From positions 1-26,824 of IMG/VR virus record IMGVR_UViG_2671180673_000010: DNA of 26,824 nucleotides; one strand, written 5' to 3'. How positions within the stretch are numbered: the stretch's first letter is position 1; each line of letters starts with the position of its first letter. The notes under the pieces were generated by a model. The model was not told the origin of the DNA, ran no database searches, and saw only the letters and a list, made by a program, of their open reading frames with translations. This DNA comes from a virus (Duplodnaviria > Heunggongvirae > Uroviricota > Caudoviricetes). The translations under genes and the position numbers were made by a program. Below, piece after piece: positions 1 to 26,824 of this stretch.

Positions 1-141
1 ATGGTCATCTGGAGCTTACAGGTGGCCATTCGTGGGACAGTATCCCTGACAGCCTACAAAACGCAATTGAAGAACGCGAGGCATCGTCTTAACGAGGCAC
101 CGAGGCGTCGCATTCTTCAGATGGTTCAACCCTTAAGTTAG
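1..141 (+). CDS. 3' end of an ORF entering from the left window edge (46 codons in frame 1, TAG at 139..141); product unknown
   Basis: Open frame from position 1 (MVIWSLQVAIRGTVSLTAYKTQLKNARHRLNEAPRRRILQMVQPLS*); below the ORF-track length cutoff; no recognisable motif; may be spurious. Confidence 0.25.
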   Translation: MVIWSLQVAIRGTVSLTAYKTQLKNARHRLNEAPRRRILQMVQPLS

Positions 142-321
142 CGCTTATGGGAGCAAATCCCCGCCTCATTAGAGGTCAACGTAGCTTAGAAACCATCAAA
201 TTCATCATACATTTTTTTCATATCAACCCCCTCATAGAAATCATAACCACGTTTTGTGGTTTTTGTGACGTATAAACTACATCAAAGGCAAGCCACGGTC
301 AAATATATAGGCATGCTTACC

Positions 322-420
322 TGCACAAAAGTGCACAAATTTGCACAATTTTTTTGAACGACTTTTTACCCTTCCGGCCCGCATGGCGGCTGGATCCGTC
401 AAGGATCCGTGCGTGCACAA
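322..420. repeat. Phased short direct repeats: TGCACAA at 322, 332, 342 (10-bp spacing) and 414; GGATCCGT at 392 and 403
   Basis: Read directly from sequence; helical-turn spacing within a long non-coding stretch suggests a protein-binding array. Confidence 0.5.
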
Positions 421-720
421 AAAAACGCGCTTTTTCTGCGCGCAGGTGACGGGGGAACAGCCCGCGTTTCAGGGGGTAAATAGCATTCCCTGAACGATGT
501 CGCAGAGACACAACAGAATGGCCATATTTCTCACGCTGAGCATGAAAAAGGCGTGAGGGCTTTTGATTTGATGGGGTGAAAGGTAAGGCCGTCAAAATCG
601 CACTGAGGCAGCGAGAACATGCAGTCAACGCGGTGGAATTGCGTAAGAGTCTGACCGTCGATGGTGGCGATAAACTGGAAGGCGTCGTGAAATTATCTGA
701 TTGATACAGGAGCTGGAGAG

Positions 721-747
721 CCGGGGCATAAATTTTTTATGCCCCGG
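721..747. repeat. Perfect palindrome ccggggcataaa-ttt-tttatgccccgg (12-bp stem, 3-nt loop), about 100 bp upstream of the 174-aa ORF
   Basis: Reverse complement of 721..732 equals 736..747; no flanking T-run on either strand, so more operator-like than terminator-like. Confidence 0.45.
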
Positions 748-847
748 CGAAGCAGCAGACAAGCGAAGCGCGTCAGCGATACGGCACCTTGCCGACCATA
801 CTTCATAAGTGCAAAATACGAGCAAAGAAATCAATGGAGGCTGTCTT

Positions 848-1372
848 ATGGTCATTAATTACAAGCAGTTAAGAGAAAAACGGGAGCAGGTAAAGGAGAG
901 CTTTCGCCGCAATGAAGATCTGACCCCGCTTGTACGCCTTGCCCAGGGCATTGTTGATGCTTATGAAATCTCGCTGGAGCTGCCATCACAGACCTGGACA
1001 GATAGCGACGGTAATCGCCAGCATTACGTTTCATGCGGACTGGAAGCAGCCGAAGGATTTCGCAGAATGCCTTTATCCCAGATCCCTGCCGCTACCCCCA
1101 AAGCACGGGGCAGCAATGATGAGCGAAAACTGACTTTTAGTATTGAAACGGTGGTTGACGACACACCTGGCGAAGTCGCGTTCGTGCACACTCCTGTTTC
1201 GATCGCAATGTATAACGATGAAATACAGGTTCGCGTTAATAATAATATCGTGCCACTTAAAGAAGGTAATTCACCCTACACCACCGTTTGTGAAGCCATT
1301 CAATATTACGTTCTCTCTGAAATTGATAATCTCAAGCCTGACGGCACCCAGAAAATGGTTCAACTCTGGTAA
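848..1372 (+). CDS. Hypothetical protein, 174 aa (ORF track gives 809..1372; ATG at 848 preferred because GGAGG lies 7 nt upstream)
   Basis: Long ORF with good SD, followed by hairpin terminator; AT-richer than flanking phage genes; no motif I recognise; convergent with portal gene Q. Confidence 0.6.
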   Translation: MVINYKQLREKREQVKESFRRNEDLTPLVRLAQGIVDAYEISLELPSQTWTDSDGNRQHYVSCGLEAAEGFRRMPLSQIPAATPKARGSNDERKLTFSIETVVDDTPGEVAFVHTPVSIAMYNDEIQVRVNNNIVPLKEGNSPYTTVCEAIQYYVLSEIDNLKPDGTQKMVQLW

Positions 1373-1375
1373 AAA

Positions 1376-1403
1376 GGACAGCCCCATCACGGGGCTGTTT
1401 TTT
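1376..1403. terminator. Bidirectional intrinsic terminator shared by the 174-aa ORF (+) and the Q-P operon (-)
   Basis: Stem acagcccc (1378..1385) / ggggctgt (1391..1398), loop atcac, T6 downstream on plus strand and T5 on minus strand; Q stop codon sits in the loop. Confidence 0.55.
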
Positions 1404-2433
1404 CATCAAGAAGAGCATAAGAGTTAAAACGGATCACCTCTTCGCCAAGCCAGTCATTGATGTGCTTCATAGCCTCCATAACGGGCATCAGCTCGTTAAT
1501 TGCGTAAACCCGCGCTGCCTTCTCCACATCGCCAAACGCACTTTTTTCGCCCGGCATCGCCCCCATCAGTTGCGGCGGAACGCGGTGCGCAGCCAGCACA
1601 TCATCACGGGATGCCGCCTTAACATTCATGAATTCATCTTTTGCGGTGATCTGCTGGAACGGCAAAATTTGCACCCCCTCTTTGCCCCCGTTGGGCGCAT
1701 GAATGAGCACGTTTTTAAACGCACCACCACCACGTGCCCCCTGTAGCGTTTCTTTCAGGGAGTCCATGCTTTCGCGGTTTACCTGCGCTGCACCGATGTA
1801 GATGATGCACCCGGCGTGGGATCCGTTGTCGTAGTACAGTTTTCTGAACATGTCCGCCGAATGAGAAAGGCTGGCCGAGAGTAATGCGCCAAGATATTCC
1901 GGCATGCCGTAGATTTCCTGGTTAATATCCGGATTCATCAGGTGGCACACTTTGCCAGGACGAAACTGGAACGCGTCCTTGCCATCCTGCACATACCACC
2001 ATGATTCAAGATCGCTTCCGCGTCGCATGTATTTCGCCAGGGCGTGCCGTAATTTAAGCGGTTCGCCGAGCATATTGCTTCGAAGCTCAAGGAATGCGTT
2101 ACCGAACACAAACCAGTCCAGCGCCAGCGCCGAGAAATCCTGCCGGGAAAGCAGCGGGTGCGGGATGTAGCAACCGAGTAATACATTGCGCTTAAAGTAA
2201 AGCGCAGACTGATGCCAGGACGTTTGCCGGGCAGCTCTTGCCAGACCGTACCAGCCCACCGGGGTTTCATACCACCGCCCGTTATCAGCACAGTACATAT
2301 TGTCCAGCAGGTCATGCCCGGTCAGGCGATAAGGACCATCAAATGTGAATGCACTGAGCGATGATTCTTTCCTGAGCGCATCAGCGAGATCAATGCGTGA
2401 ACTCATGCGCACTTTTTTATTTTTTCTGCTCAT
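1387..2433 (-). CDS. Q: Portal (capsid vertex) protein, P2 gpQ homologue
   Basis: 348 aa, position and size match P2 Q; start overlaps the stop of P; adjacent to terminase ATPase. Confidence 0.85.
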   Translation of the reverse strand: MSRKNKKVRMSSRIDLADALRKESSLSAFTFDGPYRLTGHDLLDNMYCADNGRWYETPVGWYGLARAARQTSWHQSALYFKRNVLLGCYIPHPLLSRQDFSALALDWFVFGNAFLELRSNMLGEPLKLRHALAKYMRRGSDLESWWYVQDGKDAFQFRPGKVCHLMNPDINQEIYGMPEYLGALLSASLSHSADMFRKLYYDNGSHAGCIIYIGAAQVNRESMDSLKETLQGARGGGAFKNVLIHAPNGGKEGVQILPFQQITAKDEFMNVKAASRDDVLAAHRVPPQLMGAMPGEKSAFGDVEKAARVYAINELMPVMEAMKHINDWLGEEVIRFNSYALLDEKTAP

Positions 2434-4184
2434 CAGAACTCCATAACCGTGAAACGCTCGTTTTCTCCTTCGCCGCCAATCGGTTCGTTAATGACAGCAA
2501 GCATGGTTGCCCACGCAAGGTCGCCGTGGCTGATCCCCCTCGCTCGGTCCGTTTCGTAAGTGATAAAGCCGCCCGGTGTTTTCACCTTACGCACGGCGTT
2601 AAAGGCCGCGACCAGCTCGCGTTCGGCGCGATCGTATTCCCACCGCCCGGCACGCATTATTTGCAGCATTTTCAGTACCAGCGACCGTTTTGATGACAGC
2701 GTGAAGGTGTACGGAATAGCAGCAGGGAAAAACCGCTTCACTATCTGATAAACAGCCTCCCCGTTCCCGCCCGTCACATCAATGCCGATGTGTTCCACGT
2801 TGTAGCGATACGTGAACTCTTCAATGACTCTGGCCTGTTCTTCAAACTCCAGCCCCTGAACGCGTCGCGTCTCCACCGTTCGAAAACGGCCACCAGGAAC
2901 AGCCGGAGGAACCACCACGGAGACAGCGCCGCTGTCGCCGTTGCCACTACTGCCGTTTGCGTCATACCCAATCCATACCGGACGATTCCCCATCGGGCGG
3001 GGAGCAAAAGGTTTCCAGTCTTTCCAGTCGTCGTATCCGTCAACACCGCAGCCAATCAGGATATTCAGGTTAAATGCCGATTCCCCTTCGCGGACAAACT
3101 CACACATATAGAGATTGAGGAACTCGTCTTCGGTGTTTTCATCACGAATTTCGTCGATATCGGTGTGTTTCCAGCCGTGATTAACCACATCTTCCAGCGT
3201 GACAATTTGCCGCCACGTCCGGTCAGGGCAGATAAGCCCGTTATGCAGCGTTTTCCAGTCCACAGAAAAACGCTGGCGTTTATGCGAGGCCTTTTTCTCG
3301 TTCCAGCGGTCGCCGTTCCAGTAGGCGTATGCCTCGTGCGTTTCGGTGGATGGCGTGGAGAAGTAGGTGCGCCGCAGTCCGCTGAGGGTTGCCATAGCGC
3401 CAGCCACCTTGCGCAGTTCAGCAAAGCGACTGACCCAGAAAAATTCATCAAAATAAAAATTGCCCGTATAGGACTGTGCCGACGCAGCAGAAGTGCCGAG
3501 AAAATGCAGCTCTGCGCCGTTGGAGAGGATGATTTTATCGCCCCCTTTCAGCTCCACATCAACTTCAGCCGCGGCCTTCTGAATAATGCTTTTAAACTGG
3601 AACGCCTGACGACGCGACGCAGACAAAAAAATCTGGTTACGCTGGTAAGGTTGCGCCACATCGTCACGCAGCGCCATCAGCAGTGCTTCCTGTGCAAAAT
3701 ACCAGGTCGCCCCAATCTGTCGGGATTTCAGGATCATCCTGTTACGTATCCCGGCTTCCCTGCAAAGGGTCAGGGAGTCAAACCAGCCCCGCTGATGCCA
3801 CTCCAGCCTGCTGATGATTTTTTCCCGCAGTGCGGCAATCTGTTCCGGCGTGAAATGATTTTTGAGTTTTTTCGCCCGGCCTTTCTTTCCTGCGGCCATC
3901 ACATCCGGCTGGCCATCATGCAGCTTTTTAAGCTGCCGGGTCAGCAGGTCTATTTCCTTAAAGTCACCGCCTGTTTTATTCTGTTTTTCAGTAAGCTGGA
4001 TGAGGCGCGCATCGATGGACTGCGTGACACGCTGCACGGGTGGCGTTTCATCCCACTGGTCACGTTTTTTCCACGCATAAATCGTGTTCGGGTTTATTCC
4101 CATCAGACGTGATATTTCTGCGGGCGGATAACCCTGCCAGTAAAGTTGCCGCGCACGCTGGCGCACAAAAGCGTCCTGAATCAT
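2433..4184 (-). CDS. P: Terminase large (ATPase) subunit, P2 gpP homologue
   Basis: 583 aa; divergent from O as in P2; size and synteny with Q, O, N, M. Confidence 0.85.
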   Translation of the reverse strand: MIQDAFVRQRARQLYWQGYPPAEISRLMGINPNTIYAWKKRDQWDETPPVQRVTQSIDARLIQLTEKQNKTGGDFKEIDLLTRQLKKLHDGQPDVMAAGKKGRAKKLKNHFTPEQIAALREKIISRLEWHQRGWFDSLTLCREAGIRNRMILKSRQIGATWYFAQEALLMALRDDVAQPYQRNQIFLSASRRQAFQFKSIIQKAAAEVDVELKGGDKIILSNGAELHFLGTSAASAQSYTGNFYFDEFFWVSRFAELRKVAGAMATLSGLRRTYFSTPSTETHEAYAYWNGDRWNEKKASHKRQRFSVDWKTLHNGLICPDRTWRQIVTLEDVVNHGWKHTDIDEIRDENTEDEFLNLYMCEFVREGESAFNLNILIGCGVDGYDDWKDWKPFAPRPMGNRPVWIGYDANGSSGNGDSGAVSVVVPPAVPGGRFRTVETRRVQGLEFEEQARVIEEFTYRYNVEHIGIDVTGGNGEAVYQIVKRFFPAAIPYTFTLSSKRSLVLKMLQIMRAGRWEYDRAERELVAAFNAVRKVKTPGGFITYETDRARGISHGDLAWATMLAVINEPIGGEGENERFTVMEF

Positions 4185-4338
4185 TGCTCCCCCTGAGTAA
4201 TTACAGGAAGATTACCCGCGCGCGAAACTGTTCTCCTTAACCCTCTGTTCTGACTGTTTTCTTACAACAAAAGCCCTTTGTATCAGCCTGTTACGCTTTG
4301 CCATCATGACTGAAGAACCAGTCAGAGGGGCAAAAACT
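4185..4338. promoter_or_regulatory. Divergent late-promoter region between P (leftward) and O (rightward)
   Basis: Synteny with the P2 PP/PO divergent late promoters; an exact TGT-N12-ACA activator box was not found by eye, so this is positional inference only. Confidence 0.35.
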
Positions 4339-5175
4339 ATGGCTAATGAAAAAAAGACATCCCGCAAAAAGTTTCGCGTGGCTGTCTCCGGATCAACTGT
4401 TGATGGCCGTGAAATCAGTCCGGTGCATCTGCGTGAAGCCGCCGAGAACTTCAACCCGGATGTTTACGCTGCCCGCGTGAACGTTGAGCACTATCTCTCG
4501 CCATGTCCGTCAAGCGAATTTTCCGCAATGGGCGATGTCACCGCACTGAGTACGGAAGACATTACGGAAGGTCCGCTGGCCGGACGTACTGCGCTGTATG
4601 CAGAAATCGAACCGACCGAGCGCATGAAGCAGCTTGTCGCTGACGGCAAGAAAATCTATTCCAGTATCGAACTGCACCCGCAGTTCTCCGTTAACGGGCG
4701 CGCCTATCTGGTCGGGCTGGCGATGACCGACACCCCGGCAAGCCTGGGCACTGAGCGCCTGAAATTCACGGCACAGCAACGTCAGGCGGTGATGACGTTC
4801 AACAGTATCCAGGGTGAAGCACCGCTTATCTCCGAAGCCATCGAGTCTGAAATCATCGAAATGGCAGAACAACGCCAGGAAGAAGGCACCCAGTGGTTTA
4901 ACCGCGTAATGGGGATTATTGGTCGTGGCCGCAAAGCGGATGACGCCAGTTTCTCCCGAATTCAGGAAGCGGTGGAAGGCGTTGCAACGTCACAGGCCGA
5001 CATTATCGACCGTTTTAATGTGCTGGAAACCCGCCATCAGCAGGACCGCCAGAAAATCACGTCACTGACCACAGAGCTGACAGCATTGAAGGAAAAACTG
5101 CGCACGCAGGACGGCGATCCGCAGAACCGCTTCACCGCAACGGGCGCAGCCTCCGACCAGCTGGCTGACTTCTGA
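4339..5175 (+). CDS. O: Capsid scaffolding protein, P2 gpO homologue (ATG at 4339 preferred over track start 4306; AGAGGGG SD upstream)
   Basis: N-terminus MANEKKTSRKKFRV... and central YLVGLAMTDTPASLGTE resemble P2 gpO (MAKKVSKFFR..., YLVGLAVTDDPASLGTE) from memory. Confidence 0.85.
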   Translation: MANEKKTSRKKFRVAVSGSTVDGREISPVHLREAAENFNPDVYAARVNVEHYLSPCPSSEFSAMGDVTALSTEDITEGPLAGRTALYAEIEPTERMKQLVADGKKIYSSIELHPQFSVNGRAYLVGLAMTDTPASLGTERLKFTAQQRQAVMTFNSIQGEAPLISEAIESEIIEMAEQRQEEGTQWFNRVMGIIGRGRKADDASFSRIQEAVEGVATSQADIIDRFNVLETRHQQDRQKITSLTTELTALKEKLRTQDGDPQNRFTATGAASDQLADF

Positions 5176-5198
5176 TAAGACAAAGGAGCAAATTTTTT

Positions 5199-6251
5199 AT
5201 GAATCTGGTGATGTCAGATATTACCCGCAACAAGCTGGGTTGCTATATGGCGCAGCAGGCGTCGCTTAACAATATCCCGGTATCTGCACTGGTATCGCGA
5301 TTTACCGTGGAACCCGCGGTGCAGCAGCGTTTTGAAAACGCCTCAAAGGAAAGTACCGAATTTACGAAAAGAATTAACGTGATCGGCGTGACCGACCAGA
5401 AAGGCGAAAAAATCCTCCTGGACACCACCGGGCCAATTGCGCGCACGAATAGCAGTTATGACGGCATCAAACGCCGTAACCCGAATAACGTGATCGATAT
5501 GAAGTCTCGTCAGTACCAGTGCGAACAGGTGAACTACGATACCTTTATTTCGTACCCACAGCTTGATACCTGGGCGGCCCACAGCGATTTTCAGTCCCGT
5601 ATCAGTACACAGATCGCCCGGCAGGTAGCGCTTGATCGCATCATGATTGGCTTTAACGGCACATCCCACGCCTACGAGTCTGATTTTCACACCAACAAGC
5701 TGCTTCAGGACGTTAACGTGGGCTGGCTGGAGCACATCAGAACCGATGCCAGCGAGCGCGTAATGAATGACGTGACGCTGACCTCCCGCAACATGGACAA
5801 CACTGTGGCGCACGCGGGTAAGTATGCGAATGCCGATGCTCTGGTACAGGATGCGCGCTCATCCCTGCTGGATGAATGGCACAAGGAAGCTGACGACCTC
5901 GCGGTGATTATGGGGCGCAACCTGTTTAACTCGCTGCGTCTGCCCGTGCTGAACAGCATCAGCGGCCAGAATCCCAATGCGGAATTACTTGCCGGGCAGC
6001 TCATCCTGTCATCGCGCACCATTGGCGGGCTGGGCGTGTTCCTTGCGCCGTTCTTCCCGGATGCAACGATGCTTATCACCTCGTTCAACAACCTGTCGAT
6101 TTACTGGCAGAAAGGTTCAATGCGTCGCCTGATGAAAGACGAGCCGGAATACAACCGCATCGCCACCTACCAGTCCATCAATGACGCTTATGTCGTTGAA
6201 GACTATGGCAAGTGCGCGATGGTCACTGGCCTGAAGTTCGCCGACAGCTAA
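5199..6251 (+). CDS. N: Major capsid protein, P2 gpN homologue
   Basis: 350 aa; AAGGAG SD 9 nt upstream; conserved stretches (FTVEP, GWLEHIR, YVVEDYG) match P2 gpN from memory. Confidence 0.9.
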   Translation: MNLVMSDITRNKLGCYMAQQASLNNIPVSALVSRFTVEPAVQQRFENASKESTEFTKRINVIGVTDQKGEKILLDTTGPIARTNSSYDGIKRRNPNNVIDMKSRQYQCEQVNYDTFISYPQLDTWAAHSDFQSRISTQIARQVALDRIMIGFNGTSHAYESDFHTNKLLQDVNVGWLEHIRTDASERVMNDVTLTSRNMDNTVAHAGKYANADALVQDARSSLLDEWHKEADDLAVIMGRNLFNSLRLPVLNSISGQNPNAELLAGQLILSSRTIGGLGVFLAPFFPDATMLITSFNNLSIYWQKGSMRRLMKDEPEYNRIATYQSINDAYVVEDYGKCAMVTGLKFADS

Positions 6252-6261
6252 TCAACTCACG

Positions 6262-6280
6262 GCGGGCATCATGCCCGCCT
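6262..6280 (+). other. GC-rich hairpin immediately downstream of the major capsid gene (ggcgggcat-c-atgcccgcc)
   Basis: Inverted repeat read from sequence; no T-run follows, so more likely a transcript stabiliser or processing element than a full terminator. Confidence 0.35.
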
Positions 6281-6296
6281 GTAACGGAGAGAAAAA

Positions 6297-7097
6297 ATGA
6301 TTACTCCTGCACAACAACACTGGCAGAACGTGATGGCACAGCGCGCAGGCCGGGCGAATGAAGGTGTGGACCACGCCGCGTGTACCGCGCATGAAGAGGT
6401 GCTGTATCGTCTGCGTCTGGCACAGGCCAGGCTAAAGGCCATACAGGCCAGAAGCGCGAAAGCCGCCATCAAAAAAGAGTTGTTGCCGGACTTTTCCGGC
6501 TGGATTGAGGGAACGCTGGAGGCTGACGGCGGGCAACAGGACGAAGTAATTGCCACGCTGATGGTGTGGGCGATTGACTGCGGCGATCTTCCGCTGGCGC
6601 TGCGTATTGGTGCATATGTGGTCCGTCACAACCTCATCATGCCGGATAACTTTGGCCGTACTGCTGCCACGGTACTGACCGAAGAAATCTGCAACCCGGT
6701 ACTGACGCAGGCTGGGACGGATGCCGACGCGGATTTATCCGCCTTTATCGAACCACTGGACACACTTTGGGAAATTATCGCCAACCAGGACATGCCGGAC
6801 GAAGTGCGCGCCAAATTATGCAAGGCGTGTGCCTTTGCCCGTCGTGGCCTGACCGATGCAGACAACATGGCCTCATCACTGAAGCTGCTGCGCGAAGCGA
6901 TGCACCTGAACCCGAACGCAGGTGTGAAACGCGAGATTGCAACCCTTTCCCGCGCCCTGAAAAAAGCCGATTCCGCAGCCGAACCAGAAGACGCCAGCGC
7001 ACAGCAGGCGCAGGACGAAAGCAGCAAAAGTAAAAAGACAACGCGGAAGCCTGCAACACGAAAAACCACCGCGACGCAGAAGGCAAAGCGCGGTTAA
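6297..7097 (+). CDS. M: Terminase small/endonuclease subunit, P2 gpM homologue
   Basis: 266 aa in the gpM position; Lys/Arg-rich C-terminal tail; GGAGAG SD. Confidence 0.75.
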   Translation: MITPAQQHWQNVMAQRAGRANEGVDHAACTAHEEVLYRLRLAQARLKAIQARSAKAAIKKELLPDFSGWIEGTLEADGGQQDEVIATLMVWAIDCGDLPLALRIGAYVVRHNLIMPDNFGRTAATVLTEEICNPVLTQAGTDADADLSAFIEPLDTLWEIIANQDMPDEVRAKLCKACAFARRGLTDADNMASSLKLLREAMHLNPNAGVKREIATLSRALKKADSAAEPEDASAQQAQDESSKSKKTTRKPATRKTTATQKAKRG

Positions 7098-7113
7098 CGA
7101 CTGACCCCGTCAG

Positions 7114-7184
7114 CGGGCGGCGTGCGCGGTGTTCCGGTTTGACTCCGTGACCGTTTACACCGCGCACCCACCGCCCGATTTTTT
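7114..7184 (+). terminator. Long imperfect hairpin followed by T6 between M and L; candidate attenuator or partial terminator
   Basis: Outer stem cgggcgg (7114..7120) / ccgcccg (7171..7177), inner stem gtgcgcggtg (7123..7132) / caccgcgcac (7158..7167), then atttttt. Confidence 0.4.
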
Positions 7185-7198
7185 CAGGAGTGAACCCC

Positions 7199-7693
7199 AT
7201 GAGTATGGTTGCCAGAACTAACCCCGGCCCCGCAGAGGACGACATCACCGACACCGATGATGGCGATACCCGTATTTCAGCGGGTGCATTCTGGCCGGAT
7301 ATTGTGCTGCGCGAGCTGCGTCTGGCGGTACGACTGCCGGGCCGCGTGACCACCTCCCGCCTGCTGCATACCGCCACCGGGGCCATAGCACACGTTACCC
7401 GCGAGCTGGAAGCATGGCAGCAGGAACAACAGGCGGCTGGCTATCAGACGCTGGCCGATGTTCCGGCCCCTGTAATTAACGGAGAAAGCGTCAATCTCTG
7501 GCACTGGCGCAATGCTGTTTATACCGCCACACGCGCCCTGATTCTGGAGCGTTACCGCGATGCGGACACAACGGACAAGGGCGACCGCCGGGCGGACGCA
7601 CTGGATATACAGACATCGGATTTGTGGCGCGATGTGAGCTGGGCCATCTCTGACATTCTGGGACGACCGCGAATGTTTGCGGAGCTGTGCTGA
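7199..7693 (+). CDS. L: Head completion/stabilisation protein, P2 gpL homologue (ATG 7199 preferred; track start 7190 is GTG)
   Basis: Size and position match gpL; CAGGAG SD 8 nt upstream; stop overlaps the X start (TGATG). Confidence 0.8.
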   Translation: MSMVARTNPGPAEDDITDTDDGDTRISAGAFWPDIVLRELRLAVRLPGRVTTSRLLHTATGAIAHVTRELEAWQQEQQAAGYQTLADVPAPVINGESVNLWHWRNAVYTATRALILERYRDADTTDKGDRRADALDIQTSDLWRDVSWAISDILGRPRMFAELC

Positions 7694-7893
7694 TGAAAGT
7701 GAAGGCACTGGAAGGCGACACCGTGGATTCGCTCTGTTTCCGGTACTACGGCACGACACAGGGCGTCACCGAAAAGGTGCTGGATGCCAACCCCGGACTC
7801 TGTCAGCAGGTATTTCTGGACGCCGGGCAGGAAGTGGAGATGCCGGAGCCGGAGAAGAAGAAACGAGAAATGATTCAGTTGTGGGGGGAGTAG
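7693..7893 (+). CDS. X: Tail protein X (LysM-like), P2 gpX homologue
   Basis: 66 aa, MKVKALEGDTVDSLCFRYYG... in the X position. Confidence 0.7.
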   Translation: MKVKALEGDTVDSLCFRYYGTTQGVTEKVLDANPGLCQQVFLDAGQEVEMPEPEKKKREMIQLWGE

Positions 7894-7895
7894 CA

Positions 7896-8219
7896 GTGAG
7901 CACCATTCAAACAGGGATCACAGAGCAGGTTATTGCGTGGCTCTTTGACCACCTGCCAACGGTGTATGCAGTAGGCGCGGCGGTCAGCATTTCCGCGCTG
8001 ATGAGTCTTTATGACGGACGAACACTGGTTCAGACCGTAACGGGATCGCTGGCGTGCGGCGTTCTTGCCATGGCCGTGGCCGGGTCGCTGCGCTTCTTCG
8101 GGATCCCTGAGGATGCAGTGACGTTTTTTGGTGCCTCAATCGGTTTTATGGGCGCAGAGAAAGCACGCGACAAGGTTATTGCAATATTTGATCGCAGGGT
8201 GAAGGAGAGGAACGAATGA
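7896..8219 (+). CDS. Holin (class I-like, three hydrophobic segments); GTG start
   Basis: GGGGGAG SD 5 nt upstream of GTG 7896; three hydrophobic stretches and a charged C-terminus (EKARDKVIAIFDRRVKERNE); position just upstream of the endolysin. Confidence 0.55.
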   Translation: MSTIQTGITEQVIAWLFDHLPTVYAVGAAVSISALMSLYDGRTLVQTVTGSLACGVLAMAVAGSLRFFGIPEDAVTFFGASIGFMGAEKARDKVIAIFDRRVKERNE

Positions 8220-8608
8220 GCAACACATTTAAATTCAGCAGCCGGAGCGAAAAGAATTTGCAGGGTGTAAATCCTGATCTGGTGAAAGTGACCCGACGGG
8301 CGCTGGAAATCTCGGAAGTGGATTTTGGTATCACCGAAGGATTGCGCAGTCGTTATCGTCAGAAGCAGCTCGTGACCACAGGCAAGAGCCAGACCATGAA
8401 CAGTCGCCATCTCACAGGGCATGCCGTGGATGTTGTGGCTTATGTCGGCAACCAGGTGTCATGGGAATGGCCGCTGTACGAAAAAATCGCAGCAGCATTC
8501 AGACAGGCCAGCCAGGAACTGAATATTCCGGTGGAATGGGGCGGCGACTGGAAGACCCTGAAAGACGGACCGCATTTTCAGTTACCACACGGAGCCTATC
8601 CGGCATGA
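8216..8608 (+). CDS. Endolysin, peptidase M15 family (L-alanyl-D-glutamate peptidase type)
   Basis: Zn-ligand-like motifs SRHLTGHAVDV and GPHFQL; start overlaps holin stop (ATGA). Confidence 0.8.
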   Translation: MSNTFKFSSRSEKNLQGVNPDLVKVTRRALEISEVDFGITEGLRSRYRQKQLVTTGKSQTMNSRHLTGHAVDVVAYVGNQVSWEWPLYEKIAAAFRQASQELNIPVEWGGDWKTLKDGPHFQLPHGAYPA

Positions 8609-9000
8609 AGCTCTGGCCCACGCTTGGCGTCGCTTTCCTTCTGATTACATCCATGCGTCTGTCGTGGTCGCTGGGCCGGGAGAACGCCAGAAACGAAGCG
8701 CAGGCCAGCACCCTGAAAAGTACCGTCGACACACTGAATATCATCAGCGCCGGGGTACAGGATATGCAGCAGGTGCTGGCTCAGCTCCGCGCGGAAAATC
8801 AGCAACGCAATCAGGACGGAGAGGTAAGACGTGAACAGCTACGCAACGATATTGCAAAAGATGAATGCGCCCACGCTTTGCCTGACGCTCGTTTTACTGA
8901 CAGGTTGCGCAGGCACGCAGAACGCGCCAGGGCCAGCGCCGTCAGTCCGGCTTATACCGCAGACGCTGACCATGCCGGTAACGCCTCCCCCCTTCCCTGA
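8605..9000 (+). CDS. Inner-membrane spanin (Rz / LysB-like)
   Basis: N-terminal signal-anchor MKLWPTLGVAFLLITSM, charged coiled-coil-like body; ATG overlaps endolysin stop; true start is inside track ORF 8461..9000. Confidence 0.65.
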   Translation: MKLWPTLGVAFLLITSMRLSWSLGRENARNEAQASTLKSTVDTLNIISAGVQDMQQVLAQLRAENQQRNQDGEVRREQLRNDIAKDECAHALPDARFTDRLRRHAERARASAVSPAYTADADHAGNASPLP

Positions 9001-9142
9001 CCCACCCACATGGGGAAACCTCGGAATATGGGGCGACCGCCTTCTGGATGCACTGGAAACCTGTAACGCGGATAAACGGGCCATTGCTGAACTGGATAAG
9101 AGAATAGCCGAACTGACACACCAGACGGGAGTAACACAATGA
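8861..9142 (+). CDS. Outer-membrane lipoprotein spanin (Rz1 / LysC-like), overlapping the Rz gene in another frame
   Basis: Lipobox LLTGC 15 aa after the Met, Pro-rich stretch PVTPPPFPDPPTW; starts inside Rz and extends beyond it as in P2 lysB/lysC. Confidence 0.6.
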   Translation: MNAPTLCLTLVLLTGCAGTQNAPGPAPSVRLIPQTLTMPVTPPPFPDPPTWGNLGIWGDRLLDALETCNADKRAIAELDKRIAELTHQTGVTQ

Positions 9143-11016
9143 CCAGTAAGAACTTTGCACTGATTACAGCCATGACACAGGCTGAACTGACTCAAAAGGT
9201 GAATGAACATCTTGCGAAAGGGTGGCATCTTCAGGGGGAGACGCGGGTTGCCTACGAACCCGGCACCCCGTGGTATCTAATGCAGGCAATGGTGGCCGAT
9301 GGCACTACAGACATCTCACCTGATTCCCCCCAGCACGGCAGCGTGCCGGAGTGGTATTACGTGGTGGTACTTGCTGGTCAATCCAATGCCATGTCATATG
9401 GTGAGGGAATGCCGCTGCCGGATTCTTACGATGCGCCCCACCCACGCATTAAGCAACTGGCCCGTCGCAACACAGTGACTCCCGGTGGTAAAGCATGCGC
9501 ATTTAACGACATCATTCCGGCAGACCACTGCCTGCATGATGTTCAGGATATGAGCGCACTGAATCACCCGAATGCAGACCTGAGCAAAGGGCAGTATGGC
9601 TGTGTCGGACAGGGCTTGCATATTGCCAAACGCCTGTTGCCTTACATTCCACAGAATGCCGGGATTTTACTGGTTCCATGCTGTCGTGGTGGTTCGGCAT
9701 TCACCCAGGGCGCGGAGGGGACATTCAGCGAGTCCACAGGAGCCAGTCAGGATTCGGCTCGCTGGGGTGTGGGTAAACCTTTATATCAGGACCTGATTTT
9801 GCGCACGAAGGCCGCATTGCAGAAAAACCCAAAAAACATGCTGCTGGCCGTATGCTGGATGCAGGGCGAATTTGACATGAGCGCCGCTACGTACTCACAG
9901 CAACCTCCGCTGTTTACGGCCATGCTGAAACAGTTTCGTGCGGACATTACCGAGTTTAACACGCAGTGTCATGGAGGCAGAGCGGCAAGTGTGCCATGGA
10001 TTTGTGGTGACACGACGTATTACTGGAAAAACACCTACGGCACGCAGTACGACACCATTTACGGGGCGTACAAAAACAGGGAGAGCGACAACGTTTTCTT
10101 TGTGCCGTTCCTGACCGATGGTAGTGGCAACAATACCTCCACCAACGCACCAACGGAAGATCCGGATGCTGCAAGTGAGGGATATTACGGTTCGGCATCC
10201 CGAACGAACAAAAACTGGGTATCATCAAATCGCCAGACGCATTTCAGCTCATGGGCGCGTCGTGGCATTATTCCCGATCGTATGGCAACCGCTATTCTGA
10301 ACGTAGCCGGTCGCACCTTAGCCTTCATCAGTGGTAAGGCACCGGAAATCAAACCCTCGCCCGGCGGCGACACGCCATCGGGGCCGTCTGAAGATGCATC
10401 CGTACGCACAATCTCCCTGTTGCCGACAGCCGGAGATGCTGCTGCGCAGGGCTGGAGCATTAAGAATGGCGGAATTCAGTTGTCAGAAGGTGTATTTAAG
10501 ATCACCAAGCAGAGCAATAAAGCCTGGTCCCTGACGCGCCCGGTGGATGACGCAGTCTCCCTGCTGACACGGGGTGGCAGACTGAGCTGTAAGTTTCGAC
10601 TGTCAGGCGCACTGACCAACAAACAGTTCGGTCTGGGAATTTATCTGTATACCGATGTAGCGTTACCTGACGTCGTGGCGATGACCGGGACTGGTAACCC
10701 GTTCCTGATGTCGTTCTTCACCCAGACCACAGACGGCAAACTGAATCTGATGCATCACAAGAAAGCAGGAAACACAAAGTTGGGCGAGTTCGGGAATTAC
10801 AGTAACGACTGGCAGACGCTGGAGCTGGTGTTCACCGCCGGCAGTGCCACGGTTACTCCGAAACTGAATGGAGTGGCTGGCCCGGCATTCCAGGTCATAA
10901 AAGACAGTCTGACACTGGGGCTGAATGCGCTGACGTTAACTGATATCACTAAAAATGCCGCGTACGGCGTCGATATCGGCAGCCTGGTGCTGGAAATCAA
11001 TAATCCCGCAGCATAA
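9139..11016 (+). CDS. NanS-p-like sialate O-acetylesterase (SASA/SGNH-type) with small N-terminal domain and roughly 250-aa C-terminal domain
   Basis: VLAGQSNAMSYGEG (GQSN catalytic-Ser motif) and CWMQGEFD; N-terminal roughly 50 aa resembles DUF1737; start overlaps Rz1 stop (ATGA). Confidence 0.6.
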   Translation: MTSKNFALITAMTQAELTQKVNEHLAKGWHLQGETRVAYEPGTPWYLMQAMVADGTTDISPDSPQHGSVPEWYYVVVLAGQSNAMSYGEGMPLPDSYDAPHPRIKQLARRNTVTPGGKACAFNDIIPADHCLHDVQDMSALNHPNADLSKGQYGCVGQGLHIAKRLLPYIPQNAGILLVPCCRGGSAFTQGAEGTFSESTGASQDSARWGVGKPLYQDLILRTKAALQKNPKNMLLAVCWMQGEFDMSAATYSQQPPLFTAMLKQFRADITEFNTQCHGGRAASVPWICGDTTYYWKNTYGTQYDTIYGAYKNRESDNVFFVPFLTDGSGNNTSTNAPTEDPDAASEGYYGSASRTNKNWVSSNRQTHFSSWARRGIIPDRMATAILNVAGRTLAFISGKAPEIKPSPGGDTPSGPSEDASVRTISLLPTAGDAAAQGWSIKNGGIQLSEGVFKITKQSNKAWSLTRPVDDAVSLLTRGGRLSCKFRLSGALTNKQFGLGIYLYTDVALPDVVAMTGTGNPFLMSFFTQTTDGKLNLMHHKKAGNTKLGEFGNYSNDWQTLELVFTAGSATVTPKLNGVAGPAFQVIKDSLTLGLNALTLTDITKNAAYGVDIGSLVLEINNPAA

Positions 11017-11039
11017 GGAAGAGCAGGAGAGCAAAACAG

Positions 11040-11507
11040 ATGCTTAAGACAAACAGTCTGCGAGAGTCCATGCTTCATGGGTGTCGGTGGTGCCAGGCTA
11101 ATCCCGAGAAATTCACCATTTTCGTGGAGAGCGGCAACATTGAAACGACCGGAGAAGCGCCCTCGTTTGTTTACCGCTATCAGATGGTGATGTTTGTCAT
11201 GGATTACGCCGGAGAGCTGGACGACCTCACGCTGCCGCTGCTGGCGTGGTTATCCGAAAATCAGCCACAGTTGTTGCTCAATCCGGAGCGTAATCAGGAC
11301 ATCAAATTTTCTGCCGTTATCAATGACGATGACAGCGCCGATCTCCTGTTTACGCTCCCCCTGCGGGAACGCGTTCGCATCACGCGCAACAGTCAGGGCA
11401 CACCGCAGGCAGAACACCTGCCGGAGCCAAAACCCCGTCTGCCTTCTTCCGAAGGCGACTGGTCGCATGTATTCCAGGATGTGACGTGGGGTGAAAGCGA
11501 TGGATAA
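11040..11507 (+). CDS. R: Tail completion protein, P2 gpR homologue
   Basis: 155 aa, same length and position as P2 R. Confidence 0.8.
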   Translation: MLKTNSLRESMLHGCRWCQANPEKFTIFVESGNIETTGEAPSFVYRYQMVMFVMDYAGELDDLTLPLLAWLSENQPQLLLNPERNQDIKFSAVINDDDSADLLFTLPLRERVRITRNSQGTPQAEHLPEPKPRLPSSEGDWSHVFQDVTWGESDG

Positions 11508-12135
11508 GGCATTCACCCGCGTGGATGAAACCTTTGAGGCTATCCGCGACAGCCTGAATCAGCAGGCCATCAATAACATCGCCAGAAAGCTGGCACAGGA
11601 TTTACGTCGCGCCCAGCAGGCACGTATCCGGTCACAAAAAGCGCCGGACGGGACCGAATGGACACCACGCAGACGCCGCGTAACCCGGATACAGGAGCGC
11701 ATTCGCTTTATCTGGAATAACGAAGCACGCACGCTGAAAAACTGGCATCACGACACAGGGAAATACGGGCGAACCATTACCGGGTGGGATGAGGATAAAA
11801 ACAATATCCGCACGTTTTACCGGGATGACATCGACCGTTTTCTGGAAATACGCACCCGGCGCATCAACCAGGACAGCACAAAGCGCGTCCCCATGTTCGT
11901 AAAACTGCGCACCGCCCGCTACCTGAAAGCCCGTGCAGATGCCTCCGGTGTGACGGTGGGTTACAGCGGCGTGGCCGCACGTATTGCACGCGTTCATCAG
12001 TTCGGTGAGCGCGATCAGGTTGCGCCGGGCATTTTCACCGATTACCCGGTACGTGAGCTGTTGGGTATCAGCCAGGCAGATGAGCGCCTGATTTATAACA
12101 CGGTGCTGGGCCGGATTGCGGAGGCTGTACGGTGA
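11491..12135 (+). CDS. S: Tail completion / virion morphogenesis protein, P2 gpS homologue
   Basis: Position between R and V; overlaps R at the start and V at the end; start could instead be ATG 11500. Confidence 0.7.
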   Translation: MKAMDKAFTRVDETFEAIRDSLNQQAINNIARKLAQDLRRAQQARIRSQKAPDGTEWTPRRRRVTRIQERIRFIWNNEARTLKNWHHDTGKYGRTITGWDEDKNNIRTFYRDDIDRFLEIRTRRINQDSTKRVPMFVKLRTARYLKARADASGVTVGYSGVAARIARVHQFGERDQVAPGIFTDYPVRELLGISQADERLIYNTVLGRIAEAVR

Positions 12136-12713
12136 GCGCAGAACTCATGCGACTGCTGAGCAACATCATCCGCACCGGGATCATCTCTGAAGTTGATGAG
12201 AAGTCCTGGCGCGTGCGCGTTCGCAGCGGCGAACTGGAAACAGGCTGGTTGCGCTGGAACACCACGCGCGCGGGAGCCTTCAATGTGTGGCTGCCGCCAT
12301 CACCAGGCGAACAGGTGGTAATTGCCTGCATTGGCGGCAACCCGGAAACCGCCATGATAATTGGCAGCCTGTGGAGTGATGCCAGTCCGGCCCCCGGCAA
12401 AAGCCTGAAAGAAATCGTGGTCAGCGCGCCGGATGGCGCGGTGTTCCGCTACGACGCAGACGCTGGCGCACTGAGCGCCAGCGGCATGAAAACAGCCACC
12501 CTGCAGGCATCCGTCAGCGTGACACTGGATACGCCCGTCGTGGAATGCACAAACCTTCTGAGAACGGCGACGCTTGACGTCACAAAAGGGGGAAAGATGA
12601 GCGGCAATATCACGCACAGCGGCGGCAATTTCACCTCAAACGGCATTACCGTGCATACGCATAAGCACGGTGGCGTTAAAGGTGGCAGCGATTCGACAGG
12701 AGGCCCGCAGTGA
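12132..12713 (+). CDS. V: Baseplate spike/assembly protein, P2 gpV homologue (GTG start overlapping S stop)
   Basis: 193 aa with Gly-rich C-terminus HTHKHGGVKGGSDSTGG typical of gpV-type spikes. Confidence 0.8.
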   Translation: MSAELMRLLSNIIRTGIISEVDEKSWRVRVRSGELETGWLRWNTTRAGAFNVWLPPSPGEQVVIACIGGNPETAMIIGSLWSDASPAPGKSLKEIVVSAPDGAVFRYDADAGALSASGMKTATLQASVSVTLDTPVVECTNLLRTATLDVTKGGKMSGNITHSGGNFTSNGITVHTHKHGGVKGGSDSTGGPQ

Positions 12714-13060
12714 CAACCCGCTACACAGGAATGAACCCGGACGGGACGGGAAACCTGAACGATATGGAGCACCTGAAACAGTCAGTCAGGGACATCCTGA
12801 TCACCCCGCTGGCAAGCCGGGTTATGCGACGGGAATATGGCAGCCTTGTGCCTGATTTGATTGACGAACCCATGAATAACACCACGCGTCTGCAATGCAT
12901 GAGTGCTGCCGTGATTGCACTGACGCGATGGGAACCCCGCATTGCCCTGGACGCCATCGACGTTGTCTGGAAGGCAGGAGGCCGCGCCGGGGTGACGCTG
13001 TCGGGCACTGTCATGCAGACCATGCAGAATGTTGAATTAACCATCACGCTGAGGGAGTAA
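12710..13060 (+). CDS. W: Baseplate wedge protein, P2 gpW (gp25-like) homologue
   Basis: 116 aa, size and position match gpW. Confidence 0.85.
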   Translation: MTTRYTGMNPDGTGNLNDMEHLKQSVRDILITPLASRVMRREYGSLVPDLIDEPMNNTTRLQCMSAAVIALTRWEPRIALDAIDVVWKAGGRAGVTLSGTVMQTMQNVELTITLRE

Positions 13061-13063
13061 ATC

Positions 13064-13960
13064 ATGCCTGCCGTTGACCTTTCCCAGTTACCGGAACCCG
13101 CCATCATCGCGGAGCCTGACTTTGAGGCAATTCTGGCTGATACAAAGGCCATGATGATTGCGGCTTATCCCGCCGAACAGCGTGAAGCCGTCTCCGCCGC
13201 GCTGGAGCTGGAATCGGAGCCCCTGAACGTTATCGCCCAGACAACAGCGTTTCGTGAAATGCTGTTACGCCAGCGGGTCAATGAGGGTGCACGCGCCTGC
13301 ATGCTAAGCCACAGCGCCGGGACAGACCTGGACAACCTTGCGGGCAATATGAACACAAAGCGCCTGGTTATCACTCCGGCAACGGATACCACCGACGCGG
13401 TGATGGAAAGAGACACCTCACTGAGACTGCGGGCGCAGCGGGCGTATGACGGCCTGAGTGTTGCTGGCCCGTCAGGTGCATACGAGTATTTTGCACGCAG
13501 CGCCAGCGGTCTGGTGCGTGATGCGCGGGCCATCAGCCCGTCTCCGGCCTGTGTGACGGTTTCCATTCTGTCCACTGAAGGCGACGGCACAGCAACGGAG
13601 GCGTTGCTTAATACCGTTCGCGCCGTTCTGAATGCAGAGGATACCCGCCCGGTGGCCGACCGACTGACCGTACAGAGCGCCAGCATCGTGACATGGCGGC
13701 TGAATGCAAAACTGTACTTTTACCCCGGCCCGGAATCCGAACCTATTCTGGCTGCGGCTGAATCGTCGTTCAGGAAGTGGCTGGCTGAGCAGGGGCTTAT
13801 TGGTCAGGACGTGGCGTTGTCAGCCATTGCTGCCGCACTGCATGTGCACGGCGTGCAACGCGTGGAGATAATCGAACCCACACAGAATATGGCCATCAGC
13901 GACATACAGGCGGCGCGCTGTGAGTCATTCACCATCAGCGAAGGTGGGCGTAATGAGTAA
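13064..13960 (+). CDS. J: Baseplate protein J, P2 gpJ homologue
   Basis: 298 aa, position after W. Confidence 0.85.
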   Translation: MPAVDLSQLPEPAIIAEPDFEAILADTKAMMIAAYPAEQREAVSAALELESEPLNVIAQTTAFREMLLRQRVNEGARACMLSHSAGTDLDNLAGNMNTKRLVITPATDTTDAVMERDTSLRLRAQRAYDGLSVAGPSGAYEYFARSASGLVRDARAISPSPACVTVSILSTEGDGTATEALLNTVRAVLNAEDTRPVADRLTVQSASIVTWRLNAKLYFYPGPESEPILAAAESSFRKWLAEQGLIGQDVALSAIAAALHVHGVQRVEIIEPTQNMAISDIQAARCESFTISEGGRNE

Positions 13961-14480
13961 TTCACTGTTACCGCCATCAGCCAGCAATTTCATGCGTTGC
14001 GCCGAAGCTGTCGGAGCGCGCATTACAGACATCCCGGTAGACCTCAACACGCTGTGGTCACCGGACACCTGCCCGGTGCATCTGCTGCCTTATCTCGCCT
14101 GGGCATTTTCCGTTGACCGCTGGGATCGCAACTGGCCGGAAGAGACAAAGCGACAGGTGATTCGTGATGCATGGCTGATACACCGACACAAAGGAACCAT
14201 CAGCGCCCTGCGACGAGCCATTGAACCGCTGGGATACCTCATTCGCGTGTCTGAGTGGTGGGAGTTCGACGGCGAACCCGGAACATTCAAGGTTGATGTT
14301 GGCACGCTGGACAGTGGTGTGACCGAGGAAATGTATCTGGAAATGGAACGGCTGATTGCCGATGCCAAACCCGCAAGTCGGCACCTTATCGGCCTGAACA
14401 TTATCCAGGACATTCCCGGCTATCTGTATACAGGCGGTGTGGTCTGTGATGGTGATGTTATTACTGTTTATCCCGGATAA
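13953..14480 (+). CDS. I: Baseplate/tail protein I, P2 gpI homologue (ATG 13953 preferred over track start 13920)
   Basis: 175 aa; start overlaps J stop. Confidence 0.8.
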   Translation: MSNSLLPPSASNFMRCAEAVGARITDIPVDLNTLWSPDTCPVHLLPYLAWAFSVDRWDRNWPEETKRQVIRDAWLIHRHKGTISALRRAIEPLGYLIRVSEWWEFDGEPGTFKVDVGTLDSGVTEEMYLEMERLIADAKPASRHLIGLNIIQDIPGYLYTGGVVCDGDVITVYPG

Positions 14481-14490
14481 GTGAGAAACA

Positions 14491-17106
14491 ATGAGCACGA
14501 AATTTAAAACCGTTATCACTACTGCCGGAGCCGCGAAGCTGGCAGCCGCCACTGTTCCCGGCGGGAAAAAAGTAAACCCGTCTGCAATGGCTGTGGGTGA
14601 CGGTAATGGCCAATTGCCGGTGCCGGATGCCGGTCAGACGAAACTGGTGCATGAAGTCTGGCGTCACGCTCTGAATAAAGTCAGTGTGGATAACAAGAAT
14701 AAAAACTATATCGTGGCTGAACTGGTTGTTCCGCCAGAAGTGGGCGGCTTCTGGATGCGTGAGCTTGGTCTGTATGATGATGCCGGAACACTGATTGCGG
14801 TATCCAACATGGCAGAAAGCTATAAGCCAGAACTGGCTGAAGGCTCCGGACGTGCGCAGACCTGCCGCATGGTTATTATTCTCAGCAACGTGGCGTCCGT
14901 TGAGCTGAGTATTGATGCCAGCACAGTGATGGCGACGCAGGATTACGTCGATGACAAAATCGCAGAGCATGAGCAGTCCCGCCGCCATCCTGACGCCACG
15001 CTGACAGAAAAAGGTTTTACTCAGTTAAGCAGTGCAACAAACAGCACCAGTGAGTCATTGGCGGCAACGCCAAAAGCGGTCAAGGCAGCAAATGACAACG
15101 CAAATTCACGTCTGGCGAAAAATCAGAATGGTGCAGATATCCAGGATAAATCAGCTTTTCTGGACAATGTTGGCGTTACCAGCCTGACGTTTATGAAAAA
15201 CAACGGCGAAATGCCGGTTGATGCTGATCTGAATACATTTGGTCCCGTTAAGGCTTATCTGGGGATCTGGTCTAAAGCTACCTCAACTAACGCAACACTG
15301 GAGAAAAATTTCCCGGAAGATAATGCTGTCGGTGTGCTTGAGGTTTTTGCTGCCGGCAATTTTGCAGGCACGCAACGCTTTATCACGAGAGACGGCAATG
15401 TATACATGCGTAAACTCGCCAATAAGTGGAATGGCACTGATGGTCCGTGGGGCGCATGGCGTCACACTCAATCAGCGACCCGCCCTTTGAGTACGACTAT
15501 AGACCTGAATACGCTTGGAGCCGCCGAGCATCTTGGTTTATGGCGTAACAGTAGCTCGGCTATAGCTTCATATGAACGTAATTATCCAGAGGAAGGCGGC
15601 TTTGCTCAGGGGACGCTTGAGATCCTCGAAGGCGGGAATTATGGAAGAACGCAACGTTATACCACTCGCCGTGGAAATATGTATGTCCGCTGCCTTGCGG
15701 CAAGCTGGGATGCATCAAATCCGCAGTGGGAACCGTGGTTAAGAGTCGGTCATCAGTCAGAGAGTCGTTATTACGACGGGGATTTGAATGATGTGACTTC
15801 ACCAGGTATTTACAGCGTTACAGGTAAAGCGACCAACGGTCCAATACTGGACAGAAACGGCGTGACAGTCCTCGGTATTCTGGAGGTGTTGAGGCGCTTT
15901 GATGGTGTTAACGTATGGCAGCGTTATACAACTGCCGGAACAGCTGCAACCCTTAAAGGTCGCACGTTTGAGCGCGTCTATACCGGTAGCTCGTGGAGCG
16001 AATGGCGGGAAGTCTACACCTCGTATTCACTTCCCCTGAATCTGGGTATCGGCGGTGCTGTGGCAAAGCTCACCAGCCTGGACTGGCAGACCTACGACTT
16101 TGTGCCGGGCAGTCTGATAACCGTTCGGCTTGATAACATGACCAACATTCCCGACGGTATGGACTGGGGCGTCATTGATGGCAACCTGATAAACATCGCA
16201 GTGGGTCCGAGTGATGATTCCGGTACGGGGCGCTCAATGCATGTATGGCGCAGCACTGTAAGTAAAGCGAATTACCGCTTTTTTATGGTGCGTATTTCAG
16301 GAAATCCGGGAAGCCGCACGATCACGACAAGACGTGTGCCAATTATCGACGAAGCCCAGACATGGGCAGAGAAACAGACATTCAGCGGTGGTCTTTCAGG
16401 TGAACTGTCCGGCAATGCTGCTACAGCGACAAAGCTGAAAACGGCAAGGACAATTAACGGCGTAAAATTTGACGGGTCGGCAAATATCGAAGCGTTTCCG
16501 CCAGGTGTTCCGTTGCCGTGGCCATCAGATACACCACCTGCGGGCTATGCAATTATGCAGGGGCAGACGTTCGATAAGGCTGCATATCCGAAACTGGCTA
16601 TAGCCTATCCTTCAGGTGTTATTCCAGATATGCGCGGCTGGACAATCAAGGGCAAACCCGCCAGTGGGCGAGCCGTATTGTCACAGGAGCAGGACGGGAT
16701 TAAATCGCATACTCACAGCGCCAGTGCGTCAAATACGGATTTGGGAACGAAAACGACCAGTTCATTTGATTACGGCACGAAGACGGTCAGTACGTTTAAC
16801 CACGGCACAAAATCAACGAACAATACGGGCAATCATACGCACACTGTCGGTGGTGTTTATGGCGGCGACTCTGTCGGTGGAAAACAGCGTGTACAGGCTT
16901 CAGGAAACAATCAGGTGTCCAGCACCGCCGGAGCGCACGCCCATACGGTGGATATTGGTCAGCATAACCACACTGTAGGTATTGGTGCCCATGCACACAC
17001 TGTGGCCCTGGGTGCGCACGGACACACCATCACGGTAAATGCTACGGGTAATACCGAAAACACCGTCAAAAACATCGCATTTAACTATATTGTGAGGCTT
17101 GCATAA
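14491..17106 (+). CDS. H: Tail fibre protein, P2 gpH homologue with divergent C-terminal receptor-binding region
   Basis: N-terminal roughly 200 aa nearly collinear with P2 gpH ([21 protein letters not shown]..., [22 protein letters not shown]...); C-terminus has tandem repeats and a HxHTV-rich tip. Confidence 0.9.
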
Positions 17107-17681
17107 TGGCTTTCAGAATGAGTGCAGAAGCACAAACTATCCGCGTTTTCAATTTACTTGATGGAACCAATGAATTTATTGGTGAAAGTGACGCATATAT
17201 TCCGCCGCATACAGGTCTGCCTGCAAACAGTACAGATATTGCACCGCCTGATATTCCGGCGGGTTATGCAGCCGTTTTCAATGCAGATGAAATGAAATGG
17301 GAACTGATGGAAGACCATCGCGGAAAGACCGTCTATGAAACGAAAACGGGAGCAGCCATTTATATTTCTGAACTTGGCGTATTACCTCCAGACGTGACAG
17401 CCATTTCCCCGGAGGGGGATTATCAGAAATGGAACGGCAATGCGTGGGTGAATGATGAGAATGCAGAGCGTGATGCGCTTGTCAGAGCGGCTGACTCTCA
17501 GAAGAAAGAGCTGATTGCATATGCAGGTGAAATTATTGCCACTCTGCAGGATGCTGTCGATTTAGATATGGCTACCGAGGAAGAAAAGTTAAGCCTGACA
17601 CACTGGAAAAAATACCGTGTGCTACTGAATCGCGTTCAGCCGGAAAATGCCCCTGATATCGAATGGCCAGAATTAGTGTAA
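17106..17681 (+). CDS. G: Tail fibre assembly chaperone, P2 gpG / Tfa homologue
   Basis: 191 aa directly downstream of H, start overlapping H stop (TAATG). Confidence 0.8.
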
Positions 17682-17702
17682 AGGCAAGATGATTTAAGGA
17701 AC

Positions 17703-17732
17703 AAAACCGCCAATATGTTTATTAGCGGTTTT
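17703..17732. terminator. Bidirectional intrinsic terminator between convergent G (+) and U (-)
   Basis: Stem aaaaccgc (17703..17710) / gcggtttt (17725..17732), 14-nt loop; A-run on one side and T-run on the other. Confidence 0.5.
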
Positions 17733-17740
17733 GCATTAAG

Positions 17741-18235
17741 TCAAAACAACCCTTTAACGGAGCTGGCCGCGCTGTTAAGAGATGATGTGACCTTATCTTT
17801 GAAGCCGGACAGCATATCGCTGAACGATGAGGATTGCAGGCGCTCCCGCAAATCCTCATCACAGCGTTCAAGGGTCAGTGAAAATTCTATCTTTTTCGCC
17901 TTACCGTAGCGATCAAACTCGGAACGGGTCGTATTCGTTTCGGTCAGGACATACATGCCGTAAATCTGCCCGACGCCATCAATCAGAGGCCAGGGTCGTC
18001 CTGTATACGCCTGCGTGGTCAGCAGCGACAGCGACACTTCGCCACCTGTAATTTCAGGATAAAGCACACCAGAAAGAACGATGCGATCATCACCTGCACC
18101 GATATACTGCCAGCTTGCTGAACGGTTAACGCGTTCATTTTTCACATGCCGCCAGCTTTTGTTTTGCTGTAACTGCTGATGCGGCAGCGTGCGCAGCTCA
18201 AAAACAAACATGCCGTAGATCATCATCATGGCCAT
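17741..18235 (-). CDS. U: Tail protein U, P2 gpU homologue
   Basis: 164 aa; N-terminus MAMMMIYGMFVFELRTLPHQQLQ resembles P2 gpU from memory. Confidence 0.8.
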   Translation of the reverse strand: MAMMMIYGMFVFELRTLPHQQLQQNKSWRHVKNERVNRSASWQYIGAGDDRIVLSGVLYPEITGGEVSLSLLTTQAYTGRPWPLIDGVGQIYGMYVLTETNTTRSEFDRYGKAKKIEFSLTLERCDEDLRERLQSSSFSDMLSGFKDKVTSSLNSAASSVKGLF

Positions 18236-18241
18236 GACTCC

Positions 18242-21085
18242 TCAATCTTTATCGTAAAAACTGCCACGCCCGGCACGGGCGCGCCGTTCCATTTCTGCCC
18301 TGACCATTTCACCGACCAGTTTCGCCAGTTCGCGGGGATTCTGCGTAACAACGTTATGCAGATGAACATGAATTTCACCACCAAATCCGGAGGCAACAGG
18401 CTCCCGGTTACGGGAAGTTACAGGAACTGATGCCACTGGAGATCGTATAGCCTCCGCCACCGGGCGGGAGCTGGCCGCAACAACAGGGACCAGCGCCGGA
18501 GGCAGCGGAGCCGGGACCACGGGTGTGATATTAATTGCGGGGGCAGGCTTACTGACCTGCGCAATCTTCCGCTCCTGCCACTCCCCACGAACAGCAAGTG
18601 CTCGGGGCAGGTTTTTAAAGACAATATCGCCGGGGCCAATGCGTTTTTTCGTCTCCTCAACCAGCTTACCTGTGTTATCAGCAATTTTGCTGAGTCTGCG
18701 CAGCGTACCGGTATTGCTGTCTGTGAGCGGTTTATTGTCTTTGGGGTTATCACCTCCGGTGCCATTGCCATTTTCCACAGGCTTCGGCGGATTGATTTTC
18801 GCCAGGTCCCCCTGAAGCAAGGCAACCTTGTCCTGAAGAATGGCCGCACGCTGTGCGTCTTCGATTTTCTTGCGCGCCCTTTCCGCTTCATCCGGAAGCA
18901 CACCAAGCTTTTCAAGTATCCACGCCAGCGTATCCAGCAACATTTTTGCAGGTGTCAGAACAAGTTGTAACGCACCGCCAAGAACGTTACCGAATATCTC
19001 GCCAGCACTGGTACATTTATCCAGAGTTTCCTTGCTGGACTCCATCGGAGACAGCAGCGATTTAAACCAGTTAAACACCTGGCTGATCCCACTCCCGATT
19101 GCGTCAAAAACAGGACCAAACCGTTCAAAGGTTTCGCGCAACGGGGTCAGCCTTTCCATAATCCCGCTGAACACCCCGGCAAAAAATGCCCTGATGGGAT
19201 CCCAGTATTTCCAGATGAGAACGGCAGTTCCGGCAAGCGCAGCCACGATAAGGCCGACCGGACTGAACAACGCCCCGATAGCGCCCCCCAGTAACGAAAC
19301 GGAACCCGTCACCATTCCCCATAGTGCTGGCAGGAGTCTGACAGCATTCATTGAACCGGTCAGGAGGGAAAAGCCAAGACGCAGTTTTGCCAGCGGGCCA
19401 GCAAGCACACCAATAGCCAGCGACAACGAGCCAACCGTTGCAGTCATTGCCAGCAACGCACCGCCTGCTATCAGTAGCTGGCGCGTCAGTACCGGATGGG
19501 CCTGCGCCAGCGAGGTGATTTTTTCAAGCACCCGCGTGAGCCACTGCGTGACAGAACGCAGCGGACCGTCAACCAGATCACTGATGCGAATACGAAGACC
19601 TTCCCATGCGCTGTCGAGATTTTTCAGGTCCCCATCAAGATTATCGGCCATTACTTTTGCAACGCGATCGGCCTCTCCCCTTGCCCCCTGCAATTCTCTG
19701 GTCAGTTTTTGCAGCTCTCCTGAACCAGCCGCCGCAACAAGCGTCTGCAAACCAACGAACGCCTCTTCTCCGGCGATGTCCTTGAAGAAGGAAACCTGGT
19801 CCACCTGTCCGTATTTTTGTGTCGCCTTATAGAGATCAAGCAGCACATCCTCCATCGGGCGCATTTTGCCTCTGGCGTCAGCAACTGACACCCCCAGCTC
19901 TTTCAGCGCATCAGCCGCAGCTTTTGGCGGTGATGCAAGGCGGGACAGACTTGCGCGCATGGCCGTACCAGCATCGCTTCCACGAAGACCATTATTGGCA
20001 AGCATCCCGGCCATGGCTGCCGCTTCTTCAAGACTGATACCAAGTTTTGCGGCAACCGGACCGGTATACTTCATGGTTTCGCCCAGCGCGCGTAAATCAG
20101 TATTGGTCCGGGTGAATGCCGCTGTCAGCGTATCGCCAACCCGGTCCATTTGATCGGCTGTCAGGTTGAACTGTGTGAGGATATTGGAGCCTATATCAGC
20201 CGTCTCGCCGAGTTCGACGCCACCTGCCAGCGCCATATTAAGAACACCGGGCAATGCGGCCTGAATGGCCTGCGGAGTAAAACCAGCCATTGCCAGAAAG
20301 CTCTGCCCACTGGCGGCATCACTCGCAGTAAACTGTGTTTCAGAGCCAAGTTTTAACGCCTGCTCACGCAGCGCCTTAAACTGCGGGCTGTTTTTGTCGA
20401 TTCGCGTCAGCGCCTGAACGCGGGACATCTCTTTGCCGAACCCGATCGCGGGCTGCAAAAAACGCCCGGCAGCATAGCCGCCCGCCGCTGCCGCACCAAT
20501 TGCCAGCGCACCACCTGTTTTCAGTTTTCCCGCGGTTTCCTGCGCGCGCGAATACCGCTCACGAGCCTGCGTTACACGCGCAAGCGCCTGCCGTTCGCGT
20601 TCAAGCTGGTTGTTGTATTGTTCGGTGCGTCTGATGGCCTGCTGGATGGTGTTATCGCTGCCTGTCAGGGAAATGCCGTGGCGTTTCAGTTCTCCGCCAA
20701 GCTCCCGCATTTTCTGAATTTCCCGTGTGCGCGATTCATTCAGGCGTTCAAGCCGGGTGCTTAACTGCTGCATCAGCTTTTGTTGTTTTTCGCTGAGCAC
20801 TGTACCCGTGCGTTGTAACTGATTAAGGGCGTTAAGCTGGCGTCGTGCTTTCACGATACCCGCATCCGCTTTACTGACAGCGTCGCGGGCGCGCTCAAAT
20901 GAACGCGCCTGACGCTCGAGATTTTTGATCGCCCCCTGCGTTCGCTGAATGGAGTCACCAAACTGCCCCATCAGGCGGCGGGCGTTTTCGGCAGGCCGGG
21001 TCAGCCTGTCAACGGCGCTGAAAGCGACCCGGATGTCAAGAGTCTTCATTATCTGCATTCCCGCTGCGAAGTGCCGCCCGCTCAC
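18242..21085 (-). CDS. T: Tail tape-measure protein, P2 gpT homologue
   Basis: 947 aa, Ala/Gly-rich with long helical stretches, start overlapping the E' extension; track start 21085 is GTG, and ATG at 21058 or 21049 are alternatives. Confidence 0.85.
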   Translation of the reverse strand: MSGRHFAAGMQIMKTLDIRVAFSAVDRLTRPAENARRLMGQFGDSIQRTQGAIKNLERQARSFERARDAVSKADAGIVKARRQLNALNQLQRTGTVLSEKQQKLMQQLSTRLERLNESRTREIQKMRELGGELKRHGISLTGSDNTIQQAIRRTEQYNNQLERERQALARVTQARERYSRAQETAGKLKTGGALAIGAAAAGGYAAGRFLQPAIGFGKEMSRVQALTRIDKNSPQFKALREQALKLGSETQFTASDAASGQSFLAMAGFTPQAIQAALPGVLNMALAGGVELGETADIGSNILTQFNLTADQMDRVGDTLTAAFTRTNTDLRALGETMKYTGPVAAKLGISLEEAAAMAGMLANNGLRGSDAGTAMRASLSRLASPPKAAADALKELGVSVADARGKMRPMEDVLLDLYKATQKYGQVDQVSFFKDIAGEEAFVGLQTLVAAAGSGELQKLTRELQGARGEADRVAKVMADNLDGDLKNLDSAWEGLRIRISDLVDGPLRSVTQWLTRVLEKITSLAQAHPVLTRQLLIAGGALLAMTATVGSLSLAIGVLAGPLAKLRLGFSLLTGSMNAVRLLPALWGMVTGSVSLLGGAIGALFSPVGLIVAALAGTAVLIWKYWDPIRAFFAGVFSGIMERLTPLRETFERFGPVFDAIGSGISQVFNWFKSLLSPMESSKETLDKCTSAGEIFGNVLGGALQLVLTPAKMLLDTLAWILEKLGVLPDEAERARKKIEDAQRAAILQDKVALLQGDLAKINPPKPVENGNGTGGDNPKDNKPLTDSNTGTLRRLSKIADNTGKLVEETKKRIGPGDIVFKNLPRALAVRGEWQERKIAQVSKPAPAINITPVVPAPLPPALVPVVAASSRPVAEAIRSPVASVPVTSRNREPVASGFGGEIHVHLHNVVTQNPRELAKLVGEMVRAEMERRARAGRGSFYDKD

Positions 21086-21574
21086 GCCAGCTAACCACTT
21101 CGCCGGGCGTCATCATGAAGATTTCGGCGGGCGACCAGTTGAAAATGGCGGCAATATCCGCCACCAGATCTTCGATGTGCTCAAAGCACACCAGGGTGAT
21201 TACGCTGCCGTCTCCTGCACGCTCTTCGCGCCAGAGTCTGGCTCGCTCATAAAATTTACAGCCACAGCGCACAACTGAATAAAATCGCGTGACGACATTT
21301 TTTTAATCATCACTTCATCCAGTCGTGGCGAGGTCACGCGAGGCAACAGCGTGAACATGGTATCCGCTTTCAGATTCAGCACATCAGACAGCGACAGACC
21401 ACGCAGGGATCCCGCCTGCTCAATAGCCCCGGTGATCTCCACATATGTGATTTTTTCGGCACCACGCTCAATTGGCCGGGAAAGTTTTACACCACGTTCG
21501 ACAGCCATATCCTCACCTGACGTCACATCATCCGCTACGGTGTTATTCCGGGTTTCAGTATCGATATCTTTCAT
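21036..21574 (-). CDS. E+E' programmed -1 frameshift product (shift inferred at the A7 run 21298..21304)
   Basis: -1 frame is open from just after TAA at 21305..21303 down to 21036 and overlaps the T start; A AAA AAA T run lies in E codons 91-92. Confidence 0.55.
21200..21574 (-). CDS. E: Tail assembly chaperone, P2 gpE homologue
   Basis: 124 aa immediately upstream of T and downstream of FII. Confidence 0.75.
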   Translation of the reverse strand: MKDIDTETRNNTVADDVTSGEDMAVERGVKLSRPIERGAEKITYVEITGAIEQAGSLRGLSLSDVLNLKADTMFTLLPRVTSPRLDEVMIKKMSSRDFIQLCAVAVNFMSEPDSGAKSVQETAA

Positions 21575-21629
21575 CAGTTGTCTCCTTTTCAGTCAGAGGC
21601 GACGCACTGCGCCGCCTGCATATTACTTA

Positions 21630-22142
21630 TCAGCCAAGCCCAAGCGCGGAACGAATGCGGTCAGGCACAATGTCCTTGCCGTCCTTCCGGTAGATGTGGT
21701 TCAACAGGTCGATTTCCCACAGCGGGCGATCGTTAACGCTCAGCTTGTAGTAGGTGTTTTTGACAGCGTAAGTGTGTGATGTGGCTTCGCCCTGTTTGGC
21801 CTCCCCCATATCAATTTCCGTCACACGCCCGCGCATCTCGATTTCATACAGATCGCTTTCTGCATCGGTGTAATATTCACCCGCAAAACGCAGCAGCGTG
21901 CCGTCAATCGTGCCGCCATACTTAAGGAACAGTGCACGAACAGCTCCCCCCATGACAAAGCTCGCATCAAGCGCGGAGTCGTCCAGACCGAGATCAATAC
22001 TTACTGCTCCCATCATGCCACCACCACGATAGCTGTCGGTTTTGCGCGTCAGTTTGGGCGGCGTGACGGATGTCACTTTACCCACTTCGTTTTCACCATC
22101 CACAAACAACGTAAAAAAGCGAAGATGTTTTGGTACAGCCAT
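21630..22142 (-). CDS. FII: Tail tube protein, P2 gpFII homologue
   Basis: 170 aa, start overlaps FI stop. Confidence 0.85.
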   Translation of the reverse strand: MAVPKHLRFFTLFVDGENEVGKVTSVTPPKLTRKTDSYRGGGMMGAVSIDLGLDDSALDASFVMGGAVRALFLKYGGTIDGTLLRFAGEYYTDAESDLYEIEMRGRVTEIDMGEAKQGEATSHTYAVKNTYYKLSVNDRPLWEIDLLNHIYRKDGKDIVPDRIRSALGLG

Positions 22143-23326
22143 CAGGCACCTCCCAGCACCGCAAATGCGGGACCAAAGAATTCATCAGTAAACGTCTGGT
22201 AAAGCTCCATGTCTTCCAGCGGGGGAACGGGCGTATATTTGTAGCGAATACGCACACGCCCCTGACGTAAATCCGTGGTGCCGTTATCCACCACGTCATA
22301 CCAGCACTCCGCGCCAATCAGTTTCCCGGCAGTAACCAGCGAATCCAATTTTGCCCTGATGGCACTGATAACATCCTTCACGTTCGCAGGCGTCAGTGGA
22401 CTGTCGATGGTTTCAAACTGCGCTTCCGCAATTGAATCAGCCAGCACCTGTGCGGTTCGGGTATACACCTCAAAGATGTAGGCGTTCGTTTCCGGTGTGC
22501 GGTTGCCCCAGAAGCGGAACCCGTTACGACGAATAATGGTCGTGATTTCTTTGTTGTTGAGGCTGTTGGCATCACTGTCTTCGGCCTGTAACGACCAGAA
22601 CACATGCCTCGACATCCCCAGCACATTTTTAACCGGAACGTTGGACAGCGATTTGTGCCAGCCCTGCTCATGGTCAATGTACGCACGAAGGCCGCACGCA
22701 TAAGCAGGCGCGGGGAACGTTTCGTTTTTGCCACTTTTCGGGTTGTAGGCGATGAAGTCAGGCCATAAGAGCATCACCTCACGTTCGTTGAATTTCTGGC
22801 GGTAGGTAATCGCCTCAGCCATCGTGTTACAACCATGACATGTGGCATACACAAACGCGCGCAGTTTACCCGCAATCACGCACAGGGATTTTGTCACCGC
22901 CTCCGTGTCCAGCTCCGGCGCGGCCAGAATACGCGGACGGTATCCGATGCTTTCATCCTGCTCTGCAACAAGCAGCGCATACATCCCCGTATAGCTGCCG
23001 TCAGATTCAGAACCACCGATAACCAGTTGATCCTGCGTCCTACCGCCTTCTTCTTTGTGTTCAGCCACGCGAACGACGATCACTTTTGTGCTCACCTGGT
23101 CTGCGATAGCCTTAAGCGCACGATAAAGCGTCCCCGTAGTCCCGCATTTTCCCAGCACGTCATTGACGCGGGTCAGCAGTGTGGGCTTGTTCAGCGGGAA
23201 CAGCTCCGCATCCGCATCATCCGCCGTTGCCACGATACCGATAACGCTGGAATCAACATCATTAATCGCTGTTACCAGGTCGGTACTTTCCGTGACACGG
23301 GCACCATGAAAACGAGTTTCACTCAT
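22142..23326 (-). CDS. FI: Tail sheath protein, P2 gpFI homologue
   Basis: 394 aa, size matches gpFI (396 aa); first gene of the leftward tail operon. Confidence 0.9.
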   Translation of the reverse strand: MSETRFHGARVTESTDLVTAINDVDSSVIGIVATADDADAELFPLNKPTLLTRVNDVLGKCGTTGTLYRALKAIADQVSTKVIVVRVAEHKEEGGRTQDQLVIGGSESDGSYTGMYALLVAEQDESIGYRPRILAAPELDTEAVTKSLCVIAGKLRAFVYATCHGCNTMAEAITYRQKFNEREVMLLWPDFIAYNPKSGKNETFPAPAYACGLRAYIDHEQGWHKSLSNVPVKNVLGMSRHVFWSLQAEDSDANSLNNKEITTIIRRNGFRFWGNRTPETNAYIFEVYTRTAQVLADSIAEAQFETIDSPLTPANVKDVISAIRAKLDSLVTAGKLIGAECWYDVVDNGTTDLRQGRVRIRYKYTPVPPLEDMELYQTFTDEFFGPAFAVLGGA

Positions 23327-23483
23327 AGCTTCAGCCCCTTGTATCCGTTAAATGATTCGGCAACAATCATCACCCACCACGCGCGTAATCTCACCCCTGC
23401 GCCGTTCTCCCGCCACGGCGACAACAAAAAGCAGTAACCCCCTCCGCACGCACATGCGACCATGCCGCACAGGGAGGGAGCAG
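23327..23483. promoter_or_regulatory. Divergent promoter region for the leftward FI-FII-E-T-U operon and the rightward D-ogr genes
   Basis: 157-bp intergenic gap between divergent gene starts; no exact Ogr-box found by eye. Confidence 0.35.
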
Positions 23484-24593
23484 ATGACCGACACCACCAT
23501 GCAATTGCTCAGTCAGGGCACAGACCCCGTGAAAATGCCGGATTTTGATATTCTCGCGGAGGGTAAAACGCTGTCAGGCGTGGCAGAGCGCCTGATGAGC
23601 CTGTCACTGACCGACAACCGGGGATTTGAGGCGGACCAGCTCACCATCACGCTGGATGATGCGGATGGTCAGTTGCAGCTACCGCCACGGGGCGCGCGCC
23701 TGACGGTTCTCATTGGCTGGAAAGGAGAACCGCTGACAGAAAAAGGCACTTACATTGTTGATGAAATCGCTCACGAAGGACCGCCGGACAGGCTGACTGT
23801 TTCAGCCAGAAGCGCAGATTTTCGGGATGAATTTAACGTTAAACGTGAGGTGTCCTGGCATGATGTGACCGTTGAGCGTGTGGTATCCGCCATCGCTCAT
23901 CGGTATGGTCTGAAACCGCAAATCAGCGAAATGCTGATGGATATCGAAATCGACCACGCCGACCAGACCGAAGAAAGCGACATGTCCTTCCTTACGCGCA
24001 TGGCGGAAATGCTGGGCGCAATCACCACGGTAAAAAGCGGTAATCTGTTATTCATCATGCCCGGCGGTGGCGTGAACGCACAGGGCCAGCCGTTGCCATC
24101 GTTTGCCATCACACGCAGCAGCGGCGATCGCCATCAGTTCCGCATTGCTGACCGCGAAGCGTATACGGGGGTACGCGCTTACTGGCTTGATCTTAATTAC
24201 GGGAAAAAGAAAAAAGTCAGCGTGAAACGCCGTAAACCGCCAAAACCCAAAAAGGAGAAAAGCAGCAGCCGCGAAGGTGATTATATGGAAGGCGCGGAAG
24301 GCAATGTGTTTGTGTTACGCAAGACTTATCAGAACGAGCAGGCAGCAAGACGCGCAGCGGCGGCAAAGTGGCAGCAACTACAACGCGGAGCCGCATCATT
24401 CTCCATCACGCTGGCGCGTGGACGTGCAGAACTCTACCCCGAAATGCATGGCACGGTAACAGGATTTAAAAGCGAGATTGATAATCAGGACTGGATCATT
24501 GCAAAAGCCGAGCACACCATTGATAACAGCGGTTTTACCACGCAGCTTGAGCTTGAGGCAAAAATCCCGGAATGGATAGCGGAAACAGAGTGA
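23484..24593 (+). CDS. D: Tail protein D (late gene), P2 gpD homologue (ATG 23484 preferred over track start 23352)
   Basis: GGGAGGG SD 6 nt upstream of ATG 23484; 369 aa; position next to ogr. Confidence 0.85.
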   Translation: MTDTTMQLLSQGTDPVKMPDFDILAEGKTLSGVAERLMSLSLTDNRGFEADQLTITLDDADGQLQLPPRGARLTVLIGWKGEPLTEKGTYIVDEIAHEGPPDRLTVSARSADFRDEFNVKREVSWHDVTVERVVSAIAHRYGLKPQISEMLMDIEIDHADQTEESDMSFLTRMAEMLGAITTVKSGNLLFIMPGGGVNAQGQPLPSFAITRSSGDRHQFRIADREAYTGVRAYWLDLNYGKKKKVSVKRRKPPKPKKEKSSSREGDYMEGAEGNVFVLRKTYQNEQAARRAAAAKWQQLQRGAASFSITLARGRAELYPEMHGTVTGFKSEIDNQDWIIAKAEHTIDNSGFTTQLELEAKIPEWIAETE

Positions 24594-24633
24594 GCAACTT
24601 AGAATAGGCAGCACCACGTTAAGGGAGGTCGCT

Positions 24634-24894
24634 ATGTTCCGTTGTCCGCTTTGTGGCGCATCTGCCCGTATCCGCACCAGTCGTCCGGAAAATGATTCAA
24701 ACACCGTGCGGCAAAAGTATTACCAGTGTAACAATCTGGAATGCGGCGTATGCTTCTCAACACTGGAAGCTTTCCATAAATTCACATCAAAACACGCCTC
24801 CGGCGTTCACTCTTCAGAAGGTATCCCGTGGCATGATCTGCCAGCTTCACACAGGGGAAACAATCAGATGAGTTTGCCTTTATCTCAGAATTAA
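24634..24894 (+). CDS. ogr: Ogr/Delta-family zinc-finger late transcription activator
   Basis: MFRCPLCGASARIRTSR...YYQCNNLECG matches the P2 Ogr pattern MFHCPLC...YHQCQNVNC (Cys4 finger); AAGGGAGG SD. Confidence 0.85.
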   Translation: MFRCPLCGASARIRTSRPENDSNTVRQKYYQCNNLECGVCFSTLEAFHKFTSKHASGVHSSEGIPWHDLPASHRGNNQMSLPLSQN

Positions 24895-25085
24895 CAGGCA
24901 GAATTGCCGGAGTAACAAAAAAGCGATAGATTACGTGCGGGTGCCTTTCGGCTGATGGTCGGAGGGAATACCCGAAGGCCAGATGTGGAAAGGCCCCGAG
25001 TCAACTTTAACGTTAACCCGAGGCCCTAACCATCTACCCTCAGCAAGTGATAGGTTAGCGCCTCCCCGAAAAAGGAGCAAGCGCT

Positions 25086-25226
25086 ATGTCGCAAAAATCG
25101 CTTACGGCCATCACATTCTGCGTGACGGCAATCCTCATCATCTGGATGCTGCACGGTTCGCTGTGTGAAATACGGATGAGTTTCTGGGGAGCGGAGTTTG
25201 CGGCGTTCTTACAGTGTAAGCAGTAA
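25086..25226 (+). CDS. Hok/Gef-family type I toxin (46 aa), not in the ORF track
   Basis: MSQKSLTAITFCVTAILIIWMLHGSLCEIRMSFWGAEFAAFLQCKQ: N-terminal TM segment, SLCEIR motif identical to Hok, conserved Cys positions; AGGAG SD 7 nt upstream. Confidence 0.7.
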   Translation: MSQKSLTAITFCVTAILIIWMLHGSLCEIRMSFWGAEFAAFLQCKQ

Positions 25227-25320
25227 GGAAACCGCGACGGGGAAGGCAACTTCCCCGTCAATCGGTTGCCAGGGTAAAGGTCGAAAAGGCACCCTATTTC
25301 CAGTTGACGTGAACAACAAG

Positions 25321-25352
25321 CCCGCAGCGTAAAAACTGCGGGTTTTCTTTTT
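25321..25352 (+). terminator. Intrinsic terminator downstream of the hok-like ORF
   Basis: Stem cccgcag / ctgcggg with 8-nt loop, followed by ttttcttttt. Confidence 0.6.
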
Positions 25353-25383
25353 GGTTCCCTCACTCATGAGGACACCAAAAAAC

Positions 25384-25415
25384 AAAGCCCACAGCATAGA
25401 AGCTGTGGGCTTTTT
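25384..25415. terminator. Bidirectional intrinsic terminator (12-bp perfect stem)
   Basis: aaagcccacagc-atagaa-gctgtgggcttt with A6 upstream and T5 downstream. Confidence 0.6.
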
Positions 25416-25490
25416 GCATTCAAAGATGGACGTTATATGGACACTTAAAAATAAAATCCATTTATTTTCAAATGATTAAACCTCTACTTA

Positions 25491-25511
25491 AAGCGCCCGC
25501 AGGCGCTTTTT
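25491..25511 (-). terminator. serS terminator (also usable on the plus strand)
   Basis: Stem aagcgcc / ggcgctt, loop cgca, T5 on plus strand; lies about 25 nt downstream of the serS stop. Confidence 0.55.
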
Positions 25512-25531
25512 AGATTCAGAAAAATTGGGTA

Positions 25532-26824
<1,293 letters not shown>

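Follow-up and report, generated by a model that had tools for sequence, protein, structure and literature searches.

The window, by which we mean the whole stretch of viral DNA analyzed (26,824 nucleotides; IMG/VR record IMGVR_UViG_2671180673_000010), opens with a region that raises a simple question: what do short, evenly spaced repeats do in an apparently gene-free stretch beside the structural genes of a phage? A preliminary description had placed positions 1–808 at the P2 cos/old-tin cargo hotspot and had offered a packaging-recognition site, an operator for the gene downstream and replication iterons as possible roles. We found the window to be a P88-like prophage (Xuanwuvirus, Peduoviridae) of the P2 family. 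Positions 149–1400 show identity with many E. coli ST131 chromosomes, and the segment from 322 to about 780 is 93–95% identical to P88-like phages. In RefSeq, an identical chromosome gives the order gpA replication endonuclease, ParM, partition protein, two cargo genes, IS421, a 174-aa hypothetical gene, portal, large terminase, scaffold, capsid and gpM. The stretch has replication gene A, parM/parR and cargo on its left, with the ParM and partition protein genes about 2.8 kb left of the repeats, and portal, TerL, scaffold, capsid and gpM on its right. The gpA–gpQ interval next to cos is an accessory hotspot (Rousset et al., PMC9122126), and this together with the gene order bears out the proposed location. 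The repeats also lie, as first stated, on the left side of the portal gene (1387–2433, minus strand), but they do not adjoin it: the 174-aa gene (848–1372), an extra insertion between the cos module described below and the portal gene, intervenes. This gene is absent from P88 and most relatives, in which the portal stop codon follows directly after the cos module. As expected of cos in the P2 family, the region is noncoding, follows the 3′ end of portal gene Q and is bounded on its other side by gene A with its accessory hotspot.

The stretch at 1–808 is a mosaic of an IS end, a target duplication, a cargo tail and a cos module. Positions 1–148 (plus strand) are the right end of IS421, an IS4-like element of 1337 bp; these terminal 148 bp include the inverted repeat ...CAACCCTTAAGTTAGCGCTTAT, lie outside the phage feature and by themselves have thousands of matches across E. 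coli genomes. The junction was located by comparison with an uninterrupted copy (locus L002), and the RefSeq transposase CDS stops 22 bp before the window start. What had been taken for a short ORF fragment ending at 141 (46 aa, 1–141) is actually this right end, outside the transposase CDS. The right copy of the 13-bp target-site duplication, GGGAGCAAATCCC, follows at 149–161 (no strand assigned). The insertion point lies inside a hairpin, GGCGGGGA-GCAAA-TCCCCGCC, which reads as a minus-strand intrinsic terminator of the intact phage. The right-hand tail of the variable cargo module (162–321, minus strand) contains what remains of the split terminator, a mini-ORF of 11 codons and a promoter-like site (−35 at 269–264, −10 at 245–240) that points leftward, towards the DUF4760 cargo genes; this segment is common only to copies with the same cargo. 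At the other end of the region, the segment 781–847 upstream of the 174-aa gene came in together with that gene.

The statement that the stretch holds no credible ORF proved correct. RefSeq annotates nothing under 322–780, and no codon periodicity was found in any ORF of 317–855. The 42-aa ORF at 576–704, which is annotated in P88, has 23, 18 and 15 variable sites over the three codon positions and contains a frameshift or stop in 6 of 67 distinct copies. An Rfam scan of 1–1500 returned no match at E ≤ 1, and consensus folds of 466–760 and 300–470, computed for both strands from sequences that are very similar, contained few compensatory pairs, with only four for the right arm described below.

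The motif TGCACAA occurs at 322, 332, 342 and 414, always on the plus strand and with the first three copies (322–348) at exactly 10-bp spacing, and GGATCCGT occurs at 392 and 403; a direct sequence check confirmed all six positions first reported. Over the whole window TGCACAA shows no enrichment (6 seen vs ∼7 expected), and four of the six copies fall within 99 bp. The triple array greatly exceeds what chance would give: a 7-mer repeated three times at a constant spacing of 10–11 bp appeared in none of 5000 dinucleotide shuffles of 149–808 and in one of 300 whole-window shuffles. An 8-mer pair at 10–11 bp appeared in 2.3% of the region shuffles and 51% of the whole-window shuffles, and the GGATCCGT pair, taken alone, is not significant. 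The pair is nevertheless near-invariant in 67 distinct P88-like copies and specific to the P88-like group. It sits in the spacer that leads from the distal array to the proximal repeat (358–413, plus strand), at a place where other lineages hold GGCGCGGTCTGA..GGATCGG-like sequence, and it is the form that this semi-conserved part of the spacer takes in the P88 lineage. The third repeat is immediately followed by a T-run, TTTTTTTGA (349–357, plus strand), which is also present in phiT5282H and Klebsiella lineages and has accumulated 0.001 substitutions per site per sequence in the 67 distinct P88-like copies. The proximal, fourth TGCACAA is followed by an A-run (together 414–424, plus strand) and then by the GC hairpin ACGCGC-TTTTTCT-GCGCGC (425–443, minus strand). 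With the A-run, the hairpin reads as a minus-strand terminator-like element.

The hairpin lies directly left of the sequence that we take for the cos site. No match to the P2 19-mer pattern, from exact to three mismatches, was found in the window. In a MAFFT alignment, however, positions 445–463 (plus strand; GGTGACGGGGGAACAGCCC) fall in register with GGCGAGGCGGGGGAGCAAG of a Klebsiella relative, which starts like the P2 sequence GGCGAGGCGGGGAAAGCAC. Aligned through such intermediate relatives, the window sequence shares 13 of its 19 nucleotides with P2, which makes it a GC-rich 19-nt relative of GGCGAGGCGGGGAAAGCAC and a candidate cosN equivalent with predicted nick positions. It is invariant in the 67 distinct copies, in which the 19-mer with its flanks (440–480) is the least variable part of the cos module. 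We scanned 80 loci, retrieved via their portal protein (56–100% identity), for a cos-like match; almost every locus had a single one, 240–375 nt beyond the portal stop, or 815–975 nt beyond it in loci with an insert, as in the window. The Enterobacter phage phiT5282H shows 74% identity, confined to 322–466, and the repeats are also present in a Klebsiella phage-like replicon. From the alignment and these positions, we infer cleavage at or near 445–463. The measured ends of Ralstonia phiRSA1 are GGTGAGGCGGGGTCCAAC and start GGTGAGGCGGGG (PMC5694545), so a GGTGA start has precedent. For Serratia BZS1, a 12-nt overhang, GCATTGCGCGCC, has been predicted that is displaced relative to 186 (PMC7556043), and nick positions vary among P2-like phages. 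We consider it very probable that the segment from 322 to about 778 is the cos module of a P88-like, P2-family prophage.

No phage record in the collection starts at the predicted cos. The P884B11 record starts at window position 367 and 500465-2 at about 190, and both starts look arbitrary; the record named vB_EcoM-569R5 is a chromosomal excerpt with host genes. The record of phage Chuche has a 7-nt gap inside the 19-mer, the sole hint of cohesive ends among the records. We found no description of the cohesive-end variant seen here in the literature compared, and no mention of cos in the P88 paper.

The arrangement of the repeats around the 19-mer is shared well beyond the P88 lineage. Counted from the first base of the 19-mer (window 445), TGCA lies at −123, −113, −103 and −31 in the window, at −123, −111, −101 and −29 in P2 and at −124, −111, −101 and −29 in both P4 and 186. 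Among 66 distinct helper cos regions, TGCA was present near −123, −113, −103 and −31 in 76, 76, 94 and 98%, respectively, at a background of 0.0013 per nucleotide, these being counts of nonindependent events since the compared loci are related by ancestry. The proximal TGCA falls within −35..−28 in 98% of the 66 regions, neighboring distal motifs are 10 bp apart in the helper regions wherever they were detected, and the third and fourth repeats are separated by 72 bp in 53 of 62 regions and in P2, P4 and 186. The sequence of the spacer has diverged (median ungapped identity 0.41), but its length is kept. The motifs of P2, P4 and 186 are of the TGCAT type, with TGCATTAAAA as the proximal one at −29, and a hairpin of different sequence, CCGCCCCGTGAAGCGGGCGG, occupies the same place; other lineages have weaker hairpins there. 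The first or second repeat is degenerate in some lineages. In the 67 distinct copies, few sites of the module vary less than the second and third repeats and the T-run, whose variability is similar to that of the cos 19-mer.

How much of this arrangement belongs to the packaging signal? A 55-bp core common to P2 and P4 cos, reaching from the proximal TGCA to GCGCGC right of cos, is named as the packaging-relevant region (Ziermann & Calendar 1990, as cited in PMC5694545, PMC3931495 and PMC9594776). Window positions 414–466 show the same components, TGCA with an A-run, a hairpin, the 19-mer and GCG-rich bases to its right, in the order and at the offsets of P2, P4 and 186; within this shared architecture, the hairpin sequence has diverged. 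As the core begins at the proximal TGCA, the fourth repeat (414) marks the left edge of its homologue and the triple array lies outside.

The extent of conservation argues for a larger unit. The cos module is present in 1,142 of 5,426 complete E. coli genomes (21%), in 1,101 of them at a coverage of at least 80%, and across 67 distinct copies its homology extends from about 322 to about 778, with the distal array as its left border. In the helpers, loci share no related DNA to the left of the first repeat, and the terminator of a rightward cargo gene often abuts that repeat. In 65 distinct P4-like satellite regions, which represent the P2/186 (TGCAT) class, a block of psu, repeats and cos is kept, with similarity ending at +26, the start of the satellite hotspot. 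Conservation in helpers and conservation in satellites thus overlap from about −125 to +26. Our main argument is that this interval is given up by neither kind of element, which suggests that the array forms part of the packaging signal. Satellites having a P88-type arm were not seen in complete E. coli genomes, in which almost all matches span the whole of 322–780, nor among viral-contig matches to the cos core, all of which are helper phages with a portal gene.

To the right of the 19-mer, conservation is of a different kind. The noncoding right arm (464–719, no strand assigned) shows conservation among P88-like phages alone and has a G-run, GGGGG, at 472–476 just right of cos and small islands of conservation at 530–540, 590–600, 640–650 and 690–700. 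It is followed by a perfect hairpin with 13-bp arms, GCCGGGGCATAAA-TTT-TTTATGCCCCGGC (720–748, minus strand), which has no T-tail. In P88 and its relatives this is the place at which the portal operon ends, with the P88 portal stop just to its right, and by position it is the equivalent of P2 tQ. The last conserved bases of the cos module are at 749–778 (no strand assigned): there the homology to phages without the 174-aa gene ends, and gaps rise from about 775.

In our proposal, the left arm of the packaging signal consists of the repeats, three distal motifs and a proximal one exactly 72 bp on, beside the hairpin. The four TGCA-type motifs would face the same side of the helix and be read together by the terminase, as a single nucleoprotein assembly, either through its small subunit, gpM, or through the helix-turn-helix at the N terminus of its large subunit, gpP. 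The 72-bp spacer would be bent or looped, and the distal array would help to position the nuclease at cos, as in lambda cosB. In terms of domains, gpP has an N-terminal helix-turn-helix (Terminase_5, residues 6–63) and gpM belongs to Phage_term_smal, which makes both candidate binders of the motif; between the motif classes the two proteins have diverged to a similar degree (42–44% identity for gpP, 35–37% for gpM), and the comparison favors neither as the reader. The best reading of the repeats is as the distal part of a terminase recognition site of about 150 bp, cosB-like in function, and the arm may serve either initiation (cosB-like) or termination (cosQ-like). A cos module whose repeats are a left arm read by the terminase is probably the right explanation of the locus, and, taken as a claim of its own, a function of the repeats in packaging is favored somewhat over its absence. 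The packaging reading in the preliminary description is accordingly the one that gained support, from the fixed position and spacing of the repeats relative to the cos homologue in helpers and satellites alike; the check that had been proposed against the feature, for relatives without repeats or a frameshifted gene under the region, also came out in its favor. Published cosmid data fit this reading: transduction of P2 cosmids, which may or may not have differed in array content, was 0.035 with longer cos flanks vs 1.7e-5 with shorter ones, a difference of about 2000-fold (PMC9594776). More tentatively, the distal triplet of TGCA motifs, set exactly 72 bp from the fourth, could be an essential and overlooked part of the cos of all P2-family phages and P4-like satellites, a suggestion that we consider possible but doubtful; it would put the functional site at about 150 bp (−125 to +26) and not 55 bp.

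Several other roles were weighed against packaging. It seems unlikely to us that the distal array has an architectural or insulating role, for instance by bending the DNA intrinsically or by binding a host nucleoid protein, with packaging left to the 55-bp core. The literature does name that core, which holds only the fourth repeat (PMC3931495 and PMC5694545), and in the P88 lineage the repeats come with A/T runs (AAAA, AAATTT, AATTTTTTT) that could bend DNA, but P2, P4 and 186 keep TGCA at the same offsets without A-tracts, and the array is retained in satellites that have little else in common with helpers. The ∼2000-fold transduction gain from longer cos flanks of unspecified array content (PMC9594776) also speaks against confining the signal to the core. 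A further candidate role is the control of the neighboring cargo genes, with the array as their promoter or as another regulatory element. In P2, old-tin transcription starts at −150/−152 from cos, which puts its −35 region at about the first TGCA motif, so that the promoter abuts the first repeat, and the window itself has the leftward promoter-like site at 269–240. Yet many loci (for example, P88 and L020–L023) transcribe their cargo towards cos, with a terminator hairpin abutting the first repeat; the cargo varies by locus while the array is constant, and in P4-like satellites the array adjoins psu, away from the variable genes. Since the orientation of the cargo varies, a promoter cannot be the general role of the array, and we regard this reading as improbable. 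We give little credence, too, to the idea that the repeats persist by common descent and as the right-hand homology arm for cargo exchange, with no sequence-specific function. All compared loci are related, the array is the border of the hotspot, and recombination at cos-adjacent DNA has been proposed by Rousset et al. (PMC9122126), so the sharp left border could mark a place of recombination and not selection for packaging. Descent and recombination do not readily explain why motif positions and the 72-bp spacing persist over a spacer at a median identity of 0.41, why the motif itself is class-specific (TGCAT vs TGCACAA) or why repeats 2 and 3 and the T-run vary so little.

The two remaining roles named in the preliminary description fared badly. 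Phased direct repeats, with ParM and a partition protein encoded nearby, might suggest replication-origin iterons or the parC centromere of ParM/ParR, a reading that we hold to be very improbable. The annotated origin of 186 is inside gene A, and P4 has its ori at 9086–9809 and its crr at 4291–4590, with other repeats, and yet both carry the array next to cos; iterons were rejected on these grounds. The position of the array follows cos and not parM. It is present in P2, 186, P4 and phiT5282H, with no ParM annotated in the stretches examined, and parC was rejected as well; in the window prophage, cargo genes lie between parMR and the array. An operator for the 174-aa gene, suggested by repeats that lie upstream of the gene and on the same strand, is to our minds close to excluded: P88, phiT5282H and many relatives have the repeats without the gene, about 500 bp separate the two, with cos and the strong 13-bp-arm hairpin in between, and the gene has its own upstream segment at 781–847, acquired along with it. 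A C/Cox operator was also considered: the repeats between C and cox differ, and no TGCACAA array was found elsewhere in the prophage, the C/cox control region included.

The feature is of a known kind, the cos of a very common prophage, and what is added, and may be new, is the geometry of three repeats plus one common to helpers and satellites. About a fifth of complete E. coli genomes carry the block without annotation; a cos label would improve prophage annotation and clarify where the accessory and defense cargo of P2-like elements starts and ends. On the more tentative reading of the distal motifs as an essential part of cos, the left edge of the signal would fix where the antiphage cargo hotspot can begin. 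Should the distal repeats be needed, the usable packaging signal of P2/P4 cosmids would be about 150 bp vs 55 bp, which would account for the gain in transduction by orders of magnitude with longer flanks, and the repeats would predict which satellites exploit which helpers.

Known packaging sites resemble the proposed one to differing degrees. The pac site of SPP1 consists of pacL and pacR, repeated boxes around the cut site that are bound by the small terminase G1P. It resembles the window in having short direct repeats in helical spacing and A/T tracts beside a terminase cut site, a predicted one in the window. Its boxes are bound by TerS, whereas binding is a proposal here, and SPP1 is a headful (pac) packager without cohesive ends, unrelated in sequence and proteins.

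The cosB of lambda combines the gpNu1 sites R3, R2 and R1 with an IHF site, I1, next to cosN, on the side that is packaged first. The likeness is in the layout: copies of a motif on one side of the nick, one of them proximal and the others across a spacer. Such a layout would suit a complex of protein and bent DNA that sets the nuclease in place, but this is an analogy and not membership, as the sequences are not similar and the terminase subunits come from different families. Inspecting the spacer by eye, we saw no convincing IHF consensus.

The closest relatives are the cos sites of P2, 186 and P4, which have 19-nt 5′ cohesive ends. The ends of the P2 type are known, whereas those of the P88 type are predicted from the sequence. 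The 19-mer differs from that of P2 at six positions, the hairpin is unrelated in sequence to those of P2, 186 and P4, and GCGCGC to the right of the 19-mer is reduced to GCG in the window. The right arm measures about 310 bp here and about 170 bp in P2, P4 and 186, and the motif is TGCACAA at exactly 10 bp in the window but TGCAT(G/T) at 12–13 and 10 bp in the other three. What the window and these three have in common is the genomic place, between gene A with its cargo hotspot and the portal gene, the order of TGCA with an A-run, hairpin and cos, and the three TGCA motifs upstream, 72 bp from the proximal one.

The P4-like satellites (L210-L289) place a very sharp limit on the right-hand side of the shared cos signal. 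Between +19 and +26, counted from the first base of the predicted cohesive-end 19-mer (window 445-463), conservation stops abruptly within 1-2 bases of ...CACTGCGCGC, and unrelated cargo starts immediately past the conserved end. The deposited genome of phage Chuche (L290, PP925824.1) is missing 7 nt, GGGAACA, at about 385-400, a gap that falls within the predicted 19-nt cohesive-end sequence; in 67 other copies this 19-nt sequence is invariant. The gap may have arisen during assembly, at the physical ends of the DNA, and such an artefact would fit cos lying at the predicted 19-mer.

From cos to the tQ-like hairpin (720-748), the P88-like phages carry ~250 bp of conserved non-coding DNA (window 464-719), the conservation of which is specific to this group, arranged in islands and accompanied by a few compensatory pairs. 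The 42-aa ORF annotated within this segment in P88 showed no coding constraint. Farther to the right, an inserted segment at 781-1398 separates the cos module from the portal gene and holds a 174-aa gene (848-1372, phrog_5091), the product of which gave no matches in Pfam or PADLOC. The gene has a GGAGG ribosome-binding site of its own, and its terminator, at 1378-1398, is bidirectional. As this gene is inserted between cos and portal, and P88 and most relatives lack it, window 781-1398 forms a second cargo slot on the right side of cos.

On the left, two cargo genes are read leftward, one encoding a DUF4760 protein and the other a product of 280 aa for which PADLOC gave a weak Csx27-like match (E=1e-5). 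Upstream of them, the minus strand of window 162-270 has a leader-like layout, which begins with a promoter-like site whose -35 element lies at 269-264 and whose -10 element lies at 245-240. A Shine-Dalgarno sequence with an 11-codon ORF (MKKMYDEFDGF, about 216-181) comes next, and then a strong intrinsic terminator, which leaves only ~20 nt to the start codon of the DUF4760 gene. The segment could be an attenuator or produce a separate small transcript. The terminator hairpin ahead of the DUF4760 gene is the insertion point of IS421 (1337 bp plus a 13-bp target duplication; window 1-161, 4799-6161 in the P88-like prophage locus L001), which cuts off both cargo genes from their presumed promoter region and is missing from most ST131 copies.

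Among the compared records, ON470599.1 (L291, 'Escherichia phage vB_EcoM-569R5') contains, within 1-11400, the host genes ycaO, focA, pflB, pflA and dmsABC ahead of the integrase; it is therefore an excerpt of a chromosome and not the genome of a virion. In P88-like prophages, gene A is directly followed by genes for ParM and a partition protein (L001 2033-3311), and a related 32-kb Klebsiella element was deposited as a plasmid (L006, CP052639.1), together hinting that some members are maintained as phage-plasmids.

Follow-up and report, generated by a model that had tools for sequence, protein, structure and literature searches.

The locus beside the portal gene of this prophage raises the question of whether a small gene lying there is part of the phage proper or is cargo, and, if it is cargo, what its product may do. 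The window, by which we mean the whole stretch of 26,824 nucleotides that was analysed, is a P88-like prophage (genus Xuanwuvirus, Peduoviridae; P2 family) of E. coli ST131. Positions 1-1500 match the chromosomal sequence of an E. coli O25b:H4-ST131 isolate with 100% identity, and positions 149-2500 are 99.8% identical to the induced phages vB_EcoM-569R5 and vB_EcoM-705R2. The gene in question occupies 848-1372 on the + strand and encodes a 174-aa protein (WP_000236495.1 in RefSeq; PHROG 5091). It had been described in the first-pass annotation as the sole gene of the structural region that has no place in the P2 map, which goes too far, as ORF 9139-11016 (DUF1737, SASA and DUF6645) is a second non-P2 gene in that region.

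ORF 848-1372 is confirmed to be a genuine gene, not an open reading frame that arose by chance. Reading of the sequence places a Shine-Dalgarno motif, GGAGG, at 836-840 on the + strand, with a spacing of 7 nt to the ATG at 848, which agrees with the strong ribosome binding site claimed for the gene earlier. The ATG at 848, and not the in-frame GTG at 809, is taken as the start because the homologues all begin at a common N-terminus, MVINY/MTITY. The GC content of the ORF is 47.4% versus 53.9% for the window, which is among the lowest 5% of 525-bp windows, and its GC3 is 47%, where the portal and terminase genes have about 60%; the impression that the gene is AT-richer than its neighbours was thus correct. 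The protein matches the PHROG 5091 profile over its full length (E = 1.4e-67, 227.5 bits; residues 1-168 against profile positions 1-164), and since PHROG 5091 is without annotation this membership tells nothing about function. Compared with the alleles L026 and L027, which have about 95% DNA identity to it, the gene has a dN/dS of 0.07-0.10 (about 0.08), within the range of the adjoining capsid gene, and the 95%-identical allele differs from it by 21 synonymous and 6 non-synonymous changes. Purifying selection on the gene is thereby shown, and the dN/dS gave no sign of positive selection or an arms race at the whole-gene level.

The boundaries of the inserted DNA were obtained from alignments with P88 and PhiR44_2 and from a codon-by-codon manual translation of the junctions against P88. 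The backbone is common to the window and P88 through G776, and the homology returns at the portal Asp codon at 1405-1407; in between, 628 nt of the window (777-1404) stand in place of 14 nt, GATGTGGGCTGGGT, in P88. This segment, read on the + strand, consists of a leader, the gene and a terminator. At its left junction a relic of the P88-type portal stop is still present as TCA at 773-775 on the - strand: in P88 the portal protein ends in D T Q P T S followed by the stop, and that stop is the TCA found here. The portal gene of the window (gpQ homologue, 348 aa, 1387-2433 on the - strand) has instead its last five codons and its stop within the terminator of the inserted segment, so that TQPTS in P88 is replaced by EKTAP. 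A divergent E. coli allele (L011, 56% amino acid identity) has exactly the same left junction, and a Salmonella allele with 63% identity occupies the same position by the portal gene. Taken together with the atypical base composition and the gene's own terminator, the P88 junctions bear out the earlier proposal of a stand-alone moron, and we regard 777-1404 as very probably an autonomous accessory cassette. It offers a clean case of a moron from which an essential gene takes both its stop codon and its terminator.

The terminator is bidirectional and intrinsic, extends from 1373 to 1403, and is common to the 174-aa gene and the convergent P-Q operon. It has a GC-rich stem (1378-1385 paired with 1391-1398), a loop at 1386-1390 and a T-run at 1399-1403. 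The predicted folding energy is -20.6 kcal/mol (z -6.6) for the + strand and -16.9 kcal/mol (z -4.4) for the - strand, and a U-run follows the hairpin at 1378-1398 on either strand. TCA at 1387-1389, the portal stop codon, lies inside the loop, because the cassette provides both the portal stop codon and the terminator. Folding and the two U-runs accordingly support what the first-pass annotation had read here, that is, a bidirectional terminator with the Q stop in its loop.

An own promoter for the gene is plausible, although it is a weakly indicated candidate. A consensus scan gave no + strand promoter upstream of the gene at 9 or more of 12 positions, and inspection by eye suggested a candidate sigma-70 promoter, TTGCCG-N17-CAAAAT, at 789-817 on the + strand (TTGCCG at 789-794 and CAAAAT at 812-817), with 8 of 12 consensus positions. 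CTTG(C/T)C and GCAAAATA are kept in the alleles of both E. coli and Salmonella, with a divergent spacer between the two motifs; the -10 element is thus conserved in the Salmonella allele, and TGnTAAAAT-like extended -10 boxes occur at a similar distance in several E217-type members of the protein family. No Ogr-type late promoter (TGT-N12-ACA) was seen by eye upstream of the gene, and an Rfam scan of positions 1-1600 gave no match to an RNA family.

To the left of the cassette, a partner gene had been suspected in an ORF fragment at 1-141. This fragment is in fact the non-coding right end of IS421 (IS4 family), which covers positions 1 to about 148 and lies outside the cassette: the transposase CDS ends 22 bp before the start of the window in NZ_OX637964, in phage records that lack the IS, the match to the window begins only at position 149, and positions 1 to about 150-176 are repeated in many copies per E. 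coli genome. In the ST131 genome the gene order is gpA, ParM, ParR, two cargo genes, IS421, a cos-like block, the 174-aa gene and the portal gene. The off-window cargo consists of a 280-aa protein with a weak Csx27-like match and a DUF4760 protein. As partners of the 174-aa gene the two were rejected, since both are encoded on the opposite strand, are separated from it by IS421 and the cos-like block, and give way to other cargo in other carriers. A two-gene system with a left partner was likewise rejected, the left flank being IS421 and then the cos-like block.

This block (322-776, 455 bp) is a conserved non-coding part of the backbone of P88-like phages. It was conserved in every P88-like phage examined and has more than 90% identity in P88, PhiR44_2 and 1,101 complete E. 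coli genomes, whatever flanks it. Within it are a cos-like 19-mer, GGTGACGGGGGAACAGCCC, at 445-463 and a conserved 42-codon ORF at 576-704; a perfect 13-bp hairpin without a U-run is found at 720-748 (-31.6 kcal/mol). The 19-mer matches P2 cosL at 13 of 19 bases, is identical in a Salmonella prophage and has three mismatches in Trabulsiella, and the element at 445-463 is a probable cos site. Literature searches did not find the genome ends of P88, and the P88 paper describes neither cos nor the 174-aa gene.

How often the cassette is present at its site was surveyed in 5,426 complete E. coli genomes with a 660-bp query (777-1436; 46.8% GC). It was found in 397 of them (about 7%), always with at least 80% coverage, on the chromosome and beside the portal gene, and the carriers include ST131, O55:H7, O111 and O145 strains. 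The P88-type empty junction was found in 719 of the 5,426, and filled and empty sites together cover essentially all of the 1,101 genomes with the cos-like block. The allele with 56% identity is absent from the complete E. coli genomes, and the other occupants seen at the cassette site are divergent alleles of the same family. The exact site is thus shown to have two main states, filled or empty, and is not hypervariable. The cargo to the left of the block is of another kind: ST131 has the 280-aa protein, DUF4760 and IS421, O145 a ClpX-type zinc finger protein and a hypothetical protein, and a bovine isolate an XF1762-family protein, so that the 174-aa gene co-occurs with at least three different left-hand cargos. 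The first-pass expectation of a locus with variable cargo therefore holds for the hotspot as a whole and fails for the exact site, where 397 filled and 719 empty junctions involve a single family.

The P2 defence hotspot was defined by Rousset et al. 2022 as the gpA-gpQ interval (PMC9122126). Three of eight further systems tested from it were protective, in addition to old-tin, and the interval is also home to cargo unrelated to defence, for example partition systems and cytolethal distending toxin (PMC9122126). At least 167 entries in Table S5 of the same study are WP_000236495; the protein is not in its table of tested systems nor in its other supplementary files, and the domain names of the arrangement described here are absent from its main text (PMC9122126). 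In P2 itself, the 187 bp between the left cohesive end and the Q stop contain only tQ, and old and tin are at the right genome end, across the cohesive ends from Q. The earlier placement of the gene at the edge of the old/tin hotspot is therefore right in that it lies within the gpA-gpQ interval, and needs correction in that the cos-like block sets it apart, on the side of the portal, from the truly variable cargo. In P88-like phages the gpA-gpQ hotspot can accordingly be described as two sites divided by that block, one hypervariable and the other two-state.

The 174-aa protein has a mass of 19.8 kDa and a pI of 5.0, with 25 acidic and 19 basic residues and no hydrophobic segment. It has no match in Pfam, NCBIfam or BFVD, and PADLOC-DB v2.0.0 gave no defence family at E <= 1; a Pfam scan of 61 family members was also negative. 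Searching the PDB with a narrow profile retrieved designed helical-repeat proteins (E = 1e-10), which disappeared with the 61-sequence profile and for that reason are judged to be compositional artefacts; with the latter profile no relative was found in the PDB. Structure prediction, which had been proposed at first pass, was performed with AlphaFold2 on 61 sequences and gave a confident compact alpha/beta domain (pLDDT 90.7, pTM 0.81). The predicted topology is an N-terminal two-helix hairpin, about eight antiparallel strands and a C-terminal helix, and it is unchanged in a model from a shallower alignment, so the PHROG 5091 family is now provided with a structural model. The residues conserved in the family are chiefly core hydrophobics and an acidic DD-P-GG hairpin tip, and no catalytic, membrane, signal-peptide or DNA-binding motif was recognised in the protein. 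The most economical reading of the model is that it would be a binding protein. Literature searches by accession and by UniRef, PHROG and FIG identifiers gave no paper that mentions the family.

The family is wider than the P88-like phages. An exhaustive profile search (E <= 1e-3) gave 89 cluster representatives, mostly 155-180 aa in length, with the motifs MxITYxDIRxR, YxxSLxLPxxxWxD, TVxDDxPxGG and VCxxIK. The named source organisms are all Enterobacterales (Escherichia, Salmonella, Yersinia, Trabulsiella, Citrobacter, Lelliottia, Pectobacterium, Xenorhabdus, Providencia and Morganella); two distant family members used as queries against viral contigs gave no match. As single genes, distant relatives are present in at least four types of prophage (P2-like, lambdoid, HK97-like and E217-like). 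The gene is found beside the portal gene in P2-like prophages of Salmonella, Morganella and E. coli, directly after gpA, on the gpA side of the cos-like sequence, in Trabulsiella, and after ogr in Pectobacterium. In the lambdoid phage CharmingMan and an E. coli prophage it is located between the Q antiterminator and the lysis genes, in Lelliottia and Citrobacter between the lysis genes and HNH-TerS, and in Pectobacterium, Xenorhabdus and Providencia inside E217-like tail operons, and one member lies in a chromosomal islet without phage genes. All members found are in temperate phages or prophages, in two of 72,556 plasmid records or in the one chromosomal islet, and none was found in virulent phages. 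The gene was AT-richer than its flanks at all 14 of the family loci examined, and in most of these a GC-rich hairpin with a T-run follows it directly, even inside tail operons. This moron signature of the family as a whole shows that the gene functions without a fixed neighbour. At two different positions in P2-like prophages, hicAB genes lie directly 3' of a family member; between the two loci HicA has 62% and HicB 66% identity while the family members have 28%. This may be seen as a weak association of the family with toxin-antitoxin and defence cargo.

With regard to function, a role of the 174-aa protein in phage exclusion or defence is the candidate that we rank first, but it is put forward tentatively. 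On this reading, the cassette was recombined into a P88-like prophage at a point five codons short of the portal gene's end, with the cos-like block to its left. In the lysogen the gene would be transcribed on its own from TTGCCG-N17-CAAAAT, and the terminator would keep transcription of the gene and late transcription of P-Q from running on into one another. The protein would then bind and block a protein of an incoming heterologous phage, giving a Tin-like exclusion that favours the lysogen and not an enzymatic activity. The location in the hotspot, together with the 81% of P2-like elements that have defence-associated genes (PMC13586616), gives a high prior for defence, the family is confined to temperate elements with one copy retained outside any prophage, the gene is insulated from the late operons, and HicAB toxin-antitoxin genes adjoin members at two unrelated positions. 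The proposal is weakened by the negative PADLOC search and by the lack of any effector-type domain, membrane segment or catalytic motif. The exact site is two-state, unlike typical defence loci with rapidly swapped cargo, no arms-race sign is seen at the whole-gene level, and the candidate promoter is weak (8 of 12 positions). Furthermore, relatives in lambdoid, HK97-like and E217-like prophages are co-oriented with late genes and would for that reason also be produced in lytic growth. Taken as a whole, a self-contained moron cassette with a candidate phage-exclusion role is a possible interpretation of the sequence data, to be held with some reserve. It is more doubtful that the protein founds a new single-gene exclusion family (or, with less likelihood, a counter-defence family) with a fold that has no recognisable relative, acting by nothing more than binding to a phage or immune protein and spread as a promoter-gene-terminator cassette over at least four unrelated temperate phage types of Enterobacterales.

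The same orientation with late genes can be turned into an argument for a protein that serves counter-defence or host takeover during lytic growth or induction, neutralising an immune protein of the host or of a rival element by binding. A small, soluble, mildly acidic, non-enzymatic and phage-restricted protein would suit such a task, and relatives in lambdoid, HK97-like and E217-like prophages stand in line with late genes, be it behind the Q antiterminator, ahead of HNH-TerS or inside tail operons. This is hard to combine with the P2-like phages, in which the gene converges on the late P-Q operon and has a terminator of its own that insulates it, or with the own terminator in most relatives, which fits an independent unit. 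No virulent phage was found to carry a member, one member is outside any prophage, and known anti-defence genes are rare in P2-like elements, with 28 in 1,511 elements compared to 81% with defence-associated genes (PMC13586616). We consider this reading unlikely, and place in the same range of likelihood a lysogenic conversion function that has nothing to do with phages, i.e. in host physiology, stress tolerance, virulence, or the tuning of prophage maintenance or induction. The moron architecture of the cassette and its presence in 7% of the complete E. coli genomes, including ST131, O55:H7, O111 and O145, would be in line with conversion, and the same hotspot holds non-defence cargo according to Rousset et al. 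(PMC9122126). The protein is, on the other hand, without a signal peptide, membrane segment, DNA-binding or enzyme motif, and the family is tied to phage genomes and not to pathogenicity islands or plasmids (2 of 72,556 plasmid records).

The position of the gene between the cos-like block and the portal gene here, in Salmonella and probably in Morganella, and of relatives directly before the packaging-module HNH endonuclease in Lelliottia and Citrobacter prophages, calls to mind an accessory packaging or head-assembly factor acting with cos, portal or terminase. Such a role is very improbable, as P2, P88 and about two thirds of the P88-like prophages in E. coli do without the gene, the latter despite near-identical portal and terminase genes. 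This also means that the gene is not a conserved structural or packaging component, whose conservation in all P2-like phages the first-pass annotation had named as speaking against its proposal, and sequence comparison shows that it is dispensable for the phage. In addition, the cos-like sequence of Trabulsiella has the relative on its gpA side, other relatives are in tail operons, after ogr or outside prophages, and the gene is convergent to P-Q and of foreign base composition. The least probable reading, to which we give hardly any credence, is that of a functionless passenger or decaying remnant. No function, partner or motif could be assigned and some database entries are truncated, but the reading is largely refuted by the purifying selection on the gene, with the low dN/dS and the excess of synonymous changes given above; full-length intact copies are moreover present in 397 complete genomes, and the broad family retains its motifs and a confidently predicted fold.

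If phage exclusion is the true function, the immunity of E. coli would gain a very small, effector-less single-protein system. Its carrier would be a prophage common in clinically important lineages (the pandemic ST131 as well as O145, O111 and O55:H7), and it would then have a bearing on the choice of phages for therapy.

The cassette can be compared to several known systems, and it is a moron in an already known phage hotspot and not a new kind of element. Morons of temperate phages are said to have been defined for HK97 and HK022 by Juhala et al. in 2000. Like those, the cassette consists of a single gene equipped with a terminator of its own and a candidate promoter, stands between genes that are adjacent in close relatives, differs from the host phage in base composition and is dispensable for it. 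The family is moreover found at the classic moron slots, namely from Q to lysis, from lysis to terminase, in tail operons and at P2 genome ends. It differs from the classic morons in overlapping the last five portal codons and providing their stop and terminator, and in that its promoter is a weak candidate. With P2 old/tin and the other hotspot cargo it shares the location in the A-Q interval and the nature of AT-rich accessory DNA, and its product would be, like Tin, a single small soluble protein. Unlike the old/tin cargo, the 174-aa protein has no sequence or profile similarity to known defence proteins, and, unlike P2 old/tin at the right genome end, its gene lies between the cos-like block and the portal, at a site that has two main states where the typical hotspot cargo is hypervariable.

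Just inside the right junction of the cassette, the 3' end of the portal gene (window 1405-1436) diverges more from P88 than does the rest of the gene, and the differences lie for the most part at synonymous positions. This substitution pattern resembles the footprint of a recombination tract which would have arrived together with the cassette. To the left of the cassette lies a conserved non-coding block of 455 bp (window 322-776), present in every P88-like phage and in 1,101 complete genomes of E. coli. Within it are a cos-like 19-mer (445-463) that shares 13 of its 19 bases with P2 cosL, a conserved 42-codon ORF with a GTG start (576-704), which the P88 annotation lists as hypothetical, and a hairpin with 13 perfectly paired bp (720-748; -31.6 kcal/mol) that has no U-run. 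This hairpin may serve as the tQ terminator of the P88-type phages that lack the cassette, since in these phages it is the first structure to follow the portal stop.

The left edge of the window (1-148) is the end part of an IS421 element of the IS4 family, which is oriented towards the cos-like block and continues off-window, where its transposase is found in the ST131 chromosome (L012:10866-11978). In the ST131 prophage, IS421 has entered the variable portion of the gpA-gpQ hotspot, and window position 149 is the first matching base in related phages without IS421. Just left of the window, the same prophage carries a cargo pair on the minus strand (L012:9395-10774). One member, 280 aa long, matches Csx27 weakly in PADLOC (E = 1e-5), and the other is a DUF4760 protein. 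The pair may be a candidate two-gene system in its own right, and the arrangement is already in the catalogue of Rousset et al. (PMC9122126).

The window holds a second gene without a counterpart on the P2 map, a 625-aa ORF on the plus strand (9139-11016) with the lysis genes on one side and the tail genes on the other. It has the domains DUF1737, SASA (sialate O-acetylesterase-like) and DUF6645. A possible role for the product is that of an accessory protein which modifies carbohydrates or is related to a receptor. Positions 25532-26824 on the minus strand belong to serS, the host gene for seryl-tRNA synthetase, and the right end of the prophage therefore lies upstream of about 25.5 kb.

In P2-like prophages of Trabulsiella (L004:6001-7369) and Pectobacterium versatile (L018:7001-8359), relatives of the 174-aa protein are found directly upstream of a hicA-hicB pair; the position within the prophage differs between the two. 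Between these two loci HicA is 62% and HicB 66% identical, the family member only 28%. The adjacent hicA encodes 91 aa, which is more than the length expected for HicA. The three genes could form a recurrent module, or they could be hotspot cargo that came to lie side by side by chance. In E217-like prophages, family members located in the middle of tail/baseplate operons (L017:7001-7535, L019:7001-7544 and L025:7001-7544) carry canonical intrinsic terminators, with essential operon genes downstream.

Directly 3' of gpA, the ST131 prophage carries ParM- and ParR-like partition genes (L012:8033-9311), which also follow gpA directly in five further P88-like prophages (L001, L002, L003, L026 and L027). 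This is consistent with a remark by Rousset et al. (PMC9122126), who put at about a quarter the share of P2-like phages that might persist as plasmids.

Follow-up and report, generated by a model that had tools for sequence, protein, structure and literature searches.

A predicted NanS-p-family sialate O-acetylesterase, encoded by a chimeric gene, in the late operon of a P2-like prophage

NanS-p esterases are viewed as colonization factors of EHEC and Stx phages that unlock the sialic acid of O-acetylated mucins. What does a gene of this kind do in the late operon of a P2-like prophage, and from which parts was it put together? We addressed these questions in a window of 26,824 bp, the whole stretch of viral DNA analysed. 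The gene (9139..11016, + strand) is a single open reading frame with an ATG start encoding 625 amino acids plus the stop codon, as a previous sequence-only reading of the window had claimed, and its product matched phrog_143 over residues 1-624 (PHROG, E=0). That reading had also described a DUF1737-SASA-C-terminal architecture and suggested a Pfam check of the first two domains. Pfam detected DUF1737 (PF08410, residues 4-53, 28.8 bits for a cut-off of 24) and SASA (PF03629, residues 75-271, 44.3 bits, above the curated cut-off) and, in the C-terminal part, DUF6645 (PF20350, residues 476-586, 67.4 bits, also above the curated cut-off). The current annotation names the protein only ‘DUF6645 domain-containing protein’. 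Its exact 625-residue sequence was absent from a collection of 15 billion proteins, in which the nearest entries were 94-99% identical.

All parts of the gene lie on the + strand. An N-terminal DUF1737 domain of a P2-type subtype (9139..9303, residues 1-55) is followed by Linker 1 (9304..9342, residues 56-68), the SASA/SGNH catalytic domain (9343..10308, residues 69-390), Linker 2, rich in Pro, Ser and Gly (10309..10404, residues 391-422), and a C-terminal lectin-like, all-beta domain containing DUF6645 (10405..11013, residues 423-625). In an AF2 model of moderate overall confidence, both linkers are predicted to be disordered (pLDDT <50 at residues 56-75 and 393-421), and the sequence of Linker 1 varies among the alleles of this P88-type esterase. 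The same model predicts a beta-alpha-beta-beta arrangement for the N-terminal domain (strands at residues 5-11, 29-38 and 46-53, helix at 14-26; pLDDT 60-84) and an all-beta C-terminal domain (pLDDT ~90). By inspection, no signal peptide was seen at the N-terminus, which is occupied instead by DUF1737.

The catalytic core is well conserved. Residues 69-388 (320 residues) matched the structure of NanS (PDB 3PT5) with 70% identity (E=1.7e-125), and the C-terminal domain matched that of a NanS-p C-domain (PDB 6YP6, E=1.1e-28). The two hallmarks reported by the sequence-only reading, LAGQSN (residues 78-83) and WMQGE (residues 240-244), are indeed present and invariant in our alignments. SASA proteins are defined by GQSN in block I, QGE in block III and a His in block V (PMC9487903). 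Here, the candidate catalytic Ser82 (codon 9382-9384) lies in G80-Q81-S82-N83, QGE spans residues 242-244 (9862-9870) and the block V residue is His368 (10240-10242); all these motifs were invariant or nearly so among 38 aligned homologues. The full-length PHROG match and the two structural matches agree with the earlier assignment to the NanS-p type and, as far as its sequence tells, the gene product is a sialate O-acetylesterase of the NanS-p family with intact active-site motifs. NanS-p proteins of EDL933 and of O104:H4 C227-11 phi-cu, all five of them in the latter, have esterase activity and allow growth on Neu5,9Ac2 (review PMC8065619). In the C227-11 genome, the P2-type copy, a 91% identical allele (WP_000202135.1 type), is one of only five matching places. 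A 2017 paper on EC958 very probably lists the P2-type esterase as the paralogue EC958_1029; overexpression of this probable equivalent gave no motility phenotype, which says nothing about esterase activity, and overexpression of the lambdoid paralogue EC958_1546 led to hypermotility.

The genes around the esterase place it in a P2-type backbone, as claimed before. Pfam recognized GPL, tail X, LysC, GpR, tail S, base V, Phage_cap_P2, GpU and GPD, including a P2-family major capsid protein (gpN; 5199..6251, +; PF05125, E=1.4e-115), and the local gene order is L, X, holin, endolysin, Rz, LysC, esterase, R, S, V. The lysis cassette, entirely on the + strand, comprises a holin (7896..8219; PF05106, phrog_126; start set after the P88 annotation), an M15 peptidase endolysin (8216..8608; PF13539, phrog_465), an Rz-like i-spanin equivalent to lysB (DUF2570; 8605..9000; phrog_214; start set after PV468777 and the P88 CDS) and the Rz1-like o-spanin gene lysC (8831..9142; PF23793; longest ORF, with an uncertain true start). 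Downstream, a 23-nt spacer (11017..11039, +) carries a GGAG ribosome-binding site for R, and the tail completion protein gpR (11040..11507, +; PF06891) is followed by gpS, a tail completion/virion morphogenesis protein (11491..12135, +; PF05069). The location between an Rz1-like lysC and R given by the sequence-only reading thus holds, and so does the junction with the lysis cassette, since the esterase ATG (9139-9141) overlaps the lysC TGA (9140-9142) as ATGA; a GGGAG motif lies 8 nt upstream of the start. Matches of this strength, in the esterase as in its neighbours, lie far outside what chance would give. The nearest named phage is P88 (Xuanwuvirus, Peduoviridae), ~96% identical in the DNA of the flanks, and the integration site of the prophage adjoins serS. 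Homology with P88 ends at ~9087, so that the final ~17 codons of lysC are unlike those of P88, and the opening ~10-20 codons of R are diverged from it, which places the right-hand limit of the replaced tract there.

Neither the insert nor the spacer contained a + strand terminator-like site ahead of the essential genes R and S, and promoter-like and terminator-like sites around the esterase did not exceed the chance level. From this lack of signals of its own, we infer that transcription of the esterase would depend on the late operon alone and would follow induction. One weak promoter-like site, which might be active, lies at 9113-9140. Base composition showed no anomaly across the insert.

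A survey of the lysC-R junction, suggested by the sequence-only reading, showed how widespread this arrangement is. Among 5,426 complete E. coli genomes, ~375 (~7%) carry the esterase there, intact and annotated as a CDS, and 689 have an empty junction; around two thirds of the P88-like prophages lack the gene. Carriers include ST131, O104:H4 and O26. Three P88-type alleles were distinguished (87-91% identical), and several paralogous esterase copies occur per genome. Esterases also occupy the lysC-R junction in at least two further P2-like lineages. The P2-type location pointed out by the sequence-only reading is therefore real, but its unusual character was overstated. The literature searched on DUF6645, on NanS-p together with P2-like phages and on EC958 together with P2-like prophages did not describe this arrangement.

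What that reading had missed is the composite nature of the gene. Comparison with lambdoid copies shows, at the sequence level, a chimera in which an esterase-plus-lectin body follows a P2-type N-terminal domain from about codon 69 on. Over residues 69-625, identity to lambdoid copies is 86-87%, whereas the N-terminal domain is only 22-31% identical to lambdoid N-domains. It is 58-65% identical to the N-domains of two other P2-like lineages, with which it forms a group at 58-75%. DNA identity with the JLK-2012 copy rises from background to ~85% at ~9343, at the 3' end of Linker 1, and the right breakpoint, at ~11005, is sharp. The body has evidently been exchanged with lambdoid copies by recombination, whereas the N-terminal domain, as the alignments show, keeps to the P2 backbone. 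At this same point the body is also fused to other N-terminal modules, among them a tail-fibre N-terminal domain (PF08400 in homologue P0101) and a module from Mu-like prophages.

The sequence comparisons also show that this N-domain subtype is confined to P2-like lineages. A tblastn search with residues 1-68 against 50,697 phage records retrieved only three, all with the same insert. We rejected the idea that these three ‘phage’ records represent induced particles, since each was predicted as a prophage in a draft contig and has host genes at one of its ends. An exhaustive HMMER search with the N-domain among 1.84 billion protein representatives yielded 11 matches, none of them a lambdoid NanS-p, and the nearest standalone DUF1737 proteins (P0016 and P0017) had no relatives on viral contigs. 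A scan of species genomes with the N-domain as single protein yielded nothing beyond E. albertii (44%) and one weak match in Hyphomicrobiaceae. No donor of the domain was found in these phage records, protein representatives and species genomes. With a dN/dS of 0.07-0.2, the N-domain is under purifying selection and must therefore be functional. The leading candidate for its role, still a tentative one, is tethering to the virion.

The reading that we favour, and consider probable, is that the gene encodes an intact sialate 9-O-acetylesterase of the NanS-p family, a stable resident of the late operon that is released by lysis and feeds surviving lysogens. Transcription as part of the late operon, from head through lysis to tail completion genes, would occur only after induction, and the phage's own holin, endolysin and spanins would then lyse the cell and set the esterase free. 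Release would depend on lysis because the N-terminus is a folded DUF1737 domain and not a signal peptide. Once outside, the enzyme, directed to glycans by its C-terminal lectin-like domain, would strip mucin-borne Neu5,9Ac2 of its O-acetyl groups, and the deacetylated sialic acid would become usable by surviving lysogens.

A role on the particle, which would be compatible with this nutritional one, is suggested by work on phi24B. The DUF1737 domain of its NanS-p, gp84, is a hexameric capsid-binding domain seen on the T=9 capsid (2026 cryo-EM preprint). Since that domain anchors NanS-p to the phi24B capsid, virion display is conceivable for the P2-type esterase too: its DUF1737 might bind the gpN hexons of its own capsid, making the esterase a head decoration that helps particles to bind or cross O-acetylated mucus, and only secondarily an aid to the lysogen. 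The sequence-only reading had set its label ‘cargo’ against a structural role in the virion, which is what the preprint reports for the phi24B homologue, so the label is provisional here. We regard this as rather unlikely, although several observations speak for it. The N-domain is predicted to have the same layout as that of gp84, one helix and three antiparallel strands (2026 phi24B preprint), its subtype goes with the phage backbone, unlike the body, and selection on it among the P2-like copies is purifying. The joining of the body to a tail-fibre N-terminus and to a Mu-like-prophage module points the same way, as does the position of the gene in the morphogenetic operon, ~3 kb from the capsid gene. 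In gp84, the anchor loop bears an aromatic ‘tooth’, Tyr42, and processing is reported in the inter-domain region, to which Linker 2 corresponds, at Ser/Pro linker motifs (2026 preprint). In our protein, the loop AYEPGTPWY aligns at the anchor loop and has aromatics, in a stretch where the alignment is gapped and ambiguous, and the linkers, predicted to be disordered, contain ISP/DSP and PSP motifs. The gpN-family capsid protein encoded here has no sequence similarity to that of 933W. P2-like and lambdoid N-domains form two groups; nevertheless, within the lambdoids, those of JLK-2012 and 434 are 90% identical while their capsid proteins are unrelated in sequence, so the DUF1737 subtype does not track the capsid family there. 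This control weakens the display reading and led us to reject a strict rule equating N-domain subtype with capsid family. P2-type capsids are T=7 and have no equivalent of the T=9 central hexon position, and we know of no decoration protein of P2-like virions. In phi24B, the domain was observed at one kind of position only, the flat hexon in the centre of the T=9 facets (2026 preprint), which also weighs against display here. Moreover, the linkage between N-domain and backbone can arise trivially from recombination, because a diverged N-domain offers no homology for crossover and only the body is converted. The absence of the gene from about two thirds of the P88-like prophages indicates that the esterase is not needed for assembly. 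A bolder version of the display reading would make the P2-type DUF1737 an adaptor for the P2 capsid, the first known head decoration of a P2-like phage, and NanS-p enzymes swappable payloads on backbone-specific adaptors, which may include the lambdoid DUF1737, the P2-type DUF1737, the Mu-like-prophage module and the tail-fibre N-terminus; we offer this as a speculation that is unlikely to hold as a whole.

Alternatively, the gene could be cargo that benefits the lysogen alone, with an N-domain that serves outside the virion, in oligomerization, folding or stability, and a P2-specific sequence that reflects an old, separate lineage. We give this possibility an even chance. It accords with the action of NanS-p genes as growth factors on Neu5,9Ac2 in EHEC, with the dispensability of the gene for the phage attested by the empty sites, with the indifference of the lambdoid subtype to capsid family and with the mechanics of recombination, which can account for the linkage of N-domain and backbone. 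However, it leaves unexplained both the phi24B domain on capsids and the fusion of the body to a tail-fibre N-terminus, and expression that is late-only and dependent on lysis would be an odd design for the benefit of the carrier cell, because only its kin can profit. The location of the gene directly ahead of R and S, which encode tail completion proteins, and the fusion in P0101 could also suggest an enzyme that sits on the tail and modifies the receptor, like a tailspike that deacetylates O-acetylated polysaccharide on the host surface, and SGNH esterases do occur on the tails of other phages. Yet Pfam and PHROG recognized no tail-attachment or fibre domain in the esterase, which begins with DUF1737 and has a catalytic domain closely similar to that of a sialate-specific enzyme. 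The phage also has its own fibre H (14491-17106) and a fibre assembly protein, and most close relatives lack the esterase gene but have the same tail genes, so we consider this role very improbable. That the gene is a non-functional remnant, carried passively, is hardly credible: apart from its being one of several paralogous copies per genome, nothing specific favours this view, and hundreds of genomes keep the frame open, with every catalytic motif conserved and, even for the N-domain, a dN/dS far below 1.

The enzyme belongs to a known kind and its gene is common; what is new is the chimera with a distinct P2-type N-domain. P2-type prophages, including those of the pandemic ExPEC clone ST131 and of the O104:H4 outbreak lineage, often carry the NanS-p-type enzyme, and its frequency in complete E. 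coli genomes implies that lambdoid phages are not the only carriers of the ‘mobile nanS-p gene pool’. A swapped enzyme body on a backbone-bound N-module maintained by selection provides a handle on a question raised by the phi24B structure, whether NanS-p serves the lysogen, the virion or both. If the N-module is a particle anchor, its swapping would be a natural route to enzyme display on phage heads; otherwise the gene is an ordinary accessory esterase.

Among known systems, the NanS-p of Stx phages (933W p42, EDL933 z1466; phi24B vb_24B_21, that is, gp84) has the same DUF1737-SASA-DUF6645 layout and catalytic motifs and is likewise prophage-borne and part of a late transcript. The 933W protein is 48-51% identical to the P2-type esterase overall, with 67% in the catalytic domain, 36% in the C-terminal domain and 22% in the N-domain. 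The Stx-phage genes sit in a lambdoid backbone between stx/Q and the holin, whereas the P2-type gene occupies the lysC-R junction of a P2-type myovirus. The sequence-only reading had placed the lambdoid genes immediately after the lysis genes; in 933W, JLK-2012 and 434, nanS-p actually comes after Q/tRNA/stx and before the holin. The P2-type esterase thus lacks the classical lambdoid context leading from Q/stx to holin S and follows a whole lysis cassette in a member of the Peduoviridae, and the lambdoid position is a trait of the usual NanS-p context and not of the protein family. Chromosomal NanS (YjhS, 3PT5) shares the catalytic domain, GQSN, QGE and the catalytic His, but is a single-domain protein of the NanR-regulated nanCMS operon without DUF1737 and C-terminal domains. 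T4 Hoc, cited in the phi24B preprint, has no sequence relationship to the P2-type esterase and offers a possible analogy as a dispensable, surface-exposed module touching mucin glycans, capsid binding being in our case a possibility only. The esterases found at the same junction in other P2-like lineages, the L010 type (656 aa) and the L016 type (645 aa), have the same architecture and N-domain subtype (58-65% identity) and share with ours the motif EPG[TV]PWYLMQAM, but in the catalytic (66-70% identity) and C-terminal domains (35-37%) they are as distant as the 933W protein. Their phages encode a lysozyme-type endolysin instead of the M15 peptidase of the P88-like prophage, and both types are rarer than the P88-type esterase (the L010 type occurs in 14 complete genomes). 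The closest relatives of the enzyme body are the ‘YjhS’ of JLK-2012, the ‘SASA family carbohydrate esterase’ of 434 and, probably, EC958_1546. The JLK-2012 copy is 86% identical in the catalytic domain and 87% in the C-terminal domain, with ~85% DNA identity from 9343 to ~11005, whereas these lambdoid, non-Stx copies lie upstream of the holin and have N-domains only 31% identical to that of the P2-type esterase.

The plus-strand open reading frame at 9139..11016, the only ORF called over this interval, encodes a protein of 625 amino acids in which Pfam detected, above the curated cut-offs, the domains DUF1737 (residues 4-53), SASA (75-271) and DUF6645 (476-586), and which matched PHROG family 143 over residues 1-624 (E=0). 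In a search of solved structures, residues 69-388 resembled E. coli NanS/YjhS (PDB 3PT5, E=1.7e-125) and residues 430-622 the NanS-p C-terminal domain (PDB 6YP6, E=1.1e-28). The SASA family is defined by three motifs, block I GQSN with the catalytic Ser, block III (H)QGE and the block V His (PMC9487903); the corresponding residues, G80-Q81-S82-N83, Q242-G243-E244 and H368, were kept across an alignment of 38 homologues. AlphaFold2 (mean pLDDT 70.8) predicted a small N-terminal domain made of a strand (5-11), a helix (14-26) and two further strands (29-38 and 46-53), and a confidently modelled all-beta C-terminal domain, with disorder in the linkers at 56-75 and 393-421. By its motifs, the protein is an intact SASA esterase with a lectin-like C-terminal domain, and the NanS-p-like esterase proposed by the sequence-only reading is real on the evidence of its ORF, domains, structural matches and conserved motifs.

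Upstream of the esterase gene, Pfam and PHROG identified gpL, X, holin, M15 endolysin, Rz-like spanin and LysC/Rz1, and downstream lie gpR, gpS and gpV; portal, terminase, scaffold, a P2-family capsid protein, tail fibre, gpU and gpD are found elsewhere in the window. In its flanks the prophage shares ~96% identity with phage P88 (Xuanwuvirus, Peduoviridae), from which the esterase ORF is absent: P88 homology stops at ~9087, within the 3' end of lysC, and restarts some tens of bases inside R. The start codon (ATG) of the esterase gene and the stop codon (TGA) of lysC overlap as ATGA, with GGGAG 8 nt upstream, and the 23-nt spacer before R contains GGAG. Across insert and spacer we found no terminator-like site on the plus strand and promoter-like sites only at chance level, and base composition across the insert was in no way unusual. 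Given these features, the gene reads, at the sequence level, as an integral member of the late operon; its late-operon placement, already proposed, is borne out by the flanking late genes and by the start that overlaps the lysC stop.

Several other features of the prophage deserve mention. Tail sheath, tube, E, tape measure and U are encoded on the minus strand (17741-23326), opposite to the other late genes, and are followed by gpD on the plus strand (23352-24593), a P88-type arrangement unlike the co-linear gene order of P2. Beyond the portal gene, two ORFs (317-628, minus; 809-1372, plus) occupy the place where P2-like phages often hold variable accessory genes; one has no Pfam or PHROG match and the other matches only phrog_5091, of unassigned function in PHROG. 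Close to the right prophage end lies a small regulator-like, possibly Ogr-like ORF (24634-24894, plus; phrog_603), beyond which the host gene serS (25532-26824, minus) forms the end of the window, which places the integrated prophage next to serS; in related records, ycaO-focA-pflB lies on its opposite side. In the prophage of O104:H4 2009EL-2050, the tail-fibre assembly gene and gpU are separated by an extra gene annotated 'serine O-acetyltransferase' (22184-22756 of locus L005). Since the same junction is empty and only ~60 nt long in the window (17681-17741), it appears to be a second site for variable cargo.

Among 5,426 complete E. coli genomes, 373 matched positions 8700-11500 with at least 80% coverage and 376 matched the junction plus the N-terminal domain (9060-9350), against 689 with an uninterrupted P88-type lysC-R junction; from the occupied and empty junctions, roughly a third of P88-like prophages carry the gene. 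All 40 matches listed from the junction search fell in the esterase gene in a P2-type context, nearly all with lysC annotated beside it, and carriers include ST131 (EC958, JJ1886), O104:H4, O26:H11 and O103:H2. The rarity implied by the sequence-only reading was thus overstated. RefSeq labels the protein 'DUF6645 domain-containing protein'. Three GenBank 'phage genomes' (ON470599.1, ON470623.1 and PV468777.1) terminate inside the gene, and host genes occupy the opposite end of ON470599.1, the record inspected; the three appear to be prophages predicted in draft contigs that break off in repeated nanS-p sequence, so that such records under-report the gene. In E. coli OkiPb01713, gpS (5944-6579 of locus L009), downstream of the esterase gene, has an internal stop and is annotated as a pseudogene beside an intact esterase gene, which hints that the esterase can outlast the phage's capacity for particle formation.

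The esterase is 81% identical overall to its counterparts in the lambdoid JLK-2012 and 434 and 51% to that of 933W, but identity varies greatly over its length. At the DNA level, identity to JLK-2012 stays at background until ~9343 (codon 69, PEWYYV) and is ~85% from there to ~11005, four codons before the stop; by this profile, the gene is a chimera. When residues 1-68 were searched exhaustively with HMMER against 1.84 billion representatives, only 11 relatives were returned, no lambdoid NanS-p among them. The nearest were fragments of another esterase, which we traced in viral contigs to seven loci; the three examined are P2-like and encode a 645-656-aa DUF1737-SASA-DUF6645 protein at the lysC-R junction, as in the window (in locus L014 the esterase ORF runs off the contig end). 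One of these types occurs in 14 complete E. coli genomes. We compared identity by domain between a P2-like group (the window, L010 and L016, the latter two representing other P2-like lineages) and a lambdoid one (JLK-2012 and 933W). For the N-terminal domain, identity was 58-75% within the P2-like group, 58% between JLK-2012 and 933W and 22-42% between groups, with no notable cross-backbone pair. The corresponding values were 66-70%, 71% and 66-86% for the catalytic domain (window/JLK-2012, 86%) and 35-41%, 35% and 33-87% for the C-terminal domain (window/JLK-2012, 87%; L010/933W, 56%). This matrix indicates that the N-terminal domain tracks the phage backbone and that the enzyme body passes from one backbone to another; such an N-terminal domain, specific to its backbone, is modestly novel. 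In three P88-type alleles, residues 1-55 are almost unchanged and linker and body differ. Window and OkiPb alleles differ there by 10 synonymous and 3 non-synonymous changes in 52 codons (dN/dS 0.07), and deeper comparisons gave 0.12-0.20 where measurable, dS being saturated in the rest; by these ratios the domain is under purifying selection.

Within the region of ~85% identity, ~80 nt (10855-10935) are 100% identical to JLK-2012 (~5695-5775 of locus L003), which suggests that nanS-p paralogues in a single cell have recently undergone gene conversion. In L010, the esterase gene and R are ~400 nt apart (9972-10372), with a 90-aa minus-strand ORF in between, compared with the 23 nt of the window. 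The body is also joined, at the PE[WY]YY/FV point, to N-terminal modules other than DUF1737 in two homologues: P0133 (689 aa, loci L019-L021) has a ~110-aa module of unassigned kind and lies in a Mu-like prophage after gin and before com/mom, and P0101 (917 aa, L017-L018) has a side-tail-fibre N-terminal domain (PF08400) plus a coiled coil and lies at the end of a prophage, next to a tail-fibre assembly gene.

In phage phi24B, the NanS-p protein gp84 is reported to be a capsid decoration protein whose DUF1737 domain, built from a single helix and three strands, forms a hexamer on the central hexon of every T=9 facet, the enzyme part being later cleaved off (2026 preprint, 10.64898/2026.04.10.717836). 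By analogy, the N-terminal domain could be a virion adaptor displaying the esterase on particles: its predicted fold fits, it is linked to the backbone and under purifying selection, and the gene sits within the morphogenetic operon. However, the DUF1737 domains of JLK-2012 and 434 are 90% identical, yet their capsid proteins share no sequence similarity (those of 933W and P2-type phages are likewise unrelated to them). Ancestry by itself might also explain the link to the backbone, only the body having been converted because the N-terminal domains were too diverged to give homology for crossover, and the genomes with uninterrupted junctions argue that the gene is dispensable for the phage. 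For these reasons we consider virion display rather unlikely.

EC958_1029, 82.7% identical to its lambdoid-prophage paralogue EC958_1546, left motility unaffected when overexpressed (Kakkanat et al. 2017, PMC5425062); from locus-tag position and percent identity, we infer that it is the EC958 equivalent of our gene. According to a review (PMC8065619), each of the five NanS-p proteins of O104:H4 C227-11 phi-cu has esterase activity. Only five places in the C227-11 genome match the esterase core, one being a P2-type allele 91% identical to ours, which was therefore very probably among the proteins assayed. The literature searched, including a 2026 survey of 5,945 P2-like genomes, contained no description of NanS-p in P2-like phages, and we regard the esterase as a new addition to the known NanS-p family, in a backbone for which that family had not been explicitly described.

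The sequence-only reading was largely right in its interpretation, apart from the supposed rarity and its claim that lambdoid nanS-p genes sit just downstream of the lysis genes. In 933W, JLK-2012 and 434 the gene comes after Q/tRNAs/stx and before the holin gene, whereas in the window it follows the whole lysis cassette, between lysC and R. The esterase would be transcribed together with the late genes upon induction and, since it appears to have no secretion signal (its N-terminus is a folded domain, as judged by inspection only), would leave the cell upon lysis by the phage's own proteins. It may then de-O-acetylate Neu5,9Ac2 on mucins to Neu5Ac, which could be used by kin lysogens that survive. 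For EHEC NanS-p both activities, Neu5,9Ac2 de-O-acetylation and Neu5Ac use, have been shown, and the same is proposed here for the esterase of this P88-like prophage.

Follow-up and report, generated by a model that had tools for sequence, protein, structure and literature searches.

An inverted tail operon is the ordinary late-region layout of P88-like prophages

Gene organization of the late region

The window, a stretch of 26,824 nucleotides from a Caudoviricetes record (IMG/VR IMGVR_UViG_2671180673_000010), carries all the late genes of a P2-type phage, namely Q, P, O, N, M, L, X, the lysis genes, R, S, V, W, J, I, H, G, FI, FII, E/E′, T, U, D and ogr, as judged from the map of open reading frames (ORFs), Pfam searches of the tail genes and the megablast annotation of relatives. 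The ORF map and the Pfam matches place H and G on the plus strand, U, T, E/E′, FII and FI on the minus strand, and D and ogr on the plus strand again. The ORFs and strands given in a preliminary description of this DNA are confirmed, as are its spacings of 59 bp between G and U and 157 bp between FI and D. The features of the tail region are as follows.

14491–17106, plus strand: H, tail fibre (Pfam Phage_tail_fib, Phage_fiber_2, Collar)
17106–17681, plus strand: G, tail fibre assembly protein (Pfam Caudo_TAP, 2e-39)
17682–17740, intergenic: convergent G–U spacer, 59 bp (G stop at 17681, U stop at 17741)
17741–18235, minus strand: U, tail protein, last gene of the leftward tail operon (Pfam Phage_P2_GpU, 5.5e-39)
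18242–21049, minus strand: T, tape measure protein (Pfam PhageMin_Tail; annotation of relatives)
21200–21574, minus strand: E
21036–21574, minus strand: E+E′ (predicted frameshift product)
21630–22142, minus strand: FII, tail tube (Pfam Phage_tube, 2.1e-45)
22142–23326, minus strand: FI, tail sheath, first gene of the leftward operon (Pfam Phage_sheath_1, Gp18_domIII_N, Phage_sheath_1C)
23327–23483, intergenic: divergent FI–D gap, 157 bp (FI ATG at 23326, D ATG at 23484)
23484–24593, plus strand: D, tail baseplate hub protein, read away from FI (Pfam Phage_GPD, 3e-17)
24634–24894, plus strand: ogr, late-gene activator, 40 bp past D (Pfam Ogr_Delta, 5e-14)

The reading frame of T stays open to a GTG at 21085, and the ATG at 21049 agrees with the 935-residue annotation of relatives. 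Near the end of E, a slippery run of seven A residues (21298–21304) marks the start of a match to Pfam Phage_P2_GpE (E value 2.9e-12) in the −1 frame, which is open from 21302 to a stop codon at 21036. E and E+E′ have the make-up of a tail chaperone pair, with a slippery run and a −1 ORF whose GpE domain overlaps the start of T; the E+E′ product is a predicted −1 frameshift in the A run, read through to the stop at 21036, and relatives have a ‘GpE family phage tail protein’ annotated at the E′ position. D encodes 369 residues, the same length as D of P88 and Fels-2, and its ATG is preceded by the Shine–Dalgarno sequence GGGAGGGAG. A longer ORF starting at 23352 was considered and judged unlikely to mark the real start of D.

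The convergent junction of G and U

The G–U spacer contains a hairpin (17702–17733) with 14-bp arms, bordered by an A-run on one side and a T-run on the other (AAAA and TTTT). The folding energy is −20.8 kcal/mol on the plus strand and −22.0 kcal/mol on the minus strand (z = −5.1 and −6.3), and none of 200 shuffled sequences folded as well on either strand. The hairpin has the features of a two-way Rho-independent terminator and is predicted to act as one; a generic terminator scan missed it because its loop and bulge fall outside the rules of the scan. It is conserved downstream of U in E. coli relatives, and it is the terminator of the U operon, inherited from the lineage rather than made for this junction. 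The two-way terminator of the preliminary description is supported as a prediction by the folds and shuffles, but its view that the terminator is dedicated to the junction does not, as the hairpin is kept after U in relatives.

The fibre genes to the left of the spacer have a different history. The I′–H–G cassette (approximately 14051–17700) is of P2 type, Peduovirus-like, and has been swapped in; it is the only part of the window with that affinity, the gene order as a whole departing from the canonical P2/Peduovirus order. The H region shares about 92% DNA identity with Peduovirus P2 and P22H1 over 14051/14061–16457, phage P24A7b matches the window over 14051–17672, and G is 100% identical in protein to that of the phage-plasmid pN10e; the N-terminus of H in P88 has only 60% protein identity to that of the window. 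Breakpoint mapping places the resumption of P88-type homology at approximately 17703, which is the stop codon of a DNA invertase gene in relatives, with only the last few bases of that gene left. A P2-type I′–H–G cassette replaced the invertase together with the fibre segment, the right crossover falling at the invertase stop codon. The swap left the 59 bp and the inherited U terminator, which would now also end the H–G transcript.

An exact 30-mer across the G–U junction recurs in three more contigs of P88 type, two of them approximately 94% identical to the window and one 99.5% identical, and also in pN10e-type phage-plasmids that keep a 93-nucleotide fragment of U; it is present in five independent contigs from IMG/VR and metagenomes, as well as in pN10e. 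That a junction of the window type might be common in E. coli was rejected, with 0 of 5426 complete E. coli genomes containing it at a coverage of at least 80%. On this count the invertase-less variant with this cassette is rare, though the inversion itself is common (see below).

The space between G and U is the variable slot of the clade. In most E. coli relatives it is occupied by a serine (Cin-type) DNA invertase gene and an alternative fibre/tfa segment that can invert; other relatives carry either an acetyltransferase gene or one with DUF262 there, and the window has no gene. A second slot, between D and ogr, contains recognisable defence genes in relatives (Shedu SduA, a GmrSD-annotated gene and a HEPN-like protein) and is empty in the window. 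Because both positions are empty, the window adds no defence genes at either; PADLOC, applied to the esterase gene of the window and the small ORFs at its left end, returned no defence matches.

P2 carries Z/fun between G and FI, and this hotspot, just past the fibre genes, holds fibre swaps, a DNA invertase and other cargo (iLund4u preprint, 10.1101/2024.10.15.618418); in the hotspot papers, mentions of the Z/fun locus concern only fibre swaps and invertases. The slot of the P88-type clade is likewise a variable position past the fibre genes, but its right neighbour is the 3′ end of U, not the 5′ end of FI. That the Z/fun slot is empty, as had been proposed, is therefore literally true, but cargo in this clade sits between G and U and between D and ogr rather than between G and FI, the first position normally holding fibre and invertase cargo in E. 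coli relatives and the second being the site of the recognisable defence genes.

Comparison with P2-like phages

The phages closest to the window, Xuanwuvirus P88 and P884B11, Gemsvirus 500465-2, Citrobacter phage PhiSM and Escherichia phage PhiR44_2, are 91–96% identical to it in DNA over 17700–24700 and have an identical layout, with U-T-E/E′-FII-FI on the minus strand and D-ogr on the plus strand, an FI–D gap of 156–157 bp and the U terminator hairpin. P88 and PhiSM are described as active temperate phages (PMC5285337, PMC6456863). Most of these five phages differ from the window in having a DNA invertase and an inverted alternative fibre/tfa segment between G and U. PhiR44_2 is also without the invertase, but through a different deletion, which leaves a 254-bp gap and the 3′ end of the invertase gene. 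Conversely, the window carries a gene for a 625-residue esterase that many relatives lack.

Identity to the P88 group is 94–96% over 74–86% of window positions 1–25000, but because the window does not extend into the early and integration half of the prophage, these values assign neither a genus (Xuanwuvirus or Gemsvirus) nor a whole-genome identity. The genus criterion of the ICTV is approximately 70% identity over the whole genome.

The late regions of P2, 186 and Fels-2 are built from the same genes (J, I, H, G, FI, FII, E/E′, T, U, D and ogr), and have counterparts of the predicted E/E′ frameshift of the window and of its putative Ogr-type late-promoter boxes approximately 55 bp upstream. 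In these phages, however, all of the genes are co-directional, FI is only 46–48% identical to that of the window, and the boxes are perfect copies of TGT-N12-ACA, one per promoter. In Fels-2, U overlaps D by 4 bp and a Cin-type invertase lies between G and FI. Relative to all three, the FI–U block of the window is inverted and D is uncoupled from the F operon, as the preliminary description had held with respect to P2.

In other genera, Klebsiella phage ST16-OXA48phi5.4 (Reipivirus) and Serratia phage KSP20, with FI proteins 68–71% identical to that of the window, also have an inverted FI–U block and a divergent D (and ogr). ST16-OXA48phi5.4 has a DUF262-domain gene and a hypothetical gene between U and the fibre gene. 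In the record of Serratia phage KSP20, a gene like P2 gpD and one like gpFI are already annotated as divergent.

The inversion is the fixed layout of the clade

Orientation of the tail block follows the relatedness of FI. All 23 genome loci with an FI 69–98% identical to that of the window are inverted, and they span approximately 13 genera of Enterobacterales (Salmonella, Citrobacter, Edwardsiella, Enterobacter, Kosakonia, Symbiopectobacterium, Erwinia, Mixta, Pantoea, Izhakiella, Kluyvera, Trabulsiella and Serratia), whereas all 34 loci with an FI at most 48% identical are co-directional, in P2 order. The inversion is also shared by approximately 44 deposited records of phages whose FI is at least 60% identical. 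Every close relative examined carries it, including published viable phages: P88, PhiSM, PhiR44_2, the Klebsiella Reipivirus and Serratia KSP20 all have this layout. Of 5426 complete E. coli genomes, 1356 contain the FI–D junction at a coverage of at least 80% and 1416 contain U; a recombinase gene adjoins U in all 24 chromosomal records among the matches listed. The layout is common to relatives with FI at least 69% identical and absent from more distant P2-type phages, and both of its junctions occur in many independent genomes.

The inverted order could in principle be produced by assembly, through a mis-joined or flipped contig segment, and the sole hint of this is that the exact G–U junction was found in no complete E. 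coli chromosome. The independent occurrence of the junctions, FI–D in the 1356 E. coli genomes and the G–U 30-mer in the five contigs and pN10e, refutes an artefact, and each junction also carries signals, a predicted terminator between G and U and a conserved control region between FI and D; such an error has practically no chance of being the explanation. The established arrangement that had been suggested for the lineage is in this respect upheld by independent genomes. A recent rearrangement specific to this prophage, amounting to a novel architecture, would fit the difference in layout from P2, 186 and Fels-2, but the 23 inverted loci in some 13 genera and the phage records, Serratia KSP20 included, leave it next to no probability.

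A further alternative is that FI–U is a programmed, reversible segment, flipped by a site-specific invertase such as the neighbouring Cin-type enzyme. A serine invertase gene does adjoin one end of the block in E. coli relatives (that of P88 has Resolvase and HTH_7 domains), and such an enzyme, acting at pseudo-sites, could in principle have made the original inversion. However, all 30 inverted loci have the same orientation, with none flipped back; no inverted repeats flank the block, the search for them turning up only chance-level pairs within coding sequence; and the window has no cix/gix/hix-like core AAACCNNGGTTT, even with one mismatch allowed. Nor does the window hold an invertase gene: tblastn with the P88 invertase gave no match, and the window has no second tfa and does not qualify as a Cin/Gin/Hin-type fibre system. 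Most clade members outside E. coli have no invertase either, which also argues against the neighbouring enzyme as the cause of the original inversion. Flipping would, in addition, leave FI without its promoter region and U without its terminator. A switchable segment is accordingly regarded as very improbable. We favour an old inversion, with one end between the fibre region and FI and the other between U and D, which would have given rise to the present layout of the clade.

Taken together, the window is, with high confidence, the late region of a P88-like prophage (Xuanwuvirus/Gemsvirus-type, Peduoviridae) located beside serS, in which the FI-FII-E/E′-T-U orientation is that fixed throughout the clade and expression is proposed to depend on an Ogr-type box. 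The inverted layout is already known and ordinary, because it is the normal, fixed layout of a large and already sequenced branch of P2-like phages, with the P88 group present in roughly one in four complete E. coli genomes. A literature search found no explicit statement of the FI–U inversion, although genome maps and records show it, and the words ‘invert’, ‘orientation’ and ‘synteny’ are absent from the P88 paper (PMC5285337). The preliminary description, which gave the inversion weight unless the orientation proved common in close relatives, is not followed on this point, since the synteny comparison found it to be so.

The control region between FI and D

The divergent gap between FI and D measures 156–181 bp in 30 of 30 inverted loci (the window and 29 others). 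In the window, it contains an Ogr-type box, TCT-N12-ACA, at 23406–23423, which lies within the extended motif GTTCT-N12-ACAAC (23404–23425) and is followed by AAAAAG. A −10-like GATGAT for FI is located on the minus strand at 23366–23371, and a −10-like TGcGACCAT for D on the plus strand at 23455–23463. The centre of the box is 46 bp from the −10-like hexamer on each side in 27 distinct gap sequences, and both hexamers, like the box, are conserved across genera, the box in approximately 13.

Ogr-dependent late promoters of P2 type have a TGT-N12-ACA dyad near −55, a weak −10 element and no −35 element. The box of the window is one mismatch from this consensus; most members of the clade have TCT or CCT in place of TGT, and Kluyvera has the perfect TGT-N12-ACA. 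The search pattern was relaxed from TGT-N12-ACA after phylogenetic footprinting. The P2 consensus itself has only three matches in the window, fewer than expected by chance and none at a late-promoter position. The exact extended motif GTTCT-N12-ACAAC occurs in three copies, against 0.04 expected, and two of these sit in P–O and FI–D, the only gaps that separate divergent late genes. In Fels-2, used as a positive control, TGT-N12-ACA precedes both FI and V and also occurs in the P–O gap, with the hexamer at the same 46-bp offset. A generic sigma-70 scan detected no promoter in the FI–D gap; this outcome would be expected of activator-dependent promoters, yet offers them no support.

Two further elements were noted. 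The third copy of the extended motif lies inside T (18964–18985) and is not conserved in all relatives. In the E. coli group, a CGCGCG-TAATCT element at 23379–23390 is similar to the P promoter core and could serve as a further promoter reading rightward.

From the conservation and geometry of the FI–D gap, we infer that one Ogr-type box may drive both FI–U and D–ogr. Because the centre of the box is exactly 46 bp from each hexamer, Ogr bound there would sit at approximately −55 of both the leftward and the rightward promoter. The leftward transcript would run from FI to U and end at the hairpin at 17702–17733, and the rightward transcript would cover D and probably continue into ogr. In such a scheme, the tail operon would keep its late control despite the inversion, and D would gain a late promoter of its own. 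That the single box is a truly bidirectional late activator site, switching on the inverted tail operon and the D–ogr operon together, is put forward tentatively, at slightly below even probability.

Alternatively, the layout could be the norm of the lineage while FI–U and D use separate sites or regulators, or D–ogr relies mainly on another promoter, such as the 23379–23390 element or one proximal to ogr, and the central box would then not be bidirectional. P2-type late promoters are normally described with one box each, and the P–O gap of the window has two boxes 20 bp apart, one for each direction; the likeness of the TAATCT element of E. coli members to the P promoter core and a sigma-70-like match upstream of ogr (24456–24485) point the same way. 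Against this, the FI–D gap has a single box-like dyad that is conserved across genera, exactly equidistant from the two hexamers in the 27 distinct gaps, and the 23379–23390 element is not conserved outside the E. coli group. This alternative is considered rather unlikely, though a real competitor to a shared box.

Implications

The inversion carries little weight as a discovery, the layout being present in dozens of deposited and classified phage genomes, but, as a synteny marker, it cleanly sets the P88-type clade, whose FI is at least 69% identical to that of the window, apart from phages of the P2/186/Fels-2 type. Annotation and hotspot surveys that assume P2 gene order should allow for it. 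The FI–D region provides a compact, testable case of one putative activator box placed symmetrically between two predicted divergent late promoters. If this box does act in both directions, the site that drives the tail genes would also exert direct positive feedback on ogr, and the late control of P2 would have been rewired alongside an ancient inversion, perhaps stabilising it.

Gene content of the late region

The window is the late region of a P2-like phage. Gene identities were assigned from the ORF map and Pfam scans.

Features of the late region, in window coordinates
1387–4184, minus strand: Q and P (ORF map, Pfam)
Plus strand, upstream of the esterase-like gene: O, N, M, L, X, holin and endolysin
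9139–11016, plus strand: esterase-like gene, 625 aa, between the lysis genes and R
Plus strand, between the esterase-like gene and H: R, S, V, W, J and I
14491–17106, plus strand: H
17106–17681, plus strand: G
17741–18235, minus strand: U
18242–21049, minus strand: T (ORF open to 21085)
21200–21574, minus strand: E
21630–22142, minus strand: FII
22142–23326, minus strand: FI
23484–24593, plus strand: D
24634–24894, plus strand: ogr
25532–26824: serS, a host gene, 3′ of ogr and of a hok/gef-type locus

E′ is real: its frame (−1) is open from 21302 to a stop at 21036 and begins in an A7 run (21298–21304), and Pfam Phage_P2_GpE matches the −1 frame of E (2.9e-12). The start of D is likely the ATG at 23484, since it is preceded by GGGAGGGAG and yields a 369-aa product, the length of D in P88 and Fels-2.

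The 625-aa protein contains DUF1737, SASA (sialate O-acetylesterase-type) and DUF6645 domains, and is presumably similar to the NanS-p esterases of Stx prophages; its gene looks like cargo (a moron), being present in only some P88-type relatives. Three small ORFs (103, 76 and 187 aa) at 317–1372, upstream of Q, where P2 has its old/tin hotspot, gave no Pfam match, and the 103-aa and 187-aa ORFs gave none in a PADLOC scan. At the right prophage end, between ogr and serS, lie a hok/gef-type toxin locus (24983–25420), annotated in relatives as Hok/Gef or MokW-like, and several strong hairpins (25235–25413).

The inverted FI–U block is standard in P88-type phages

The preliminary description reported that the FI–U block is inverted between G and D, and the ORF map, Pfam, sequence and folds upheld every particular: a 59-bp G–U spacer carrying a hairpin, and a 157-bp FI–D gap. 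The hairpin (17702–17733) has 14-bp arms with an A-run on one side and a T-run on the other, and folds at −20.8 and −22.0 kcal/mol on the two strands (z = −5.1 and −6.3), as well as which none of 200 shuffles folded. The same hairpin, AAAACCGCTAAT...ATTAGCGGTTTT, lies 3′ of U in other E. coli members, and U is also trailed by hairpins in other genera, but different ones; the U-side hairpin is a property of the lineage.

The arrangement is not unusual. The preliminary description was to count as refuted if close relatives commonly had this orientation, and they do. By megablast, 13 phage records match 17000–24700 with 87–91% coverage and 91–96% identity, including Xuanwuvirus P88 and P884B11, Gemsvirus 500465-2, 520873, 503458, Citrobacter PhiSM, PhiR44_2 (a complete phage record, host given as E. 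coli C) and Chuche. Relatives are annotated, as in the window, with U-T-E′-E-FII-FI on the minus strand and D on the plus strand. P88 and PhiSM are reported to be active temperate phages (PMC5285337; PMC6456863). IS100 (IS21-family) transposase genes are annotated in the matching stretch of NC_049344.1 (520873) and NC_049341.1 (503458); these two records more likely represent defective prophages than viable phages. Among 5426 complete E. coli genomes, the divergent FI–D junction (22900–23900) is present at at least 80% coverage in 1356, nearly all at 95% identity or more, and the U end of the block in 1416.

An FI protein scan using one genome per species (GTDB set) yielded 57 loci, on all of which J, I, H, G, U, T, E, FII, FI, D, ogr and the P88 invertase were placed by tblastn. 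Where FI is 69–98% identical, the inverted block and divergent D-ogr occur in 23 of 23 loci, whereas at 48% identity or less the P2 order J-I-(H-G)-FI-FII-E-T-U-D(-ogr) on a single strand occurs in all 34. The inverted loci come from Salmonella, Citrobacter, Edwardsiella, Enterobacter, Kosakonia, Symbiopectobacterium, Erwinia, Mixta, Pantoea, Izhakiella, Kluyvera, Trabulsiella and Serratia, with one record labelled Vagococcus. This last (NZ_JBQPOM010000071.1, Vagococcus sp. WN89Y) is a 226-kb contig with a P88-type prophage whose FI is 98% identical to that of the window; given the Gram-positive genus label, contamination or mislabelling is most likely.

Among phage records, FI is at least 60% identical in about 44 and below 60% in 360. 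Klebsiella phage ST16-OXA48phi5.4 (genus Reipivirus) is inverted like the window, as is Serratia phage KSP20, in whose own record the gpD-like and gpFI-like genes are already annotated as divergent. In Fels-2, by contrast, the genes all run in one direction; U and D overlap there by 4 bp, and a Cin-like invertase separates G from FI. Given the split of orientations by FI identity, together with the inverted Reipivirus and KSP20, the inversion is an old, fixed, clade-defining character. It is how P88-type Peduoviridae are normally organised, and many classified and published genomes already show it; being an established lineage arrangement, as the preliminary description had itself inferred, it is an ordinary finding.

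A reversible switch of the FI–U block is very unlikely, because neither flanking inverted repeats nor a cix-like core was found and the flipped-back orientation occurs in 0 of 30 inverted loci.

The fibre cassette and the G–U junction

In E. coli relatives, the G–U slot holds an inverted alternative tfa and fibre C-terminus with a serine DNA invertase (Resolvase and HTH_7 domains). In PhiR44_2, a deletion took the alternative segment and all but the 3′ end of the invertase. The slot contains a DUF262-domain gene and a hypothetical gene in the Klebsiella Reipivirus. In E. coli B-1109 (L006:4151–5142) it is occupied by a hexapeptide-repeat acetyltransferase gene; this prophage remnant, next to dmsABC and serS, has lost everything on the left side of a partial G. 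In many members from outside E. coli, G and U simply converge.

The P88-type homology of the window breaks at about 14050 and restarts at about 17703, the invertase stop codon in relatives. Between these points, 14051/14061–16457 is about 92% identical to Peduovirus P2 and P22H1, and 14051–17672 matches P24A7b. This P2-type stretch flanked by P88-type homology shows that the invertible fibre system was replaced by a P2-type I′-H-G cassette.

Among E. coli chromosomes the resulting junction without an invertase is rare, none of 5426 genomes reaching 80% coverage of it. An exact 30-mer across the G–U breakpoint was found in three contigs from IMG/VR and two from metagenomes. Two of the contigs carrying it, L066 and L067, are complete P88-type tail regions and, at only about 94% identity to the window, independent genomes, which speaks against an assembly artefact; a third, L070, is 99.5% identical. 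The E. coli phage-plasmid pN10e (L003:11807–12534), which has an unrelated P2-like tail module, and contigs L068 and L069 carry window-type G, the 59-bp spacer, the hairpin and a 93-nt U pseudogene fragment adjoining repA; G of pN10e is 100% identical in protein. The dead U fragment travelling with G, spacer and hairpin shows that a fibre cassette was copied from a window-type phage that had exactly this junction. The cassette replacement, which removed the invertase system, is the sole window-specific point, and its junction recurs elsewhere.

Cargo slots

The G–U interval had been equated with the P2 Z/fun defence slot and called empty. It is empty, but the recognisable defence genes of the clade sit between D and ogr instead: Shedu SduA in L067 (L067:660–2015; PADLOC 1e-208, Pfam SduA_C), a gene annotated as GmrSD restriction endonuclease in E. 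coli O103:H2 12009 (L004:16231–17814), and a 340-aa protein of 500465-2 (L002:13001–14023) whose HEPN-like match is weak and falls short of the Pfam gathering cut-off. In the window this slot is empty too, as D and ogr are 40 bp apart (24594–24633). The contents of the two slots in the clade fit a hotspot survey that describes the P2 Z/fun locus as a hotspot of mixed purpose, where fibre swaps, other cargo and often DNA invertases occur, and that reports another hotspot towards the right end of the late region (10.1101/2024.10.15.618418).

A putative symmetric control region between FI and D

The FI–D gap measures 156–181 bp in 30 of 30 inverted loci, and alignment of its 27 distinct sequences revealed conserved islands amid diverged DNA. 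The first is a dyad, T(C/G)T-N12-ACA, followed by ACAAAAA (23406–23430 in the window), which in Kluyvera is a perfect TGT-N12-ACA. The second, on the FI strand, is GATTAT or GATGAT, and the third, on the D strand, TGnAATCAT, TGnGATCCT or TGcGACCAT. In the sequences examined the dyad centre lies exactly 46 bp from the hexamer on either side, except for a 1-nt D-side offset in loci L011 and L012, which would place it at about −55 of both putative promoters. Ogr-dependent late promoters of P2 have their box at about −55. Fels-2, used as a control, has a perfect TGT-N12-ACA at three sites: directly 5′ of FI, directly 5′ of V and within the P–O gap. These boxes come with a weak hexamer at the 46-bp offset of the window clade.

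In the window, GTTCT-N12-ACAAC occurs in three exact copies against 0.04 expected: in the P–O gap (46 bp from TAATCT facing P), in the FI–D gap and inside T. The copy inside T (18964–18985, minus strand) is kept by some but not all E. coli relatives, and may be an internal promoter or may have arisen by chance. In the P–O gap (4185–4305), two Ogr-box-like dyads, TGT-N12-TCT at 4229 and TCT-N12-ACA at 4249, are spaced 20 bp from one another. Each has a −10-like hexamer at a distance of 46 bp (TATCAG facing O and TAATCT facing P), an arrangement that suggests interleaved divergent late promoters. S (11491–12135) overlaps V (12132–12713) at 12132–12135, leaving no intergenic gap, whereas the S–V gap of Fels-2 measures 68 bp and contains a TGT-N12-ACA box (P_V); in the window lineage a separate V promoter may be missing or may lie inside S.

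Expression of FI–U and of D may be governed by a single element. One putative Ogr box would drive a leftward promoter for FI-FII-E/E′-T-U, with the transcript ending at the hairpin at 17702–17733, and the same box would drive a rightward promoter for D. The D transcript would probably run on into ogr, since the two genes are separated by only 40 bp and a scan of this gap found no plus-strand terminator-like site. The main alternative is separate or additional promoters, such as CGCGCG-TAATCT at 23379–23390, an element confined to E. coli members. The symmetric FI–D control region with its putative single box would be a small, testable addition.

Follow-up and report, generated by a model that had tools for sequence, protein, structure and literature searches.

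A hok/sok-family toxin–antitoxin module between ogr and attR of a P88-like prophage, with a possibly Mok-independent control of the toxin mRNA

hok loci are abundant in Enterobacteriaceae, and a 2025–26 catalogue of Hok peptides describes them as enriched in prophages (Escalera-Maurer et al., bioRxiv 10.1101/2025.08.07.668861). In the hok/mok/sok system of plasmid R1 (parB), translation of hok requires translation of mok (PMC4147584), and the truncated hok mRNA ends in a terminal stem-loop (PMC9841398). A second system, hokW-sokW of Sakai prophage 5 (Sp5), has been proven experimentally to be a type I toxin–antitoxin (TA) system that depends on RNase III and Hfq (PMC8621323). Here, we examined a locus of this kind at one end of a 26,824-nucleotide stretch of Caudoviricetes DNA (IMG/VR record IMGVR_UViG_2671180673_000010; hereafter, the window). 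As a find, the locus is ordinary: both the module and this member of it are already known, being annotated in hundreds of genomes and included in the recent Hok catalogue.

The original prediction placed a 46-codon ORF of the Hok/Gef family, with a strong Shine–Dalgarno (SD) sequence, at positions 25086–25226 of the plus strand. The ORF is present and encodes 46 amino acids followed by a stop codon (MSQKSLTAITFCVTAILIIWMLHGSLCEIRMSFWGAEFAAFLQCKQ), and an AAGGAG SD can be read from the sequence at 25072–25077 (plus strand), 8 nt upstream of the ATG. In a profile search, the peptide matched Pfam HOK_GEF (PF01848) with 29.9 bits (E = 4.1e-7; gathering cut-off, 22) over residues 7–44, corresponding to positions 5–42 of the 42-position profile, and it also matched PHROG 251 with 80.6 bits; PADLOC had no model for it. 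The ORF had been described as missed by the ORF track, which is correct for the track supplied with the sequence but not for RefSeq, in which the CDS is annotated as WP_000078916.1 (“Hok/Gef family protein”). When matched by eye, residues M1, C12, T14, L26, C27, E28, and E37 fit the logo positions that over 80% of 1,264 Hok peptides share (M1, C16, T18, L30, C31, E32, and E41). Residues 6–22 (LTAITFCVTAILIIWML) appear by eye to be hydrophobic and without charge, and the second cysteine is at position 44. In the Hok catalogue, an identical peptide is entry 72_1621, which was cloned under an arabinose promoter; 42 of the 45 constructs were toxic on over-expression, and the three non-toxic ones were other sequences (bioRxiv 10.1101/2025.08.07.668861). 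The toxicity of 72_1621 on over-expression is, to that extent, a result from the literature.

The locus had also been predicted to lie at the end of a prophage beside serS, possibly as prophage cargo, and comparison with other genomes bears out both points. The gpD (PF05954) and Ogr/Delta (PF04606) domains are encoded directly upstream of it, and identity to the K-12 chromosome begins at approximately position 25488. The att core (AAAGCGCCCGCAGGCGCTTT, 25490–25509) is a 20-bp repeat that coincides with the serS terminator hairpin and forms the right prophage boundary (attR), and an identical 20-mer adjoins the integrase at attL in NZ_CP015085.1; the position of this repeat places the hok locus approximately 140 bp inside the prophage. 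Between the hok unit and attR, at 25384–25415, there is a second, bidirectional terminator-like hairpin, called by the terminator scan on the minus strand (25413–25384) and carrying T-runs on both sides; this stretch is missing from K-12 and belongs to the prophage DNA. The hok locus is 91–94% identical in phages P88, P884B11, 500465-2, and Chuche, and the order gpD-ogr-hok recurs both in free phage genomes (P88 and Chuche) and at other integration sites. The locus is thus cargo of a P88-like prophage (P2 family, Peduoviridae) inserted in the serS terminator, in which it lies between ogr and attR. Of 5,426 complete E. coli genomes, 1,575 contain this unit or a relative that is at least approximately 80% identical to it in DNA. 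An alignment-based search for related loci returned six, three of which were in non-enterobacterial assemblies that are probably contaminated.

To describe the RNA anatomy, we counted covariation over 20 diverged relatives, promoter elements over 21 members, and ORFs over 22 units of the family. A hok promoter is predicted on the plus strand at 24904–24932, where a −35 TTGCCG (24904–24909) and a −10 TAGATT (24927–24932) can be read from the sequence with a 17-nt spacer, and transcription would begin at approximately 24939. Eighteen of the 21 members have TAGAAT or TAGATT as the −10, at a constant distance from the sequence GGGTGCC, and hokW carries the same hok −10 box. A generic sigma-70 scan called neither this promoter, which has 8 of 12 consensus matches, nor the antisense promoter described below, so that what carries the promoter assignments on both strands is conservation within the family together with homology. 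At the other end of the unit, the intrinsic terminator predicted at 25321–25352 was called by the terminator scan (plus strand; stem CCCGCAG/CTGCGGG, followed by TTTTCTTTTT), and its helix is conserved with four compensatory pairs.

The predicted mRNA appears to fold back on itself. Its 5′ end carries a tac-like box (GGGTGCCTTT, 24939–24948, plus strand; helix extension, 24949–24953), to which an fbi-like element near the 3′ end is complementary (AAAGGCACCC, 25285–25294, plus strand; extension GGTCG, 25279–25283). Segments 24939–24953 and 25279–25294 pair in both the minimum free energy (MFE) fold and the RNAalifold consensus, and the MFE fold that closes the two mRNA ends has a z-score of −6.35. 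The tac/fbi helix is paired in 98.2% of cells, compared with 28–46% in slid controls, and has four compensatory pairs; its pairing probability is 0.96 in the window and averages 0.92 over 15 family members. Within the fold, a hairpin at 25056–25086 (plus strand) sequesters the SD: the anti-SD (GCGCCTCC, 25058–25065) is engaged with the SD bases GGAG (25074–25077) and with GCGC (25081–25084) before the ATG. This helix is 100% paired in the 20 sequences, and its changes are exclusively wobble-compatible. Downstream of the stop codon, a conserved stem-loop of 10 bp with a GCAA loop lies at 25236–25259 (plus strand); nine of its pairs were evaluated in the 20 sequences and were 98.9% paired, five of them with compensatory changes. 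The original prediction of a perfect hairpin here was borne out, at coordinates approximately 3 nt away from those first given (25240–25261), but its designation as fbi-like was not: the stem-loop is self-contained and has its own compensatory changes, and the complement of the mRNA 5′ end is at 25285–25294, so we rejected it as fbi. By analogy with the truncated R1 mRNA, it is probably the hairpin that protects the 3′ end of the processed mRNA. A further 3′ segment, 25261–25276 (plus strand), pairs in the full-length MFE fold with 25035–25051, the target of the 5′ tail of the putative antisense RNA; this pairing would mask the antisense recognition site, and the corresponding RNAalifold columns (108–115 and 351–358) show changes on both sides.

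Taken together, the six named helices are 98.6% paired with 15 compensatory pairs, although these counts overstate the independent support because much of the covariation goes back to a few events between an E. coli-type and a Salmonella-type group. Comparison of the 20 diverged relatives supports a hok-type mRNA with tac, fbi, an SD hairpin, a 3′-UTR hairpin, and a terminator, along with an antisense promoter. The Rfam model RF01794 (sok/hok leader) aligned over its full length to 24939–25099 with 42.8 bits (E = 9.1e-8), a score that does not reach its gathering score of 59. The other Rfam hits in the region, to miRNA, leader, and sRNA models (E values of 0.02–1), were rejected as chance matches to terminator hairpins.

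These observations bear on whether the locus might be a decaying, non-functional relic whose gene and motifs have been kept by recent descent only. Decay of this kind is familiar: none of the chromosomal hok loci in K-12 is active, hokA being interrupted by IS150, and the present family includes decayed copies, two without the promoter and tac box (L013 and L014) and one without the −10 (L011). In the window, however, the promoter, tac, fbi, SD hairpin, ORF, and terminator are all intact. Moreover, compensatory changes keep the helices across sequences that are just 65–75% identical, which requires selection, the unit is carried by the isolated and viable phages P88 and Chuche, and the Hok catalogue reports the identical peptide to be toxic. 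We therefore regard the relic reading as highly improbable.

A candidate promoter for a Sok-like antisense RNA lies on the minus strand at 25052–25080, with a −35 TTGCTC (25080–25075) that overlaps the hok SD, a 17-nt spacer, and a −10 TAACCT (25057–25052). All 21 members have TAACCT or TATCCT as the −10, 20 of them keep the 17-nt spacer, and the −35 is TTGCTC, TTTACT, or TTGACT. Because these boxes overlap the alternative helix described below and the hok SD, their conservation cannot be ascribed to promoter function alone. In an alignment with hokW, this −10 falls on the AGGTTAG box and is thereby homologous to the experimentally defined sokW −10. Primer YO-421 in Table 2 of the hokW-sokW study alters this box (PMC8621323) and was presumably used to build the sokW promoter-less mutant of Fig. 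1E in that paper. From the position of the conserved antisense promoter, the Sok-like RNA is predicted to be approximately 60 nt long and to span 24985–25044 on the minus strand, both ends being estimates. It would consist of a variable single-stranded 5′ tail (approximately 25044–25027), a long hairpin antisense to 24992–25025, and a short U-containing tail, and its predicted fold has a free energy of −33.7 kcal/mol (z = −6.1). The U-tract after the antisense hairpin is poor in the window, which makes the 3′ end uncertain, and is better in relatives (UUUCGCUUUUCU).

Removal of the 3′ end would leave the tac-like box free to pair elsewhere, and its alternative partner is predicted to be a ucb-like box (GAAAGGCCCC, 24988–24997, plus strand), part of which forms the 5′ arm of the target hairpin 24992–25025. 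The tac/ucb helix appears in the fold of the truncated mRNA and is 97% paired across the 20 sequences with two compensatory pairs; there is also covariation between the same 5′ columns and the fbi side. A GAGGC box and the bases that follow it (25020–25034, plus strand) correspond by homology to the region around the mok SD in hokW and R1, and no start codon follows. In the truncated mRNA, this region is predicted to pair with the anti-SD region at 25049–25064, the core of the helix (25020–25024 with 25060–25064) being 100% paired, and a position of the helix in two relatives (L017 and L023b) covaries with both the full-length partner and the anti-SD. The two alternative helices are 97% and 86% paired, with some positions that covary with both partners. 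In a three-state ensemble model of the window, the pairing probability of the anti-SD with the SD was 0.91 in the full-length mRNA, 0.03 in the truncated mRNA, and 0.95 when the Sok target was blocked. The absolute exposure of the SD in this model climbed just from 0.02 to 0.11 on truncation, and most Salmonella copies showed no in silico switch at the truncation point chosen. Covariation suggests a switch that works straight on the hok SD, but since ensemble folding backs the opening of the SD only partly, we treat this step as inferred.

In R1, the link between the leader and toxin synthesis is the Mok reading frame, and the original prediction had assigned this role to an ORF in the +2 frame at 24983–25168 (plus strand). 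The ORF does exist and overlaps the start of hok. Its ATG follows GAAGG, its reading frame covers both the SD hairpin and the start of hok, and it begins at the point where the Sok-like RNA is predicted to have its 3′ end. On this basis, the locus might be a canonical hok/mok/sok system: the ORF would be a genuine Mok whose translation unfolds the SD hairpin, and Sok would exert its effect by blocking this frame. The assignment as Mok nevertheless fails to extend to the family, given that the ORF is found in only 2 of the 22 units, namely the window and an E. albertii copy, and is missing from the other 20. In P2-like phage copies that are 88–93% identical to the window (Chuche, P88, L007, and L008), the other elements are intact, and the frame lacks a start codon and is closed by a stop 43 nt upstream of the hok ATG. 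The ATG is missing altogether from the Salmonella and Klebsiella copies, the segment that holds the mok SD and ATG in hokW is missing from the leader when the two are aligned, and the 61-amino-acid product had no match in Pfam, NCBIfam, or PHROG. We accordingly consider the canonical reading improbable and the ORF probably fortuitous.

A search in three frames over the 22 units, including in-frame N-terminal extensions of hok, found no conserved Mok-type ORF, although it recovered the Mok ORF of hokW, which served as the positive control. Frame 0 is shut by a nearby in-frame stop in every unit: the TAG of GGTTAG, 30 nt upstream, in 14 units, and a TAA nearer to the ATG in the other 8. A leader peptide initiated at the ATG at 24983 was considered and rejected, as its end differs from member to member among the E. 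coli-type copies and it is absent from the Salmonella-type copies. As ORF 24983–25168 is not conserved, the 46-amino-acid Hok subfamily has no Mok equivalent in it, and a Mok-type ORF seems not to be a feature of the subfamily. The copy in the window does carry the ORF, which could function like Mok, and this copy may therefore still depend on it.

From these lines of evidence, we infer the transcripts and their ends, the processing, and the direction of the switch as follows. A hok mRNA of approximately 414 nt (24939 to approximately 25352) would fold back with its 5′ tac on its 3′ fbi; in this form, the local hairpin would hide the hok SD and the 3′-UTR segment would cover the antisense target, and the full-length mRNA is expected to be stable, to remain untranslated, and not to be recognised by the antitoxin. 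The minus-strand promoter (−10 at 25057–25052) would produce the Sok-like RNA of approximately 60 nt, complementary to the leader at approximately 24985–25044. The R1 hok system suggests by analogy how the mRNA would be activated: slow trimming of the 3′ end as far as the hairpin at 25236–25259 would take off fbi, after which tac would pair with 24988–24997 and free the GAGGC box. The freed box may then capture the anti-SD and open the hok SD, and ribosomes could then start on hok directly, with no need for a Mok reading frame. As long as the Sok-like RNA is present, it would bind the unmasked leader, hold the anti-SD on the SD, and probably trigger cleavage by RNase III. Transcription of the element might stop because the prophage is lost or because an infecting phage shuts off the host; the antisense RNA, being labile, would then disappear, leaving Hok to depolarise the inner membrane.

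We consider it likely that the locus is a hok/sok-family type I TA module of the 46-amino-acid subfamily “cluster 72” that operates along these lines. The assignment to hok/sok made in the original prediction is backed by the Pfam profile and by the RefSeq and PHROG annotation, as well as by the covarying fold-back mRNA, the sokW-like antisense −10, and the published toxicity of the identical peptide. More tentatively, with somewhat less than an even chance of being right, we propose that cluster 72 is a Mok-independent variant of hok/sok. In this variant, the mok-SD-like GAGGC box (25020–25024) would be re-used as an anti-anti-SD, the tac/ucb switch after 3′ trimming would uncover the hok SD directly, and the Sok-like RNA would not block a leader ORF but would prevent this capture and lead to RNase III cleavage. 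Cross-talk between co-resident copies would be avoided through the hyper-variable 5′ tail of the antisense RNA.

The same module could also serve mainly as an accessory of phage lysis or release, with Hok made on prophage induction speeding lysis, instead of acting in addiction or exclusion; this differs from the preferred reading in the biological role only. The hokW-sokW system of Sp5, for which such a role has been shown, provides a precedent, and the place of the locus right after the late activator gene ogr would permit read-through by late transcription. hokW, however, belongs to another Hok cluster and has a Mok ORF. The present subfamily is also represented on plasmid- or ICE-like contigs and at places outside prophages, and there are tandem arrays of copies with divergent antisense tails, even within one prophage, which resemble addiction or exclusion modules more. 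We therefore regard a principal role in lysis as unlikely, and addiction or exclusion would be the preferred role.

The value of the analysis is mainly one of annotation, in that the prophage boundary is fixed, the 450 bp between ogr and attR are explained, and a predicted antisense gene that had been left unannotated is placed. The point of broader interest is that a large and well-conserved Hok subfamily apparently lacks a Mok frame, which contrasts with the textbook claim that hok translation needs mok translation. If Mok independence were true, the regulation of hok/sok would be more plastic than the R1 paradigm implies, and the subfamily would be a simple natural model for an RNA switch that acts on the ribosome-binding site of a toxin.

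Among described systems, the closest by peptide is the catalogued cluster 72 (entries 72_1621 and 72_1589), of which 72_1621 is identical to the peptide of the window. In the preprint, the cluster is one of high abundance and the catalogue covers the coding sequence, with Mok, Sok, and mRNA structure outside the authors’ analysis (bioRxiv 10.1101/2025.08.07.668861); the ogr-attR position and the RNA anatomy come from the present analysis. Leader-ORF-independent control is known from tisB/istR-1 and zorO/orzO, which have long 5′ UTRs, an antisense RNA whose target lies well upstream of the toxin ribosome-binding site, and a toxin mRNA that needs processing for translation (PMC4147584, PMC5397157). 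The likeness to them is one of analogy only, as their sequences are unrelated and they use 5′ processing or a ribosome standby site, whereas hok-like 3′ processing is proposed here.

Within the hok family, HokA of the E. coli hokA/mokA/sokA system (the K-12 copy of which is IS150-disrupted) is the best NCBIfam model match to the peptide. As in HokA, both cysteines are hard-coded, so that TadA editing is not needed, and the C-terminal motif is similar (EFAAFLxC). The score against NF007290 is 34 bits, well below the equivalog cut-off of 89, so the peptide is not a HokA orthologue; furthermore, hokA has an annotated mokA extension, unlike the present locus. hokW-sokW (Sakai prophage 5/VT2-Sakai; Takada et al. 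2021, PMC8621323) is likewise prophage-borne, and it shares the hok −10 (TAGAAT), the GCGGGTGC start, and the antisense −10 TAACCT at the homologous position. It differs in belonging to another cluster, in its 51-amino-acid peptide (MKQQKAM...), and in an in-frame Mok-type ORF of 70 codons, and it scores 113.5 bits against RF01794, on the sense strand of the leader, compared with 42.8 bits for the present locus. Orthology between the two, which hits in Stx phages had suggested, was rejected after a search with the primer sequences put hokW at another locus: in VT2-Sakai, hokW is at approximately 57.8 kb, and the relative of the present locus is a separate copy at 44.5–44.9 kb, beside lom.

The R1 hok/mok/sok system is plasmid-borne and its peptide has 52 amino acids, whereas the present locus is prophage-borne, encodes 46 amino acids, scores below the gathering threshold of RF01794, and lacks a conserved Mok frame, and its fbi precedes a separate terminator hairpin by approximately 30 nt. 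The two share a Hok/Gef peptide, a long structured mRNA with tac/fbi fold-back, masking of the SD in the full-length form, and a terminal 3′ hairpin; an alternative partner for tac and a short antisense RNA whose promoter overlaps the hok SD region, both of them predicted in our case, would be further common features (PMC9841398, PMC4147584).

The ORF originally predicted to encode a Hok/Gef peptide (46 codons, positions 25086–25226, plus strand, MSQKSLTAITFCVTAILIIWMLHGSLCEIRMSFWGAEFAAFLQCKQ), read from the sequence with a Shine–Dalgarno (SD) motif, AAGGAG, 8 nt 5′ of its ATG, is present, and the locus was rightly assigned to the hok/sok type. The peptide passed the Pfam HOK_GEF profile (29.9 bits; cut-off, 22), and its RefSeq entry is WP_000078916.1, “Hok/Gef family protein.” It also matched PHROG 251 (80.6 bits), a group labeled “MokW-like host killing,” yet composed of Hok peptides. 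The closest NCBIfam model was HokA, but the score of 34 bits, far under the cut-off of 89, ruled out a HokA orthologue. The 67 homologues, nearly all of 46 aa, were from E. coli, Shigella, Salmonella, and Klebsiella oxytoca. In a recent Hok catalogue (bioRxiv 10.1101/2025.08.07.668861), the identical peptide is entry 72_1621 and the Stx-phage variant is 72_1589; the 45 constructs tested there included both, 42 proved toxic, and neither of these two was among the three that did not. The catalogue paper states that Mok, Sok, and the mRNA lay outside its analysis. The hok locus has been annotated and catalogued before, and its peptide has been tested. Within the coding region, a 29-nt stretch (25191–25219, GCGGAGTTTGCGGCGTTCTTACAGTGTAA) is near-invariant in nucleotides in a family otherwise 65–75% identical, and part of it (25194–25204) pairs with the start-codon region (25088–25098); therefore, it appears to be under a double constraint, from both peptide and RNA.

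The hok unit (24895–25360) lies downstream of genes for a P2 gpD-type baseplate protein (PF05954) and an Ogr/Delta zinc-finger protein (PF04606), with minus-strand serS on its other side and identity to K-12 starting at about 25488. In a complete O25b:H4 genome with an identical locus, the prophage spans from int, adjoining dmsA, to the hok end, and a 20-bp direct repeat, the att core (AAAGCGCCCGCAGGCGCTTT, 25490–25509 in the window), is present at both junctions. The repeat corresponds to the terminator hairpin of serS, the insertion site of the phage, and its position places the hok unit approximately 140 bp inside the prophage. The T-run after the hairpin (serS, minus strand) changes from T7 in K-12 to T3 at attR. 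A bidirectional terminator-like hairpin on the prophage side (25384–25415) may stop serS read-through running antisense into hok. Among 5,426 complete E. coli genomes, 293 had a 636-bp stretch including the serS junction, and 1,575 had the hok unit by itself or related DNA of at least ~80% identity, with up to eight copies per genome. The DNA was 91–94% identical to the matching region of the P2-like phages P88, P884B11 (Xuanwuvirus), 500465-2, Chuche, and others. Salmonella prophages integrated elsewhere also have the gpD–ogr–hok order, sometimes with two or three tandem units (period, ~495 bp) directly 3′ of ogr (extracted regions L020, 1354–2285; L021, 1354–2290; L022 and L023, 358–1792).

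Outside the window, the prophage that harbors this hok unit includes genes for ParM-type plasmid segregation and for partition/stability (L028, 3314–4592; NZ_CP015085.1, 4775313–4776591), which are unusual in an integrated P2-like phage and hint at a plasmid-like or satellite-derived module. Within the window, a 625-aa ORF of the phage late region (9139–11016, plus strand) contains DUF1737, a SASA sialate O-acetylesterase domain, and DUF6645, and is presumably similar to NanS-p esterases from Stx prophages. At the left end, two ORFs next to the portal gene (317–628, minus strand; 809–1372, plus strand) had no Pfam or PADLOC match; we take this to be a site at which P2-like phages often have variable cargo. 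Copies of this enterobacterial hok (72–98% peptide identity) on contigs labeled as a Planococcaceae MAG, Vagococcus sp., and Xanthomonas pisi (L006, L007, and L010) are most likely contamination of those assemblies.

From 23 distinct hok units, 20 full mRNAs, 65–93% identical to the window, were aligned. The single-sequence fold of 24939–25352 closed the 5′ end onto 25279–25294 (z = −6.35), a long-range helix also found by RNAalifold in the alignment. In this fold-back, the 5′ tac box (24939–24948) pairs with its complement, the fbi element (25285–25294, plus strand): 98.2% of the cells were paired, compared with 28–46% when the partner was slid, compensatory changes occurred at four pairs, and the invariant core had only a few changes, which were wobble-compatible. 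Pairing was also conserved, on the plus strand, for a target hairpin (24992–25025), an SD-sequestering hairpin (25056–25086), a perfect 10-bp 3′-UTR hairpin (25236–25259), and the intrinsic terminator (25321–25352), which was called where it had been predicted. A fifth helix, which masks 25035–25051, is supported by the RNAalifold consensus. Counted jointly with both tac/fbi segments, the other four were 98.6% paired, with 15 compensatory pairs. The perfect hairpin had first been placed at 25240–25261, slightly off its true position, and read as fbi-like, a role that belongs instead to the more distal element. Decayed family copies were also observed: L013 and L014 (1331–1500) have no promoter or tac box, and in L011 (S. 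diarizonae, 1331–1500) the ORF remains, but the −10 and some of the leader are gone.

A generic promoter scan called no promoter for either hok or the antisense RNA. The predicted hok −10, TAGATT (24927–24932, plus strand; TTGCCG 17 nt upstream), is TAGAAT or TAGATT in 18 of 21 family members, at a constant distance 5′ of GGGTGCC. On the minus strand, the predicted antisense −10, TAACCT (25057–25052), is TAACCT or TATCCT in 21 of 21 members, the predicted −35, TTGCTC (25080–25075), is TTGCTC, TTTACT, or TTGACT, and the spacer is 17 nt in 20 of the 21. In hokW, the AGGTTAG box is aligned with this −10 and is altered by primer YO-421 (Takada et al., PMC8621323); we infer that this primer was behind their sokW promoter-less mutant. 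The predicted Sok-like RNA (~25044 to ~24985, minus strand) would have a single-stranded 5′ tail followed by a long hairpin (−33.7 kcal/mol, z = −6.1). No other segment of the entire hok unit varies as much as this tail, tandem copies included. In the Salmonella tandem units (L020–L023), the predicted tails differ between copies, as though under selection against cross-reaction. Rfam “sok” (RF01794) matched 24939–25099 on the plus strand (42.8 bits; gathering score, 59; E = 9e−8), as expected because it also matches the sense strand of the characterized hokW leader (113.5 bits); the leader in the window is a divergent relative. Such matches are read as the hok-leader/Sok overlap region and not as the strand of the antisense gene.

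When the 3′ end was removed (fold of 24939–25266), the tac box paired with 24988–24997, leaving GAGGC (25020–25024) free to pair with the anti-SD GCCUC (25060–25064). These alternative helices were 97% and 86% paired across the family, respectively, and some columns covaried with both mutually exclusive partners, a signature of a switch. Loss of the 3′ end would thus allow tac to pair with 24988–24997 and GAGGC to capture the anti-SD, so that a hok-type switch would act on the hok SD itself. The Sok-like RNA would keep this switch in its closed state and probably also induce cleavage by RNase III. In the window ensemble model, anti-SD:SD pairing was 0.91 at full length, 0.03 after truncation, and 0.95 after truncation with the Sok target blocked, but SD exposure rose only from 0.02 to 0.11 on truncation. 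Most Salmonella copies showed no switching in silico in the ensemble model.

In plasmid R1, hok translation needs mok translation (PMC4147584). We searched all three frames 5′ of the hok ATG in 22 units, with hokW as the control, in which an in-frame 70-codon Mok ORF was detected. In the 46-aa family, frame 0 was closed by a nearby stop in all 22 units (the TAG of GGTTAG, 30 nt 5′ of the ATG, in 14; a TAA nearer the ATG in eight), and the other two frames had no start conserved across the units. The ORF proposed as mok-like (24983–25168, plus strand) does exist and overlaps the hok start, but its ATG opens such an ORF only in the window and an E. albertii copy, which does not bear out a Mok role for the family; in Chuche, P88, L007, and L008 (88–93% identical), a stop lies 43 nt 5′ of the hok ATG, and an ATG at the equivalent position is lacking from the Salmonella and Klebsiella copies. 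Furthermore, the hokW segment with the mok SD and ATG is missing from the aligned leader of this subfamily (cluster 72 of the catalogue). With frame 0 closed, no start conserved, and this segment missing, a Mok-type ORF is not characteristic of the subfamily, although that of the window may be translated; cluster 72 raises the question of Mok-independent control.

Copies of hok approximately 83% identical to that of the window adjoin lom in Stx phages, where hokW-sokW is a separate locus ~13 kb away. VT2-Sakai, 933W, and others carry two unrelated hok loci, hokW-sokW (L026; AP000363.1, 57300–58200) and the 46-aa cluster-72 copy by lom (L003, 1501–1875; AP000363.1, 44532–44906), the latter without CDS annotation in several GenBank records. 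The hok locus may serve in prophage addiction, in excluding other phages, or, as for hokW-sokW, in assisting lysis.
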